DNA from: a virus
Virus genome (UHGV): UHGV-0124752
Direction: 5' to 3' (one strand)
Length of the DNA: 29,426 nucleotides
Shown here: in pieces, positions 1 through 29,426 of the stretch
How positions within the stretch are numbered: the stretch's first letter is position 1
Layout of the letters: each line of letters opens with the position of its first letter
The notes under the pieces: generated by a model
Seen by the model: only the letters and a program-made list of their open reading frames with translations
What the model was told of the DNA's origin: nothing
Database searches by the model: none
Made by a program: the position numbers and the translations under genes

Positions 1-703
1 CATTATCGTCACGCAGACCATTGACCTGCTTTGCCACACCTTTCATGGCATCTTCTATGCTGGTATAGCTTTTTACTGCCGCCATCACTGGCGTCCCCAT
101 TGCCAGCCCTGCAGCCGTGGTAGTGGCTCCGGCTCCTGCAATACGATCGCGCACCTCCAGCGAACGGGCATAACTGGCACGCGCCGCATTCATCCTGCGC
201 TGAGCTTCCCCCAGTCGCTTCAGCCGCGCCTCCTGTTTCGACAGTTCCTGGTTATAACGTGATGTTTCACGGGCTAAACGGGCAGTTGCTCCCGCATCAT
301 CTTTCGCAGAAATTCCCGCCCGGTACAGTTCTGCACGCACAAGCGCCGTTTGCTTCTGCAAATATTTTTGTTGTTCTTCCAGGCGTTGGACTGCCAGCGT
401 TTGCCGACCTAAAGCCACAAGGTGCCGTTGTGATGGTTGTTCCATCGCCTCCAGCTCAGAGCTAAGCAAATTAGCCTTCTGTCTGGCATAGTTCAGCCTG
501 TCGCCTAACTTCTTGTTATCGGCCTGCAGCTTGCGAAATTTTTCCAGGCTGTTACCCGCCTGATTGAGTTGCTTTAATGCGTCACGGGAGTTTCTGATTG
601 CGCCAGCCAGCTCTTTCGAACTGGCTTGTGCAGCACGGAATGGGCGGGTGAGTTTGTCAACCGCATTAAGAATGACCTGCAGGCGCAGGTTGTTATCACT
701 CAT
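1..703 (-). CDS. T: Tail tape measure protein, N-terminal part; gene runs off the window start
   Basis: Open minus-strand frame from ATG at 701-703 to position 1 with no stop; translation begins MSDNNLRLQVILNAVDKLTRPF and is coiled-coil-like. Sits directly downstream of E/E', the P2 gene order. Not in the ORF track because it has no stop inside the window. Confidence 0.75.
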   Translation of the reverse strand, partial: MSDNNLRLQVILNAVDKLTRPFRAAQASSKELAGAIRNSRDALKQLNQAGNSLEKFRKLQADNKKLGDRLNYARQKANLLSSELEAMEQPSQRHLVALGRQTLAVQRLEEQQKYLQKQTALVRAELYRAGISAKDDAGATARLARETSRYNQELSKQEARLKRLGEAQRRMNAARASYARSLEVRDRIAGAGATTTAAGLAMGTPVMAAVKSYTSIEDAMKGVAKQVNGLRDDN

Positions 704-1132
704 CGTTGGCCCCGCTTCTCTGAATCGCTTTATACCGCCATTCCAGCACTTCGGTCAGCGGCATAACGTCAGTAACGGATGGCGGCCAGTGAAAAATGGT
801 GGCGATATCTGCCACCAGATCGTCAACCGTCAGGCTGTCGGTAAACCGGCAAGCACCGACTTCTTCAACAAAAAAGTGACAACCTCAACCGACATGGCAG
901 TGAGATCTGCCGGGTCCATCTCTGCAATTTCCTGTGCAGTCAGTGCCGGGCTGGAGATGCGGGGGATCACGGTCATCATCGCGTTCACATCCATATCCAT
1001 AATGGCCTGCAGGCGTGTACCGCGCAGCGCACCGGACTGCGGTTTACGCAGCACAATTTCGGTGATTTCAGTTTTACCACGCATGATGGGAGTATCCAGT
1101 TGAATGGTCTTTTCAGTCTGCTTATCGCTCAT
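696..1132 (-). CDS. Tail assembly chaperone E+E', made by programmed -1 frameshift
   Basis: After a -1 slip at T-TTT-TTG the frame stays open for about 57 codons (VEEVGACRFTDSLTVDDLVADIATIFHWPP...) and stops at TGA 696-698, overlapping the T start codon as in P2 E/E' and lambda G/GT. Confidence 0.6.
830..1132 (-). CDS. E: Tail assembly chaperone E
   Basis: 100-aa ORF between tail tube gene and tape measure; ends ...VTFLLKKSVLAGLPTA with the slippery heptamer inside its 3' end. Position and size match P2 gpE. Confidence 0.8.
   Translation of the reverse strand: MSDKQTEKTIQLDTPIMRGKTEITEIVLRKPQSGALRGTRLQAIMDMDVNAMMTVIPRISSPALTAQEIAEMDPADLTAMSVEVVTFLLKKSVLAGLPTA
869..875 (-). promoter_or_regulatory. 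Slippery heptamer T-TTT-TTG (recoding site for E to E')
   Basis: Minus-strand sequence gtc act ttt ttg ttg; the heptamer is read directly from the sequence. Confidence 0.6.
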
Positions 1133-1186
1133 TTTGCTGTCCTGTAAATTGGGTTCTGGCGCGGTATCCCGCGCCGTTCAGATAGA

Positions 1187-1702
1187 TCAGAGGCCGAGGG
1201 CGTTGCGGTGCGCTTCCATCAGGTCCACACCGTCCACAATTTCCACCATGTTGATAAGGTCCACTTCATAGAGCACCTCACCATTGATGGTCAGCTTCGC
1301 GTAGCTGTTGGTACTGGTCACTTTGGTGGTGTTGCTTTCGCCCGTCTTCCACTCGCCGGAATCCACTTCTTTGTGACGTCCACGCACCACAAGCTCCACG
1401 GCCTGCACTTCCCCGGTATCGTCACGCTGGATAGAGCCAGTAAAGCGCAGCTGGATGCCATCCACAGTGGCTTTGCCTATCTGCTTAAACAGCAGCAGTT
1501 CAGTACCACCAATGGAAAATTCTGTGTCCAGAGCACTGTCATCAAGCCCCAGATCCACATCCACCGCCCCCGGCATTCCGCCGCCGCGATACTTCTCATA
1601 TTTGCGGGTGAATTTCGGCAGCGTCAGCGACTCAACGATCCCCTGCCAGTTGTTCCCGTCGTTAAACAGGTTCAGGTGTTTTAATTTGCGTGGTAAAGCC
1701 AT
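1187..1702 (-). CDS. FII: Major tail tube protein
   Basis: 171-aa ORF immediately downstream of the sheath gene; size and position match P2 FII. Confidence 0.85.
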   Translation of the reverse strand: MALPRKLKHLNLFNDGNNWQGIVESLTLPKFTRKYEKYRGGGMPGAVDVDLGLDDSALDTEFSIGGTELLLFKQIGKATVDGIQLRFTGSIQRDDTGEVQAVELVVRGRHKEVDSGEWKTGESNTTKVTSTNSYAKLTINGEVLYEVDLINMVEIVDGVDLMEAHRNALGL

Positions 1703-1711
1703 GTTGTCCCC

Positions 1712-2884
1712 TTACGCGCTGACCTGGCTGGAGAAATTCACCAGGTACTGATCGGTGATGCGCTGACGCAGCATCAGGTTTTCAAGTGGCGGCACTGGCG
1801 TGTAGTCGTAGTCGATGGTAAGCTTCCCGTCTTTCAGAGTATCTTTGTCGTTCACCGACTCATCCAGCCAGCAATCACCACCAATGAGATAGCCCTGACT
1901 GACCAGGCTGCGCATTTTGGCGCGGATACCTTCGATAATGTCGCGGGCCAGCGACGGGTTCAGCGGTTTGTCCACCGCCCACATATGCGCTTCTGCCATT
2001 GTGTCCATAAGTACTTGCGCCGTGCGGGTGTAGTTTTCGAAGGCAAAGAGCGGGTCATCACTCAGGCAGCGGGAACCCCAGAAGCGGAAACCGTCTTTGC
2101 GGATAAGGGTGGTGACGTCGTTCTGGTTCAGCAGTCCCGCATCTGTTGCCGTGTCCTGCAGATCCCAGAACACATCAGCAGAAATTCCGGTGACACCGTT
2201 AACGCCCACGTTGGACAGGCTTTTGTGCCATCCGGTCTGCTCATCAATTTTGGCGCGCAGACCAAGCGCACGGGCGGTGGCATAAGCCGTTGCTTCGGCA
2301 TTCAGCACCGTGTCCCAGCCAGTAAAGTCGGGCCAGATCAGCATTCCTTCACGCTGACTGAAGTTTTCACGGTAAGTGATCGCCTCCTGCACTGTCTTGC
2401 AGCCATACGCTGACAGGTAAGCAAACCCACGCAGGCTTTGCGCCACGCTCAGCAACTCAGTAGCAACGGCTTTGTTATCGTGGCCTGGCACGCCGAGAAT
2501 GCGCGGTTTAACGCCGAGCTGTGACTGTGCAGATAACAGAGCTTTCATGCCTGTTTTTTTACCTTCAGCAGTCACTGCGCCGATGATATTGGTCGTGGTT
2601 TCTTCTTCCGTTTCACCCTGCGGCACACGCACAACAACGGTCACGGGTTTTGCCTGGTCAGCGATGGCATCCAGCGAACGGGCCAGCGTGCCGGACTCAC
2701 CCGCTTTACCGCTGGCAGTCAGCACATCAGTGATCAGCACGGGTTTATTAAGAGGAAACATTTTTGCATCGGCATCATCGCCCGTGCAGACCATACCCAC
2801 GATGGCGGTGCTCACCGTGGTAATGGATCGGGTGCCTTCGTTGATTTCAACAACGCGCACCCCGTGGTGGTAATCCTGAGCCAT
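1712..2884 (-). CDS. FI: Contractile tail sheath protein
   Basis: 390-aa ORF, first gene of the tail operon and preceded by a late-promoter box; size and position match P2 FI. Confidence 0.9.
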
Positions 2885-2960
2885 AGCGGCGAACCTCCTG
2901 ATTGGATTAGGCTTCGCCCTATGTTGAAGTGATTGTGCCTGACAAACAGCTAAGCGCAGT

Positions 2961-2978
2961 TGTGTCGTTATTCACACA
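2961..2978 (-). promoter_or_regulatory. Late-promoter activator box TGT-N12-ACA upstream of FI
   Basis: Exact tgt gtcgttattcac aca about 85 bp upstream of the FI ATG, matching the Ogr/Delta/B-type element of P2/186/P4 late promoters (centred near -55). Confidence 0.5.
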
Positions 2979-3026
2979 AAATGACGGTATTTGCCTACTT
3001 GCAGGGATAATCAAAATAATGCTGAT

Positions 3027-3599
3027 TCAGGGGGATTCATTGCTCTTATTTGCCGGAAATTTTCTATAAATGGTAGAAATGCCCACATCAAAAATCAGTG
3101 CAATACGCTGTCTTGATTCTCCGGCCTCTAGTAAACGTCCAATCTGTGCCCACTGTTCGGTGGTCAACTTAGGACGGCGTCCACCTACTCTGCCTTTGTC
3201 GCGAGCTGCAGCAATCCCCGCCCTGGTACGTTCAACTATCAGTTCGCGTTCCATTTCAGCCAGGGCACCCATGACATGAAAAAAGAAACGGCCCATTGGG
3301 GTACTGGTATCAATACTGTCAGTCAGGCTTCGGAAATTCACGCCACGCTGGCGCAACTCTTCTATCAGCGTAACAAGATGCCGCATACTGCGTCCCAACC
3401 TGTCCAGCTTCCAGACAACCAGCGTGTCACCTGCCGATAGTGTCCTGAGTAGTTTTTTCAGCCCCGGTCTGTCGGACTTAGTGCCACTGATTTTGTCCTC
3501 AAAAATCCGCTCACATCCCGCACAGTTCAGTGCATTGCGTTGCAAATCGGTGTTCTGGTCATTTGTTGACACGCGTACATAGCCAATAAGCATGATCAT
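3027..3599 (-). CDS. Serine DNA invertase, Gin/Pin/Cin/Hin family
   Basis: N-terminus MLIGYVRVSTNDQNTDLQRNAL with catalytic Ser, TLVVWKLDRLGRS and GRFFFHVMGALAEMERELI motifs, C-terminal HTH. True start is probably the third Met (3593). Lies next to an inverted-repeat crossover site. Confidence 0.9.
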   Translation of the reverse strand: MIMLIGYVRVSTNDQNTDLQRNALNCAGCERIFEDKISGTKSDRPGLKKLLRTLSAGDTLVVWKLDRLGRSMRHLVTLIEELRQRGVNFRSLTDSIDTSTPMGRFFFHVMGALAEMERELIVERTRAGIAAARDKGRVGGRRPKLTTEQWAQIGRLLEAGESRQRIALIFDVGISTIYRKFPANKSNESP

Positions 3600-3648
3600 C
3601 CCCCTGAATAAAAACCGGAGATGATGCCAGTTAGCCGTTATCTCTGCA

Positions 3649-3674
3649 TTTTCATAAACGTTGGTTTGGGAGAA
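3649..3674. other. Invertase crossover site 1 (26 bp, gix/hix-like)
   Basis: ttttcataaacgttggtttgggagaa; its reverse complement TTCTCCCAAACCAACGTTTATGAAAA shares 14 identical leading bases with site 2 in inverted orientation. Confidence 0.75.
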
Positions 3675-4022
3675 GCGGCGAAAAGGGATGTAGGCACAGG
3701 AGAAAATCAGATACCGGATATGTCAGCCTGGAAAAGAAATCCGAGTTCTAATCGCTGGAGAAAATTGCCTGATGGAACCATCATTCAAATGGGAATATCA
3801 GCATCAGGGCCATTAGGCTCACCTGTAAATATCACCCTGCCGATATCTTTCAGCAATACCAATTATTGTGTTGTTGCATCGTACGATAATGCACGGTCAG
3901 GTGTGTCAACAATGGTTAGTTTTGCAGCGTTACCTGTTTCACCATCGCAATTTTCCCTAATGTCATCTGTGACTGAGCAAGGAATAAATCCTTTTGCTTA
4001 CTGGATTGCTTTTGGAGATTAA
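3663..4022 (+). CDS. Alternative tail-fibre C-terminal cassette, silent in the present orientation
   Basis: Frame opens at the crossover site with GLGEAAKRDVGTGENQ...; inversion would fuse it in frame to the constant part of H. The ORF-track start at 3621 lies outside the segment and is not a real start. Confidence 0.65.
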   Translation, partial: GLGEAAKRDVGTGENQIPDMSAWKRNPSSNRWRKLPDGTIIQMGISASGPLGSPVNITLPISFSNTNYCVVASYDNARSGVSTMVSFAALPVSPSQFSLMSSVTEQGINPFAYWIAFGD

Positions 4023-4025
4023 TAA

Positions 4026-4439
4026 ATGGACAGATACTTCTATTCACAAAAAGAAAATGGTTTTTTTACCGATTTAAATAAAGCACCTTCAGATGCTGTT
4101 GAGATAACCACGGATGAATGGCTGTTACTACTGGATGGTCAGGATAATGGCATGAAAATAGTCAGCAATCAGGAGGGATATCCGGTTTTGACAGAGCAAC
4201 CACCTTTATCAAAAGAAAACCTTATTGCATTGGCGGATTTGAAAAAAAGAAAACTTATTAATGAAGCCAACGAGCACATGAACAACAGACAATGGCCTGG
4301 TAAAGCGGCTATTGGTCGTCTGAAAAGTGAGGAACTGGCGCAATATAATTTGTGGCTGGATTATCTGGACGCACTGGAACTGGTCGATACTTCCGGTGCG
4401 CCAGATATTGAATGGCCTACGCCTCCGGTGGTGGAGTAA
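4026..4439 (+). CDS. Tail fibre assembly chaperone paired with the alternative cassette
   Basis: 137 aa; N-terminus MDRYFYSQKENGFF and C-terminus LVDTSGAPDIEWPTPPVVE are typical of enterobacterial Tfa proteins; starts 3 bp after the alternative cassette. Confidence 0.8.
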   Translation: MDRYFYSQKENGFFTDLNKAPSDAVEITTDEWLLLLDGQDNGMKIVSNQEGYPVLTEQPPLSKENLIALADLKKRKLINEANEHMNNRQWPGKAAIGRLKSEELAQYNLWLDYLDALELVDTSGAPDIEWPTPPVVE

Positions 4440-4575
4440 ATTCGCCGCTACTGTATGTATAGCCCGGCTGTGTGTCAGCAGGGCATTCAACCCAGATTAA
4501 CGAGTCATGATATCTACCCGTTGGGTCTATATCAGTTAACTCCATTACCACGTTGTTTTCAATTCGTGCCCACAT
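4417..4575 (-). CDS. Short ORF (52 aa) downstream of H; possible chaperone for the current fibre
   Basis: ATG 11 bp after the H stop; MWARIENNVVMELTDIDPTGRYHDSLIWVECPADTQPGYTYSSGEFTPPPEA. Below the ORF-track length cutoff. Its 3' end overlaps the plus-strand Tfa 3' end. Confidence 0.35.
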   Translation of the reverse strand: MWARIENNVVMELTDIDPTGRYHDSLIWVECPADTQPGYTYSSGEFTPPPEA

Positions 4576-4585
4576 AATTTATACC

Positions 4586-6268
4586 TCACCAATAAATAAT
4601 TACAATCCCGCTATGACCAGCACCAGTAACTCCGCCAATCTTTTTCGTTGCCAACCCAGCGCCACCACCGCCAGGACCTTTTGCATTACTGCCAACATTC
4701 CCCGCCGAATCTAAAACCTGTCCATGCCCGCCAGGACCACCACCGCTACCTCCGACAGCCGAATCAGTGCCTGCTATCATTGATGCACCAGGAGAGCCAG
4801 GGCCAAGAGACGTATTTATCTGCCCCCCCACACCTTTTCCCCCCGCTCCTCCGGATACCTGCCCCCCACCGTCTCCACCTGTTGCCGAGAGATATGCGCC
4901 AAAACTACTGGTGCCGCCAGGATTTCCATTTCTTGCTGACGTATTTTGACTTTCGCCACCACTGCCTACAGTGATTGTGACGGTGTCAATACCTGTTAAG
5001 TCAATGACGGACTCGCTCACACCACCGCCGCCACCGCCGCCGCCACCGGCAGCGTTCGTTAAGCTTATCGACGGGTAACCGCCAGACCCGCCACCGCCGA
5101 TAACCTTCACCCTGACGCGTCGGCCCTTTTTCACTATGTCAGGAACATTCCAGGTGCTGACGCCTGCATTATCAAATACAGCGCAATTTTGAGCGCCAAA
5201 TGTTGCTTCTCCCAAACCAAGGTATGTGAGAAGACCAGCTACATCCTTTCCACTCAAATTAGTCAGCGTATTGTCCAGCGGTTGTTTACCTGCTAGCGCA
5301 TTAAGCATTGTCGTGGCAAAGTTCGGGTCATTCCCCAGCGCCGCCGCCAGTTCGTTCAATGTATCCAGTGCCGCAGGTGCAGAACCCACCATTCCTGCAA
5401 TCGCCGATTGCACAAAAGCCGTAGTGGCAATCTGTGTATTGTTGACCGACTGTGCCGCAGTAGGTGCTGTTGGCGTTCCGGTAAGTGCCGGACTCGACAG
5501 CGGCGCTTTCAGTGCCAGCGCATTATTAATAGTGGTACTGAATTTCGGGTCATTGTTAATGGCTGCGGCAATTTCTTTCAGTGTGTCCAGCGTGGCTGGC
5601 GCACCGTTAATCAGAGCAGTAATAGCGGCCTGAACAAACTCTGTGGTCGCAATCCGAGTGGTGTTATTTCCTGCTGCAGGCGTCGGCGCTTTTGGTTCTC
5701 CGGTAAATGTCGGATTATGTTTCTGCGCATACTGGGTATGAGGATCTTGTGCGGCAATGTGGTTTCTCATCTGGTCATCCACATACAGCTTTAATTCCAG
5801 GACTTTATCATCCACGTATTTACGGGTTGCCAGCACTACAGCAGGGTCGATTTTCAGGATGATATTGTCCGTGCTGCTGGTAATCAGCACCATGCGCACG
5901 GTCTGGGTACGCCCGCTGCCTTCAGCCAGTTGCGGCTTATAGCTTTCCGGGCAGTTTCCCACGGCAATCAATGCCCCGGACTCATCAAACAGGCCCACTT
6001 CACGTATCCACCAACCGCCCTCGTTTTCAGGGATCACCTGTTCAGCAATAATCTGGCTACTGTTCTGCGGGTCGATATAAAGCATATTCAACGCAGCCCG
6101 GCGTTTCTCATTTACCAGTGCCGTCTGCTTTGCGTCCGGCGTCGGTAATACTCCGCCGCCATCGCCGACCGCCATATGGGTAATTTTTAGCGGCACACCG
6201 AGCGCGGCGGCGCTGGCAAGTTTCGCCGCGCCAATATCCGTCAGCAGGGTATAAAATTTTGTGCTCAT
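4586..6268 (-). CDS. H: Tail fibre protein: constant N-terminal part fused to the currently expressed variable C-terminus
   Basis: 560 aa; N-terminus MSTKFYTLLTDIGAAKLASAAALG matches the P2 H family; crossover site encodes LTYLGLGE at about residue 346; C-terminal part is glycine-rich. Confidence 0.9.
   Translation of the reverse strand: MSTKFYTLLTDIGAAKLASAAALGVPLKITHMAVGDGGGVLPTPDAKQTALVNEKRRAALNMLYIDPQNSSQIIAEQVIPENEGGWWIREVGLFDESGALIAVGNCPESYKPQLAEGSGRTQTVRMVLITSSTDNIILKIDPAVVLATRKYVDDKVLELKLYVDDQMRNHIAAQDPHTQYAQKHNPTFTGEPKAPTPAAGNNTTRIATTEFVQAAITALINGAPATLDTLKEIAAAINNDPKFSTTINNALALKAPLSSPALTGTPTAPTAAQSVNNTQIATTAFVQSAIAGMVGSAPAALDTLNELAAALGNDPNFATTMLNALAGKQPLDNTLTNLSGKDVAGLLTYLGLGEATFGAQNCAVFDNAGVSTWNVPDIVKKGRRVRVKVIGGGGSGGYPSISLTNAAGGGGGGGGGVSESVIDLTGIDTVTITVGSGGESQNTSARNGNPGGTSSFGAYLSATGGDGGGQVSGGAGGKGVGGQINTSLGPGSPGASMIAGTDSAVGGSGGGPGGHGQVLDSAGNVGSNAKGPGGGGAGLATKKIGGVTGAGHSGIVIIYW
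5021..5050. repeat. GGC/GGT codon repeat encoding a poly-glycine run in the fibre tip
   Basis: accaccgccgccaccgccgccgccaccggc on the plus strand; the minus strand encodes AAGGGGGGGGG. Confidence 0.6.
5207..5232. other. Invertase crossover site 2 (26 bp), inside H
   Basis: ttctcccaaaccaaggtatgtgagaa, an inverted copy of site 1 (14 of 26 bases identical from the conserved end). Confidence 0.75.
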
Positions 6269-6870
6269 GGATTCACTCTCATTGTGTCAATAACATGGAC
6301 CGCCCCGCCTTCATGCGCGGTGCCACCGGAAATAATTGTTTCGTTGATATACGGATAGATCGTGATTTCTTCGCCAAGATAGCTGGCGGCTCCCACCCAA
6401 TGCGGGCCGCTGGTCTGCAGATTGATGGACATGCCGATCATGTGACGGCTACATGGTTTGGCATCGCTTATCAGTCGCTCAAGTTCCAGATAGGTATCTT
6501 CAGTGATGCCCTGGTCCTGCACGCCGATATCCAGGCGAAACGTGCCCGGTGCCTCTCCGGTCTGCCACCACTCAATAATGCGGATCAGAAAGCCGAACGG
6601 CTCCACCACCCGCCGCACGGCACTGGTGGTCCCTTTATGCTGATGAATATAAAAAGCATCCTTCACCACCTGGCGCTTGACGCTTTCTGTCCAGCCCTCG
6701 TCCCAGCGATCCACAGAGAACGCCCAGGCGAGATAAGGCAGGAAACTGACCGGACAGGTTGCCGGATTCCACAAGTCACGAAGCGGCACCTGCAGATCAG
6801 AAATCCCGCTGCAGGTTTGCGCCAGTCGGCGCTCCAGTGGTGTTGAACCCGGTGGCAGCAGACTATTCAT
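6265..6870 (-). CDS. I: Baseplate assembly protein I
   Basis: 201-aa ORF between J and H; position matches P2 gpI. Confidence 0.8.
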   Translation of the reverse strand: MNSLLPPGSTPLERRLAQTCSGISDLQVPLRDLWNPATCPVSFLPYLAWAFSVDRWDEGWTESVKRQVVKDAFYIHQHKGTTSAVRRVVEPFGFLIRIIEWWQTGEAPGTFRLDIGVQDQGITEDTYLELERLISDAKPCSRHMIGMSINLQTSGPHWVGAASYLGEEITIYPYINETIISGGTAHEGGAVHVIDTMRVNP

Positions 6871-7771
6871 CCGTTCCTCCGTTGGTTACGCTCCACTGCG
6901 TACATGATGCCGCCTGTGTTTTGTTCAGGACCACATCCGCCAGAGGAGAAGCCAGCTCCACACGCTGCACACCCTCAACATGCAGGGCGGCAAAGATGGC
7001 GCTACGGCGAATATCCCGACCAAGACGCGTCTGACTGGCGATGTACTTCTGCAGGCTGGCTTTTGCCGCTGCCATTACCGGCTCTGCTTCCGGTCCCGGA
7101 TAGAGAAAAATGGTGGCTTCCACGCGATACGGGATGATTTCTGCGCTGCGAACCGTAAGACGGTCAGCCACCGGGCGGACGTTCTCACTGTTCAGAGCTT
7201 TTTCCACCACGTCCAGCAGGTCTTTTTCTGCAGTTCCATCGCCTTCGCGGCTAAGGACAGTCAGTACCACCTCTGCAGGTGCCGGGCTGGTTGCACTGGC
7301 ATCCGCCACCCGACCGTCGGCGCTTCGGGCATGAAATTCATAAGCTGCAGTTGGCCCCGCAACTGAAAGCCCTTCAAAGGCTGCAGGCACACGCAGGCGT
7401 AACGCTTCATCGCTTTCCATCACAGCTGCAACGGGCGGCACAGCGTCATTATCAGCAGGCGTCACCGTCAGGCGTTTCACGTTGTAGTTGGCAGCGAGCT
7501 GGTCAAGATCGCTGCCCATCGCGTAAGCCACCATCACAGCCTGCGCGGCTTCGTTAATGCGCTGGCGCAGAAGCAACTCACGGTAAGCGTTCTCCTGCAG
7601 CAATTTGGTGACGGGTTCAGATTCCAGTTCCAGCGTGCGGATCACTGCTTCCTGCTCATCTTTCGGATGAAGCGCAACAAATTCGGCCTTGCGTTCGGCA
7701 AGCAGCGTCTCAAAGTCCGGCACATCCACAATCTGCGGCGCAGGCAACTGCGAAAGGTCAATCACTGCCAT
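6863..7771 (-). CDS. J: Baseplate assembly protein J
   Basis: P2 gpJ-like (MAVIDLSQLPAPQIVDVPDFETLLAERKA...); start placed at the internal Met to match the homolog N-terminus. ORF track gives 6863..7810. Confidence 0.8.
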   Translation of the reverse strand: MAVIDLSQLPAPQIVDVPDFETLLAERKAEFVALHPKDEQEAVIRTLELESEPVTKLLQENAYRELLLRQRINEAAQAVMVAYAMGSDLDQLAANYNVKRLTVTPADNDAVPPVAAVMESDEALRLRVPAAFEGLSVAGPTAAYEFHARSADGRVADASATSPAPAEVVLTVLSREGDGTAEKDLLDVVEKALNSENVRPVADRLTVRSAEIIPYRVEATIFLYPGPEAEPVMAAAKASLQKYIASQTRLGRDIRRSAIFAALHVEGVQRVELASPLADVVLNKTQAASCTQWSVTNGGTDE

Positions 7772-8117
7772 TCTCTGCTCCTGTTGATACGGAAAGGGAA
7801 ACAGGCACACCGTTATTACGCCGCCCGCTCAGCTCCACCACCATTGAACCGTCAAAATGGCTGTTGATGGTGATGGAATCCAGCGTCAGCCGTGGCTCCC
7901 AGCGACTCAGCGCCACATACACTGCCGACATGACCTGCAGGCGTAACGCCGGATTTTGTGGCTGGTCTATCAGTGCCGACAGCAGGGAACCATATTCACG
8001 GCGAGCAATGCGGCTACCCTGCGGCGTCAGCAGAATGTCCCGCACCGACTGGCGCAGATGGTCAATATCAGTAATGGCTTTGCCGCTGGTATTGTTCATC
8101 CCGCTATAAAGCGTCAT
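7758..8117 (-). CDS. W: Baseplate protein W (gp25-like)
   Basis: 119-aa ORF between V and J; size and position match P2 gpW. Confidence 0.8.
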   Translation of the reverse strand: MTLYSGMNNTSGKAITDIDHLRQSVRDILLTPQGSRIARREYGSLLSALIDQPQNPALRLQVMSAVYVALSRWEPRLTLDSITINSHFDGSMVVELSGRRNNGVPVSLSVSTGAENGSD

Positions 8118-8692
8118 ACCGGGCCTCCGGTTGTGTCGCCGCCTTTCAGAACGCCAGTATGCTGATGCGCATCAACCACGATCCCGTTAGAACTCATCGC
8201 TCCGCCGCCCTGGGTAACGCCACCATTGATCACCACTTCGCTGTTAATACGCGTGCGGTCAGCCTCCAGTACAAACTCACTGGTTTTCATGGTGATGTTG
8301 TCAGCGGCCTCAATGACCATTGATTTGATGCCCCTGACATACCAGCGCCCGGTGGCGGGTTCGTATTCAAACCAGCCACCGTCAGGATGTTCTGTCACGC
8401 AGGCGTCCGCCGACGTCGACGGTGGTGCGAACTGATTCGAATAGACAGCGGGCAGCGCAAAGGCGGTTTCCAGATTGCCGCCCAGACTCAGCAGCACCAC
8501 CTGCTCACCTTCCGATGGTCGCCACCATGTGCGGGCATTCCCGGCACGCAGCGTCAGCCAGCTAATCCAGTTGGTTTCAAGCTCGCCCGTTTTCACCCGG
8601 CAAAGCCAGTTTTCCCTGTCCACTTCGGTGACTACCCCTGTGCGAATCAGGTTGGTGATAAGGCGCATGATTTCGGTTAATTGTGCGTTCAT
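8114..8692 (-). CDS. V: Baseplate spike protein V
   Basis: 192-aa ORF, first gene after a late-promoter box, overlapping W by 4 bp. Confidence 0.8.
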   Translation of the reverse strand: MNAQLTEIMRLITNLIRTGVVTEVDRENWLCRVKTGELETNWISWLTLRAGNARTWWRPSEGEQVVLLSLGGNLETAFALPAVYSNQFAPPSTSADACVTEHPDGGWFEYEPATGRWYVRGIKSMVIEAADNITMKTSEFVLEADRTRINSEVVINGGVTQGGGAMSSNGIVVDAHQHTGVLKGGDTTGGPV

Positions 8693-8738
8693 AGGGAAAG
8701 GTTGCCATCAGGGGAAGAAAGGCGGCAGTGCTGCAACT

Positions 8739-8756
8739 TGTATCAGTGCTGATACA
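8739..8756 (-). promoter_or_regulatory. Late-promoter activator box TGT-N12-ACA upstream of V
   Basis: Exact tgt atcagtgctgat aca between S and V. Confidence 0.5.
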
Positions 8757-8760
8757 AAGA

Positions 8761-9207
8761 TCACCCTGCCAGCCATTGCAGAATCATGTCGCGGGTCATT
8801 GCCTCAACATCATCATTTACACCCAGCAGGCGGCGCTCTGCGTAACGGACCTCCAGTCCTTTGCGACTGACGCGATCACGCAGGCCGTAATGGTGAACAC
8901 GGGCAATACGCTGCACCTTACCTTCAAACTGTACGCTGGCAGAGTCGGCGCTGGCGGCAGTTTTCAGGTATTTTGTGGTGCGCAGCTTTGCAAACATCTG
9001 ACGTTTGATGCGCCCCTTCTTGCTGCGTGCTGTTACCCTGCGCGGTTCATAACTACTGCCATCTGGATTGCGCTGCATCCTGATATTCTGCTGCTGTGTC
9101 CGGCGCAGTTCCTGCGCCAGCTGGCGCATCATGCGGCTTCTCGTGGCTGGTTCCAGATTCGCCAGCAAGGCACTCAGCCAGTCGTCCACCTTCTGCAGTT
9201 CAGCCAC
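8761..9207 (-). CDS. S: Tail completion protein S
   Basis: 148-aa ORF after R; P2 gene order and size. Confidence 0.75.
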   Translation of the reverse strand: MAELQKVDDWLSALLANLEPATRSRMMRQLAQELRRTQQQNIRMQRNPDGSSYEPRRVTARSKKGRIKRQMFAKLRTTKYLKTAASADSASVQFEGKVQRIARVHHYGLRDRVSRKGLEVRYAERRLLGVNDDVEAMTRDMILQWLAG

Positions 9208-9652
9208 GTTTCACCGTCCACATTTCTTCAGGTGCATCAGGTTCCGCTATACCTTCAACGCTCGACACACTGCCGTCAGTGCTGACCAGCACACGCTCCG
9301 TCAGTTGCAGGTTCAGGCTGATATCACAGACATCGTTGCGCAGAATATCCACCTCAAAGGTGAATAGCTTTTCCCGTAACGCCGGGTTATTGATGGCATC
9401 GGGCTGGTTATCCCTCAGCCACAGCAAAACCGGGGCCATCAGCAGATTCTGGTCGCCGCTGAAATCCTCAATCACCACGTTGAGGGTGTAACGGTACTCC
9501 CATGACATGGAGCTGGCCCCCGTGGCAACCAGCGAACCGTTATCCACAAACAGATGCAGTTTGTCCGGGTTATTGCGGACATAAGGCACCGCTTTATTGA
9601 GAGCGTGGCGCAGGGATTGTGGTTTGTTCACTGTTTCGCTCCTGACACGCAA
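9200..9652 (-). CDS. R: Tail completion protein R
   Basis: 150-aa ORF between the lysis genes and S. Confidence 0.75.
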   Translation of the reverse strand: MRVRSETVNKPQSLRHALNKAVPYVRNNPDKLHLFVDNGSLVATGASSMSWEYRYTLNVVIEDFSGDQNLLMAPVLLWLRDNQPDAINNPALREKLFTFEVDILRNDVCDISLNLQLTERVLVSTDGSVSSVEGIAEPDAPEEMWTVKRG

Positions 9653-9884
9653 TAATCATGTCCACTTTGTCTGCACAGACCGCCCAGGCGACCTCCGTTT
9701 CATCCAGCAACGCATTCAGATCACCGTTAGTGCGCGGCGCTGCCTGCTCCAGCCGACACGGCGTCACTCGCGGACAACCACTGACGGTAAGCTGCACCTC
9801 CGGTGAGTGCCGGACGTTCCCGCAGCCGGATAATGTCAGCAGGCAAAGGAGTATCAGCCCAGCGACGTAAATCCTCGTTCTCAC
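9594..9884 (-). CDS. lysC: Outer-membrane spanin lipoprotein (Rz1-like), nested in lysB and running into R
   Basis: 96 aa; signal peptide with lipobox LTLSGC; begins inside lysB in another frame and overlaps R, as P2 lysC does. Confidence 0.7.
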   Translation of the reverse strand: MRTRIYVAGLILLCLLTLSGCGNVRHSPEVQLTVSGCPRVTPCRLEQAAPRTNGDLNALLDETEVAWAVCADKVDMIIACQERNSEQTTIPAPRSQ

Positions 9885-10155
9885 GTTTCAGTTCCTCAAT
9901 CCGGCGTTGTCGTTGTCTCAGCAGTACACTGGTCTGTTCTGCTTCGGCATAGAGCCGCGCCTGCTCCCGGTTATTGGTTTCAGTCAGAATGGACAGGCTG
10001 ATAAGCTGGCTGTTGCTCTTTGCCAGTGCCTGGCTTTTGCTCTGTAGCTCGTCTGCCTGCGTGCTGATGGTCTGGCTGGCATCAGCCAGCCGCCACGTCT
10101 GCCAGCCCAGCGCCGCCAGTAATAACGCCAGCACAACCAGCAGCAACCGGTTCAT
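9727..10155 (-). CDS. lysB: Inner-membrane spanin (Rz-like)
   Basis: 142 aa; N-terminal transmembrane helix then a charged coiled-coil region; downstream of the endolysin and lysA. Confidence 0.75.
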   Translation of the reverse strand: MNRLLLVVLALLLAALGWQTWRLADASQTISTQADELQSKSQALAKSNSQLISLSILTETNNREQARLYAEAEQTSVLLRQRQRRIEELKRENEDLRRWADTPLPADIIRLRERPALTGGAAYRQWLSASDAVSAGAGSAAH

Positions 10156-10529
10156 GCTGCTACCTGTTGCGCCATCTGATTACGGGTGATCCAGAAAGCA
10201 ATAACGGTCAGCAGATAAAAGACCAGGGTAATAGCCCACCCCGTCCAGGCGAGACTGACGACAATCAGCAATCGCATCACCCAGCTGATAAATACGTTTT
10301 CTTTTCGGGTAATTGTCTTCAGCAAAGATGCCCTCAACTCCTGCCAGAGCGGGCCATTCTTAATTAACGCAGCCAGTGCTACCGGAATTACCGCCCATGT
10401 CAGCAAACAGGCTATCCAAACGCCGGACGCTGCCAGTACCGGAAAAATCCCCTGCGGATACACCATTGCTTCGATTAACAGCGCCATCCATAACATCAGA
10501 AACAGCCCGCTGATTAATTTCTTTTTCAT
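10152..10529 (-). CDS. lysA: Lysis-timing membrane protein LysA
   Basis: Start placed at MKKKLISGLFLMLWMALLIEA, directly after the K stop; several hydrophobic helices. ORF track gives 10152..10601. Confidence 0.6.
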   Translation of the reverse strand: MKKKLISGLFLMLWMALLIEAMVYPQGIFPVLAASGVWIACLLTWAVIPVALAALIKNGPLWQELRASLLKTITRKENVFISWVMRLLIVVSLAWTGWAITLVFYLLTVIAFWITRNQMAQQVAA

Positions 10530-10530
10530 T

Positions 10531-11043
10531 TCAGTTTGCTCCCTGTAAGCACCAGGCCATCTCCCGCGCACGGCGGTTATCCAGCCCCTGATTAAACACA
10601 CCTTTCACATAAACCCAGCGCGGCAACTGTCGGCACGCATCCGCCCAGCGCCGCTGATTGAGTAATTTCACCAGCGTGGAGCTGCAGGCATTACCTGTCC
10701 CCACGTTGAAGGCAAATGACACCACCGCGTCATACACTTTCTGCGGTGGCTGTTGCTTCACACACCTTTCCAGTGACCGCTCCACACGCAGCACGTTGGA
10801 GATAAGCCCTTCTGCTGCCTGTCGTTCCGTAATGGTTTTGCCGGGAATGACGCCCGACGTATTACCAATGCCGTCAGTCCATACACCCGCGCTGCACTGA
10901 TACGGCTGCAGACGACAGCCTTCGTAATCGGCAATCAGTTTCAGTCCCTCCACGGAGGTGTGAAGCTGCTGAAAACCCGGCAGCGTGGCAGCAATAGCCA
11001 GCACGGCCCCGACAAGACAGCGTTTAACGATTGATGGATTCAT
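10531..11043 (-). CDS. K: Endolysin (lysozyme) with N-terminal signal-anchor-release segment
   Basis: EGCRLQPYQCSAGVWTDGIGNTSG matches the catalytic E-D-T motif of P1 Lyz-type lysozymes; N-terminal hydrophobic stretch CLVGAVLAIAATLPG. Confidence 0.85.
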   Translation of the reverse strand: MNPSIVKRCLVGAVLAIAATLPGFQQLHTSVEGLKLIADYEGCRLQPYQCSAGVWTDGIGNTSGVIPGKTITERQAAEGLISNVLRVERSLERCVKQQPPQKVYDAVVSFAFNVGTGNACSSTLVKLLNQRRWADACRQLPRWVYVKGVFNQGLDNRRAREMAWCLQGAN

Positions 11044-11239
11044 AGTCCTCCCGCGAGATCTGCCCGTCGCGCAGAAGCTGGTAGGCTTTGTGTTTGTAGT
11101 ACCAGTTGATAGCCAGCATCAGCACACCAATCATCAGGCCGCCCAGCGTTGAGGCATCCTTGATGGACAAATCGCCCAGCCAGGCCAGCACAACGGCGAT
11201 GCAGTACGTGATAAAGGCGCTGATTCGCTCAAGCGTCAT
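11024..11239 (-). CDS. Y: Holin, two transmembrane helices (pinholin-like)
   Basis: 71 aa with two hydrophobic helices (ISAFITYCIAVVLAWLG and LGGLMIGVLMLAINWYY) and a charged C-tail; immediately upstream of the endolysin. Confidence 0.7.
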   Translation of the reverse strand: MTLERISAFITYCIAVVLAWLGDLSIKDASTLGGLMIGVLMLAINWYYKHKAYQLLRDGQISREDYESINR

Positions 11240-11242
11240 AAT

Positions 11243-11446
11243 TCAGTCCCATAGCTGGACGGTCTGCACGGTGGTGGTTGTCGGAATGTCCGGCAGCTCC
11301 ACCTGCAGTCCGTGAGGTAAAAAGGGGCCGTATTCGACAAGCCCCGGATTTGCCTTCAGTACCTGCTCCGTGACACCCTGCGTGCGCCCGTAATGACGCC
11401 AGCAAAGTGCATCCACCGTGTCATACTGATGCGCTCGCACTTTCAT
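11243..11446 (-). CDS. X: Tail protein X
   Basis: 67-aa ORF between L and the holin, as in P2. Confidence 0.7.
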   Translation of the reverse strand: MKVRAHQYDTVDALCWRHYGRTQGVTEQVLKANPGLVEYGPFLPHGLQVELPDIPTTTTVQTVQLWD

Positions 11447-11973
11447 CAGATAAGCTCCACTGTGCAGTGCGGCGCGTCCTGCACCCGGCTGATGGCCCAG
11501 CGGGCGTCACGCCACAAATCACCGCTGGCTTCCGCCAGTTCCTCGCCTCGCTTCACACCGGATGCCGTGGCGTCATAGTCCTGGTAACGTTCGTTGAGCA
11601 TGGCGCGTGCCCAGCAGTAAACCGCGTTGAAATAGTGCTGAACGCGCTCACTTTTCCCGTCCAGCTGTTCCGCCGGAACCTCTGCCAGCGAGGCATACCC
11701 CAGCATCTGCTGGCATCTGCGAAACTCATACAGCTCTGCGTTGACCTCCGAAATTGCCGACAGCGCAACCTGCTTTAAACGCGGCTGCGTCACCGTACCG
11801 TCAGTGCGCATCACACTGCGGAACTCCGACAGGTCCACATCAGGCCAGAACGGCGTATTCCTGATGATTTCCGCCTGTTCCGGTGCCTGTTCTGGCGCAA
11901 CAAACTTCATGCTGCTTTCTCCTGAAATAGAGGGCGGTGGACGGGGTTTTGATGTGGCAGTGCCTTTCGCCAC
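11446..11973 (-). CDS. L: Head completion protein L
   Basis: 175-aa ORF after M; P2 order. Confidence 0.75.
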   Translation of the reverse strand: MAKGTATSKPRPPPSISGESSMKFVAPEQAPEQAEIIRNTPFWPDVDLSEFRSVMRTDGTVTQPRLKQVALSAISEVNAELYEFRRCQQMLGYASLAEVPAEQLDGKSERVQHYFNAVYCWARAMLNERYQDYDATASGVKRGEELAEASGDLWRDARWAISRVQDAPHCTVELI

Positions 11974-12005
11974 CCCGTGCCGCCCGTGCGCGGGGGCACG
12001 TTCTG

Positions 12006-12656
12006 TCAGCGGCTGTCATTGCGCAGTCTGCGCTCCAGCTGCTGTTTGTCTTTTTTCACGCCACAGCGGGGATCGAGCTGTAACGCATGGTTGAGATGAT
12101 TAAGGGCGGAAGCCGGGTTGCTTTCACTCAGGACAGCGCCAATCGCTTTATGCAGACGCGCCCGTGACTGGTCCGGCATATCCAGACCATCTGTCAGCTC
12201 CAGCGTCTGCAGCAACAGATCGGCATCAAAGCCGGTGGCGGCAAGCATTGCGCTCTGCGCCGCGTCTGCCATTTCCTCTGCCAGCACGGTCTGCACATTG
12301 CGATTACCCAGTGGCATCACCCAGCCATGACGCAGGGCATGACGCCCGATCTCCAGCGCCCCGGCATAATCTCCGGCATCAATGCGCCACAGCATCACGT
12401 ACATCAGCACGTCATCCTGTTGAGCGCCTCCGGCAGCCAGGACACCCTCTGCCCAGACGACGTATTTCGGCAGCAGTTCCACCTTGATTTCCGCTTTTTT
12501 GACCGTGGACTGAACACCCTTGAGACGGCGGCGGTCTTCCGCCAGTTGCAGCAGCATCAGGTCATAGCCCGACGCGTGGCGAACACTGCCGCCCTCGCGG
12601 GCGGCCTGTTCAGCCTGAACGCGCAGGCGATGCTGCCGTGCGGGACTCAGGCTCAT
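12006..12656 (-). CDS. M: Terminase small (endonuclease) subunit
   Basis: 216-aa ORF after the capsid gene; P2 order. Confidence 0.75.
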   Translation of the reverse strand: MSLSPARQHRLRVQAEQAAREGGSVRHASGYDLMLLQLAEDRRRLKGVQSTVKKAEIKVELLPKYVVWAEGVLAAGGAQQDDVLMYVMLWRIDAGDYAGALEIGRHALRHGWVMPLGNRNVQTVLAEEMADAAQSAMLAATGFDADLLLQTLELTDGLDMPDQSRARLHKAIGAVLSESNPASALNHLNHALQLDPRCGVKKDKQQLERRLRNDSR

Positions 12657-12659
12657 GAA

Positions 12660-13718
12660 TTACGCTCCGGTTTCTGCTGCGGCGGCGCTGAAGTCGCCAA
12701 TCTGGATGTTTTCCACCAGTGCGGCGCAGCGGTAGTCCTCAACCACATAGGCTTCGTTAACGGATTCAAAGTTTTCAATCCGGTCACGTTTCGGGTTGTC
12801 GATAACTGAACGACGGCGAGTGTCTTCCTGCCAGTAGATGGACAGGTTATCCAGACGGGTGATCAGCAGCGCATTCGGCGGGAAGAACGGCGCACGCACT
12901 GCCTGCAGGCCACCCATGCGTTTTTGGCTGATGATCATATCTGCAGCCAGTTTTTCACTGTTCTCCTGCTCTTTGTTGACCAGCGGGAAATACTTGTCAG
13001 ACAACAGTTCACGACCGCAAATCACCACCAGATCGTCATCGTCCTGGTAGACCACGTCGATAAGCTCATTGACGGCATCCATCACCACGGCGTCCAGGTT
13101 GGCATATTCGCCACCTTTCCCGACTTTCACTGCGCCCGGTGTGGTTTCACCGCCCGTGGTGGTGCTGCCCATGACGTGATCCGGTGCATCCTCACGGATT
13201 TTCTGCAGCCAGCCTTTATTTACATCCTGCAGCAGCGGGTTTTCGCTACGGTTGGAGGTTTTCGCACGCTTCACGCCGTTAAAACCGATCATGATGCGGT
13301 CCAGTGCCTGACGTTTCACGATGGCATCACGGATGCGCACCTGGAAATCCTGAAACTTCGCCCACAGGTCCAGCTTCGCGTAGGTCAGTACCGTGTCAAA
13401 GTTGGTCTGCTCGCATTTATATTCCACATCGACCATCAGCGTCGGATCGACAGGCTCACGCTCTTTTGCGGTGGTATCAGTAGTTCCGGCAATGGTGCTG
13501 CCAACACCCAGCCCCAGCAACTGACCAGACTGCTCAGTCACTGGCGTGACGTTAATCAGCGTCAGGAATGCGGCGGATTGCTGGATCTGGTCTTCCAGCG
13601 TCTGCTGCACGGACGGCTCCACAGTGAACTTGCTGGACAGTTCTTCAACTGCCACACCGTTCAGACGCGCCAGCTGCTGCAGGTAAGCGTTAAAAGCAAA
13701 GCGGGTATTCTTCTTCAT
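12660..13718 (-). CDS. N: Major capsid protein
   Basis: 352-aa ORF after the scaffold gene; size matches P2 gpN. Confidence 0.85.
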   Translation of the reverse strand: MKKNTRFAFNAYLQQLARLNGVAVEELSSKFTVEPSVQQTLEDQIQQSAAFLTLINVTPVTEQSGQLLGLGVGSTIAGTTDTTAKEREPVDPTLMVDVEYKCEQTNFDTVLTYAKLDLWAKFQDFQVRIRDAIVKRQALDRIMIGFNGVKRAKTSNRSENPLLQDVNKGWLQKIREDAPDHVMGSTTTGGETTPGAVKVGKGGEYANLDAVVMDAVNELIDVVYQDDDDLVVICGRELLSDKYFPLVNKEQENSEKLAADMIISQKRMGGLQAVRAPFFPPNALLITRLDNLSIYWQEDTRRRSVIDNPKRDRIENFESVNEAYVVEDYRCAALVENIQIGDFSAAAAETGA

Positions 13719-13734
13719 CAGGTTTTGTGCTCCA

Positions 13735-14568
13735 TCAGCAATTTGTCAGAGTGTCAGCGGGGGCATTACCGCCTGTTGCACGCTGGCGGTAGTCCTGGCG
13801 GCTGTCTTCATGGCTCAGCTTGTCCACCAGTTCATTAAAGGTGGTCAGCTGTGCCTGCAGGGCTGTCTCCAGCTCAGACAGGCGTTCTTCCTGTTCAGAC
13901 AGGGATTTTTCGGTGCGCGCACTCAGGTTTTGCTGCTCAGTGGCGACCAGCTCCACGGCCTTATGCACATCAGAGAACCGGGCATCATCGGACTGCTCTT
14001 TTTTGGTGAACAGCGCCGTGACACGGGCAAACAGGGATGGTTTTTCGTCCTGGACTTCTTCCAGTTCGATCACCGTTTCCTCTGCAGCGGTAAAGAGATT
14101 GGCGGGGTTCTGCTTGCGGTTTGCCAGCGGGTTATGGGCTGCACTGGCGCTGAATGTCAGCATTTCAGTGCCCAGACTGGCAGGGTCATCAGTGGCAGCC
14201 AGGCCAACCAGGTAGGCTTTGCCCGTATCAGCAAACTTCGGGCTGACTTCCATAGAGGTGAATAATTTCTGGCCTTTTTTCACCAGCTCCACCAGGGACT
14301 CTGTTGGCTCAACGTCGGCATACAGCGCCATCTTGCCTGCCAGCGGACCTTCCGTGATTTCTTCAGCAAACAGCGCCGTCACCTTGCCGTAGCGGTTAAA
14401 GGTGCTGTCCGGCAGATAAGACTTGATGTGCTCAAGGTTAATCAGCGCGGTATACACCGCCGGGTTGTAGCTGGCTGCCATCTGTTCCAGCCATTCACGC
14501 TGGATTTCGCGTCCGTCGGTGGTGGCACCTTCCACCCCGATGCGAAAACGCTTTGCTTTCACTGTCAT
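13735..14568 (-). CDS. O: Capsid scaffolding protein
   Basis: 277-aa ORF, first gene of the minus-strand head operon, divergent from P. Confidence 0.8.
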   Translation of the reverse strand: MTVKAKRFRIGVEGATTDGREIQREWLEQMAASYNPAVYTALINLEHIKSYLPDSTFNRYGKVTALFAEEITEGPLAGKMALYADVEPTESLVELVKKGQKLFTSMEVSPKFADTGKAYLVGLAATDDPASLGTEMLTFSASAAHNPLANRKQNPANLFTAAEETVIELEEVQDEKPSLFARVTALFTKKEQSDDARFSDVHKAVELVATEQQNLSARTEKSLSEQEERLSELETALQAQLTTFNELVDKLSHEDSRQDYRQRATGGNAPADTLTNC

Positions 14569-14646
14569 GAGCCGTGCTCCGTTAGAAAAAACTTACTGGA
14601 GCCTTATGGTTGCGGTGATGGGGGCAGTGAAACAATGCGCGGTATT

Positions 14647-14664
14647 TGTACCGACAACCACACA
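14647..14664. promoter_or_regulatory. Late-promoter activator box TGT-N12-ACA in the O/P divergent region
   Basis: Exact tgt accgacaaccac aca; spacing fits the O promoter best (about 85 bp upstream of the O ATG). Confidence 0.45.
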
Positions 14665-14710
14665 AACCGCAGGCGGGGAAAGCCTTCATTCAAGGCTGTA
14701 GGTTTGTGCC

Positions 14711-16477
14711 ATGAACACCACACTGACACCCGCAGATCTCGATCCCCGTCGGCAGGCCATGCTGCTGTACTTTCAGGGATACCGCGTAGCCCGCATTGCT
14801 GAAATGCTGGGCGAGAAAGTTGCAACCGTTCACAGCTGGAAAAAACGCGACAAGTGGGGTGACTATGGGCCGCTGGATCAGATGCAGCTCACCACCGCCG
14901 CACGTTACTGCCAGCTCATTATGAAGGAGCACAAAGAAGGGAAAGATTTCAAAGAAATTGATCTGCTGGCGCGCCAGTCGGAGCGCCACGCGCGGATCGG
15001 CAAGTTTAACAATGGCGGCAACGAAGCCGATTTAAACCCTAACGTCGCCAACCGCAACAAAGGCCCGCGCCGTCAGCCTGAAAAGAATGTTTTCACCGAT
15101 GAACAGATTGAGAAGCTGGAAGAAATCTTCCATTCCTCCATGTTCAACTACCAGCGTCACTGGTGGGAAGCCGGAAAAACCAACCGCATCCGCAACCTGC
15201 TGAAGTCACGCCAGATCGGCGCGACCTTCTATTTTGCCCGTGAAGCCCTGATTGACGCCCTGCTAACCGGACGTAACCAGATTTTCCTTTCTGCCAGTAA
15301 GGCACAGGCGCACGTCTTTAAGCAGTACATCATCGACTTCGCCAAAGAAGTGGAAGTGGAGCTGAAAGGCGATCCGATGGTGCTTCCCAACGGGGCCACA
15401 CTGTATTTCCTCGGCACCAATGCCCGCACTGCCCAGAGTTACCACGGCAACCTGTATCTGGATGAATATTTCTGGATACCGAAATTCCAGGAGCTGCGCA
15501 AAGTGGCTTCCGGTATGGCTATTCACAAAAAATGGCGACAAACCTATTTTTCCACGCCATCCAGCCTGACCCACAGTGCTTATCCGTTCTGGTCCGGTGC
15601 GCTGTTCAACCGTGGACGCAACAAAGCCGACAAGGTGGACATCGACCTGTCCCACAGCAATCTGGCCCCCGGCCTGCTGTGCGCAGACGGGCAATACCGC
15701 CAGATAGTCACCGTAGAAGATGCGGTGCGCGGCGGCTGTAACCTGTTCGACCTTGACCAGTTGCGCATGGAATACAGCCCGGACGAATACCAGAACCTGC
15801 TGATGTGTGAGTTCGTGGACGATCTCGCGTCCGTGTTCCCGCTCAGCGAGCTGCAGGCGTGCATGGTGGACAGCTGGGAAGTCTGGACCGACTTTCATGC
15901 ACTGGCCCTGCGCCCGTTTGGCTGGCGCGAAGTGTGGATCGGTTATGACCCGGCAAAAGGTACGCAGAACGGCGACAGCGCCGGATGCGTGGTGGTGGCA
16001 CCGCCAGCCGTGCCGGGCGGTAAGTTCCGCATTCTTGAGCGTCACCAGTGGCGCGGAATGGACTTCCGCGCCCAGGCTGACGCCATCAAAAAACTGACCG
16101 AACAGTATAACGTGACCTATATCGGCATCGACTCGACCGGCGTCGGTCACGGGGTTTACGAGAACGTGAAAGCGTTTTTTCCTGCCGTCCGGGAGTTTGT
16201 CTACAACCCCAACGTTAAAAACGCCCTGGTACTCAAGGCCTACGACATTATCAGTCACCGCCGCCTGGAATTTGACGCCGGACACACCGACATTGCGCAG
16301 TCATTCATGGCAATCCGTCGCGCCACCACCGCCAGCGGCAACCGCCCGACCTATGAAGCCAGCCGCAGCGAAGAAGCCAGCCATGCCGATCTGGCCTGGG
16401 CAACAATGCACGCACTGTTTAACGAACCGCTGCAGGGCGAGTCCGCCAATGCCAGCAATATTGTGGAGATTTTTTGA
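14711..16477 (+). CDS. P: Terminase large (ATPase) subunit
   Basis: 588-aa ORF divergent from O and followed by the portal gene with a 4-bp overlap. Confidence 0.9.
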   Translation: MNTTLTPADLDPRRQAMLLYFQGYRVARIAEMLGEKVATVHSWKKRDKWGDYGPLDQMQLTTAARYCQLIMKEHKEGKDFKEIDLLARQSERHARIGKFNNGGNEADLNPNVANRNKGPRRQPEKNVFTDEQIEKLEEIFHSSMFNYQRHWWEAGKTNRIRNLLKSRQIGATFYFAREALIDALLTGRNQIFLSASKAQAHVFKQYIIDFAKEVEVELKGDPMVLPNGATLYFLGTNARTAQSYHGNLYLDEYFWIPKFQELRKVASGMAIHKKWRQTYFSTPSSLTHSAYPFWSGALFNRGRNKADKVDIDLSHSNLAPGLLCADGQYRQIVTVEDAVRGGCNLFDLDQLRMEYSPDEYQNLLMCEFVDDLASVFPLSELQACMVDSWEVWTDFHALALRPFGWREVWIGYDPAKGTQNGDSAGCVVVAPPAVPGGKFRILERHQWRGMDFRAQADAIKKLTEQYNVTYIGIDSTGVGHGVYENVKAFFPAVREFVYNPNVKNALVLKAYDIISHRRLEFDAGHTDIAQSFMAIRRATTASGNRPTYEASRSEEASHADLAWATMHALFNEPLQGESANASNIVEIF

Positions 16478-17508
16478 TGGGAAAGAGTAAGAAGAACCGC
16501 GCTGCGTCGACGAACCAGAACCAGCATAAAAGCCAGACTTCAGCCGAAGCATTCAGCTTCGGTGATCCCGTTCCTGTTCTGGACCGCCGCGAACTGCTGG
16601 ACTATGTGGAATGCGTACAGATGGATCGCTGGTATGAGCCGCCCGTCAGCTTTGACGGACTGGCACGAACCTTCCGCGCCGCCGTGCATCACAGCTCACC
16701 GATTGCGGTGAAATGCAACATTTTGACCAGCACCTACATCCCTCACCCGCTGCTCAGCCAGCAGGCTTTTTCGCGTTTTGTGCAGGACTATCTGGTTTTT
16801 GGTAACGCCTACCTGGAGAAACGCACGAACCGCTTCGGTGAAGTTATCGCCCTTGAGCCTGCGCTGGCAAAATACACCCGACGCGGGTTAGACCTGGATA
16901 CCTACTGGTTTGTGCAATACGGTATGACAACCCAGCCATATCAGTTCACGAAAGGCAGCATTTTTCATCTGATGGAACCGGACATTAACCAGGAGATCTA
17001 CGGCTTGCCCGGCTATCTTTCTGCCATTCCGTCCGCCCTGCTCAATGAGTCCGCCACGCTGTTCCGTCGAAAGTATTACATTAACGGCAGTCATGCTGGC
17101 TTCATCATGTATATGACCGACGCCGCGCAGAACCAGGAAGATGTGAACAACCTCCGCAACGCGATGAAAAGCGCCAAAGGTCCAGGCAACTTCCGCAACC
17201 TGTTTATGTACTCGCCTAACGGCAAAAAGGACGGGCTTCAGATCATCCCGCTGTCAGAAGTCGCAGCGAAGGATGAATTTCTGAACATCAAGAACGTGAG
17301 CCGGGACGACATGATGGCTGCACACCGTGTGCCGCCGCAAATGATGGGGATTATGCCGAGCAATGTAGGTGGGTTTGGAGATGTGGAGAAGGCCAGTCTG
17401 GTATTTGTACGTAATGAATTAATTTATCTACAAGGGCGATTAAAAGAAGTTAATTCTTGGGTGGGCGAAAAAATTATTTCATTCACCCAATACACTTTAG
17501 ATAATTAA
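16474..17508 (+). CDS. Q: Portal protein
   Basis: 344-aa ORF; the last ~36 codons are visibly AT-rich compared with the rest. Confidence 0.85.
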   Translation: MMGKSKKNRAASTNQNQHKSQTSAEAFSFGDPVPVLDRRELLDYVECVQMDRWYEPPVSFDGLARTFRAAVHHSSPIAVKCNILTSTYIPHPLLSQQAFSRFVQDYLVFGNAYLEKRTNRFGEVIALEPALAKYTRRGLDLDTYWFVQYGMTTQPYQFTKGSIFHLMEPDINQEIYGLPGYLSAIPSALLNESATLFRRKYYINGSHAGFIMYMTDAAQNQEDVNNLRNAMKSAKGPGNFRNLFMYSPNGKKDGLQIIPLSEVAAKDEFLNIKNVSRDDMMAAHRVPPQMMGIMPSNVGGFGDVEKASLVFVRNELIYLQGRLKEVNSWVGEKIISFTQYTLDN

Positions 17509-17559
17509 ATAACAATAAACCCGGTAAACCTTAAACATTGAAAAAGTGTTTGAGGTTAT

Positions 17560-18306
17560 TTAGTTTCTATAATTAGAAATATAGTCATCCATTTTAGCCT
17601 GCTCTATGATTCCACTATTTTTAATATACAAAACATTTGCCCAATCAAAATACTCACAAAGAATAACAATCATAGTCAAAAGCTTTTCATCAGTCATATT
17701 TATTAACAGCTCATATTGCTCAGCTTTTTTTTCACTTTCAACTTTATCATCTATCAACTTCACCAAAAGATAAAATCTTCTTACCAAAGAGAAAAAATGA
17801 TCATCAACATCTAAACTTTCCAACCATGCAATGATTCTTTTCTTTTCTATTCCAGCTCTAACCAAGATGCTCAAGTTATCATCAATGAAAGTTATAGCAT
17901 TATTAGATCTATACTCAATAAGTGTAGGTTCTTTGGTCCCCCCCCCTTTACTTTCATCATCATTATCTGCTCCATTACCGATTACAATACGCAATTTATT
18001 ATAATTAGAATCTTGAGATTCAATTAGACAGAAAAACCTCACTTCAAATTTTTTGTAATCTTCAAGTAACTCTTGTCTTTTTATCTCTTGTTTCAATGTT
18101 GAGTTAGACTGCACTTGTAAAGTTACAGAGCGAATCAGCAGGCAAATCGAGATAAAACTTAGTATAGGATTCAGGACCCCACCCATGAAGTCCCCAAATT
18201 GCCCCCAAACATCAGCATCTTGAGTACTTAAGTACCAGGGGCCAAACTTAATACAATAAACCCCCAAAACTATTATTATGAGAGCTAAACAAATTATTTT
18301 TAACAT
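17560..18306 (-). CDS. Cargo protein, unknown function: two N-terminal transmembrane helices plus a cytoplasmic domain
   Basis: 248 aa; hydrophobic helices LKIICLALIIIVLGVYCI and GGVLNPILSFISICLLI; AT-rich codon usage unlike the phage core; start 1 nt after the upstream gene's stop. Confidence 0.7.
   Translation of the reverse strand: MLKIICLALIIIVLGVYCIKFGPWYLSTQDADVWGQFGDFMGGVLNPILSFISICLLIRSVTLQVQSNSTLKQEIKRQELLEDYKKFEVRFFCLIESQDSNYNKLRIVIGNGADNDDESKGGGTKEPTLIEYRSNNAITFIDDNLSILVRAGIEKKRIIAWLESLDVDDHFFSLVRRFYLLVKLIDDKVESEKKAEQYELLINMTDEKLLTMIVILCEYFDWANVLYIKNSGIIEQAKMDDYISNYRN
17938..17946. repeat. Homopolymeric C9 tract (G9 on the coding strand) inside the membrane-protein gene
   Basis: ctttggt ccccccccc tttac; the minus strand reads aaa ggg ggg ggg acc, encoding KGGGT in frame. 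Confidence 0.8.
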
Positions 18307-18307
18307 C

Positions 18308-19126
18308 TTACTGCACCGTATGCACTAAATATTTCACAGTTTCCCCACTGTTAATTATTACCCGACTTACAGTCAGTTCAAGATAAATATAGCCAGCAGT
18401 GGAAGGCGGATTATTTACATGTAAGTTAGCCGAAATCATTCTTTTTTGAGCTGGAATGATGACACGTAAGGGGCTATAAAACCCAAATGCCACCGTATCA
18501 TTTTCGCCCTCAAGAACAAGCCTACCATTGCCAGTGCGAGCATTAAATCTTGTAATATAAGCCCTGATTACTTCAGTCTTTTTTAAAACACGTGATGTGA
18601 ATAAATTTGTTGCAGTAGATGTATCTAATTCAATTACTTTTTTCTTATCATGGGCACGCTGTTTAAAATTTAACTCGATATTATAGTTTTTTTTGAGATT
18701 AATTTCATGCATTCTTTTTAGAGGAGCTCGAATACGACCTATCAACTCATCCTCAATATCCGATAAACCTTTAACTACTTCTTCCGCTTCATTGGAAAGT
18801 TCGCGACTCTCTAAATATAATGATTGCGAAATAAAGAAACTCATCACTTCATTAAATACTGGTTTAGATATTTTGCGAAGTTCTGATACCAGTTCAGCAT
18901 CATTAATAACCAAGTCAAAATTTTGACCATAAGAACCGGTGAAATTCCTCTTGAGTACAGCCCTTGCAGGATTTACATGAGAGCGGCGCTTTATTATTAC
19001 TTTCCTAAGTATAGCCTCCGCCAACAAGCAAGTAACCTCTGCAGTTCCTGCAAGCGTGTCGAGACCGTATTCCATATCTACTTCATCATCGCCGCTTTTG
19101 ATAATAACATCGTAATTAACTCGCAT
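18308..19126 (-). CDS. Cargo protein, unknown function (soluble, 272 aa), first gene of a two-gene operon
   Basis: AT-rich ORF with RBS aaggaaag ahead of the ATG; I recognise no family motif. Confidence 0.7.
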   Translation of the reverse strand: MRVNYDVIIKSGDDEVDMEYGLDTLAGTAEVTCLLAEAILRKVIIKRRSHVNPARAVLKRNFTGSYGQNFDLVINDAELVSELRKISKPVFNEVMSFFISQSLYLESRELSNEAEEVVKGLSDIEDELIGRIRAPLKRMHEINLKKNYNIELNFKQRAHDKKKVIELDTSTATNLFTSRVLKKTEVIRAYITRFNARTGNGRLVLEGENDTVAFGFYSPLRVIIPAQKRMISANLHVNNPPSTAGYIYLELTVSRVIINSGETVKYLVHTVQ

Positions 19127-19163
19127 TTTCTTTCCTTACGAAAATAATTGCTTCCATTTTGGG

Positions 19164-19191
19164 ATTAATCTTAAATTAGCATAGCAGTCAA
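19164..19191 (-). promoter_or_regulatory. Candidate sigma70 promoter for the cargo operon
   Basis: Minus strand TTGACT, 16-nt spacer, ATTAAT, about 35 nt upstream of the 19126 start codon. Confidence 0.3.
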
Positions 19192-19230
19192 TGTTTTTGA
19201 ACAGCATAATCCTAAAAGCGGTAGCGCGCG

Positions 19231-19249
19231 CTCGTATCCCCGCCACGCC
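19231..19249. other. cos-like site (cohesive-end core)
   Basis: Minus strand reads GGCGTGGCGGGGATACGAG; the first 13 nt match the P2/186 cohesive-end sequence as I recall it. Flanked by an aaaagcgg/ccgctttt inverted repeat. Confidence 0.45.
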
Positions 19250-19290
19250 TGCCCGCTTTATGTAGTGGTTTTCATGCACCTGTATGAGCT

Positions 19291-19318
19291 ACGCAAAAGC
19301 CCGCCAGTTCTGGCGGGC
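19291..19318 (-). terminator. Rho-independent terminator for minus-strand transcripts
   Basis: GC-rich hairpin gcccgccag / ctggcgggc followed on the minus strand by TTTT; lies downstream of the DinI-like gene. Confidence 0.5.
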
Positions 19319-19453
19319 CTTAGCAAAAACGATCCTCAAACGATCATGCGATCTCATGCGGCATAGACATGCACTACAGAGCTAACGCCTCGCAAGGGCT
19401 CGTTGTTCAACCTTGCTGACGCCAGAAGCAAGTTCAGACGCCAGCAACGTTTC

Positions 19454-19687
19454 TTAATGCAGCCAGCTGTCGTCTTCCCACACCTTCTGCATAATTTTCA
19501 TCACTTGTTTTCTTTCTTCGTCCAGTTGCAGTCCGGTTAGTTCCACACCGTTAGAGCTACCTTTGCGAATGCGAATTACCGTTTTGGGATACAGGGGGCG
19601 CAGATTGCGGTAAAGCTCGGATTCAAGGGCGTCCAGGGTAGACTGGCTAATCTTCTGCTCTTTATCGATCATTATTTCAATGCGCAT
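19454..19687 (-). CDS. DinI-family protein
   Basis: MRIEIMIDKEQKISQSTLDALESELYRNLRPLYP...KVWEDDSWLH resembles DinI (MRIEVTIAK...ETWESADDWF); start placed at the Met with RBS gaggtg. ORF track gives 19454..19759. Confidence 0.75.
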   Translation of the reverse strand: MRIEIMIDKEQKISQSTLDALESELYRNLRPLYPKTVIRIRKGSSNGVELTGLQLDEERKQVMKIMQKVWEDDSWLH

Positions 19688-19697
19688 AAAAGTCACC

Positions 19698-19886
19698 TCA
19701 GCTGATGACATCCATTGAGCGGTTGTATTCGTGGGTTCTGATTTTTGCCATGAGTTCATCAGTCAATTCAGAAACCCACTGCAGAGCCAGCCCCTTCTCT
19801 TCATCACTACACTCACTAGCCGCTACAAGCTTAAGAAAAAAATCAATGCGCTGGAGCTTCAAAGACTCCAAAAAATAGTCCTGCAT
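19698..19886 (-). CDS. Small protein (62 aa) directly downstream of a LexA box; candidate antirepressor
   Basis: MQDYFLESLKLQRIDFFLKLVAASECSDEEKG...; strong RBS aggagg; start chosen inside ORF-track entry 19698..19988. Confidence 0.5.
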   Translation of the reverse strand: MQDYFLESLKLQRIDFFLKLVAASECSDEEKGLALQWVSELTDELMAKIRTHEYNRSMDVIS

Positions 19887-19928
19887 CTTTCCTCCTATGA
19901 CACCACACGCAATGCTGTATGTATAACC

Positions 19929-19944
19929 ACTGTTTATATTTACA
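19929..19944. promoter_or_regulatory. LexA (SOS) box
   Basis: CTGT-TTATATTT-ACAG matches the CTGT-N8-ACAG consensus with an AT-rich spacer; about 43 bp upstream of the 62-aa ORF. Confidence 0.6.
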
Positions 19945-20039
19945 GTATATAATAATCTTACTGATGTAAAACGTTTTTTTACATTCATCAGCCTGATATA
20001 CCTGGTATTATTAAGAGCACGAATTGTTAACCCGCGTAA

Positions 20040-22454
20040 TTAATACAGGTTCCGCCAATGATCATCTTCCTGCAAACGCTGGTTCCGATAGAAGATACGC
20101 AGGCCTGCTCCTGACGGAATACTGCCTCCGCGAAGGAGTAAATCGACCTCTTTCTCGCTGCCATCAAATCCTCTGGACTTCAGCTCATACACGAGCTGCA
20201 GTCGCTGATGGTCTGTAATTCGCTGTTTGTAGTCTTTACGCCGTTTCGGTTTCACCAGGCATAACCTTGCTGCCAGTTCCCGGCGCTCTTTTTTGCTCAT
20301 ACTGTGCAGGTAATCGTGCAACTCCTTGTCATCCATGCTGGTAATGTCCGTTCTGGGGTCCCCATCAGCTGATTTATCTTTCTCCTGTTGGTTCAAATTT
20401 TCAGCAAGGGGACAGTTATTGCCACGAGTCCAAGGGGCGCAAGCGCCCTGGTCGGCTGCCGCCTCCTGAACGTCAACGGCCTTACGAACCATTTTCCACT
20501 TCACCGCATGAGTGCAGATCTTGCCCTCTGCAATGGGTGACCAGATGCCATAAATACGAATACCGTGATCGCCATATGCGGTCGGTTCTTCGTTGATTTC
20601 ATAAGCAGTTCTGATGAGGTGATATTTGCGGGGAACCAGTACGCCGCCCTGCTTCATGATGTAGGTGGCAAAACAACCAGCATCAGCAGCAGCCAGGATT
20701 GCATCAAGGCGCGGGTTATCCAGTACCGGCGCACCTGCTTTTTTGTCCCCCTGTTGCCTTGCCGCCTGACCAGCCAGCAATCGCAGTTCACGGTAAGCCT
20801 GACGCCCCGGAATGCCAAAGAAGCGGAATTGCTGAACACGATGCAGAGACGCCCAGGCATTAACGTATTCAGCGTTATCACGCAGGGATTTACCCGTTTC
20901 CTTGCTGATCTCGCCAGCCAGACCACGCCCGTCAATGTTCTTACTGATGTATTTCGCGATGTAGCTTGTTGGCGTACCTTTGCGCGGGTTTATCAGCTCA
21001 GACTTAAAGCGTGGTCCCGTGTTATTACCCAGCTCCTCGCGGTCTTCACGAATGGCAAACTTACGCAACAAAGCAGTAATGGTGCGGCGATCTTTTTTGC
21101 GCATAAAACACAACAGGTGCCAGTGAACTGTACCGTCATGATGCGGCTCAGCCACCCGCACGCCATACCAGCGCAATCCGGCTTTGTGCATCGCCTTACG
21201 AAATGCAGCAAACATGCCGACCAGATAATCACTGCTTTGTCTTACCGTCGTATTTGTCCAGGTCGGGTTGGGCCTGCCGTTATTTAGCGTGGAATGGAAA
21301 CGTGACGGACAGGTGATGGTGTAGAAAACGGCGCAGTCACCGCGCATTTCCGCGATAAGCTCCAGACCTTTAACACAGGCCATCATCTCATTGCGGCGAT
21401 GCGCAGGGTTGCTGCTGCTGGCGTTTACCACATCCTCCATGTCCAGCGTGTCGCCGTCTTCGTTCACCAGTTCATGAGAACGGAAAAACTCCAGCGACTT
21501 ACGGCGCTGCTCACGTTTATGCATCACGGCTTCATAGCTGACATAGGGAGATGCTTTTTTGCTGACCAGGCAAACAGCACGCAACTGCTCTTCCCGCCAT
21601 TCGCAACGCATCTTCCATAATTTCCGGTACCACCAATCGGCGCACAACATACGCGCCAGCGAACCCGGAATGAGTTTATAGGGCACGGGTTTACGGCGGT
21701 TTCTTTTCCGGCGGAGTTGCTCAAACGCAGGCGGTATGACATCCAGTCGCAGGGTTTCTGCTGCCACCTTTTCCCATGTCTTGCGGATTTCTTCTGGCTT
21801 AACGTCATCGGTGGCATACAAATCGCCACAAGCTGCATCAAGGCACATGCTCATATGCGCAGCAACAAGGGTGGACAGGCGTTTCACCTGATCCTGACTC
21901 ATTTCAGGTAGGATCAGCAGGCCGTCCAGCCCTTCATGGCTTGCCATAAAGCGAAAAGAAGTGGATAGCTGACTGTCGCGTACATGCTCCAGCCGTTCCA
22001 GACATGGCTTAATCGTCTCACGCAAATAGCGGGAATAAGCCTTTGGCCTGCCAAGGCTGCTGAAGTATTCAATACGTTGCATCAGCGGCCTGCTGATATG
22101 GGAAGGCTGGGCGTTAACGTCTGCCAGAATGACCATGTCCGGGTTAAAACGCTGCTGCTCATGCGCCAACTTTGCCCGGCTAATGAGCTTATCCTGCTCC
22201 ATTTCGCGCTGGACAGGATCACGGGATTCATTAAAGAAATAACGCTCCCAAACCTGATCACTCAGTGCCTCGCGGCGCAGTTGTTCCTGCTCGTTATCGG
22301 CAGCGTACAGAGTGATCAGGTTTGAAAGCGCAGAAACCGGCGCAACTTCCGCCGGGTCCAGATAAGGGTTAATAGCCTTTTTCGGGCTGTTCCATGAGAA
22401 TGCTGCGGCGGCCTCGTTAAAGCCGCTGCAGTTGTTCATATCAGCATGGCTCAT
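20040..22454 (-). CDS. A: Replication initiation protein (rolling-circle type)
   Basis: 804-aa ORF in the early operon, in the position of P2/186 gene A. Confidence 0.85.
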
Positions 22455-23308
22455 GCACGCACTCCGTACACGGCAGAACTATCCACGCCACGCGAAGGAT
22501 CAAATCCCACCCAGCAGCGCGGCCCGGAAACAGCGATGATTTCTGTTGCAGATTTACTCTCGCCAGCCGACACGCCGATGCTGCGTTTTGCCTTGATGTA
22601 GTGGTGAGTGAAATTTCGATACAGCGAACGGATCAGGGATGTGTCACTGTTAGAAACAATGACTGGATGACCTTCTGATGATCGATATTCAAGAACAGAT
22701 GCCAGGTGATACTGGTCATCTTCAGTGAAGCCGTCAGTGTGATAGCCGGAAAACGTACCGTCATAAGGCGGATCGCAATACACCACATCCCCCACCTGCA
22801 GCATCGCCAGCGTTTCATCAAAGCTTGCGCAGATAAACGTTGCTCGCTGGGCTTTCTCTGCAAATGCGCGAATTTCTTTTTCAGGGAAATACGGATTTTT
22901 ATAATTACCGTATGGAATGTTGAAATGCCCGCTCTTGTTATAACGACATAACCCACGGTAACCATGACGATTGAGATACAGGAAATATACCGCTTTCATG
23001 AAATCAGTAATTTCAGTTGAGTAATTAAACTCCTGCCTTATGTTGTAATAAGCCACCTCCCTGTTTGCTTCCTTAAATAAAACTCTGGCGCGAGATATAA
23101 ACGATTCACAATCAGCGGCAACCTTTTTATAGAGGTTGATTAAATCAGGATTAATATCCGCAACCAGATAGCTTGGATAATCCGTCGCCATCATCACAGC
23201 ACAGGAACCCGCGAAAGGTTCAACCAGTCGCGGGCCAGCAGGAAGGTGTTTTTTCAGTTCGGACATAATTGCGGTTTTATTTCCCGCCCATTTCAGGATG
23301 GTGCTCAT
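22451..23308 (-). CDS. Dam-like N6-adenine DNA methyltransferase
   Basis: LKWAGNK near the N-terminus, VEPFAGS AdoMet motif, DPPY catalytic motif; collinear with E. coli Dam. Start placed at [11 protein letters not shown]. Confidence 0.85.
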
Positions 23309-23532
23309 ACAGCACCTCCGTTGTAATGTTTGCCTTTCAGCTCTGCGATTTCCTGACAGGTAATGCAAAGCTGCACACCTGGAATGGCGCGGCGGCGTGC
23401 TGGCGGAATTGGCGCTTCACACTCAATGCAAAGCACGCGGGACACGCCCGGCATTTTGGCACGGGCAGCACGGATATGGCGCTGGCGTTCTTCTTCAACG
23501 CGCTGCTGTACGAGATCCATTGCATCAGCCAT
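23305..23532 (-). CDS. TraR/DksA-family C4 zinc-finger protein
   Basis: 75 aa with CIECEAPIP...CITCQ (four Cys in two CxxC pairs). Confidence 0.7.
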   Translation of the reverse strand: MADAMDLVQQRVEEERQRHIRAARAKMPGVSRVLCIECEAPIPPARRRAIPGVQLCITCQEIAELKGKHYNGGAV

Positions 23533-23771
23533 TAGTGGATCTCCTGCGCTTCGTTCTGGATTGCTTCAGCAGTTACACGCAGTAGTTCTGCTGCTTCGAC
23601 GTGGTTTAGCTGGCGGGATGTGATATGACACGCCAGGCTATCAAGGCGAGCTGCCATTGCTTCAGCCCTTGCCCGGCGTTCTTCCAGACGAGCCTCTGTC
23701 AGTAAAATATTAAGCCCTGCATCATCCGGTCCGGTTTTAGTCGTGAGGGTTTCAATATTACGCATAATCAA
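23532..23771 (-). CDS. Hypothetical early-operon protein (79 aa)
   Basis: ORF tightly packed in the early operon; no family recognised. Confidence 0.45.
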   Translation of the reverse strand: MIMRNIETLTTKTGPDDAGLNILLTEARLEERRARAEAMAARLDSLACHITSRQLNHVEAAELLRVTAEAIQNEAQEIH

Positions 23772-23832
23772 TTCTCCTGAATTTAGATAAAGGGATGCCC
23801 GGCGGGTTTACGTCATTAATTTCATTAGTTGG

Positions 23833-24174
23833 TTAATTCGGCATGGTTAGCCGTCTGGGAAATAAGCTCACCACTGCACGAAAATGATTCATTGCTTTAA
23901 TCAACTCCCGCTTTTCGTCAGTGGTCAGCTCATTAATGCTGATGCTATGACGTTCAGCTGGAATTTTTGCCATAAAGAATATGGCAGCCAGTGCTCGTTT
24001 ATTTTGTTCATTATTGATATCCCGTGGATCACGCATATCTTTAATAAACCGCTCAAGCTCTGACTCAATATTCAGGCCAAATACTTTCGCCCTTAACTCC
24101 GCAATGTGATTAAGTCCATTCAGGCGTTCACCGGGGCTTAATGGAACAGTCGCCGCAGCGCCATTAATTGCCAT
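23833..24174 (-). CDS. Hypothetical early-operon protein (113 aa)
   Basis: ORF in the early operon; no family recognised. Confidence 0.45.
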   Translation of the reverse strand: MAINGAAATVPLSPGERLNGLNHIAELRAKVFGLNIESELERFIKDMRDPRDINNEQNKRALAAIFFMAKIPAERHSISINELTTDEKRELIKAMNHFRAVVSLFPRRLTMPN

Positions 24175-24196
24175 AATTCATATCCCCAAAACGCAA

Positions 24197-24421
24197 CTAT
24201 CGTTCTTTGTTCTTACGGTAACGCTCAAGGGGAGATACATTTTTTCGTACCGTCTCTTTAACCTGCTCTCCCCGTAAAAACGTCCCATCCTTTAGCGTGA
24301 AAAAGTAACTGCCATCGCCCGACAACGACGGATAACAACAGAGCAAATCATCTTCAGGTACTGAATAACTCTCCCCTCTGTAACGAAACTGATAAACCAC
24401 TTCACTTTCCGCTGCATACAT
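24197..24421 (-). CDS. Hypothetical small protein (74 aa); boundaries uncertain
   Basis: Overlaps a second frame (24292..24588) by about 130 nt; which frame is real cannot be decided by eye. Confidence 0.3.
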   Translation of the reverse strand: MYAAESEVVYQFRYRGESYSVPEDDLLCCYPSLSGDGSYFFTLKDGTFLRGEQVKETVRKNVSPLERYRKNKER

Positions 24422-24595
24422 TTTGACTTTCTCCGTTTCCTCGTGGTCAATTCAGACAGCAATTCATCTTGTGAATGACATGGATGCCAGCGTTTACCAT
24501 CCTCACCCATGATCCAGCCGTGACCGTAGTGCATTGCCGGGCTTTGTTTTACCAGCAGCGATGCAAATGATGGTTCTTTCGTCAGCATAAGCACC

Positions 24596-25105
24596 TCACA
24601 GCAAACCGAATGAAGCACCGAGGCCAGTCACGGTATCAACTGCACTCGCCATCGCAGGATTAGCCTGTAAACGGGCCTGCAATGAAACAGCCGCCAGCGC
24701 CATCAGTCGTGTTACAGAATTAATGCTGCTGATCGCATCGCGACGGCCTGCACTGGTTTTTACATCGCCAGAAACCGCACCTGCAGCAACACGCCCGATC
24801 TCTGCGGTTGCACTCATGACGTAATGTGGCAGTCTCTCTTTTGCCACCTCATTTACCGGTATACATGGCAGGCAGTGAATCTGAGCCAGAAATCCATCAA
24901 CCAGTGTTGGGTCTTCAGTGAGATCGGTTAACTGCCAGATATCTGACGCAGTAAGTTGGTGTGGTTGTTCCGGGTTGAGCTTGTTACGCAAGGTTTGAAC
25001 GTTCATACCTGCGCGCTCTGCCAGCTTCGCCATGTTGTGTCGTAGGGCGAAGGCCCGGCAGGCTTCATTGAAATGGGGATGTTTTGAAATGCGATAGTCA
25101 AACAT
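24596..25105 (-). CDS. cII: CII-like lysogeny establishment regulator (phage 186 type)
   Basis: MFDYRISKHPHFNEACRAFALRHNMAKLAERAGMNVQTLRNKLNPEQPHQL... closely resembles 186 CII as I recall it. Confidence 0.8.
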   Translation of the reverse strand: MFDYRISKHPHFNEACRAFALRHNMAKLAERAGMNVQTLRNKLNPEQPHQLTASDIWQLTDLTEDPTLVDGFLAQIHCLPCIPVNEVAKERLPHYVMSATAEIGRVAAGAVSGDVKTSAGRRDAISSINSVTRLMALAAVSLQARLQANPAMASAVDTVTGLGASFGLL

Positions 25106-25137
25106 AGTCAGTTGCTCCGTGAAGTCTCAAAATGGAA

Positions 25138-25359
25138 CTAGTTGATAGTCACGTTGCAATCAGAGAGGGCATCGATCGTCATCGCAGCAATGTTAATCAT
25201 CACTTTTTCACGCTTTTTATCCTTACGTAGGCGATGACGAGGCAAACGCCCATCTGCAAGCATGTCGTTAATTGTGTCGATAGATAAGCCAGTGAGTTCA
25301 CTATATCTTTCTATAGTAACGTGGGGGGTGATGAGAGTGATTGAAATGTTAGGTCTCAT
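25138..25359 (-). CDS. apl: Apl/Cox-like excisionase and transcriptional repressor
   Basis: Small basic HTH protein, first gene of the lytic operon, divergent from cI; start placed at MRPNISITL. Confidence 0.65.
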   Translation of the reverse strand: MRPNISITLITPHVTIERYSELTGLSIDTINDMLADGRLPRHRLRKDKKREKVMINIAAMTIDALSDCNVTIN

Positions 25360-25383
25360 GATGCAACATTCCTCTTTTAGCAA

Positions 25384-25478
25384 TGATTAATCAGGATGAA
25401 TACTGATCGTTTGTATTATGTGAACACTGCAAACATACGATCACATCATGAAATCGTCAAGGTAAAAGTTCACTTGGA
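25384..25478. promoter_or_regulatory. Lysis-lysogeny switch region (promoters and operators between apl and cI)
   Basis: 95-bp AT-rich intergenic region between the divergent repressor and apl/cox genes; individual operators not resolved. Confidence 0.5.
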
Positions 25479-26048
25479 GTGACCATGAATTTGGAAAAAG
25501 GCGGTCGTGGGGCCATAGAGCGCATGGTTGAAGCCTATGGTTTCAAGACAAGACAAGCTTTGTGTGATCATTTGGGCATTTCTAAAAGCACCTTAGCCAC
25601 GCGCTATATGCGTGATTCATTCCCGGCAGAATGGGTAATCCAATGTGCACTTGAAACCGGCACGTCGCTAGAGTGGCTAACTACTGGGCAAGGTTCAAAA
25701 GAAAGTTCACAAAAAGAAAACACAAAAGAGATCGAAAGGAAGATTTTATCAAGCGGAAAACTACTTCCTGATGGTTACTACATTTTCGACAACAACTTTT
25801 TGCCTGAAAAACTAAAAAAACCTTTTGTTGTGATCGATGGCGCATCAGAGTTTATCTGTGATTCGGATTATGAGGATGTACGTGATGGTAAGTGGATCGT
25901 TGATATTGATGGCGAGGTTGCTATCAGGAATCTGACAAGACTGCCGGGGCGTCGTCTAAATGTCGATGGTGGCAGCAGTTCCTTTGAATGCAAAATAGAT
26001 GAAATTGATATCATAGGAAAAATTAGAAGCGCGATCGTCAATTATTAA
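25479..26048 (+). CDS. cI: Immunity repressor, phage 186 CI type
   Basis: 189 aa; ...EAYGF...[15 protein letters not shown]... N-terminal HTH region and [23 protein letters not shown]-terminal region resemble 186 CI. Confidence 0.8.
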
Positions 26049-26071
26049 AATTAATGTATAAGGAAATAAAT

Positions 26072-26257
26072 ATGTTTTATAAATCTATACATATCCTACT
26101 TATTTGTTTATTTATTACTTTACCTATTACAAGTTTTGCAAAAAATTATCCATGTTCTGGTAAGAAAGGGGGAGTTTCACATTGTACATCTGATGGGAAG
26201 TTCGTTTGCAATGATGGAACGCAAAGCAAGTCAAAGAAAATATGTTCTAAAAACTAA
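26072..26257 (+). CDS. Small secreted cysteine-rich peptide
   Basis: Signal peptide [23 protein letters not shown], then about 38 residues with four Cys; RBS aagga; very AT-rich. Confidence 0.5.
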
Positions 26258-26268
26258 GGTTGCTTCAT

Positions 26269-27600
26269 ATGAATAATGATATGACTTTTGAAAACAGAGA
26301 TGAGTATAATAGAAAAATCATTGCTGAAAAAATAATAAGCTTACTCGAGTCCCCCTTAAAAATATCCCCTATTGTTATCGATGGGGACTGGGGTACCGGT
26401 AAAACCGAATTTTCAAAAAAATTAGCGGCATTGATTGAAAAAAATGAATCTGGGCATAAAGTAGTATATATTGATGCATTTACTGAAGATCATAATGATG
26501 CTCCCATACTTACTATAATGGCTGCAATAGTTGCATTATATCCAGAGAGTGAAAAGAAGGAATTAATATCAAAGGCATTACCAGCATTGAGATTTGGACT
26601 TAAAACTGTACTCAAAGCTGGCGCTGGGTGGATTTTAAAACAAAATGCAGATGATATTGCGGATGAATTCGAAGATGCTATTAAAGATGCGGCTAACTCA
26701 GCTATAGATGGTACTGTAGAAGCACTGCTTGATGATCATATTGAAGCAAAGAAACATTTGCTTGCTCTCAAGGAAGTACTTGCTGAACTAACTAGCGAAA
26801 ATAAAATAACAATTATCATTGACGAACTTGACCGTTGTAAACCAAGCTTTGCCATCTCTATCATCGAAAATATAAAACATGTTTTTGACACTGAAAATCT
26901 TAACTTCTTGTTAGTTGCTAACATCTCACAATTGAAAGCATCAATAAATCATATTTACGGTGCAGGTGTTGACTCAGAAAGATATCTTGATAAATTTATA
27001 AAATTCACTTACAGCCTGCCAGTGACTTTCACTGAAAACAATTACGATAAAATTTTGGCTTCGAACTCTCATTTTAGAATGCTATGTAACGAGTCTGAAA
27101 GACTAAAAGAAATTGGAGAAAGTAGTATTCATATAGTTCAAAAATTTATCGAACTAAAAGGCTTGTCGCTACGGGAAGTTGAAACCTTATCAAGATATCT
27201 AGAAATTTATCAAATTTTATCTCAAAATGAAATCAGCAATAAATTTATACCAGGCTATTGCTGTTATCGAACCCTTGCAGTAATTCTTTATTCGTTTGGT
27301 CGTGAACTGGCCCTTAACTACGTAGAAGATAAAATAGATGCACAATTAATAATTAATTTCTTCGGTGTTAATAGACTCCCATATCAGACAGATCAATATA
27401 ACATCAACATCTACTATTATGCATTATTTGGTATAACTTATAAATATATGCCAGAAGGTTCTCCTTTACTTCCTTCTGAAAACGATGAAAAAAACAGATG
27501 GGCTGAAATAAGTGATTATCATATTTTAAAAGGAAATGCAGGTGTAGAAGACCCTGTTAGAATATTCAAAAACACCTTAAAAGTTTTCTTGCTCCAATGA
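26269..27600 (+). CDS. KAP-family P-loop NTPase
   Basis: Walker A IDGDWGTGKTEF and Walker B IIIDELDRC; AT-rich. ORF track starts at a TTG (26260); ATG 26269 has an RBS. Confidence 0.8.
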   Translation: MNNDMTFENRDEYNRKIIAEKIISLLESPLKISPIVIDGDWGTGKTEFSKKLAALIEKNESGHKVVYIDAFTEDHNDAPILTIMAAIVALYPESEKKELISKALPALRFGLKTVLKAGAGWILKQNADDIADEFEDAIKDAANSAIDGTVEALLDDHIEAKKHLLALKEVLAELTSENKITIIIDELDRCKPSFAISIIENIKHVFDTENLNFLLVANISQLKASINHIYGAGVDSERYLDKFIKFTYSLPVTFTENNYDKILASNSHFRMLCNESERLKEIGESSIHIVQKFIELKGLSLREVETLSRYLEIYQILSQNEISNKFIPGYCCYRTLAVILYSFGRELALNYVEDKIDAQLIINFFGVNRLPYQTDQYNINIYYYALFGITYKYMPEGSPLLPSENDEKNRWAEISDYHILKGNAGVEDPVRIFKNTLKVFLLQ

Positions 27601-27657
27601 AATGTTTGATTGAAGATCTTTAAACATTGACCACTGTTCAAACATACAGTTAAATTT

Positions 27658-27682
27658 AGTCCTCAGACATGAGGACTTTTTT
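27658..27682 (+). terminator. Rho-independent terminator abutting the int start codon
   Basis: Hairpin agtcctc / gaggact followed by TTTTT; the int ATG is at 27683. Confidence 0.55.
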
Positions 27683-28735
27683 ATGGCAGTACGAAAACTC
27701 ACCACAGGAAAATGGCTGTGCGAATGTTATCCCGCCGGACGTAGTGGACGTCGTGTGCGTAAACAATTCGCCACCAAAGGCGAAGCTCTGGCTTTTGAGC
27801 GTCACACGATGGAAGAAACCGAAGCAAAGCCTTGGCTAGGTGAATCAGTGGCTCGTCGAACACTGAAAGACGTGGTTGAGCTATGGTTCAAATTACATGG
27901 TAAATCTCTGACTGCTGGGCAGCATGTCTATGACAAATTGCTGCTGATGGTTGACGCTCTGGGCAATCCTCTTGCAACCGATCTCACCTCTAAAATGTTT
28001 GCCCACTATCGAGATAAACGCCTGACAGGTGAGATCTACTTCAGCGAGAAATGGAAGAAAGGAGCCAGCCCGGTCACCATTAACCTGGAGCAAAGCTATC
28101 TAAGTAGTGTTTTTAGCGAACTATCCCGCCTGGGCGAATGGTCGTATCCAAACCCACTGGAGAACATGCGAAAATTCACCATCGCAGAAAAAGAGATGGC
28201 ATGGCTTACCCATGAGCAGATTGTTGAACTGCTGGCTGATTGCAAACGTCAGGACCCAATTCTGGCACTGGTAGTCAAGATATGCTTAAGCACAGGCGCA
28301 CGCTGGCGAGAAGCAATAAACCTTACCCGATCACAGGTGACTAAATACCGAATTACCTTTGTAAGAACGAAGGGGAAGAAAAACAGAAGCATCCCTATCA
28401 GTAAAGAGCTTTATGAAGAGATCATGGCGCTTGATGGGTTCAATTTCTTCACAGACTGCTATTTTCAATTTTTATCCGTGATGGAAAAAACGTCAATCGT
28501 GCTCCCTCGCGGTCAACTGACACACGTTCTGCGCCATACGTTTGCGGCACATTTCATGATGTCGGGTGGAAATATCCTTGCTTTGCAAAAAATCCTCGGA
28601 CATCACGATATAAAAATGACTATGCGTTACGCTCATCTGGCACCGGATCATCTGGAAACGGCGCTCCGTTTCAATCCTCTGGCAACGCTGCCAAGTGGCG
28701 ACAAAGTGGCGGCAGCGGTTGGCATTACCCCGTAA
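27683..28735 (+). CDS. int: Tyrosine integrase (P2 family)
   Basis: 350 aa with the conserved C-terminal catalytic region (ARWREA, HVLRHTFA, MTMRYAHL with Tyr). Confidence 0.9.
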   Translation: MAVRKLTTGKWLCECYPAGRSGRRVRKQFATKGEALAFERHTMEETEAKPWLGESVARRTLKDVVELWFKLHGKSLTAGQHVYDKLLLMVDALGNPLATDLTSKMFAHYRDKRLTGEIYFSEKWKKGASPVTINLEQSYLSSVFSELSRLGEWSYPNPLENMRKFTIAEKEMAWLTHEQIVELLADCKRQDPILALVVKICLSTGARWREAINLTRSQVTKYRITFVRTKGKKNRSIPISKELYEEIMALDGFNFFTDCYFQFLSVMEKTSIVLPRGQLTHVLRHTFAAHFMMSGGNILALQKILGHHDIKMTMRYAHLAPDHLETALRFNPLATLPSGDKVAAAVGITP

Positions 28736-28756
28736 TAACCACCACTGACCACCAAC

Positions 28757-28790
28757 CTAACTTATTGTTTTTAATCTAACTTATTGTTTT
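28757..28790. repeat. Two direct 15-bp repeats next to int (candidate arm-type sites or att region)
   Basis: ctaacttattgtttt at 28757-28771 and again at 28776-28790. Confidence 0.45.
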
Positions 28791-28839
28791 CATTAACCCG
28801 TTTACATAAATGGGTTTTTTGTTATCTAAAACTTATCTA

Positions 28840-29376
28840 CTACCCTGCAACCCTCTCAACCATCCTCAAAATCTCCTCGCGCGATAGCGGCTTACGGTCG
28901 GTGACAAAATGCAGCGTCATCCCCTCAATAAACGCATCAAGCGCGCGGGCGGTTCCGGGTTCAAACCATTGTTCGAGCGTTTGCTGACTGCGCTGCATCC
29001 AGTTTTGCATTACCGTTTTTAATAGCGGTTTTCGGCTAGCCAGCGCGTAGAGCTGGTACATCAGCTCCATGTTATCCGGCGTTGCAACCTGTGAGCTGTA
29101 GATCATATCGGTGATAGCCTGGCATGCGCCCGGAGCATCACTAACATCGCTAAAAAATGCCTGATATTGCCGGGACATGATCTCAGTAAAACTGCTGAAC
29201 GCCTCCAGTAACAACTCATCAATTCCTGAAAAATAGTAGGTCATCGATCCCAACGGTACCCCGGCAAGGGTAGCAATTTTGCGGTGCGTAACAGCATGTA
29301 TTCCGTAAAGTTTCACCGCCTCCAGCGTGGCCTGGATAATTTTTTCTCGCCGTTGCGGATCGTTAGCGCGACGCAT
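28840..29376 (-). CDS. rcdA: TetR-family transcriptional regulator, probably host chromosome
   Basis: N-terminal TetR HTH ([24 protein letters not shown]); 178 aa from MRRANDPQ; recalled as E. coli YbjK/RcdA-like but not verified. Composition differs from the phage cargo. Confidence 0.7.
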
Positions 29377-29426
29377 GTCATTTCCTCTCTCTGCAATTGT
29401 GTACAAATGTACACAACCTTGCTAAT

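What the first reader, a model, noticed from the sequence alone, without database searches (positions are those of the whole stretch)
3649..5232. Gin/Pin-type invertible tail-fibre segment with sequence-defined crossover sites
Two 26-bp sites in inverted orientation share an identical 14-bp half (TTCTCCCAAACCAA) and flank 1.56 kb containing the current fibre C-terminus on the minus strand and an alternative C-terminus plus chaperone on the plus strand, with a serine invertase next door. The identical half encodes GLGE in both cassettes and the frames match across the crossover centre, so inversion would swap a roughly 214-aa glycine-rich tip for a roughly 120-aa different tip. This is a Mu G-segment-like host-range switch carried on a P2-type fibre.
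Basis: seen in the sequence. Interest (0 to 1): 0.55.

Follow-up and report, generated by a model that had tools for sequence, protein, structure and literature searches.

The report
Pin-type invertible tail-fibre switch, P2-like prophage
This is a real but ordinary phage host-range switch: a DNA invertase flips a 1.56-kb segment so that an E. coli P2-like prophage puts one of two different tips on its tail fibre, and a near-identical prophage in another E. coli genome carries the segment in the flipped state.

Summary
Two 26-bp sites (3649-3674 and 5207-5232) lie in inverted orientation and share an exact 16-nt core. A 190-aa serine invertase gene sits next to them, and both cassettes stay in frame through a shared GLGE motif.

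The left site is 26/26 identical to the pinE-proximal site of the E. coli e14 P segment. The invertase is 84% identical to PinE, 74% to Mu Gin and 77.5% to P1 Cin. It keeps the catalytic serine and the residues that mark Fis/enhancer-dependent invertases.

An E. coli genome (NZ_CP172871) carries the same segment, 99.7% identical, in the opposite orientation. Its breakpoints fall inside the shared core. Its annotated 469-aa fibre matches my in-silico inversion product, and the swapped tip is identical. I saw no reads from the source strain, so switching there is inferred.

Inversion in P2-like prophage fibre loci has already been shown experimentally in EPEC E2348/69. This is therefore a new member of a known kind.

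One addition: the active glycine-rich tip models like the cyanophage Pam3 fibre gp24. It is followed by an unannotated 52-aa ORF (4417-4575, minus strand) that models as only the fibre-binding N-terminal domain of the Pam3 chaperone gp25. Each orientation therefore carries its own chaperone.

The parts
3027..3599 (-). Pin-family serine DNA invertase. The ORF is 190 aa; RefSeq homologues start at the Met at 3593, giving 188 aa.
   Evidence: Pfam Resolvase 8e-53 plus HTH_7 2e-14. PHROG 125 'DNA invertase' 7e-101. Mu Gin structure 3UJ3 at E 4e-93. 83.7% identical to e14 PinE. Catalytic S11, R9, the D-R-L-G-R motif, helix-B K48/K49/R52 and Fis-contact residues Q152/R155/L156 are all present (residue roles from PMC3798978).
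3649..3674 (.). Invertase-proximal 26-bp crossover site (pix-like), with the central dinucleotide at 3661-3662.
   Evidence: It is 26/26 identical to the pinE-proximal site of e14. Its centre lies 68 nt from the invertase start codon, against 67 nt for gixR-gin in Mu.
5207..5232 (.). Distal 26-bp crossover site inside the fibre gene, with the central dinucleotide at 5219-5220.
   Evidence: The inner half TTCTCCCAAACC plus AA is identical to the left site. The outer half GGTATGTGAGAA matches the left site's outer half at 8 of 12 positions.
3661..5220 (.). Invertible segment, 1560 bp.
   Evidence: The same segment, 99.74% identical over 1563 nt, lies inverted in E. coli NZ_CP172871. The breakpoints map to window 3658-3676 and 5205-5220.
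5221..6268 (-). Constant N-terminal part of the tail fibre (P2 gpH-like), outside the segment.
   Evidence: Pfam Phage_tail_fib 1e-63. 51% identical to P2 gpH over 373 columns.
4586..5218 (-). Currently expressed variable tip: a glycine-rich domain, 206 aa after GLGE.
   Evidence: Pfam Gly_rich_2 1e-10. AlphaFold model with pLDDT 92.4. Foldseek hits to Pam3 fibre gp24 (7ypx_A, E 5e-8, TM 0.65), Bxb1 tail tip chains and ALK/LTK glycine-rich domains.
4417..4575 (-). Unannotated 52-aa ORF 10 nt downstream of the glycine-rich fibre gene: a putative single-domain fibre chaperone.
3663..4025 (+). Silent alternative tip cassette: gp53-like C-terminal domain, 116 aa after GLGE. An ATG at 3621 makes it look like a 133-aa ORF.
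   Evidence: Pfam Gp53-like_C 2e-13. It is fused to the fibre constant part in 13 E. coli genomes. In L005 the fused tip is identical to the one predicted here.
4026..4439 (+). Tail-fibre assembly protein (137 aa) that serves the silent cassette.
   Evidence: Pfam Caudo_TAP 6e-25. PHROG 188 at 2e-49. 53% identical to e14 TfaP. Its 3' end overlaps the 52-aa ORF tail to tail by 23 nt.

Best explanation
This is a Pin/Gin-type site-specific inversion switch for the tail-fibre tip of a P2/186-like prophage of E. coli.

Mechanism, inferred from the Hin/Gin paradigm: dimers of the 190-aa serine invertase bind the two 26-bp sites. They synapse, probably with Fis bound to an enhancer in the 5' part of the invertase gene. 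They cut both sites at the central AA/TT dinucleotide, rotate by 180 degrees and religate. This flips 1560 bp.

Consequence, shown by the sequence: the fibre gene's first ~350 codons lie outside the segment and are transcribed with the V-W-J-I-H operon. In the orientation seen here they continue in frame into a glycine-rich tip, followed by a 52-aa mini-chaperone. After inversion they continue into a gp53-like tip, followed by a 137-aa Tfa chaperone. Each virion population would therefore carry one of two receptor-binding tips. The host-range effect is inferred, not shown.
For: - Sites and frames.
- Improbability by chance.
- Invertase family and key residues.
- Left site identical to the e14 pix site, and core identical to the published e14 repeats (PMC12529663).
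- Same layout as the Mu G segment.
- Natural inverted copy: NZ_CP172871 matches both in-silico junctions at 100% coverage and 98% identity. The breakpoints fall inside the shared core. Its annotated fibre is 469 aa and 463/469 identical to the predicted product, with all six differences in the constant part. Its silent glycine-rich cassette and 52-aa ORF are intact.
- The gp53-like cassette occurs both next to the invertase and fused to the fibre across many E. coli genomes.
- Inversion in P2-like prophage fibre loci was shown by sequencing and PCR in EPEC E2348/69 (PMC4272514).
Against: - No reads from the source strain were available, so switching in this strain is not shown.
- The enhancer was not identified. 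A degenerate Fis-motif scan gave only one match shared with Mu gin, at gene position +70.
- The outer half-sites differ at 4 of 12 positions. This is usual for this family but could lower efficiency.
- No promoter for the invertase was identified.
Confidence: 0.9

Rival explanations
1. Fossil switch. The sites and invertase are relics, and the segment is now locked in the glycine-rich orientation in this lineage. On this reading, the orientation difference between genomes reflects an old event.
For: Three of the four copies of this exact cassette pair have the same orientation: the window, H1 and H2. The enhancer could not be confirmed. In H1 the neighbouring tape-measure and sheath genes are pseudogenes, which shows that such prophages decay.
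Against: The invertase ORF is intact and has every catalytic and Fis-contact residue. Both sites are intact, and one is identical to a site known to work in e14. The inverted copy differs from the window's segment by only 4 of 1563 nt, so the flip is recent. The silent cassettes are intact in both orientations.
Confidence: 0.07
2. The opposite orientation in NZ_CP172871 arose by homologous recombination or cassette exchange between prophages, not by site-specific inversion.
For: The segment is 99.7% identical between the two genomes while the flanks are only 96.3-96.5% identical. This suggests the segment, or the flanks, were exchanged horizontally.
Against: The breakpoints fall within the 16-19 nt shared core of the two sites. 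That is too short for efficient RecA recombination and is exactly where the invertase cuts. Exchange of the cassettes does not by itself explain a clean flip with both junctions in frame.
Confidence: 0.02
3. Host-domesticated defence switch of the e14 PinQ/StfE2 type. Here the 133-aa ORF at 3621-4022 (a short leader from the invertase-proximal side plus a gp53-like domain) is expressed alone and blocks adsorption of other phages. In that case the inversion would regulate this protein as well as virion host range.
For: The ORF has the same architecture as e14 StfE2. Its leader MMPVSRYLCIFINVGLGE compares with e14 MPFACYFFIFINVGLGE, and both carry a gp53-like C-terminal domain (PMC12529663). RefSeq annotates it as a gene.
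Against: No sigma-70-like promoter on the + strand was found upstream of 3621. The prophage otherwise looks complete, with a full P2-like structural, replication and lysogeny set, so the ordinary virion function is sufficient. The tip is only 40% identical to that of e14 StfP.
Confidence: 0.05
4. A chance inverted repeat next to an unrelated recombinase.
For: A 14-mer with up to 3 mismatches is expected about 3 times in the window by chance.
Against: The exact 16-nt inverted repeat is rare in random sequence (0.3%). The sequence is identical to a known pix site. The frames match. A natural inverted copy exists.
Confidence: 0

Closest known systems
e14 P segment with PinE (E. coli K-12 cryptic prophage)
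   Same: The invertase is 83.7% identical. The invertase-proximal 26-bp site is identical (26/26), and the core TTCTCCCAAACCAA is shared by both sites. The crossover lies in a GLGE-coding stretch. There are convergent tip-plus-Tfa cassettes whose 3' ends overlap tail to tail. One of the tips is gp53-like.
   Different: e14 is a defective lambdoid remnant with a truncated side-tail-fibre gene. Here the switch sits in an apparently complete P2-like tail module. One cassette is a glycine-rich tip with a 52-aa partner in place of a second Tfa-served tip.
Mu G segment with Gin (and P1 C segment with Cin)
   Same: The gene logic is the same: Sc constant part, then Sv-U and U'-S'v in opposite orientation, then the invertase downstream on the same strand. 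Site-to-invertase spacing is 67 nt in Mu and 68 nt here. The invertase is 74% identical to Gin and 77.5% to Cin.
   Different: The Mu segment is 3 kb with perfect 34-bp repeats and a TC/GA core dinucleotide. Here the segment is 1.56 kb with a 16-nt perfect core and an AA core as in hix. The fibre constant part is P2 gpH-like, not Mu S.
Invertible tail-fibre loci of P2-like prophages in EPEC E2348/69 (Goldberg et al. 2014, PMC4272514)
   Same: Same phage type and same kind of switch. Both orientations were shown to coexist in clonal cultures by sequencing and PCR.
   Different: I did not compare the sequences directly. One EPEC locus has three repeats and four variants, whereas this window has only two sites.
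Cyanophage Pam3 fibre gp24 with chaperone gp25 (PDB 7YPX; PMC9608196)
   Different: gp25 is 162 aa and has a C-terminal helical trimerisation domain (residues 64-162) that the 52-aa ORF lacks. Sequence identity is only 24-26%. Pam3 has no inversion system.

Membership tests
Fis/enhancer-dependent DNA invertases (Hin/Gin/Cin/Pin) | A small serine recombinase of about 190 aa, with an N-terminal catalytic domain and a C-terminal HTH | tested here: met
   Resolvase 8e-53 plus HTH_7 2e-14. Aligned end to end with the Gin structure 3UJ3 at E 4e-93.
Fis/enhancer-dependent DNA invertases (Hin/Gin/Cin/Pin) | Catalytic serine and conserved active-site arginines | tested here: met
   S11 (equivalent to Hin S10), R9, R44 (equivalent to Hin R43) and D66-R67...R70 are present.
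Fis/enhancer-dependent DNA invertases (Hin/Gin/Cin/Pin) | Residues that distinguish invertases from resolvases: basic helix-B residues 47/48/51 and Fis-contact residues Q151/R154/L155 (Hin numbering, PMC3798978) | tested here: met
   K48, K49, R52, Q152, R155 and L156 are present. The numbering offset of +1 was checked against the 1HCR alignment.
Fis/enhancer-dependent DNA invertases (Hin/Gin/Cin/Pin) | Two 26-bp imperfectly palindromic sites in inverted orientation with identical central dinucleotides | tested here: met
   All four half-sites fit TTnTCnnAnACC-like half-sites of hix, gix and pix. The core is AA in both sites.
Fis/enhancer-dependent DNA invertases (Hin/Gin/Cin/Pin) | A recombinational enhancer in cis with two Fis sites, normally in the 5' part of the invertase gene | tested here: inconclusive
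   A degenerate Fis-motif scan found one match at gene position +70 that is shared with Mu gin, but no convincing pair of sites. The spacing from site to gene is conserved with Mu.
Fis/enhancer-dependent DNA invertases (Hin/Gin/Cin/Pin) | The segment is actually found in both orientations | tested here: met
   This is shown between genomes, not within one culture. NZ_CP172871 carries the inverted form with its breakpoints inside the sites.
Mu G / P1 C / e14 P-type invertible tail-fibre segments | The constant N-terminal fibre part lies outside, alternative C-termini lie in opposite orientation inside, and the reading frame is kept across the crossover | tested here: met
   In-silico inversion yields a 469-aa ORF that is 463/469 identical to a real annotated protein.
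Mu G / P1 C / e14 P-type invertible tail-fibre segments | Each variable part is followed by its own assembly protein | tested here: met
   The gp53-like tip is followed by a Caudo_TAP protein. The glycine-rich tip is followed by a 52-aa chaperone-domain ORF. The second is atypically short.
Mu G / P1 C / e14 P-type invertible tail-fibre segments | Inversion changes host range or adsorption | not testable with these tools
   This needs adsorption or plaque assays with phage locked in each orientation.
P2-like (Peduoviridae) tail module | gpH-type fibre N-terminus, with V-W-J-I-H followed by FI-FII-E-T | tested here: met
   51% identity to P2 gpH. RefSeq annotation of near-identical loci gives the gene order. 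gpA, CI repressor, integrase, terminase and portal are also in the window.
Multiple-inversion systems (p15B Min, shufflon-like EPEC locus) | Three or more crossover sites that give more than two variants | tested here: not met
   Only two exact sites are present. The single 3-mismatch match at 4006-4019 is within chance expectation (3 found, 2.97 expected).

The most novel reading that the evidence does not exclude
The glycine-rich tip, which resembles Pam3 gp24 and the ALK glycine-rich domain, is assembled with a 52-aa single-domain chaperone. This chaperone consists only of the client-binding beta-sandwich and lacks the helical DUF4376-type trimerisation domain found in most of its relatives. 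That would make it a minimal tail-fibre chaperone. It travels with the tip as a two-gene cassette that can plug into invertible segments and into unrelated baseplates.
Probability: 0.45. Interest if true: 0.4.

Novelty: new member of a known kind. Interest (0 to 1): 0.22.

Why it matters
The finding shows that reading raw sequence can correctly spot a DNA-inversion host-range switch. The switch itself is textbook biology (Mu G, P1 C, e14 P) and has already been demonstrated in P2-like prophages of E. coli.

Practical value is modest. It explains why RefSeq annotates an orphan 'gp53-like' or 'glycine-rich domain' gene next to the invertase in thousands of E. coli genomes. It also flags an unannotated 52-aa gene that appears to be a minimal chaperone for glycine-rich fibre tips. 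That gene could be useful when engineering receptor-binding tips onto P2-type phages or tailocins.

Tried and rejected
- Extra crossover sites (a Min or shufflon-like system): none beyond chance.
- Fis-site scan of the invertase 5' region against Mu gin: inconclusive.
- Sequence search of both tips against the PDB: nothing useful. The only hit came from the fibre shaft, to Bxb1 gp4.
- NCBIfam and PHROGs for the 52-aa ORF: no hit. Pfam also gave none.
- Promoter and terminator scan: no convincing promoter for the invertase or for the silent 133-aa ORF.
- Literature search for PF21722: zero papers. One search failed on a term that was too short.
- P1 record AJ000741: it held only cin and the left repeat, so I did not use it further.
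- Chance repeat: rejected.
- Homologous-recombination origin of the flipped copy: rejected as the main explanation, because the breakpoints lie in a 16-19 nt core.
Full report
**Observation.** The repeat finder reports one outstanding inverted repeat in 2500-7000. Its arms are 3649-3676 and 5205-5232 (28 nt, 86% complementary). Written as 26-bp sites, the right one is TTCTCCCAAACC-AA-GGTATGTGAGAA (5207-5232). The left one, read on the other strand, is TTCTCCCAAACC-AA-CGTTTATGAAAA (3649-3674). The exact shared stretch is 16 nt, and the central dinucleotide is AA in both. The identical halves face the inside of the segment. An exact 16-nt inverted repeat appeared in 0.3% of random sequences of the same size and composition. 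The 14-mer occurs exactly twice in the window.

The identical half encodes GLGE in the 560-aa minus-strand fibre ORF (4586-6268; GLGE is aa 351-354) and in the plus-strand ORF 3621-4022. Inverting 3662-5219 in silico keeps the frame and produces a 469-aa fibre.

**Anatomy.**
- ORF 3027-3599 (minus) is a 190-aa serine recombinase with Resolvase and HTH_7 domains (PHROG 'DNA invertase').
- The fibre has a P2 gpH-type N-terminus (Phage_tail_fib; 51% identical to P2 gpH over the first 354 aa) and a Gly_rich_2 C-terminus.
- The silent plus-strand cassette is a Gp53-like_C tip followed by a 137-aa Caudo_TAP assembly protein at 4026-4439.
- RefSeq annotation of near-identical E. coli loci shows the surrounding order V, W, J, I, fibre, [segment], invertase, sheath, tube, E, tape measure.
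- The rest of the window holds gpA, Dam, CI repressor, integrase, terminase and portal.

So the window is a P2/186-like prophage of E. coli. The best database matches are 99.5% and 98.5% identical over 3.5 kb.

**The invertase and its sites.** The protein aligns end to end with Mu Gin (PDB 3UJ3, E 4e-93). It is 74% identical to Gin and 77.5% to P1 Cin, and 83.7% to e14 PinE. It has the catalytic serine (S11, equivalent to Hin S10) and the active-site arginines. It has the basic helix-B residues K48/K49/R52 and the Fis-contact residues Q152/R155/L156. McLean et al. (PMC3798978) report these as conserved in Fis/enhancer-dependent invertases but not in resolvases.

The left site is 26/26 identical to the pinE-proximal site of e14. 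The shared core equals the e14 P-segment repeats quoted in PMC12529663. The distance from the site centre to the invertase start is 68 nt, against 67 nt in Mu. I could not identify the Fis enhancer: a degenerate motif scan gave only one position shared with Mu gin. That feature stays inconclusive.

**Is the segment ever found flipped?** I searched 5,426 complete E. coli genomes with the two junctions that inversion would create. NZ_CP172871 matches both over their full 801 nt at 98% identity.

Pairwise BLAST of that locus against the window gives three blocks:
- the left flank up to window 3676;
- the segment, reversed, from 5220 to 3658, at 99.74% identity;
- the right flank from 5205.

The breakpoints therefore lie inside the shared 16-19 nt core. 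Its annotated fibre is 469 aa and is 463/469 identical to my in-silico product. All six differences are in the constant part. The now-silent glycine-rich cassette (209/210 aa identical) and the 52-aa ORF are intact.

The gp53-like cassette is fused to the fibre in 13 genomes and sits next to the invertase in many of the genomes listed. This is direct comparative evidence for inversion at the predicted sites. It is not evidence for switching inside the source strain, which needs reads or PCR.

**What is known.** Invertible fibre segments are classical (Mu G/Gin, P1 C/Cin, e14 P/Pin). The Mu record shows the same layout. For P2-like prophages specifically, Goldberg et al. 2014 (PMC4272514) detected coexisting orientations in two P2-like prophages of EPEC E2348/69 and confirmed them by PCR. 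One of these had two variants, and one had three repeats and four variants. The window has only two sites. The finding is therefore a correct identification of a new member of a known kind.

Ten nucleotides after the glycine-rich fibre's stop codon lies a 52-aa ORF (4417-4575, minus). It overlaps the 3' end of the opposite-strand Tfa gene by 23 nt. It has no Pfam, PHROG or NCBIfam hit and is not annotated in the RefSeq loci.

It nevertheless has 14 homologous clusters of 50-84 aa, with 17 invariant columns. In the three relatives whose contigs I looked at, the gene directly follows a Gly_rich_2 fibre gene. One is another invertible P2-like locus, L008, with its own diverged sites. Another, L011/L012, has a different baseplate and no invertase called in the locus. 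Against the L008 copy, 12 synonymous and 12 non-synonymous codon differences occur in 46 codons.

[quoted passage not shown] Residues 64-162 form a helical trimerisation domain (PMC9608196). A profile search found 712 representatives in which this domain is always N-terminal. Most are 100-215 aa, and about 19 of the best 150 are 70 aa or shorter. Five of ten long relatives tested have a C-terminal DUF4376 match at E <= 0.001, two of them above Pfam's cut-off. The 52-aa ORF is thus a domain-only member of a fibre-chaperone family, and each orientation of the switch brings its own chaperone. That it functions as a chaperone without the trimerisation domain is inferred, not shown.

**Mechanism.**
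- Shown by sequence and comparison: the sites, the invertase family, frame conservation, the cassette contents, and a natural inverted copy.
- Inferred from the Hin/Gin paradigm: Fis/enhancer-dependent synapsis, cleavage at the AA/TT core, 180-degree subunit rotation, transcription from the late operon upstream so that only the in-frame cassette and its chaperone are expressed, and a change of receptor specificity.

**Rivals.**
- A fossil switch is unlikely, given the intact parts and a flipped copy that differs at only 4 of 1563 nt.
- A homologous-recombination origin does not fit breakpoints within a 16-19 nt core. The contrast between 99.7% identity in the segment and 96.4% in the flanks does suggest that cassettes are also exchanged horizontally.
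- An StfE2-like defence role for the 133-aa ORF 3621-4022 is conceivable, because its architecture parallels e14 StfE2 (PMC12529663). No promoter was found, however.

**Verdict.** This is a new member of a known kind, of low to moderate interest. The mini-chaperone is the only mildly new element.

Noticed in passing
window 4417-4575 (-): An unannotated 52-aa ORF lies after the glycine-rich fibre gene. It is a domain-only relative of Pam3 gp25 and DUF4376-type tail-fibre chaperones. RefSeq does not annotate it in three near-identical E. coli loci.
   Followed up: yes
window 4417-4439: The 52-aa ORF and the opposite-strand Tfa gene overlap tail to tail by 23 nt. Comparable overlaps of 29 nt occur in L008 (5137-5165) and between tfaP and tfaE in e14 (L013 2518-2546). 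The overlap may mark a conserved joint for cassette exchange.
   Followed up: partly
window 3658-5220 versus L005 2342-3904: The invertible segment is 99.74% identical between the window and NZ_CP172871, but both flanks are only 96.3-96.5% identical. This suggests that the segment, or the flanks, moved horizontally between related prophages.
   Followed up: no
window 3621-4022 (+): The silent cassette reads as a 133-aa ORF because of an ATG in the invertase-segment spacer. Its leader (MMPVSRYLCIFINVGLGE) parallels e14 StfE (MPFACYFFIFINVGLGE). This is the architecture of StfE2, which is reported to block T2 adsorption (PMC12529663). RefSeq names it 'gp53-like domain-containing protein' or 'phage tail protein'.
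   Followed up: partly
window 26260-27600 (+): A 446-aa KAP-family P-loop NTPase lies between the CI repressor and the integrase. It matches the PADLOC candidate defence family PDC-S20 at E 1e-171, and more weakly PifA and QatA. It is probably prophage cargo for anti-phage defence.
   Followed up: partly
window 17560-19126 (-): Two adjacent ORFs of 248 and 272 aa with no Pfam hit lie next to the portal gene. This is the position of a known P2 cargo hotspot (from my own knowledge). The only signal is a weak ZorB/MotB-like match (E 3e-4) for the first ORF.
   Followed up: partly
L008 4352-4379 / 6222-6249: A metagenomic P2-like locus carries its own invertible segment with diverged sites (CAAAAACCTTGGTTTAGGAG type). 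It contains a 370-aa Gly_rich_2 fibre plus a 54-aa ORF, opposite a 198-aa Tfa, with an invertase next door.
   Followed up: partly
NZ_CP060065 (hit H30): A related E. coli locus has an IS1A insertion and three Tfa genes under the match. It may be a more complex or disrupted version of the switch.
   Followed up: no
L001 551-2985 (NZ_OY754392): In the closest relative of the window (99.5% identical), the tape-measure and sheath genes are annotated as fused partial pseudogenes. That copy of the prophage therefore has a deletion in its tail module, while the switch itself is intact.
   Followed up: no

Follow-up and report, generated by a model that had tools for sequence, protein, structure and literature searches.

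A horizontally exchanged two-gene module of a P2-like prophage pairs a divergent DUF7946/DUF7947 protein with a remotely AbiC-like membrane protein

The window analyzed (the whole 29,426-nucleotide stretch of UHGV virus genome UHGV-0124752) carries two minus-strand genes, A and B, between its portal gene and a cos-like site, and the question raised by this locus is whether they form an anti-phage system. An earlier note, made from the sequence alone, had put the pair forward as the best candidate for an undescribed system, with neither protein assignable to a known family. Gene A (18308-19126, minus strand) is an open reading frame for a predicted cytoplasmic protein of 272 aa, and gene B (17560-18306, minus strand) is one for a predicted inner-membrane protein of 248 aa. 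As the earlier note had claimed, the two are coupled, the stop codon of A being separated from the start codon of B by a single nucleotide (TAA-G-ATG; 18304-18310, minus strand). A Shine-Dalgarno sequence, AAGGA, stands 6 nt upstream of the gene A start. The composition of the pair is clearly foreign, again as claimed. The GC content of 17560-19126 was 0.348 (35%), while the late genes had 0.546-0.547 and the replication side had 0.505. GC3 was 0.29-0.30 for A and B as against 0.62-0.70 in portal and terminase. Neither reading frame is due to chance, because at the local composition open frames of 272 and 248 codons have probabilities of ~1e-10 and ~9e-10, respectively. Purifying selection acts on both genes. 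Compared with a Pectobacterium allele, dN was 0.08 for A and 0.23 for B with synonymous sites saturated, and owing to such saturation dN/dS ratios are lacking for most allele pairs.

The slot occupied by A and B is bounded on the left by the portal gene Q (16474-17508, plus strand), an open reading frame whose relatives are annotated as phage portal protein; it follows the terminase gene (14711-16477, plus strand) and is convergent with B. The right-hand boundary is a 19-mer, GGCGTGGCGGGGATACGAG (19231-19249, minus strand), a unique match that we take to resemble P2 cos. It lies in a block (19224-19373) kept among relatives according to blastn, and beyond it follow a DinI-like gene (19454-19759, minus strand) and gpA (20040-22454, minus strand). 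Where the portal gene and B converge, a consensus scan picked out an inverted repeat (17527-17557) as a possible weak terminator, and this hairpin folded no better than shuffled sequences (-8.2 kcal/mol, z -0.75). Promoter- and terminator-like consensus matches in the A/B region were not more frequent than in shuffles either; a native promoter is assumed for the cassette. No RNA genes were detected when the complete window was scanned with Rfam and for tRNAs.

Comparison with a related locus (L040) brought out the limits of the cassette. Terminase large subunit, portal protein and gpA were 99, 94, and 96% identical between the two, whereas A was 48% and B 36% identical. Homology to the L040 backbone ended at position 17485 and restarted at 19224. 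Alleles so different in near-identical backbones imply that the segment 17486-19223 was swapped as a unit, a behavior that has been described for defense cargo in P2 and P4 (PMC13586616). B diverged faster than A in every allele comparison. The pairing itself was strict: B directly followed A in all 89 testable loci (18/18, 20/20, and 51/51 in three sets), from 100% down to ~24-28% identity, and coupling was kept, with junctions in relatives consisting of a 1-2-nt gap or a 4-14-nt overlap. A scan of genome contigs returned only three loci. The pair was found in P2/186 prophages, in a Pseudomonas integrase/resolvase island, on Chromobacterium chromosomes and on IncX1 plasmids, where it adjoins an "Abi family protein" gene; on a 4.65-kb ColRNAI (ColE1-type) plasmid, it was the only cargo found. 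Variants of the pair are common in Enterobacteriaceae, and single members of 90%-identity clusters occurred on 200-600 contigs. The cassette is thus a self-contained, horizontally exchanged two-gene accessory module in a P2-like prophage.

The interval between gpA/cos and the portal gene, which the earlier note had recognized as a site of defense cargo, is indeed an experimentally validated P2 defense hotspot that holds old, tin, and many other systems (PMC9122126, PMC9519451). Its cargo is not all defensive and includes partition systems and a CDT toxin as well (PMC9122126). About a fifth of P2-like prophages have been reported to lack a recognizable defense gene at the main locus (PMC13586616). 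In Table S5A of Rousset 2022, the A-B pair appears only as untested "hypothetical + hypothetical" among rare arrangements. No model in PADLOC-DB 2.0 (2023; including the Rousset, Vassallo, and Millman systems) matched A-B as a system; none of its families matched A, and B gave short transmembrane or weak matches only. Matches of A or B to the ArgRS catalytic domain, RamB, IL-10, PRK09040, and PDC-M43A in Pfam, NCBIfam, and PADLOC were discarded as sub-threshold noise. A literature search for the WP accessions and PHROG identifiers of both proteins and for DUF7946 and DUF7947 returned no mention. The proteins were absent from the DefensePredictor supplements, and the domain-centric NAR 2026 article, the iLund4u preprint, the metagenomic-selection preprint, and Vassallo 2022 contained no relevant mention of them. 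No phenotype of the pair or of a close homologue was met with in the literature and supplements searched.

Protein A matched phrog_13337 (E 5e-84) and contains neither a hydrophobic segment nor a signal peptide, in keeping with its earlier description as soluble. The AlphaFold2 model (pLDDT 90.9) comprises two domains. The N-terminal α/β domain (aa 1-176; 18599-19126, minus strand) is DUF7946-like; no enzymatic fold was recognized in it, and even remote relatives that stand alone share its invariant Gly27, Ser65, and His140. The C-terminal domain (aa 179-271; 18314-18592, minus strand) is DUF7947-like and is an OB-fold, a five-stranded barrel in the order β1-β2-β3-(helix)-β4-β5. It bears an invariant basic/aromatic surface (TRxNxxTGNGR...FGF...KY) formed by the loop Thr192-Arg-x-Asn-x-x-Thr-Gly-Asn-Gly-Arg202 and the conserved residues Phe214/Phe216 and Lys265/Tyr266. 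The gathering score of both Pfam families (PF25678 and PF25679) is 27 bits, and A of the window stayed below it, with no match to DUF7946 and 16.1 bits for DUF7947. Among 58 relatives of A, weak matches counted at E≤0.1 were obtained for DUF7947 in 35 and for DUF7946 in 12. Remote relatives reached 30-52 bits on DUF7946, above the cut-off, and in a joint alignment of the 58 family members with eight remote proteins, Gly27, Ser65, His140, Thr171, and the Thr192-Arg202 loop motif were kept in all remote sequences. A is therefore a divergent DUF7946/DUF7947 protein. At five loci, the remote proteins are encoded by solo genes, and at a sixth (L158), a DUF7946 gene is located directly upstream of one for an OLD-family ATPase/TOPRIM nuclease.

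Protein B matched phrog_8999 (E 6e-55). It contains two hydrophobic segments, at about residues 3-21 and 40-58, and the distribution of charges fits the positive-inside rule with N-in/C-in topology, so that the C-terminal domain is predicted to be cytoplasmic, as had been claimed before. In the transmembrane hairpin (18133-18300, minus strand), as judged by hydropathy and charge bias, TM1 (aa 3-21) is linked to TM2 (aa 40-58) through a periplasmic loop that is acidic. Within it, a near-invariant motif, Val-Trp-Gly-Gln-Phe-Gly-Asp39-x-x-Gly-Gly-x-x-Asn46-Pro47-x-Leu-Ser-Phe (18154-18210, minus strand), was evident from the alignment. The predicted cytoplasmic part (17563-18132, minus strand) is made up of a stalk, a variable acidic insert, and a helical bundle. 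In the AlphaFold2 model (pLDDT 85), the stalk is a helix that starts before TM2 (aa 31-103) and runs on into the cytoplasm; residues 113-124 of the acidic insert had pLDDT values below 50, and the wider segment 104-133 was variable in the alignment. The bundle (aa 134-236) aligns with the region of the putAbiC domain. No PDB entry matched B by fold or sequence.

A profile search with the B family retrieved 6604 representative clusters at E≤1e-3. Relatives at E ~1e-19 to 1e-20 carry the putAbiC domain PF16872 at 38-54 bits, above its gathering score of 22 bits; the transmembrane motif is also present in putAbiC-bearing relatives, and intermediate ones are named "putative phage abortive infection protein" in RefSeq. 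An hhalign comparison of the B family with PF16872-bearing relatives, a set drawn from the B-profile matches themselves, gave 99.9% (E 1.7e-33) over 222 columns that include the putAbiC region. Neither B (at E≤1) nor any of 40 aligned family members (at E≤0.1) matched the PF16872 model directly, and membership, as judged from the profile comparisons, is transitive only. On this sequence evidence, B belongs to the AbiC/putAbiC superfamily as a divergent member, the relationship being remote but clear. AbiC is a validated lactococcal abortive infection protein with two transmembrane helices and an extramembrane domain, and it acts late by lowering capsid protein production; it has been grouped as AbiC/P with AbiP, which is anchored in the membrane and binds RNA in preference to single-stranded DNA (PMC13064643). 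Such homology does not guarantee activity, because a lactococcal AbiC-like protein with 38% identity to AbiC conferred no protection in one study (PMC11381338). More distant relatives of B are also encoded as stand-alone, solo putAbiC genes.

Both proteins thus fall into known families, contrary to the earlier note, although neither resembles housekeeping or structural phage proteins, as it had maintained. The idea of a new system holds insofar as no PADLOC model covers the pair and Rousset 2022 lists it only as hypotheticals; given the family assignments, it is a two-component variant rather than a wholly undescribed kind.

These results lead us to favor, at a probability of about one half, the reading that A and B make up a two-component AbiC-type defense module in which A senses the infection and B acts at the membrane. 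That the pair serves in defense, that A binds a ligand, which way the signal passes, and what happens at the membrane are all inferred. In a lysogen, translational coupling would supply A and B in a fixed proportion. The OB-fold of A might recognize a cue of infection, most plausibly single-stranded nucleic acid of the phage or some protein attached to that nucleic acid, and A would then act on the cytoplasmic domain of B. B, in turn, would compromise the inner membrane or otherwise block late phage development, so that the infection by the competing phage would abort and the population carrying the P2-like prophage would be spared. A more specific proposal, which we advance only tentatively, is that A-B represents a two-component anti-phage family that has had no name so far, in which A senses single-stranded phage nucleic acid or has an activity centered on Ser65 and His140 and gates B via the WGQFGDxxGGxxNP hairpin.

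The division of labor between a soluble sensor and a membrane effector is plausible, and yet the faster evolution of B and the existence of stand-alone A-like and B-like genes mean that the roles could be reversed. B would then be a membrane-anchored sensor, by way of its AbiC/AbiP-like domain and acidic insert, of a cue such as nucleic acid that enters or replicates at the membrane, and A would be an OB-fold-guided enzyme or binder with Ser65/His140 and the TRxNxxTGNGR loop as its active or binding site. We consider this arrangement unlikely, even though several observations speak for it. The faster divergence of B in all allele pairs would fit B, not A, as the partner that faces the phage, and the most variable, disordered segment of B belongs to its predicted cytoplasmic part. 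The extramembrane domain of AbiP binds RNA and single-stranded DNA (PMC13064643). The solo genes of both types imply that neither protein strictly needs the other in general, and those of the remote DUF7946/DUF7947 proteins in particular imply that an A-type protein can be self-sufficient; Gly27, Ser65, His140, and the OB loop are invariant in paired and solo forms alike. What counts against the reversal is that the N-terminal domain of A lacks a recognizable enzymatic fold and that solo AbiC-type proteins suffice for abortive infection in Lactococcus, an argument for the membrane protein as a possible effector.

The favored assignment, with A as sensor and B as effector, was also weighed against readings that dispense with abortive infection. 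B might, together with A, block DNA entry or early steps without killing the cell. Many prophage superinfection exclusion systems are small membrane proteins, and B, an inner-membrane protein encoded by a prophage, has a loop facing the periplasm and a transmembrane motif that are both conserved; its slot serves inter-phage competition. Exclusion is nevertheless improbable, given that the homologous AbiC takes effect late, on the production of capsid protein, rather than at entry, that a cytoplasmic OB-fold partner is atypical of such systems, and that the pair extends beyond prophages to chromosomal islands and plasmids.

An addiction module, in which A would hold a membrane toxin B in check and stabilize mobile elements, with any anti-phage effect secondary or absent, is just as improbable. 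Such a module would agree with the strict pairing and coupling, with the many kinds of mobile element that carry A-B, and with the small ColE1-type plasmid, on which no other cargo was found. Against this, A and B greatly exceed the usual size of membrane toxins and antitoxins, a DNA-binding domain of the antitoxin kind is absent from A, stand-alone B-type genes without a partner are common, which argues that B is not intrinsically lethal, and alleles that are rapidly replaced within a conserved slot of the phage suit arms-race cargo better than a stabilizer. Still less probable is a chance occupant of the hotspot with a role in lysogenic conversion, membrane physiology, or something akin to bacteriocin immunity: bacteriocin operons are frequent on small ColE1 plasmids and the hotspot also admits partition systems and a CDT toxin, but A has no signal peptide, secretion or lysis partner, or bacteriocin domain, the sole functionally characterized relatives of B are Abi proteins, and the IncX1 pairs adjoin another Abi family gene.

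AbiC was cloned in 1992 and stands in every defense catalogue, and we know of no account of how it senses phage or acts at the membrane. If the more specific proposal above is right, the pair would provide the first mechanistic handle on a superfamily orphan since 1992 and very large (6604 clusters), and DUF7946/DUF7947 would be a reusable sensor module joined to differing effectors, at L158 the OLD-family nuclease and in the present pair a membrane protein of the AbiC-like type. The obligately A-coupled clade is a tractable entry, with two separable components, a small, well-folded OB-fold partner, occurrence in E. coli, and a series of natural alleles carried by nearly isogenic P2 prophages. 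Targets for point mutation are Asp39, Asn46, and Pro47 of B and Arg193, Arg202, Phe214, Ser65, and His140 of A. The pair would also supply annotation tools with a model that they lack, and even if it proved not to be defensive, it would still be a widely mobile two-gene module.

Among known systems, λ RexAB and the RexAB-like Sucellos share the prophage- or mobile element-borne two-gene layout, in which a cytoplasmic protein of ~270-280 aa comes first and a membrane protein, presumed to dissipate the membrane potential, comes second. RexB has four transmembrane helices, unlike B with two and a large cytoplasmic domain; since Pfam and PADLOC gave no Rex match and RexA was not among the listed fold matches, membership was rejected. 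In 29 of 40 family members, TM2 of B (W..FGDFM...LI.S) gave weak matches to a ZorB3 profile, which spanned aa 28-80 (best E 3e-5), and ZorB/MotB and B both have an aspartate at the start of a transmembrane helix. However, B has neither a ZorA/MotA partner in the cassette nor an OmpA-like domain, and its predicted topology, with the aspartate at the periplasmic end and the C terminus in the cytoplasm, is opposite to the N-in/C-out orientation of ZorB/MotB, so this candidate was set aside as a motif resemblance. P2 old and tin occupy the same genomic slot and presumably the same role in inter-phage competition, but Old is an ATPase-TOPRIM nuclease, whereas A and B have no such domains and no sequence similarity to old or tin. 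The uncharacterized DUF7946/DUF7947 proteins share with A the two-domain layout and the invariant Gly27, Ser65, His140, and TRxNxxTGNGR; those sampled stand alone or beside an OLD-family nuclease, whereas A stands beside an AbiC-like gene. AbiC has the architecture of B, with two N-terminal transmembrane helices and a helical extramembrane domain, shares the WGxFGDxxGGxxNP motif, and is likewise found on mobile elements. It is lactococcal, whereas B belongs to a Gram-negative host and travels on a P2 prophage, and in the present clade A invariably comes before B, whereas AbiC and those putAbiC genes that were sampled as solo genes occur or work alone.

The surroundings of the two-gene cassette are those of a P2-family prophage. 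The cassette lies between the portal gene (16474-17508, plus strand), which follows the terminase gene (14711-16477, plus), and a cos-like 19-mer (19231-19249, minus), as the earlier note had placed it. The DinI-like gene (19454-19759, minus) and the replication endonuclease gene gpA (20040-22454, minus) are found beyond the 19-mer. Gene A (18308-19126, minus) encodes 272 aa and gene B (17560-18306, minus) 248 aa. In the window sequence they are joined as TAA-G-ATG with a spacer of 1 nt, and an AAGGA Shine-Dalgarno sequence is situated 6 nt upstream of A, so the proposed pair of coupled minus-strand genes was confirmed. The AT-rich, foreign composition was also borne out: the GC content of the pair was 0.348, compared with 0.546-0.547 for the late genes and 0.505 for the replication side, and its GC3 was 0.29-0.30, compared with 0.62-0.70 for portal and terminase genes. 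At this composition, the probability of open frames arising by chance was ~1e-10 for 272 codons and ~9e-10 for 248 codons. Compared with a Pectobacterium allele, dN was 0.08 for A and 0.23 for B, synonymous sites being saturated; both genes are under purifying selection. The feature is real and a good candidate. Promoter-like and terminator-like matches around the pair were not in excess over shuffled sequence, and the hairpin in the gap where the portal gene and B converge was not significant; the expression signals of the pair are therefore an assumption.

In every locus that could be tested, B came directly after A on the same strand. This was the case for all 18 fetched genomic loci, for all 20 members of a set of 19 IMG/VR viral contigs and one metagenomic contig, and for 51 of 51 metagenomic loci with room downstream (three further ones, ending at a contig edge, are outside this count). 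Across the paired loci, identity to the window proteins ranged from 100% down to 24% for A and 28% for B, and the genes were separated by 1-2 nt or overlapped by 4-14 nt. The identities of A and B dropped together (89/67, 64/45, 54/45, 42/34, and 39/28%), and B was always the faster-diverging protein in allele comparisons. A was still present next to a B relative retrieved by the B profile at E 1.5e-30 (locus L020). Relatives at 2e-24 (a solo gene at the moron position of a prophage) and at 2e-21 (a solo putAbiC (PF16872) gene between alr and radA) had no such partner, and a further solo putAbiC gene was located between purE and purK. Because the partner was kept at 1.5e-30 but lost at 2e-24 and 2e-21, the paired clade forms its own branch within a superfamily of which most members are single genes. 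In a metagenomic 186-like prophage (L017, 7816-8525), B was found in two pieces (a 173-aa called product and two tblastn segments); the membrane component may be a pseudogene there, or the assembly may be at fault.

Among 5426 complete E. coli genomes, only 5 had the exact window allele, and in each of them it occupied the portal-cos slot, which is a validated hotspot for defence genes (PMC9122126; PMC9519451; 10.1101/2024.10.15.618418). Diverged alleles with 64% and 54% identity in A commonly fill this slot in 186-like prophages. One diverged allele was indexed in 437 collection blocks, and single cluster members occurred on 200-600 contigs from Escherichia, Salmonella, Serratia, Klebsiella, and Enterobacter. 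Of the IMG/VR contigs, 17/19 belonged to the P2 family, and in these the pair was flanked by gpA/DinI and the portal gene. Terminase (terL), portal, and gpA proteins of two related loci were 99/94/96% (L040) and 94/88/83% (L005) identical to those of the window, with A/B identities of 48/36 and 44/37%, respectively; in a third locus (L003) the values were 71/68/33% for the backbone and 89/67% for A/B. As judged from these identities, phage backbone and cargo are uncoupled. DNA homology between window and L040 ended at 17485 and restarted at 19224, and the exchanged cassette is thus 17486-19223. Rapid swapping at P2/P4 hotspots has been reported for defence cargo (PMC13586616). The pair was also detected in a Pseudomonas island with integrase and resolvase, between housekeeping genes in Chromobacterium chromosomes, in one isolated Klebsiella phage, and on IncX1 conjugative plasmids of Salmonella Typhi and E. 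coli (example pTy004_02, locus L164), where its neighbours encode an "Abi family protein" and a hypothetical protein of 263 aa. On the ColRNAI mini-plasmid pKP1906522_4 (L163, 4652 bp), it was the only cargo found, with four of the five annotated features (Rop, an HTH protein, A, and B) in view. The cassette is a coupled unit that moves among mobile elements and is replaced allele for allele in a defence hotspot.

A second variable point lies at ~19375-19443, on the gpA side of cos; the window carries no extra genes there. Two loci with the same A-B allele carry unrelated extra genes at this point, for a 280-aa and a 71-aa hypothetical protein in one (L001, 5076-6324) and for a 111-aa hypothetical protein in the other (L002, 5077-5847). 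A gene for a D12-class, Dam-like N6-adenine methyltransferase (22451-23368, minus) overlaps the gpA start by 4 nt; an anti-restriction or self-marking role for the prophage is possible. A 446-aa KAP-family P-loop NTPase (26260-27600, plus; Pfam E 4e-51) is encoded between the CI repressor (25479-26048) and integrase (27683-28735) genes, an interval that looks like a second accessory-gene slot; KAP NTPases are present in defence-hotspot arrangements in the tables of Rousset 2022. A Hin/Gin-type serine invertase gene (3027-3599, minus) adjoins a Gp53-like tail-fibre C-terminal fragment (3621-4022, plus), which is followed by a tail-fibre assembly gene (4026-4439, plus); the tail-fibre gene (4586-6268) runs on the other strand from fragment and assembly gene. 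The region 3027-4439 probably acts as an invertible switch of host range in the hotspot of the Z/fun region. A TetR-family regulator gene (28840-29406, minus) just past the integrase gene probably belongs to host chromosome flanking the prophage end.

A belongs to phrog_13337, a PHROGs family without known function. On its own it scored 16.1 bits against DUF7947 (cut-off 27), and among 58 homologues weak matches were obtained to DUF7947 for 35 and to DUF7946 for 12. A metagenome scan with the most conserved motif of A retrieved distant proteins above the DUF7946 cut-off and just short of that of DUF7947. Aligned jointly with the A family, all of the distant proteins retained G27, S65, H140, T171, and the loop T192-R-x-N-x-x-T-G-N-G-R202. 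The confident AF2 model (pLDDT 90.9, pTM 0.81) consists of an N-terminal alpha/beta domain (aa 1-176), for which no fold match was found, and a C-terminal barrel of the order b1-b2-b3-helix-b4-b5 (aa 179-271). Residues R193, N195, G201, R202, F214, F216, K265, and Y266 are invariant and map to b1/L12/b2, b3, and b5, where OB-folds usually bind their ligands. Such a pattern is typical of single-strand nucleic-acid binders. OB-folds bind metals, sugars, and proteins too, and single-stranded nucleic acid is therefore a putative ligand of A. Remote DUF7946/7947 proteins that were sampled were encoded by solo genes, whose neighbourhood held either a serine recombinase or an XRE regulator together with a cytosine methyltransferase. 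On one metagenome contig (L158, 1-2483), the gene for a DUF7946 protein (52 bits) immediately precedes that for an OLD-family ATPase/TOPRIM nuclease (AAA_15, AAA_21, and OLD-like_TOPRIM domains), and a 510-aa protein with AAA_25 ATPase and C-terminal HTH domains is encoded further upstream; this single example hints that A-type modules pair with different effectors.

A direct scan of B returned no Pfam family and only noise from NCBIfam, PADLOC gave a short match of aa 28-80 to the transmembrane segment of ZorB3, and the PHROGs family, phrog_8999, has no known function. Hydropathy predicted two transmembrane segments. Among 40 homologues, the N terminus was positive, the loop acidic, and TM2 followed by 5.2 Lys/Arg, a distribution that places the C-terminal domain in the cytoplasm and agrees with the topology proposed earlier. 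In the AF2 model (pLDDT 85), TM1 (aa 2-21) and a loop precede a continuous helix (aa 31-103) that contains TM2 and extends as a stalk, followed by a disordered acidic insert (aa 113-124, pLDDT <50) and a helical bundle (aa 134-236). This insert is the core of an Asp/Asn/Glu/Gly-rich cytoplasmic stretch (aa 104-133), highly variable in length and sequence among alleles and a candidate specificity determinant. The most conserved element, V-W-G-Q-F-G-D39-x-x-G-G-x-x-N46-P47-x-L-S-F, marks the periplasmic start of TM2.

An exhaustive B-profile search retrieved 6604 representative clusters at E<=1e-3, of which 100 remained at E<=1e-30. Relatives at E ~1e-19 to 1e-20 carried a C-terminal putAbiC domain above the cut-off together with the transmembrane motif of B, and they also matched B in the pattern GxYFRxIYxIxKFID / RAQLSxxEL. 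When the B-family profile was compared with the profile of these relatives, the probability was 99.9% (E 1.7e-33) over 222 columns spanning the putAbiC region; the N-terminal part of this comparison is partly circular because the comparison set was drawn from B-profile matches, and its extension through the C-terminal domain is not circular. RefSeq names the intermediate relatives "putative phage abortive infection protein," as some submitters do B-family members, and PF16872 is the DefenseFinder model for AbiC. Profile homology, the PF16872 domain of the relatives, and annotation together identify B, at the level of sequence, as a divergent AbiC-superfamily member missed by current models. 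The earlier view that neither protein could be assigned to a family is superseded, A being a divergent DUF7946/DUF7947 protein. According to a 2026 review, AbiC possesses two transmembrane helices, and its extramembrane domain can be superimposed on that of AbiP, which is membrane-anchored and binds RNA in preference to ssDNA; AbiC lowers capsid protein production by an unknown mechanism (PMC13064643).

We infer that the cassette defends the lysogen against other phages. In the model we prefer, with a probability of about 0.5, A would be the sensor and B the component that aborts infection at the membrane. The OB-fold of A would recognize an infection-specific ligand, single-stranded nucleic acid or a protein bound to one, and A would act on the cytoplasmic bundle of B. 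B would then compromise the membrane, or otherwise block late development as AbiC does, and infection would abort. The invariant residues of the transmembrane hairpin (Asp, Gly-Gly, Asn-Pro) are polar and helix-breaking, and the long modeled stalk is suggestive of oligomerisation. The main rival, in which B is the sensor and A the effector, draws on the faster divergence of B, on the cytoplasmic position of its variable insert, and on A-type proteins that exist alone with an invariant Ser/His pair; we consider it rather improbable. We rate superinfection exclusion, an addiction module, and a role outside defence as less likely.

RexAB/Sucellos resembles the pair in layout, a cytoplasmic plus a membrane protein; membership was rejected since Pfam and PADLOC gave no sequence similarity and RexA was absent from the fold matches listed. 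ZorB/MotB membership of B was likewise rejected: the resemblance is confined to one transmembrane motif, and partner, domain, and topology all fail. PADLOC-DB 2.0, which includes the Rousset, Vassallo, and Millman systems, did not recognize the pair, which may have been named recently elsewhere. In Rousset 2022, WP_040075599 and WP_040075596, and likewise the 54% allele protein WP_001407037, appear only as "hypothetical" in rare, uncloned arrangements. That P2 hotspots hold a wealth of untested systems is already known, and the pair will therefore be of little surprise to specialists. DUF7946/DUF7947, the families closest to A, are Pfam families without known function, and the literature searched did not mention them by name. 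The family closest to B is AbiC/putAbiC, with which it has architecture, motif, and profile-level homology in common; B differs in that it fails the PF16872 model and is never alone, whereas AbiC is solo. By homology, the pair is a two-component AbiC-type variant, an abortive-infection-type protein with an obligate OB-fold partner, and it offers a tractable way to study how a very large and long-orphaned Abi superfamily works.

What the first reader, a model, noticed from the sequence alone, without database searches (positions are those of the whole stretch)
17938..17946. G9 homopolymer inside the membrane-protein gene: possible phase-variable switch
The coding strand carries nine consecutive G (KGGGT) in an otherwise AT-rich gene. 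Tracts this long are rare in enterobacterial coding sequence and are prone to slipped-strand mispairing, so a single-base change would truncate the putative effector. That would give an ON/OFF switch for a possibly toxic defence gene. It is also a classic site for sequencing error.
Basis: partly seen in the sequence, partly recalled or inferred. Interest (0 to 1): 0.55.

Follow-up and report, generated by a model that had tools for sequence, protein, structure and literature searches.

The report
Slippage-prone G9 run in prophage defence gene
A run of nine G's sits in a floppy loop of a membrane protein carried by a P2-like prophage; public genomes do hold a few one-base-shorter or one-base-longer copies with a broken gene, so it is a real mutation hotspot, but nothing shows it is an evolved on/off switch.

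Summary
Window 17938-17946 is C9 on the + strand, so G9 on the coding (-) strand. It reads as three in-frame GGG codons (Gly121-123) of a 248-aa ORF (17560-18306, 32% GC).

The gene is a divergent AbiC-like two-TM membrane protein. It is the second gene of a conserved two-gene cassette in the gpQ-gpA defence hotspot of a P2/186-like prophage.

Among about 400 public contigs with this allele, about 2% carry G8 (137-aa product, 6 contigs) or G10 (130-aa product, 3 contigs). These arose on at least four distinct backgrounds, and each checked G8 locus has a G9 twin with identical flanks.

The pattern does not look like a classical phase-variable locus:
- Only ±1 variants exist. G6, G7, G11 and G12 products are absent.
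- About 95% of the contigs counted keep the reading frame at the tract (about 2% carry other lesions).
- The tract is confined to this allele lineage.
- It lies in a disordered, hypervariable insertion loop.
- Other lesions (5-bp repeat deletion, IS1) break the gene about as often.

Best reading: an accidental, slippage-prone tract that occasionally makes null alleles of a probably costly effector. Evolved phase variation is unproven, and assembly error cannot be excluded for some variants.

The parts
17938..17946 (-). G9 homopolymer (C9 on the + strand). It forms codons 121-123, GGG GGG GGG, of the effector gene and is the site of natural -1 (G8) and +1 (G10) frameshift alleles. Base substitutions that interrupt or extend the run also fall in or next to it: G7TG at 17939 and, by inference from the protein variants, G7AG and GRG inside the run, and A->G at 17937, just 3' of the run on the coding strand, which extends it to an in-frame G10.
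17560..18306 (-). Effector gene, 248 aa, 32% GC. It has two N-terminal TM helices (about aa 1-27 and 39-66) carrying the WGQFGDxxGGxxNPILSF motif, then a long helix, then a beta-hairpin whose tip loop (aa 113-124, pLDDT below 50) holds the GGG, then a helical C-terminal domain. It is a divergent AbiC-like (putAbiC) protein.
   Evidence: PHROG 8999, unknown function
18308..19126 (-). Upstream partner gene, 272 aa, cytosolic. The model has an N-terminal alpha/beta+helical domain (weak DUF7946) and a C-terminal OB-like beta-barrel (weak DUF7947). It lies immediately upstream of the effector (1-nt gap here) and is found there in 17 of 17 full-length homologue loci from species-representative genomes.
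   Evidence: PHROG 13337
17835..17847 (-). GAAAA GAAAA (GAA) tandem 5-bp repeat in the effector gene. Loss of one unit is the change inferred from the 165-aa truncated variant P0052 (5 contigs). It is a second slippage-type lesion site in the same gene.
   Evidence: inferred from the protein sequence; the DNA of those contigs was not seen
17725..17732 (-). A8 run in the effector gene (T8 on the + strand). No frameshift variant at this run was seen among the cluster members listed.
16474..17508 (+). Portal protein gpQ. It is the left border of the P2-family gpQ-gpA cargo hotspot.
20040..22454 (-). Replication endonuclease gpA. It is the right border of the hotspot; a DinI-like gene at 19454-19759 lies between it and the cassette.

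Best explanation
The G9 run is a lineage-specific mononucleotide tract in a structurally unconstrained insertion loop of an AbiC-like membrane effector. It was most likely acquired by accident. The effector belongs to a two-gene candidate abortive-infection cassette carried as cargo in the gpQ-gpA hotspot of a P2/186-like prophage. The tract behaves as a replication-slippage hotspot. Gain or loss of one G shifts the frame at codon 124 and yields a 137-aa (G8) or 130-aa (G10) product. That product keeps both TM helices but lacks the C-terminal putAbiC-like domain, so the system is presumably dead. Such null alleles arise recurrently and are seen at low frequency (about 2% of assemblies), as recent tip events. 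This makes the tract the most frequent single way, among the variants seen, of switching off a probably costly gene. It is best described as 'mutation-prone variation', not as demonstrated phase variation. Shown: the tract, the frame consequences, the natural +-1 alleles on independent backgrounds, the confinement to one lineage, the position in the loop, and the homology and genomic context. Inferred: slippage as the cause, the loss of function of the truncated products, the defence function and its cost, and the rate.
For: (1) G8 with a split gene occurs in two complete genomes: L003 (EC590, CP016182.2) and L012 (CP016012). (2) L003 is identical in its flanks to the G9 loci L008 and L002. 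L012 is identical to the G9 locus L010. L003 and L012 differ from each other at 51 of 1747 nt on the gpA side and by an extra two-gene module. This points to two independent events. (3) The 137-aa G8 product is on 6 contigs. Accessions are listed from at least seven submissions for it or for its 104-aa downstream ORF, and the product is also on record in the Logan reassemblies. (4) The 130-aa G10 product occurs on two protein backgrounds: P0060 (RILIG, 2 contigs) and P0165 (RIVIG, 1 contig). (5) Variable sites cluster at the tract: 3 of 14 variable sites in 1692 nt fall within 10 nt (Poisson P about 9e-5). Four substitution alleles lie in or next to the run: KGGE, KGGV, KGRG and KGGGA. (6) The AlphaFold model puts aa 113-124 at pLDDT below 50, at a hairpin tip. 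That loop is hypervariable in length and sequence across 40 homologues, and hhalign treats 'skgggtkep' as an insertion. (7) Sister alleles at 75-79% identity encode the loop with GGA GGA or with no glycine. None of 17 distant homologues has a G/C run longer than 6. (8) In mismatch-repair-defective E. coli, four 8-bp G:C runs collected 95 indels in about 250,000 generations, roughly 1e-4 per run per generation, and the indel rate rises exponentially with run length (PMC8510543).
Against: The two complete genomes with G8 date from 2016 and their sequencing platform could not be checked; long-read consensus errors typically delete a base in such runs. I could not fetch the draft contigs that carry G8 or G10, so their read support is unknown. 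Contig counts come from a partly listed cluster (15 of 73 members shown) and may contain duplicates or clonal isolates. No experiment shows that the cassette defends against phage or that the effector is costly. The gene-level improbability of the tract (about 1e-3) and the use of GGG for all three glycines (about 0.02) leave room for selection having favoured the tract.
Confidence: 0.65

Rival explanations
1. Evolved phase-variable (contingency) switch. On this view the G9 tract has been selected because reversible ON/OFF switching of the Abi effector lets lysogen populations hedge between phage immunity and the cost or autoimmunity of the system.
For: Both OFF lengths (G8 and G10) occur in nature on independent backgrounds. 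OFF alleles are tip events with ON twins, as expected if they are short-lived or revert. The tract is locally improbable and uses the GGG codon three times. An A->G change just 3' of the run on the coding strand lengthens it to G10 in about 30 contigs. Simple-repeat phase variation of defence genes (restriction-modification systems) is established in other bacteria (PMC11868660).
Against: Only about 2% of contigs are OFF, and no G6, G7, G11 or G12 alleles exist among 15 billion proteins. Classical contingency loci show broad tract-length polymorphism. Substitutions that interrupt the tract (KGGE, KGGV, KGRG; about 19 contigs) are as common as OFF alleles, which argues against selection to keep the run. 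The tract is absent from all other alleles and homologues. Non-tract lesions (5-bp deletion, IS1, N-terminal replacement) are about as frequent. A sister allele has its partner gene broken at a poly-A run, which suggests generic decay at homopolymers. The expected rate in mismatch-repair-proficient E. coli is probably below 1e-5 (inference plus general knowledge). Reversibility is untested.
Confidence: 0.15
2. The tract is genetically stable, and the G8 and G10 alleles in databases are sequencing or assembly errors at a difficult homopolymer.
For: Both complete-genome G8 cases are 2016-era assemblies (accessions CP016182 and CP016012). The frequency is low (about 2%). Only +-1 errors are seen, which is what consensus errors look like.
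Against: The same 137-aa product and its 104-aa downstream ORF are deposited from at least seven accessions, including draft and TPA assemblies. The 137-aa product and both 130-aa G10 products are also on record in the uniform Logan reassemblies of raw runs. Both -1 and +1 occur. No frameshift at the A8 runs was seen among the effector members (15 of 73) and partner members (15 of 29) that were listed. EC590 kept G8 in its revised record version (.2). Base substitutions also cluster at the tract, and homopolymer-length miscalling does not explain those.
Confidence: 0.15
3. Expression-level slippage. RNA polymerase or the ribosome slips on the G9 run, so that in-frame and out-of-frame alleles both give mixtures of full-length and truncated protein (programmed recoding).
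For: Long homopolymers can cause transcriptional slippage in E. coli (general knowledge). G8 alleles persist in at least two lineages.
Against: Known bacterial cases use A or T runs (general knowledge, not tested here). No conserved downstream stimulatory element was looked for or seen. Homologues lack the run altogether, so the family does not need recoding.
Confidence: 0.04

Closest known systems
'Mutation-prone' homopolymers that are not classed as phase variation: the group A streptococcus mga 8C->7C tract, the N. meningitidis siaD 7C tract and M. tuberculosis homopolymer indels (as discussed in PMC11868660)
   Same: A coding mononucleotide run of borderline length, occasional frameshift null alleles that may be beneficial, a rate probably below the classical threshold, reversibility not shown, and a tract that could be there by chance.
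   Different: Here the gene is prophage cargo, a candidate anti-phage effector, in E. coli. The evidence is purely comparative, with no culture or infection data.
[quoted passage not shown]
   Same: An intragenic poly-G/C run whose +-1 slippage turns a phage-defence-related gene off or on.
   Different: Those loci show wide tract-length polymorphism, measured rates of 1e-5 to 1e-2, demonstrated reversibility, and hosts with many such tracts or weak mismatch repair. None of these is shown here, and the population pattern (about 95% in frame at the tract, only +-1 variants) differs.
Lactococcal AbiC / Pfam PF16872 (putAbiC) abortive-infection membrane proteins
   Same: An N-terminal two-TM module followed by a helical C-terminal domain. 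Profile-profile match of 99.8% probability to proteins that pass the Pfam putAbiC cut-off. Location in a phage-defence hotspot.
   Different: The window protein itself does not reach the Pfam threshold. It is always paired with an upstream 272-aa OB-like protein. The mechanism of AbiC is itself unknown, and no phenotype has been tested.
Cargo systems of the P2 gpQ-gpA hotspot (old/tin and the systems of Rousset et al. 2022, PMC9122126)
   Same: The same insertion point between portal gpQ and replication gene gpA, low GC, a short two-gene cassette, and a transmembrane putative effector.
   Different: No match to any PADLOC v2 model. This cassette is not among the experimentally validated systems in the section of that paper that I read.

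Membership tests
Phase-variable locus (criteria of PMC11868660) | Switching is caused by a genetic change at the single locus itself | tested here: met
   G8 and G10 alleles differ from G9 twins only at the tract. L003 versus L008/L002 and L012 versus L010 have identical flanks.
Phase-variable locus (criteria of PMC11868660) | Reversible switching observed in both directions without selection | not testable with these tools
   This needs culture experiments. Comparative data show only ON->OFF tip events.
Phase-variable locus (criteria of PMC11868660) | Switching rate at or above about 1 in 1e5 without selection | not testable with these tools
   Indirect only. G8 runs mutate at about 1e-4 per generation in mismatch-repair-defective E. 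coli. The wild-type rate is expected to be about two orders of magnitude lower (general knowledge), so it is probably below the threshold for G9.
Phase-variable locus (comparative-genomic signature) | Broad tract-length polymorphism and a substantial OFF fraction among strains | tested here: not met
   About 386 in-frame contigs against 9 frameshifted ones (2.2%). Only +-1 variants occur. The G6, G7, G11 and G12 products are absent from the 15-billion-protein collection.
AbiC-like / Pfam PF16872 putAbiC | Match to the Pfam model above its gathering score | tested here: not met
   No Pfam hit for the window protein or for any of 25 close homologues, even at E<=5.
AbiC-like / Pfam PF16872 putAbiC | Homology to bona fide PF16872 proteins over the TM module and the C-terminal domain | tested here: met
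   Relatives that share the WGQFGD..NP TM motif score 42-76 bits against putAbiC (cut-off 22). hhalign of A3 against A6 gives probability 99.8%, E 7.7e-29, over aa 2-218.
AbiC-like / Pfam PF16872 putAbiC | Abortive-infection phenotype against phage | not testable with these tools
P2 gpQ-gpA hotspot defence cargo (Rousset 2022) | Location between portal gpQ and replication gene gpA of a P2-like prophage, with variable content between otherwise near-identical phages | tested here: met
   Portal at 16474-17508, the cassette, DinI, then gpA at 20040-22454. 1254 E. coli genomes match only the conserved cassette-DinI intergenic stretch at the end of the query, and only 5 match the cassette. Neighbouring modules differ between loci.
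Known defence systems (PADLOC-DB v2) | Significant match of either protein to a model of a described system | tested here: not met
   Only a weak ZorB hit over the TM helix (E 3e-4) and PDC-M43A (E 0.009) for the effector. The partner has no hit.

The most novel reading that the evidence does not exclude
The poly-G run is a selected, reversible ON/OFF switch for a prophage-borne AbiC-like effector. That would be the first simple-repeat phase-variable abortive-infection system in E. coli. It would let lysogen populations keep a minority of defence-OFF cells, and it would become a fast switch in natural mismatch-repair mutators. In addition, the two-gene cassette (OB-like sensor plus AbiC-like two-TM effector) would be a new, widespread defence system of Proteobacteria.
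Probability: 0.12. Interest if true: 0.6.

Novelty: new member of a known kind. Interest (0 to 1): 0.36.

Why it matters
If the tract slips as the comparative data suggest, it is the single most frequent way seen here by which this prophage cargo gene is lost. That gives a concrete, cheaply testable case of how lysogens shed, and perhaps regain, a costly defence effector. It bears on the recent claim that defence pseudogenes are rare in P2 and P4 elements (PMC13586616). It also warns annotators that split 137-aa and 104-aa 'hypothetical proteins' at this locus are one gene. Separately, the conserved pair of an OB-like protein and an AbiC-like membrane protein is an uncharacterised candidate defence system worth cloning. 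If the variants prove to be assembly errors, the finding reduces to a sequencing caveat.

Tried and rejected
- Pfam, PADLOC, NCBIfam and PHROGs scans of both cassette proteins gave no functional family.
- The ZorB hit covers a TM helix only and was rejected.
- Sequence-profile searches of the PDB found nothing for either protein.
- The afdb50 fold library was unavailable.
- Exact-pattern scans for the left flank of the tract found nothing in metagenome, GTDB-representative or IMG/VR contigs.
Independent backgrounds therefore had to be inferred from the partner-protein look-up and from protein backgrounds.
- I considered that lesions hit only the effector, which would suggest an antitoxin-like partner. 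I dropped this after finding an A9->A8 frameshift in the partner gene of a sister allele.
- The sequencing platform of EC590 and CP016012 could not be established from the literature.
- Lee et al. 2012, which holds the wild-type run-length rates, is not in the library.

Full report
**1. Observation**

The + strand carries nine consecutive C at exactly 17938-17946. On the - strand this is AAA GGG GGG GGG ACC. These are codons 120-124 (K-G-G-G-T) of ORF 17560..18306, 248 aa, and the run starts in frame 0. It is the only G/C run of 8 or more in the window.

At whole-window composition the run is not rare: 15 of 100 dinucleotide shuffles contain a G9 or C9. The window is about 52% GC overall, however, and the gene is 32% GC with 21.6% G. 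At the gene's own composition the expectation is 6e-4 to 2e-3. Given a Gly-Gly-Gly peptide, three GGG codons have probability of about 0.018 under the cassette's own glycine codon usage. In E. coli K-12, 8-bp G:C runs are already called outliers (PMC8510543).

The tract is locally unusual but not impossibly so.

**2. Context**

The window is a P2-family prophage of the 186/Fels-2 type, judged by its CI and CII regulators. It contains:
- terminase gpP (14711-16477, +);
- portal gpQ (16474-17508, +);
- a 33%-GC two-gene cassette on the - strand (18308-19126, 272 aa; 17560-18306, 248 aa);
- a DinI-like gene (19454-19759);
- replication gene gpA (20040-22454).

The gpQ-gpA interval is the old/tin locus of P2. 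It has been documented as a hotspot of anti-phage cargo, with 1,650 gene arrangements in E. coli (PMC9122126). In line with that, 1254 of 5426 complete E. coli genomes match only the conserved stretch between the cassette and DinI at the end of my query, and only 5 carry the cassette.

**3. What the gene is**

The 248-aa protein has two N-terminal hydrophobic helices, at about aa 1-27 and 39-66. They carry an almost invariant WGQFGDxxGGxxNPILSF motif. A long helix follows, then a beta-hairpin, then a helical C-terminal domain (AlphaFold mean pLDDT 85).

No Pfam, PADLOC or NCBIfam family is matched. Both cassette proteins fall in PHROGs of unknown function. No solved structure resembles the effector.

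The TM motif is widespread in Proteobacteria. Several of the proteins that share it pass the Pfam cut-off for PF16872, putAbiC, 'putative phage abortive infection protein'. A profile-profile comparison of the window family with those proteins gives 99.8% probability, E 7.7e-29, over residues 2-218. The effector is therefore a divergent AbiC-like membrane protein. It is homologous to the family but does not pass the Pfam model.

The partner lies directly upstream of the effector in 17 of 17 full-length homologue loci from species-representative genomes. These range from Pectobacterium and Aeromonas to Bordetella and Janthinobacterium.

My inferred mechanism is that the cytosolic partner senses infection or restrains the effector, and that the two-TM AbiC-like protein damages the membrane (abortive infection). 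No step of this is shown.

**4. Where the tract sits in the protein**

Gly121-123 lie in residues 113-124. This is the only segment of the model with pLDDT below 50, and it forms the tip of the hairpin. The loop is the most variable part of the family in both length and sequence. hhalign treats 'skgggtkep' as an insertion relative to the family profile.

Sister alleles at 75-79% identity encode this loop with GAG GGA GGA AAG or with no glycine at all. None of 17 distant homologues has a G/C run longer than 6.

The tract is therefore recent, specific to this allele lineage, and located where protein-level constraint is minimal.

**5.

*Loci whose DNA I could read.* Fifteen loci carry the same allele:
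- eight have G9, one of them with IS1A inserted in the gene (L002);
- two have G8 with the gene split into 137-aa and 104-aa ORFs (L003 = EC590, and L012 = CP016012);
- one has G7TG (L006);
- three have G10 made by an A->G substitution just 3' of the run on the coding strand, which stays in frame (Thr->Ala);
- one has G9 plus a nearby SNP (L014).

*The protein cluster.* In the 90%-identity cluster (73 members):

| Variant | Consequence | Contigs |
|---|---|---|
| G9 (the window's protein) | in frame | 329 |
| KGGGA, two forms | in frame (G10 by substitution) | 14 and 16 |
| KGGE | in frame, run interrupted | 12 |
| KGGV | in frame, run interrupted | 5 |
| KGRG | in frame, run interrupted | 2 |
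| G8 product, 137 aa | frameshift | 6 |
| G10 product, 130 aa, background RILIG | frameshift | 2 |
| G10 product, 130 aa, background RIVIG | frameshift | 1 |

The 104-aa downstream ORF of the G8 alleles is also recorded on 6 contigs, under further accessions.

Exact look-ups of the products predicted for G6, G7, G11 and G12, and for frameshifts on the KGGGA background, found nothing. Roughly 9 of 404 contigs (2.2%) are frameshifted at the tract.

*Independent origins.* L003 (G8) has flanks identical to the G9 loci L008 and L002. L012 (G8) has flanks identical to the G9 locus L010. L003 and L012 differ at 51 of 1747 nt on the gpA side and by an extra two-gene module. Together with the two G10 backgrounds, this means at least four independent events, all of them recent.

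*Clustering of variation.* Three of the 14 variable sites in the 1692-nt cassette fall within 10 nt at the tract (P about 9e-5). G tracts are reported to raise substitution rates at and next to the run (PMC10710837). That fits the A->G change next to the tract.

**6. Is it phase variation?**

A recent review sets three criteria (PMC11868660):
- a genetic change at a single locus;
- reversibility without selection;
- a rate detectable without selection, about 1e-5.

It explicitly excludes borderline tracts such as GAS mga 8C, MenB siaD 7C and the M. tuberculosis homopolymers, which it calls 'mutation-prone adaptive variation'.

Only the first criterion is met here.

The comparative signature also differs from contingency loci. 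About 95% of the contigs counted are in frame at the tract, only +-1 steps occur, and alleles that interrupt the tract are as frequent as OFF alleles.

Other lesions of the same gene are about as common:
- loss of one copy of a GAAAA repeat (5 contigs);
- a replaced N-terminus (4 contigs);
- an IS1 insertion.

In a sister allele the partner gene is broken at a poly-A run, A9 to A8. Decay at homopolymers in this AT-rich cargo is therefore generic, not specific to the effector.

For rate, mismatch-repair-defective E. coli accumulated 95 indels in four G8 runs over about 250,000 generations. That is about 1e-4 per run per generation, and the rate rises exponentially with run length. Mismatch repair lowers indel rates by roughly two orders of magnitude. 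A G9 in a wild-type host would then slip at perhaps 1e-6, below the phase-variation threshold but above the typical inactivation rate of the rest of a small gene. In natural mutator strains it would behave as a fast switch.

**7. Caveat on artefacts**

The window's own G9 is in frame and identical to the allele on 329 contigs, so it is not an error.

For the variants, both complete-genome G8 cases are 2016-era records of unknown platform. I could not retrieve the draft contigs.

Four points argue against a pure-artefact reading:
- accessions from at least seven submissions are listed for the G8 products, and the 137-aa product is also on record in the Logan reassemblies;
- both +1 and -1 variants occur;
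- base substitutions are concentrated at the same spot;
- no frameshift at the A8 runs appears among the members listed.

**8. Verdict**

The tract is a genuine, lineage-specific slippage hotspot in the disordered loop of an AbiC-like effector of an uncharacterised two-gene prophage cassette, and it produces natural null alleles at low frequency.

| Reading | Confidence |
|---|---|
| Accidental slippage hotspot ('mutation-prone' locus) | about 0.65 |
| Evolved phase-variable switch | about 0.15 |
| Database variants are assembly artefacts | about 0.15 |
| Expression-level slippage | below 0.05 |

Novelty is modest: a new member of a known kind. Interest is about 0.36. Most of that comes from how easily the idea can be tested and from the uncharacterised cassette itself.

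Noticed in passing
window 3027-4439 and 4586-6268: A serine invertase (Resolvase + HTH_7, E 8e-53; 3027-3599, -) lies next to an alternative tail-fibre C-terminus (3621-4022, +) and a tail-fibre assembly gene (4026-4439, +). These face the main tail-fibre gene (4586-6268, -). This is a Gin/Cin-type invertible host-range segment, that is, a bona fide phase-variation device in the same prophage.
   Followed up: partly
window 26260-27600: A 446-aa KAP P-loop NTPase at 33% GC, between the CI-type repressor (25479-26048) and the integrase (27683-28735). It matches the PADLOC candidate system PDC-S20 at E 1e-171, so it is a second candidate defence cargo in the prophage. A KAP NTPase also sits next to the cassette in the sister-allele locus L098 (1-1771).
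   Followed up: partly
window 22451-23368: An orphan Dam-class N6-adenine methyltransferase directly upstream of gpA (Pfam MethyltransfD12, E 3e-76; PADLOC orphan MTase).
   Followed up: no
L100-L103 (for example L102 971-1788): In a sister allele found in metagenomes, the 272-aa partner gene is split into 163-aa and 109-aa ORFs by a one-base loss in a poly-A run (GAC AAAAAAAA G TGA, A8 where an intact frame needs A9). The effector gene there is intact and has no G tract.
   Followed up: partly
L002 3294-4033 (NZ_OW968288.1): IS1A is inserted inside the effector gene of an otherwise G9 allele, splitting it into 80-aa and 182-aa annotated ORFs.
   Followed up: partly
L001, L002, L003, L008 (for example L001 4859-5916): An extra pair of hypothetical genes (280 aa + 71 aa) lies between the cassette and DinI in some prophages and is absent from the window. 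It shows modular swapping inside the hotspot.
   Followed up: no
L005 and L015 (for example L005 1592-6154): Here the cassette sits in a degraded prophage remnant next to ybjL: portal and gpD are truncated and ogr is present. A ComF-family phosphoribosyltransferase plus a hypothetical gene lie alongside, reminiscent of the DprA-PRTase system validated by Rousset et al. 2022.
   Followed up: no
window 17527-17557: A 13-bp-stem hairpin lies in the 51-nt gap between the convergent portal and effector genes. It is a likely bidirectional terminator.
   Followed up: no
L033-L095 (for example L036 4959-5738, L038 4914-5738): The N-terminal two-TM module with the WGQFGDxxGG..NP motif is fused to varied C-terminal domains in many Proteobacteria, and only some of these proteins pass Pfam putAbiC. 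The AbiC-like superfamily looks much broader than the Pfam model captures.
   Followed up: partly

What the first reader, a model, noticed from the sequence alone, without database searches (positions are those of the whole stretch)
19698..19944. SOS-controlled module: LexA box, 62-aa candidate antirepressor, DinI-like gene
A near-consensus LexA box lies about 43 bp upstream of a small ORF with a strong RBS, followed by a DinI-family gene and a terminator. The immunity repressor here is 186-type, and 186 is induced by the LexA-controlled antirepressor Tum, so the 62-aa protein is a candidate short Tum-like antirepressor. That link is an inference and the protein is much shorter than Tum.
Basis: partly seen in the sequence, partly recalled or inferred. 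Interest (0 to 1): 0.5.

Follow-up and report, generated by a model that had tools for sequence, protein, structure and literature searches.

The report
Known SOS-controlled tumA-tumB prophage switch

Summary
On the minus strand, just after replication gene A, there is a promoter (TTTACA, 17 nt, TACTGT). Its -10 lies inside a LexA box (TACTGTAAATATAAACAGTG, 19928-19947). Then come a 62-aa ORF with an AGGAGG ribosome-binding site (19698-19886), a 77-aa DinI-family gene 10 nt later (19454-19687), and a terminator. The repressor is 186-type.

The 62-aa protein is a remote homologue of the N-terminal half of 186 Tum. Phage PSP3 annotates the same split arrangement as tumA/tumB. Fels-2 carries a 98%-identical copy. 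The module is near-identical to that of E. coli HS prophage DuoHS, with one codon difference in the ORF. There, a published in-frame deletion of exactly this ORF ('tum', ECHS_RS04495), and a lexA(Ind-) allele, each abolished mitomycin-C induction.

Binding of this subfamily to CI remains inferred, and so does the role of the DinI-like partner.

Small additions from this work:
- The box and promoter are conserved across 35 relatives.
- A second degenerate LexA-like half-site is specific to this subtype.
- The antirepressor type tracks the CI type in 87 of 88 loci, yet is better conserved than CI.
- The DinI gene is often absent.

Interest is low.

The parts
19965..19970 (-). -35 hexamer TTTACA of the p95-like SOS promoter
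   Evidence: Read. It lies 17 nt upstream of TACTGT. TTTACA sits at this spacing in 28 of 35 distinct relatives. The layout matches the annotated p95 of phage 186, which has TTCACA, 18 nt, then TACTGT.
19928..19947 (-). LexA box TACTGTAAATATAAACAGTG; its first six bases TACTGT serve as the -10 hexamer
   Evidence: The core CTGT-N8-ACAG is found at 19930-19945. The core is perfect in 28 of 35 relatives of this type and 7 of 8 in six more. It is perfect in 70 of 71 relatives of the 186 type. The box is identical in DuoHS and Fels-2.
19915..19930 (-). Possible second, degenerate LexA box GTGGTTATACATACAG, overlapping the first by one base
   Evidence: The right half ACAG is perfect in 26 of 35 relatives of this type while the 8-nt spacer varies. 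The left half usually matches 2 of 4. The element is absent from the 186 type and from PSP3. Whether it functions is inferred only.
19891..19896 (-). Ribosome-binding site AGGAGG, 4 nt before the ATG
   Evidence: Read. A GGAGG-type motif occupies the same place in nearly all of the 35 relatives.
19698..19886 (-). tumA (called 'tum' in DuoHS), 62 aa: the antirepressor, homologous to the N-terminal domain of 186 Tum
   Evidence: Homology. Coding signature. It equals ECHS_RS04495 with one nucleotide difference. The AlphaFold model is a two-helix hairpin with pLDDT 89.
19454..19687 (-). tumB, 77 aa, DinI-family protein, with its own GAGGTGA ribosome-binding site overlapping the tumA stop codon
   Evidence: Pfam DinI 6.6e-23. 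It is 41% identical to residues 71-145 of 186 Tum, 78% identical to PSP3 TumB, and 100% identical to the DuoHS and Fels-2 copies.
19413..19447 (-). Stem-loop just after the tumB stop codon, with no U-run
   Evidence: RNA fold. The same sequence directly follows tumA in relatives that lack tumB (for example L015, L025 and L037). It may correspond to the partial terminator t95a of 186; that is an inference.
19291..19319 (-). Intrinsic terminator GCCCGCCAG-AA-CTGGCGGGC followed by TTTTGCGT
   Evidence: Sequence and fold.
25479..26048 (+). 186-type CI immunity repressor, the presumed target of TumA
   Evidence: Pfam Phage_CI_repr 3.1e-33 and Phage_CI_C 6.2e-29. CI type co-varies with TumA type in 87 of 88 loci.
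20040..22454 (-). Replication gene A (804 aa), immediately upstream; it fixes the module at the same genome position as tum in 186, PSP3, Fels-2 and DuoHS
   Evidence: ORF.

Best explanation
The locus is the SOS operon of a Fels-2/DuoHS-type member of the P2 family (Peduoviridae), integrated next to rcdA in E. coli.

Proposed mechanism, step by step:
1. In a lysogen, host LexA sits on a box that contains the -10 hexamer of the promoter and keeps the operon off.
2. DNA damage activates RecA, LexA cleaves itself, and a bicistronic tumA-tumB transcript is made.
3. TumA, a 62-residue two-helix hairpin homologous to the N-terminal half of 186 Tum, binds the 186-type CI repressor and stops it from holding the lytic promoter. 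The prophage then enters lytic growth.
4. TumB, a DinI-family protein equivalent to the C-terminal half of 186 Tum, is an accessory that probably damps RecA filament activity. It is not needed for the switch itself.

What is shown by published genetics on a near-identical module: induction needs this ORF and a cleavable LexA.

What is shown here:
- the anatomy of the locus;
- homology of the ORF to the Tum N-terminal domain;
- conservation of the box and promoter;
- co-variation of TumA type with CI type.

What is inferred: LexA occupancy of the box, direct TumA-CI binding in this subfamily, and the role of TumB.
For: Anatomy.

Homology of the ORF to the Tum N-terminal domain:
- cross-hits to phrog_698, phrog_8554 and phrog_1993 from both proteins, in register;
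- hhalign E=1.7e-4;
- a three-type alignment with an invariant Cys26 and Ala34.

Annotation and literature:
- The 186 record annotates p95, a LexA site overlapping the -10, and Tum as 'expression repressed by LexA; inhibits CI DNA binding'.
- PSP3 annotates tumA and tumB.
- Lemire 2011 describes split tum in Fels-2 and PSP3, with the antirepressor in the upstream gene.
- Lavigne 2009 states that 186, PSP3, Fels-2 and SopEphi are UV-inducible because of tum.

Genetics in DuoHS:
- Delta-tum (ECHS_RS04495) and lexA(Ind-) do not lyse or form viral foci after mitomycin C.
- The deletion primers match the window exactly.
- The promoter, box and RBS are identical between the window and DuoHS, and the ORF differs by one base.

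Comparative data:
- Box core perfect in 28 of 35 relatives and TTTACA at the -35 in 28 of 35.
- Purifying selection on the ORF.
- TumA type matches CI type in 87 of 88 non-redundant loci.
- tumB is absent next to tumA in 13 of 36 loci of this type.
Against: - No experiment on this exact sequence.
- The DuoHS paper reports no complementation of Delta-tum: the word 'complement' occurs 0 times in its text. A polar effect on tumB or on downstream genes is therefore not formally excluded.
- Direct binding to CI and loss of operator binding have been shown only for 186 Tum. That protein is about 20% identical in this domain.
- For PSP3 the evidence is a personal communication cited second-hand.
- The hhalign probability is only 49%, because both alignments have little diversity.
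- The consensus promoter scan found no promoter here. This is because TACTGT matches TATAAT at only 3 of 6 positions.
- One relative, L027 from Pantoea stewartii, pairs this TumA type with a 186-like CI.
Confidence: 0.88

Rival explanations
1. The 62-aa ORF is only the wreck of a 186-type fused tum gene broken by a nonsense or frameshift mutation. On this view the prophage is non-inducible, or is induced through the DinI-like product.
For: 186 has a single 146-aa Tum. 60 of 81 loci of the 186 type carry the fused 146-aa form. [quoted passage not shown]
Against: - The two genes are separated by 10 nt, and tumB has its own ribosome-binding site.
- The 62-aa length is kept in 31 of 36 loci across many genera, with third-position-biased substitutions.
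- No fused form of this subtype was seen (0 of 36).
- A DuoHS prophage with this arrangement is inducible, and induction depends on the ORF.
- The DinI part of 186 Tum alone is annotated only as a modulator.
Confidence: 0.03
2. TumA is needed for induction but does not act by binding CI. It might instead act on LexA or RecA, on the Apl/Cox-like excisionase-repressor, or on CII.
For: CI binding has never been tested for this subfamily. TumA is much better conserved than the CI proteins it travels with: mean identity 82% for TumA, against 60% for the CI N-terminal domain and 38% for the C-terminal domain. One locus pairs it with a 186-like CI. The DuoHS paper says only 'inhibiting pro-lysogenic regulators'.
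Against: It is homologous to the domain of 186 Tum whose record says 'inhibits CI DNA binding'. The SOS reporter was still induced in Delta-tum cells, so TumA is not needed for the SOS response itself. TumA type and CI type match in 87 of 88 loci.
Confidence: 0.07
3. The CTGT-N8-ACAG match is fortuitous, and the operon is controlled by something other than LexA.
For: A second core match in the window, at 27634-27649, has no obvious function. Shuffles give 0.3 matches per window, and 5 of 100 shuffles reach 2 or more.
Against: The box sits exactly on the -10, as in 186 p95. It is conserved while its spacer varies in 28 of 35 plus 70 of 71 relatives. lexA(Ind-) blocks DuoHS induction. The title of Bunny 2002 attributes lethality of lexA null mutants to Fels-2 (reference list).
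Confidence: 0.02

Closest known systems
'tum' of E. coli HS prophage DuoHS (ECHS_RS04495), with the DinI-like gene ECHS_RS04500
   Same: Same genes in the same order, after gene A. The promoter, LexA box and RBS are identical. The ORF differs by one nucleotide (T51S). TumB is 100% identical. Both prophages sit next to rcdA. DuoHS 'tum' is shown genetically to be required for mitomycin-C induction.
   Different: CI is only 71% identical overall: 96% in the N-terminal domain and 56% in the C-terminal domain. The cargo genes downstream of tumB differ. The window also has a KAP NTPase inserted between cI and int.
Fels-2 (Salmonella LT2) STM2728 with STM2726.1
   Same: The 62-aa protein is 98% identical, TumB is 100% identical and the LexA box core is identical. 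The literature describes this arrangement as a split tum.
   Different: The host is Salmonella. Gene A is 89% identical. STM2728 is still labelled 'hypothetical protein' in the record.
PSP3 tumA/tumB
   Same: A two-gene split with a LexA box on the -10, tumA of 60 aa followed by tumB of 77 aa. TumB is 78% identical. The record says tumA is for 'UV induction of prophage'.
   Different: TumA belongs to a different sequence subtype, about 20% identical. PSP3 has a single LexA box and a short leader of 38 nt, against 59 nt here. The intergenic gap is 3 nt, against 10 nt here.
Tum of coliphage 186
   Same: The genome position is the same, and so is the promoter logic of p95 with the LexA box over the -10 TACTGT. 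The N-terminal domain is homologous to TumA and the C-terminal DinI domain is 41% identical to TumB. The CI repressor is of the same type.
   Different: In 186 the two domains are fused into one 146-aa protein, with internal starts that also yield the DinI part alone. Here they are two genes. The antirepressor domains are too diverged for BLASTP to detect. 186 CI is 35% identical.
Gifsy-prophage dinI-gfoA/gftA operons (Salmonella)
   Same: They work alike: a LexA-repressed operon encodes a small antirepressor plus a DinI homologue, and the antirepressor binds a non-cleavable repressor.
   Different: The gene order is reversed, with dinI first. The repressor family is different. Homology between GfoA/GftA and TumA was not tested here.
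Double overlapping SOS boxes of colicin promoters (from my own knowledge, not tested here)
   Same: Two 16-nt LexA boxes overlap by one or two bases and have weaker inner half-sites. This resembles CTGT-N8-ACAG followed by GTGG-N8-ACAG here.
   Different: The second box here has only 2 of 4 matches in its left half. LexA binding to it is untested.

Membership tests
Tum/TumA antirepressor family of 186-like P2-family phages | Sequence homology to the N-terminal (non-DinI) domain of 186 Tum | tested here: met
   Both proteins hit phrog_698, phrog_8554 and phrog_1993 in the same register. hhalign gives E=1.7e-4 over residues 2-43. BLASTP alone is negative.
Tum/TumA antirepressor family of 186-like P2-family phages | First gene of an operon immediately downstream of replication gene A, with a LexA box overlapping the -10 of its promoter | tested here: met
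Tum/TumA antirepressor family of 186-like P2-family phages | Resides in a phage whose immunity repressor is the 186-type CI (Phage_CI_repr plus Phage_CI_C) rather than P2 C | tested here: met
   TumA type and CI type match in 87 of 88 loci.
Tum/TumA antirepressor family of 186-like P2-family phages | Required for SOS (UV or mitomycin C) induction of the prophage | not testable with these tools
   Published for the DuoHS copy, which differs by one residue: Delta-tum does not lyse (identity of the gene). No complementation was reported.
Tum/TumA antirepressor family of 186-like P2-family phages | Binds CI and prevents operator binding | not testable with these tools
   Stated for 186 Tum in the record and in Lemire 2011.
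DinI family (Pfam PF06183), for the downstream 77-aa gene | Match to the DinI profile above the curated cut-off | tested here: met
   81.3 bits against a cut-off of 24.2, E=6.6e-23, covering 63 of 63 profile positions. It matches phrog_189 at positions 71-148.
DinI family (Pfam PF06183), for the downstream 77-aa gene | Binds RecA filaments and modulates the SOS response | not testable with these tools
   Known for E. coli DinI, and stated as 'thought to'. No data exist for TumB.
LexA (SOS) regulon of Enterobacteriaceae | Operator CTGT-N8-ACAG close to the consensus TACTGTATATATATACAGTA, positioned to occlude the promoter | tested here: met
   17 of 20 positions match and the core is perfect. 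The box covers the -10 and is conserved in relatives.
LexA (SOS) regulon of Enterobacteriaceae | LexA binding, and derepression on DNA damage | not testable with these tools
   The evidence is indirect: lexA(Ind-) blocks DuoHS induction. This does not show that the block acts through this box.

The most novel reading that the evidence does not exclude
The Fels-2/DuoHS-type TumA may be a broad-specificity antirepressor.

It is 65-100% identical across prophages whose CI repressors are only 34-71% identical. Within this type the mean identities are 82% for TumA, 60% for the CI N-terminal domain and 38% for the C-terminal domain. It would therefore recognise a conserved surface of CI, most plausibly in the N-terminal DNA-binding domain.

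One TumA could then cross-induce co-resident P2-family prophages of different immunity, as the Gifsy antirepressors do.

Its promoter also carries a second, overlapping LexA half-site that the 186 and PSP3 types lack. This would give tighter or cooperative repression.
Probability: 0.3. Interest if true: 0.4.

Novelty: already known. Interest (0 to 1): 0.15.

Why it matters
The finding matters mostly as a check on annotation.

- The gene that decides whether these very common prophages are SOS-inducible is still labelled 'hypothetical protein' in RefSeq, in Fels-2 and in most phage records. This stretch (the module plus the end of gene A) matches 1144 of 5426 complete E. coli genomes, covers at least 80% of the query in 730, and is also found in Klebsiella, Salmonella, Citrobacter, Enterobacter and Pantoea.
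- Some records label it 'levan regulatory protein', or extend it to a false 96-aa ORF.
- Recognising it as tumA allows inducibility of P2-family prophages to be predicted from sequence.
- The biology itself is established: a LexA-controlled antirepressor split from its DinI partner.

Tried and rejected
- BLASTP of the 62-aa protein against 186 Tum found nothing. Homology appeared only with profiles.
- Pfam has no family for the ORF.
- The consensus promoter and terminator scan found neither the promoter nor the main terminator. Both were read by eye and by folding.
- I tried to co-fold CI and TumA as a linker fusion with a paired alignment.
- Foldseek of the TumA model against the PDB gave only generic helical hairpins, with no hit at E<=0.001.
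- I tested whether TumA type tracks the CI N-terminal domain rather than the C-terminal domain. Both track equally (87 of 88 by nearest neighbour), so the target domain cannot be assigned.
- I first thought from the 50%-identity cluster representatives that the fused 186 form was rare: only 2 of 150 listed clusters carry DinI. A sample of viral contigs showed 60 of 81 loci of the 186 type are fused. 'Rare' therefore holds only at the level of clusters.
- Shearwin 1998 and Bunny 2002 are not held in the library. Their content is cited second-hand through.
- A search for 'tumA/tumB' returned only irrelevant papers.

Full report
WHAT IS THERE

The window is a P2-family prophage with a 186-type control region.
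- It has a CI repressor carrying Phage_CI_repr and Phage_CI_C domains (25479-26048), a CII (CP76) gene and a Cox/Apl-like gene.
- It also has a Dam methylase, an 804-aa replication protein A (20040-22454, minus strand), an integrase, and host rcdA at the right end.

Reading the minus strand downstream of gene A gives the following elements in order:
- TTTACA (19965-19970);
- a 17-nt spacer;
- TACTGT, which opens the 20-mer TACTGTAAATATAAACAGTG (19928-19947);
- AGGAGG (19891-19896);
- ATG at 19886 and a 62-codon ORF ending at 19698;
- 10 nt containing GAGGTGA;
- a 77-codon ORF (19454-19687);
- a strong stem-loop without a U-run (about 19413-19447);
- a canonical terminator (about 19291-19319).

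IS IT MORE THAN CHANCE?

The LexA core CTGT-N8-ACAG occurs twice in the window, against 0.30 expected. The copy at 19930-19945 lies exactly over the -10 hexamer, as in the annotated p95 promoter of phage 186.

I collected 32 genomic loci that encode relatives of the ORF, plus phage records. Among 35 distinct upstream regions of this subtype:
- the core is perfect in 28 and matches 7 of 8 positions in six more;
- the 8-nt spacer varies;
- TTTACA sits 17 nt upstream in 28.

The ORF is a real gene.
- It is 62 aa in 31 of 36 loci.
- Differences from the window fall 244/94/608 by codon position.
- The GGAGG motif is kept in nearly all loci.
- 19 of 35 loci have in-frame stops upstream. The 96-aa ORF listed mechanically, and annotated in some databases, is therefore an artefact that runs through the promoter.

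The downstream gene is a clear DinI-family member.

WHAT IS IT?

BLASTP sees no similarity between the 62-aa protein and 186 Tum. Profile methods do.
- The ORF hits phrog_698 (3.6e-38), phrog_8554 (2.4e-8) and phrog_1993 (2.2e-3).
- Residues 1-70 of 186 Tum hit the same three families at 6.7e-6, 3.3e-12 and 2e-23, over the same profile positions.
- hhalign of alignments of the two subtypes gives E=1.7e-4 for residues 2-43 against 2-43, at 49% probability because both alignments are shallow.
- A joint alignment with PSP3 TumA has an invariant Cys26 and Ala34.
- The DinI-like protein is 41% identical to Tum residues 71-145.

So the two ORFs together equal 186 Tum, cut between its two domains.

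This is already on record.
- The PSP3 genome annotates tumA ('similar to 5' end 186 tum; UV induction of prophage') and tumB ('similar to dinI and 3' end of 186 tum').
- Lemire et al. [quoted passage not shown] - Lavigne et al. 2009 (PMC2771037) state that 186, PSP3, Fels-2 and SopEphi are UV-inducible because of tum.
- Fels-2 STM2728 is 98% identical to the window's ORF, and the SopEphi copy is 89% identical.

DIRECT GENETICS ON THE SAME MODULE

[quoted passage not shown] It also made a lexA(Ind-) G85D allele. Neither strain lysed or formed viral foci after mitomycin C. The SOS reporter still fired in the Delta-tum strain.

The evidence that this is the same gene is as follows.
- ECHS_RS04495 is a 62-aa 'hypothetical protein' followed by a DinI-like gene.
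- The junction primers...ATAGGAGGAAAGATG and TGAGGTGACTTTTATGCGCATTG, occur once each in the window, exactly at the ORF's start and stop.
- From the -35 element to the tumB stop codon, the window and DuoHS differ at nine positions: three in the leader between the LexA box and the RBS, one in the ORF, and five, all silent, in tumB.
- Both prophages sit next to rcdA.

The remaining gaps are these:
- no complementation was reported;
- sufficiency of TumA has not been shown in what I could read;
- CI binding is documented only for 186 Tum.

MECHANISM

The most likely mechanism runs as follows.
1. LexA occludes the -10 hexamer.
2. DNA damage removes LexA.
3. The tumA-tumB transcript is made.
4. TumA binds CI and releases the lytic promoter.
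5. TumB (DinI-like) modulates RecA and the SOS response.

TumA is predicted with confidence to be a two-helix hairpin (helices 2-23 and 28-61, pLDDT 89). The conserved Cys lies in the turn. The fold has no informative structural neighbours.

WHAT THE COMPARATIVE DATA ADD

(a) The DinI partner is dispensable in evolution. tumB is missing next to tumA in 13 of 36 loci of this subtype. In some of these loci the post-tumB stem-loop directly follows tumA. Among loci of the 186 subtype, 21 of 81 have a stand-alone 63-64-aa TumA and 60 have the fused 146-aa protein. At the level of 50%-identity clusters, nearly all of the 152 hits are 44-100 aa and only two carry DinI.

(b) TumA subtype tracks CI subtype in 87 of 88 non-redundant loci, which supports CI as the partner. 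Within this subtype, however, TumA is better conserved (mean 82%) than the CI N-terminal domain (60%) or C-terminal domain (38%). This hints at a conserved docking surface and possible cross-immunity activity. The data do not say which CI domain is targeted.

(c) This subtype has a longer leader that contains a second 16-mer, overlapping the first box by one base. Its right half ACAG is perfect in 26 of 35 loci and its left half is weak. The 186 and PSP3 promoters lack it. It may be a second, cooperative LexA site. This is untested.

VERDICT

The feature is already known and has been genetically tested in a near-identical prophage, although public records still label it poorly. Interest is low. 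The open points are biochemical: CI binding, specificity, the role of TumB, and the possible double operator.

Noticed in passing
window 19915-19930 (minus strand): A second LexA-like 16-mer, GTGGTTATACATACAG, overlaps the main box by one base. Its ACAG half is perfect in 26 of 35 relatives of this subtype while its spacer varies. It is absent from the 186-type and PSP3 promoters, which have a shorter leader. It may be a cooperative double operator.
   Followed up: partly
window 26054-27600 (plus strand): A 67-aa ORF and a 446-aa KAP-family P-loop NTPase lie between cI and int. The NTPase hits Pfam KAP_NTPase at 3.8e-51 and the PADLOC candidate defence family PDC-S20 at 1.1e-171. E. coli HS has only a 63-aa hypothetical gene at this position. 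This looks like a defence-type cargo insertion.
   Followed up: partly
window 27634-27682 (plus strand): The only other CTGT-N8-ACAG in the window (CTGTTCAAACATACAG, 14 of 20 to the consensus) lies after the KAP NTPase stop codon. It is followed at once by a hairpin plus T-run (AGTCCTCAGACATGAGGACTTTTTT) that ends at the int ATG at 27683. It is probably a chance match, but its position just before int is odd.
   Followed up: no
window 17560-19126 (minus strand): Two cargo ORFs of 272 aa and 248 aa lie between the tumB terminator and the portal gene. They match only PHROGs of unknown function (phrog_13337, phrog_8999). The 248-aa protein has a hydrophobic N-terminus and a weak ZorB-like hit (3.3e-4). 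DuoHS, Fels-2 and vB_EcoM-813R9 carry different genes at this spot, so it is a variable cargo site.
   Followed up: partly
L027 (Pantoea stewartii ATCC 8199, NZ_CP046558.1), tumA at 8001-8189: This is the one locus of 88 in which the Fels-2-type TumA (84% identical) travels with a 186-like CI. The CI N-terminal domain is 31% identical to the window's, and its nearest neighbours are 186-type. Its LexA core is also imperfect, at 7 of 8. It may be a mismatched recombinant or a sign of broad TumA specificity.
   Followed up: no
L011, L015, L021, L025, L028-L035, L037 (tumA at about 8001-8189 in each): These relatives have tumA but no adjacent DinI-like gene. In L015, L025 and L037 the stem-loop that follows tumB in the window comes directly after the tumA stop codon, as if tumB had been cleanly deleted.
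   Followed up: partly
window 19698-19988 (minus strand) and database entries P0005, P0007-P0009, P0018: Public records often extend this gene to 84-106 aa by starting upstream, through the promoter and the LexA box. Some name it 'levan regulatory protein'. RefSeq and Fels-2 call it 'hypothetical protein'. All of these are annotation errors or gaps for a gene with a known role.
   Followed up: yes
window 28840-29406 (minus strand): The right flank encodes RcdA, a TetR-family regulator 99% identical to E. coli HS RcdA. The prophage therefore occupies the same attachment site as DuoHS. An 801-bp stretch holding the module and the end of gene A matches 1144 of 5426 complete E. coli genomes, BL21 derivatives among them.
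   Followed up: yes

Follow-up and report, generated by a model that had tools for sequence, protein, structure and literature searches.

Two cargo genes separate the repressor gene from the integrase gene in an Escherichia coli 186-like prophage, one for a small exported peptide of the YdcA family and one for a soluble KAP-family NTPase. Comparison of gene neighborhoods indicates that these are two separate morons, independent passengers of the interval and not a two-part system, because each gene is far commoner without the other at related loci. The joint explanation that we favor, and consider reasonably probable, is that both are independent cI-int passengers, with ydcA serving as an exclusion or conversion factor and the KAP gene encoding an anti-phage sensor ATPase.

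Organization of the lysogeny region

The window analyzed here is a whole stretch of 29,426 nucleotides of viral DNA, and the part examined covers the lysogeny end of a 186-like (P2-family) prophage of E. coli, whose integration site lies beside rcdA. The cI repressor gene (25485..26048, plus strand; longest open reading frame starting at GTG 25479) opens the lysogenic operon, to which the cargo also belongs. It was assigned from the Pfam families Phage_CI_repr (E 3.1e-33) and Phage_CI_C (E 6.2e-29), and RefSeq names it "phage repressor protein CI" in a near-identical locus (L001). The tyrosine integrase gene of the P2/186 type, int, follows the cargo at 27683..28735 on the plus strand (Int_N, E 2.6e-31; Phage_integrase, E 7.3e-22). 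Beyond int and the prophage end lies the host gene rcdA (28840-29376, minus strand), placed by the RefSeq annotation of L001, whose host flank names rcdA, ybjJ and ybjI.

The initial annotation described an AT-rich insert between the repressor gene and int, and base composition bears this out, with a GC fraction of 0.30-0.35 across 26001-27500 as against about 0.53-0.59 in most of the prophage, where other low-GC patches also exist. Near-identical copies of the cargo region, annotated in RefSeq, are present in 9 complete E. coli genomes, and the cargo reading frames are therefore not chance occurrences. A search of 24500-29426 for RNA families or meaningful repeats found none.

The cargo of the cI-int interval varies, and slots of this type are known hotspots. 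That a cargo slot adjoins int had been proposed at the outset, and the varied content of the interval in related prophages confirms it; phage 813R9, for example, carries a DUF4041-T5orf172 gene in the same position. Among P2 defense systems, 8% sit between int and the primase gene. A cI-int defense hotspot has been described for the K139-like P2-related phages of Vibrionaceae (PMC9122126), whereas the slot studied here belongs to E. coli 186-like prophages.

Co-occurrence of the two cargo genes

The secreted peptide and the NTPase were originally read as one paired module, and a survey of their co-occurrence was set beforehand as the refuting test. The unusual pair, as first posed, does not hold, since the two genes part company in both directions. 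DNA of the ydcA type is found in about 641 of 5426 complete E. coli genomes, and about 43 of the 5426 have a KAP match that spans 80% or more of the gene. In the viral contigs with ydcA that were examined, cI lay directly upstream in 80 of 80; 72 of these 80 ran straight on to int without KAP and six carried KAP. The commonest E. coli YdcA allele likewise stood in the order cI, ydcA, int, without KAP, in all 10 places examined, and in Haemophilus phage HP2 the order is cI, an unannotated YdcA-like reading frame, a different secreted protein and int.

The separation is equally clear from the side of the NTPase. The survey set comprised 80 loci from different species, whose neighbors within 5 kb were searched for a YdcA-like reading frame, and none of these 80 species-level loci had one. 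Clustering of the neighbors across the 80 loci returned restriction-modification (R-M) subunits and assorted defense genes as the only recurrent partners, and no conserved small secreted reading frame. In 186-like prophages of E. coli (L181) and Serratia (L019), KAP stands between cI and int without ydcA, and in Rahnella (L020) another upstream gene takes the place of ydcA before KAP in the same slot. KAP without the peptide gene also occurs in a P4-like element and in lambdoid prophages.

The alternative is that peptide and NTPase form a single exclusion or abortive-infection module, in which a cytoplasmic NTPase might, for instance, be joined to a sensor or toxin in the periplasm. The two genes do share a strand, and the 11 nt that separate them contain no terminator. 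Two diverged allele pairs of E. coli have also retained both genes, the second with a KAP allele that is only 71% identical, and so has Enterobacter ludwigii, in which a single 1.55-Mb contig encodes both proteins. The close spacing and this retention make a lineage-specific functional link conceivable. Besides the distribution described above, in which the same slot holds KAP alone or ydcA alone, a membrane-spanning segment able to link periplasm and cytoplasm is absent from both the mature peptide and the NTPase, and PADLOC models the NTPase family, PDC-S20, as a single-gene candidate. We therefore give a joint module very little chance of being correct and treat the two genes as independent passengers in what follows.

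The YdcA-family peptide

The first reading of this DNA noted a small signal-peptide protein with four cysteines, and such a protein is indeed encoded at 26072..26257 on the plus strand as a precursor of 61 residues. The longest reading frame extends over 26054-26257, and ATG 26072 is the likely start because an AAGGAA Shine-Dalgarno sequence 5 nt upstream, the RefSeq annotation and the homologues all agree on it. Hydropathy and composition predict a signal peptide (26072-26140, plus strand), with a Kyte-Doolittle 19-residue maximum of 2.09 and a cleavage-type site between SFA and KN. The predicted mature product (26141-26254, plus strand) is a basic peptide of 38 residues with four cysteines and eight Lys/Arg residues versus two Asp/Glu.

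The peptide is very likely a member of the YdcA family (PF27300; NCBIfam PRK10040 group). It matches NCBIfam NF007463 (E 4.8e-25) with 87.1 bits, just below the equivalog cut-off of 93, as well as phrog_6000 (E 4.5e-26), and RefSeq names it "YdcA family protein". The local copy of Pfam was one without PF27300, hence the zero matches of the peptide there; precomputed annotations do assign PF27300:YdcA to 98%-identical proteins and to the allele linked to cI. In an alignment spanning Enterobacterales, Haemophilus and Moraxella the mature part is near-invariant and the signal region variable. The core reads PCSGKKGG-x-HC...F-x-C-x-DG...S-x-SK-xx-C, with four cysteines, and follows an N-terminal signal peptide in the protein encoded here. 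Invariant positions in the alignment are P27, C28, S29, G30, K31, K32, G33, G34, V35, H37 and C38, and further on F44, C46, D48, G49, S52, S54, K55 and C58.

The structure of the peptide was modeled with moderate confidence (pLDDT 73). A profile of the YdcA family matched Dis2 (7muc_AN) with E 9.8e-6, and a Foldseek comparison of the peptide model with the same chain gave a probability of 0.89 at 39% identity. All other Foldseek matches of the 61-residue model had E > 1 and are not credible, so that Dis2 is the only credible one. Dis2 is a Legionella periplasmic component of the Dot/Icm outer-membrane cap (PMC8486379). The YdcA domain appears homologous to the disulfide-pinned lobes of Dis2; the difference is that Dis2 is a two-lobed component of a secretion machine, whereas the phage peptide is one domain standing alone. 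In other bacteria the domain is joined to non-specific nucleases that are secreted; among 61 longer members of the YdcA family, five are fused to Endonuclease_NS and one to SNase.

These features suggest how the peptide might act. In this phage lineage ydcA is the usual resident immediately after cI. Its product would be exported by the predicted Sec signal peptide to yield the lysine-rich peptide of 38 residues, which is probably held by two disulfides. At the periplasmic side of the outer membrane this peptide may dock on DNA or on some structure of the envelope. We suggest, with low certainty, that the peptide could be a lysogenic-conversion or superinfection-exclusion factor, by analogy with Glo, the periplasmic exclusion protein of Vibrio phage K139. 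The parallel consists in a secreted product from the lysogeny region, and glo presumably lies between cI and int in K139. Any function assigned to YdcA draws on a distant relationship to a single structural protein and on fusions in a minority of family members, and is of low certainty.

Instead of excluding phages, YdcA may be directed at the host, as a conversion product that modulates the envelope or stress, or that aids virulence or colonization, or it may be a plain accessory gene. E. coli also has chromosomal YdcA-family genes, NCBIfam lists several "hypothetical protein" equivalogs, many of the 412 cluster representatives of the family are not obviously phage-borne, and Dis2, the sole solved relative, belongs to a secretion machine. 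On the other hand, temperate phages of four genera carry a YdcA-type gene at different genomic positions, a recurrence typical of morons that protect the lysogen from other phages, and fusion to secreted nucleases points to DNA; none of these arguments is decisive. We consider a host-directed or accessory role somewhat unlikely and retain exclusion or conversion in the favored account. A broader version of the exclusion reading, which we think rather improbable as a whole, is that the YdcA-type peptide is a widespread but unrecognized, CI-co-transcribed factor of P2/186/HP1-type and other temperate phages, in which a disulfide-bonded, Dis2-type mini-domain would dock on the periplasmic side of the outer membrane, or bind incoming DNA there, and so keep out superinfecting phage or foreign DNA; in other bacteria the domain would target secreted nucleases to the same place. 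On this reading the peptide may prove to be more novel than the NTPase. A peptide of this type lies inside the repressor operon of about one-eighth of complete E. coli genomes, and the links to Dis2 and to nucleases give a testable hypothesis.

The KAP-family NTPase

The second cargo gene (26269..27600, plus strand) starts exactly 11 nt past the stop codon of the peptide gene. Every element that the initial annotation had attributed to it is present, namely a P-loop NTPase of 443 residues, the 11-bp spacing, and KAP-type Walker A and B motifs. Membership in the KAP family was confirmed by HMM search against Pfam KAP_NTPase (PF07693; E 3.8e-51; 174.5 bits against a cut-off of 20; residues 19-318, profile 2-290 of 293), and RefSeq names the protein "KAP family P-loop NTPase fold protein". 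Across 29 homologues there is no variation at the Walker A residues G39, W41, G42, G44 and K45, and almost none at T46 (at least 90% conserved); the motif, G39-T46, is encoded at about 26383-26406 on the plus strand. The Walker B motif D185-E186-L187-D188-R189-C190 (DELDRC; about 26812-26838, plus strand) is invariant in 29 homologues.

Many KAP proteins have transmembrane helices inserted inside the NTPase domain. A check for such insertions came out negative, as the protein has no transmembrane segments (Kyte-Doolittle 19-residue maximum 1.1) and the insert that separates its Walker A motif from Walker B (residues 93-174) was modeled as a long soluble helical hairpin at low confidence. The absence of inserted helices thus identifies it as a soluble KAP variant. 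The C-terminal helical region, encoded from about 27050 on the plus strand, diverges fast; the two E. coli alleles that are 71% identical overall share 80-90% in the N-terminal part and only 45-58% in the C-terminal part.

The protein matches the PADLOC model PDLC04956 of PDC-S20 over nearly its full length (E 1.1e-171; residues 4-444, profile 1-447 of 450), and three more PDC-S20 models match with E 1e-60 to 2.6e-28. PADLOC treats PDC-S20 as a single-gene candidate system, which is a bioinformatic prediction, and no paper in the literature searched mentions it. The likeness consists in a full-length, single-gene match and in relatives found in defense-island and R-M-embedded contexts; what differs is the location of the gene studied here, in the cI-int slot of a 186-like prophage. 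A fold search with the KAP model returned RdrA (of RADAR) and BrxC as the closest solved folds, followed by ORC/Cdc6, DnaA and clamp-loader ATPases. At the sequence level, the KAP profile matched nothing in the PDB.

Several characterized anti-phage systems resemble the protein in part, and each was considered and rejected as its identity. RdrA is a KAP-domain ATPase of about 800-900 residues that forms heptameric rings and works with the deaminase RdrB. The resemblance is structural only (11-16% sequence identity), and with 443 residues and no deaminase gene at the locus the protein is not a member of RADAR. PifA, the T7-exclusion protein of the F plasmid, shares the KAP-type P-loop module (E 2e-15, residues 8-255), and the match is confined to this NTPase part (profile 11-255 of 720). 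QatA of QatABCD also shares the P-loop module (PADLOC E 2.4e-10), but the NCBIfam QatA score is 42.9 bits against a cut-off of 600, and the neighbors are ydcA and int, with no qatBCD. Tmn, a transmembrane KAP-type NTPase with experimental defense (10.1101/2022.08.21.504612), is, like PifA and QatA, an anti-phage NTPase; it has transmembrane helices whereas the protein studied here has none, and no Tmn model was among the PADLOC matches up to E 1. Reve, a KAP protein from the P4-satellite hotspot, protects against Drexlerviridae (10.64898/2026.02.27.708500) and is similarly a single KAP/AAA-domain protein on a P2/P4-type mobile element. It has 586 residues, and BLASTP similarity to its synthesized sequence, taken from the dataset of that preprint, extends over only 14 residues around Walker A (E 0.003), which places it in a different family.

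Genomic contexts and proposed role of the NTPase

By themselves, relatives of the KAP gene occupy four kinds of mobile setting, namely the cI-int slot of P2/186-like prophages, the Q-lysis moron slot of lambdoid prophages, a P4-like satellite, and type I R-M loci. Across the 80 loci the relatives share a single-protein architecture of about 445-470 residues. The gene hsdR lies directly downstream on the same strand in 27 of the 80, hsdM lies upstream in 22, and the full arrangement of hsdM, intermediate reading frame and hsdR occurs in 18. Other domains encoded by the neighbors include Abi_2, SIR2_2, Mrr_cat, YhcG and Fic. We found no literature on KAP genes in type I R-M operons, and KAP is mentioned neither in the work on R-M-embedded defenses (10.1101/2024.01.29.577857) nor in an E. 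coli functional-selection paper.

By analogy with these systems and contexts, we infer that the KAP NTPase may be an anti-phage sensor ATPase. It is an autonomous single-gene cargo that moves among prophage slots, satellites and type I R-M operons, and a minority of the prophages of this lineage have acquired it in the stretch from ydcA to the backbone hairpin. The N-terminal P-loop module would bind and hydrolyze ATP and drive oligomerization, as in RdrA and ORC-type rings, and the fast-diverging C-terminal helical domain might recognize a phage-derived trigger. The mechanism past ATP binding is conjecture; the protein has no recognizable effector domain, and at the effector step it might abort the infection or stop the phage from replicating or assembling. 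Enterococcus KAP proteins have been shown by experiment to defend, with a requirement for Walker B (PMC12632615). The defense proposal that was originally made for the module is thus plausible for KAP by itself, given the PDC-S20 match, the defense contexts and the RdrA and BrxC folds, and fails as a joint role with the peptide.

The frequent association with R-M genes raises the possibility that KAP acts as a guard in the manner of PrrC, silenced by a type I R-M complex and firing once this complex has been disabled by an anti-restriction protein of a phage. On this view the copy in the prophage would either cooperate with the type I enzyme of the host or have become autonomous. Type I R-M loci are the commonest chromosomal setting of KAP, and the position between hsdM and hsdR is apparently that of prrC, which we take to occupy this slot in the prr locus. 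PrrC is reported to be silenced by the type I R-M enzyme to which it is linked, and an anti-restriction factor of the phage activates it (PMC2610378). However, KAP stands alone in prophages and in the satellite, with no hsd genes nearby, and the protein is without a nuclease or other effector domain. The PADLOC match to PrrC extends no further than the Walker A region (E 0.003), and PrrC was rejected as its identity; moreover, many unrelated defense genes are commonly embedded in R-M operons (10.1101/2024.01.29.577857). We judge the guard reading to be unlikely.

Still less probable, in our estimation, is that KAP serves the prophage itself, as an ORC/DnaA-like ATPase for replication, partition or maintenance of lysogeny, or as a selfish addiction element. 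The position of the gene inside the lysogeny operon, and the replication-type ATPases that come after RdrA and BrxC in the fold search, would agree with such a role. The anti-phage sensor remains our preferred reading. If KAP does defend, PDC-S20 would gain experimental standing as a family spread over prophages, satellites and R-M operons of many Proteobacteria, and the cI-int interval of E. coli 186-like prophages would join the list of defense hotspots. A soluble protein of 443 residues without a recognizable effector domain would then also offer a compact model for how KAP/RdrA-type ATPases sense and stop phages.

Transcription of the cargo and the hairpin before int

The gene spacing and the lack of internal terminators suggest that the cargo is co-transcribed with cI. 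The cI-int cargo would be read through from the lysogenic promoter, and the cargo genes would therefore probably be made in every lysogen, with the conserved hairpin before int damping transcription. Inside the AT-rich insert, promoter-like matches numbered 12 versus 10.1 ± 2.6 in shuffled sequence and are not above chance. A consensus scan located one promoter-like element, TTGACC-18-TAAATT (27627..27656, plus strand), in the phage backbone, where it is conserved in prophages without KAP. This element marks the right-hand end of the cargo insertion; CATTGAC(C)ACTG is the exact point at which homology with two related prophage loci (L006 and L002) starts again.

The strong terminator before int that had been counted as part of the module exists, in that a terminator scan found a hairpin with a T-run at 27658..27682 on the plus strand (the hairpin itself at 27658-27677), abutting the int start codon ATG 27683. 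It belongs to the phage backbone, however, because it is present with or without cargo. Its 3' arm carries the int Shine-Dalgarno sequence (GAGGA), and from these features we regard it as a predicted backbone terminator and RBS-sequestering element that is no part of the cargo. The folding energy is -13.7 kcal/mol (z -3.7), as compared with -19.4 and -20.2 kcal/mol in L006 and L002, with z from -3.7 to -4.6 over the three. The stem sequences differ among the three loci and the position of the hairpin is the same.

Organization of the cI-int interval

The final 5 kb of the window belong to an E. coli 186-like (P2-family) prophage and make up its lysogeny end: minus-strand cII/apl-type genes are followed by cI (25485-26048), a small open reading frame (ORF), a 443-aa ORF and int (27683-28735), and then by rcdA, a host gene. 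The initial annotation had placed an AT-rich insert between the repressor gene and int, and the composition bears this out, with a GC content of 0.30-0.35 across 26001-27500 as compared to ~0.53-0.59 for most of the phage; further low-GC patches are present elsewhere in the phage. The small ORF, ydcA, probably starts at ATG 26072, in agreement with RefSeq and homologues; an AAGGAA Shine-Dalgarno sequence lies 5 nt upstream of this codon. Its product is, as had been described, a small signal-peptide protein with four cysteines: the 61 residues comprise a hydrophobic, signal-like N-terminus ending at an SFA/KN junction and a basic, four-cysteine mature peptide of 38 aa. The 443-aa P-loop NTPase gene (26269-27600) does begin 11 bases past the ydcA stop codon, and its assignment to the KAP family was confirmed by HMM search (Pfam KAP_NTPase, E 3.8e-51). 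Both genes would be expressed from pL, and the most likely picture is one of two independent morons co-transcribed with cI. Between the int stop codon and rcdA, at 28754-28790, lie two direct copies of AA(C/T)CTAACTTATTGTTTT with a spacing of 19 nt, possible arm-type sites for integrase binding in the attachment region.

ydcA and the KAP gene are independent

The two genes had been proposed to form an unusual peptide-NTPase pair. The decisive comparison is with the commonest E. coli YdcA allele, a 63-aa protein (67% identical) that is listed in 19,603 index blocks: in 10 of 10 places examined, it belongs to a 186-like prophage at the same rcdA site and has the order cI, ydcA, int, without a KAP gene. 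Among the best 80 of 478 viral contigs encoding a relative, cI is directly upstream of ydcA in all 80, ydcA leads straight to int with a gap of ~195 nt in 72, and only six carry the KAP gene. Of 5426 complete E. coli genomes, 641 have ydcA-type DNA, and 43 have DNA covering at least 80% of the KAP gene, nine of them with the window allele. Conversely, hmmsearch detected no YdcA-like ORF at any of 80 KAP-family loci, nor at the satellite, lambdoid, Serratia and Rahnella KAP loci or in an E. coli prophage with the order cI, KAP, int (L181). Since ydcA usually occurs without KAP and KAP loci occur without ydcA, the two genes are independent; in this phage lineage the repressor operon usually contains ydcA, and KAP is an occasional insertion beside it. 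Of the original interpretation, the assignment to the KAP family, the status as cargo and a likely role in defence stand, and the pairing does not.

In Haemophilus phage HP2, a distant P2 relative, the start of a YdcA-like ORF (L003 2920-3102 = NC_003315 complement 2486-2668) overlaps the cI stop codon, and a gene for a different secreted protein separates this ORF from int. YdcA-like ORFs are missing from the GenBank annotation of Haemophilus phages HP2 and S2 and of Acinetobacter Vieuvirus phages; further members of this unannotated set are L179 52-240 and L180 2754-2942. Moraxella and Acinetobacter phages have ydcA at other positions, with neither cI nor KAP nearby.

The boundaries of the insertion were examined by aligning the window with a ydcA-only prophage and a second KAP allele. 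Homology continues through ydcA up to its stop codon and restarts at a promoter-like sequence, CATTGAC(C)ACTG, followed by a hairpin adjoining int. The strong terminator annotated before int is present, as a hairpin (27658-27677) with a T-run that abuts the int start codon, but it does not mark a cargo boundary, since the ydcA-only prophage has it too. In all three loci the hairpin keeps its position while the stem sequences differ, and it is thus a backbone element (window 27658-27682; L006 4351-4380; L002 6515-6545; folding energies -13.7 to -20.2 kcal/mol). The int Shine-Dalgarno sequence is inside the 3' arm of the hairpin. Expression of int from the lysogenic transcript is probably limited by this element, which may act both as a terminator of the cI-operon transcript and as a mask on int translation.

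The KAP NTPase is a candidate single-gene defence protein

Among PADLOC defence-system HMMs, the NTPase gave a full-length match to the single-gene candidate family PDC-S20 (E 1.1e-171, residues 4-444), and weaker matches to PifA (E 2e-15) and QatA (E 2.4e-10) that were confined to the NTPase module. The annotated Walker A and B motifs are invariant in 29 homologues, Walker B reading DELDRC. The AlphaFold model (pLDDT 80, pTM 0.74) has three parts: a P-loop core; an insertion between the two Walker motifs (residues 93-174) in the form of a long helical hairpin that is poorly defined; and an all-helical C-terminal region. The point between the Walker motifs is the site of membrane helices in many KAP proteins; the transmembrane segments that were looked for are absent here, with a hydropathy maximum of 1.1. 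Neither a recognisable effector domain nor a sequence homologue in the PDB was found. The two E. coli KAP alleles beside ydcA are 80-90% identical in the N-terminal NTPase part and 45-58% in the C-terminal 180 residues, consistent with a C-terminal specificity domain under diversifying pressure.

A pattern search taking one genome per species returned the 80 KAP-family loci, whose proteins are 37-55% identical and very uniform in length (mostly 445-470 aa). Neighbour clustering placed hsdR directly downstream on the same strand at 27 loci and hsdM upstream at 22, the complete set of hsdM, an intermediate ORF (presumed hsdS) and hsdR being present at 18. The HsdR and HsdM identities are backed by Pfam; a 123-aa upstream fragment had no match in a Pfam search. 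Among the remaining neighbours are proteins with Abi_2, SIR2_2, Mrr_cat, YhcG-PDDEXK and RhuM-Fic domains. Closer relatives are found in further mobile settings: in Citrobacter and Klebsiella lambdoid prophages, as a lone gene that separates antiterminator Q from the holin-lysis genes; in a P4-like satellite of Salmonella houtenae; and in the cI-int interval of Serratia, Rahnella and another E. coli lineage. Such a distribution is as would be expected for autonomous single-gene defence cargo.

The inserted, soluble, single-gene PDC-S20 protein would most likely be an ATP-dependent anti-phage sensor, its variable C-terminal recognition domain sensing the trigger. Enterococcus KAP-domain proteins have been validated as defences that require Walker B (PMC12632615), and Tmn is a transmembrane KAP defence (10.1101/2022.08.21.504612). 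Reve, from P4 hotspots and validated against Drexlerviridae (10.64898/2026.02.27.708500), is likewise a single-gene KAP-domain protein, but identity with it was rejected because the extracted Reve sequence is unrelated to the window NTPase beyond Walker A. No paper was found on PDC-S20 by name. This candidate family and the very common cI-linked YdcA peptide both merit experiment.

The YdcA domain

RefSeq names the small product a YdcA family protein, and near-identical proteins have a precomputed assignment to the Pfam family PF27300:YdcA. The mature core, ending F-CNDG-S-SK-C, shows almost no change from E. coli to the phages of Haemophilus and Moraxella; the signal peptide is variable. A profile search over 1.84 billion cluster representatives found 412 members, including tandem-repeat forms and N-terminal fusions. 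Among the 61 of at least 100 aa, the YdcA domain is followed by Endonuclease_NS in five and SNase in one; in some bacteria it is fused to secreted nucleases (representatives P0286, P0288, P0250 and P0204). The profile also matches both disulfide-pinned lobes of Legionella Dis2 (Lpg0823; PDB 7muc chain AN; E 9.8e-6), to which the peptide model aligns at 39% identity. Dis2 belongs to the Dot/Icm outer-membrane cap and lies in the periplasm, close to the outer membrane; it has no known function, and its original authors found no structural relatives (PMC8486379). We infer that the YdcA domain acts in the periplasm as a disulfide-stabilised module for docking or DNA binding, and the resident secreted peptide would probably have an envelope- or DNA-related function. 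It may plausibly contribute to superinfection exclusion or lysogenic conversion, for which there is a precedent in glo of the K139 family, described as a periplasmic-protein and immunity gene (PMC4870250).

Other cargo in the interval and nearby

The cI-int interval is empty in SopEPhi and holds a 349-aa protein of no assigned identity in Klebsiella phage 4LV2017. Escherichia phage vB_EcoM-813R9 has a DUF4041-T5orf172 protein there (L016 991-2667); it is labelled 'chromosome segregation ATPase', and its DUF4041 and T5orf172/MUG113 (GIY-YIG-like) domains make defence-type cargo more likely than a segregation protein. In a Rahnella inusitata prophage, a 329-aa protein of no assigned identity (L020 4003-4992; 310 aa from an internal ATG at 4060) lies between cI and KAP, its stop codon overlapping the KAP start. 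Pfam and PADLOC searches gave no match; it may be a lineage-specific partner of KAP or another passenger. A cI-int defence hotspot has been described in K139-like P2-related prophages of Vibrionaceae (PMC9122126).

In related prophages at this rcdA site, additional genes lie beyond int and before the host junction (L013 5508-6491; L015 5566-6794; L007 5471-5740; L181 6503-6772), in a second small slot for cargo. The cargo types are a DUF4917 protein, a SocA_Panacea protein with a 251-aa protein of no assigned identity, and an 89-aa ORF. These genes fit the int-att hotspot mentioned in 10.64898/2026.02.27.708500.

The first cargo module of the window (17560-19126, minus strand) consists of two AT-rich genes encoding 248 and 272 aa, flanked by the portal gene (16474-17508) and replication gene A (20040-22454), which is the position of the classic old/tin defence hotspot of P2. 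Pfam gave no match for either protein. The 248-aa protein has N-terminal hydrophobic segments and the only PADLOC matches, a weak ZorB/MotB-like one (E 3e-4) and PDC-M43A (E 0.009); the module looks like an uncharacterised two-gene candidate.
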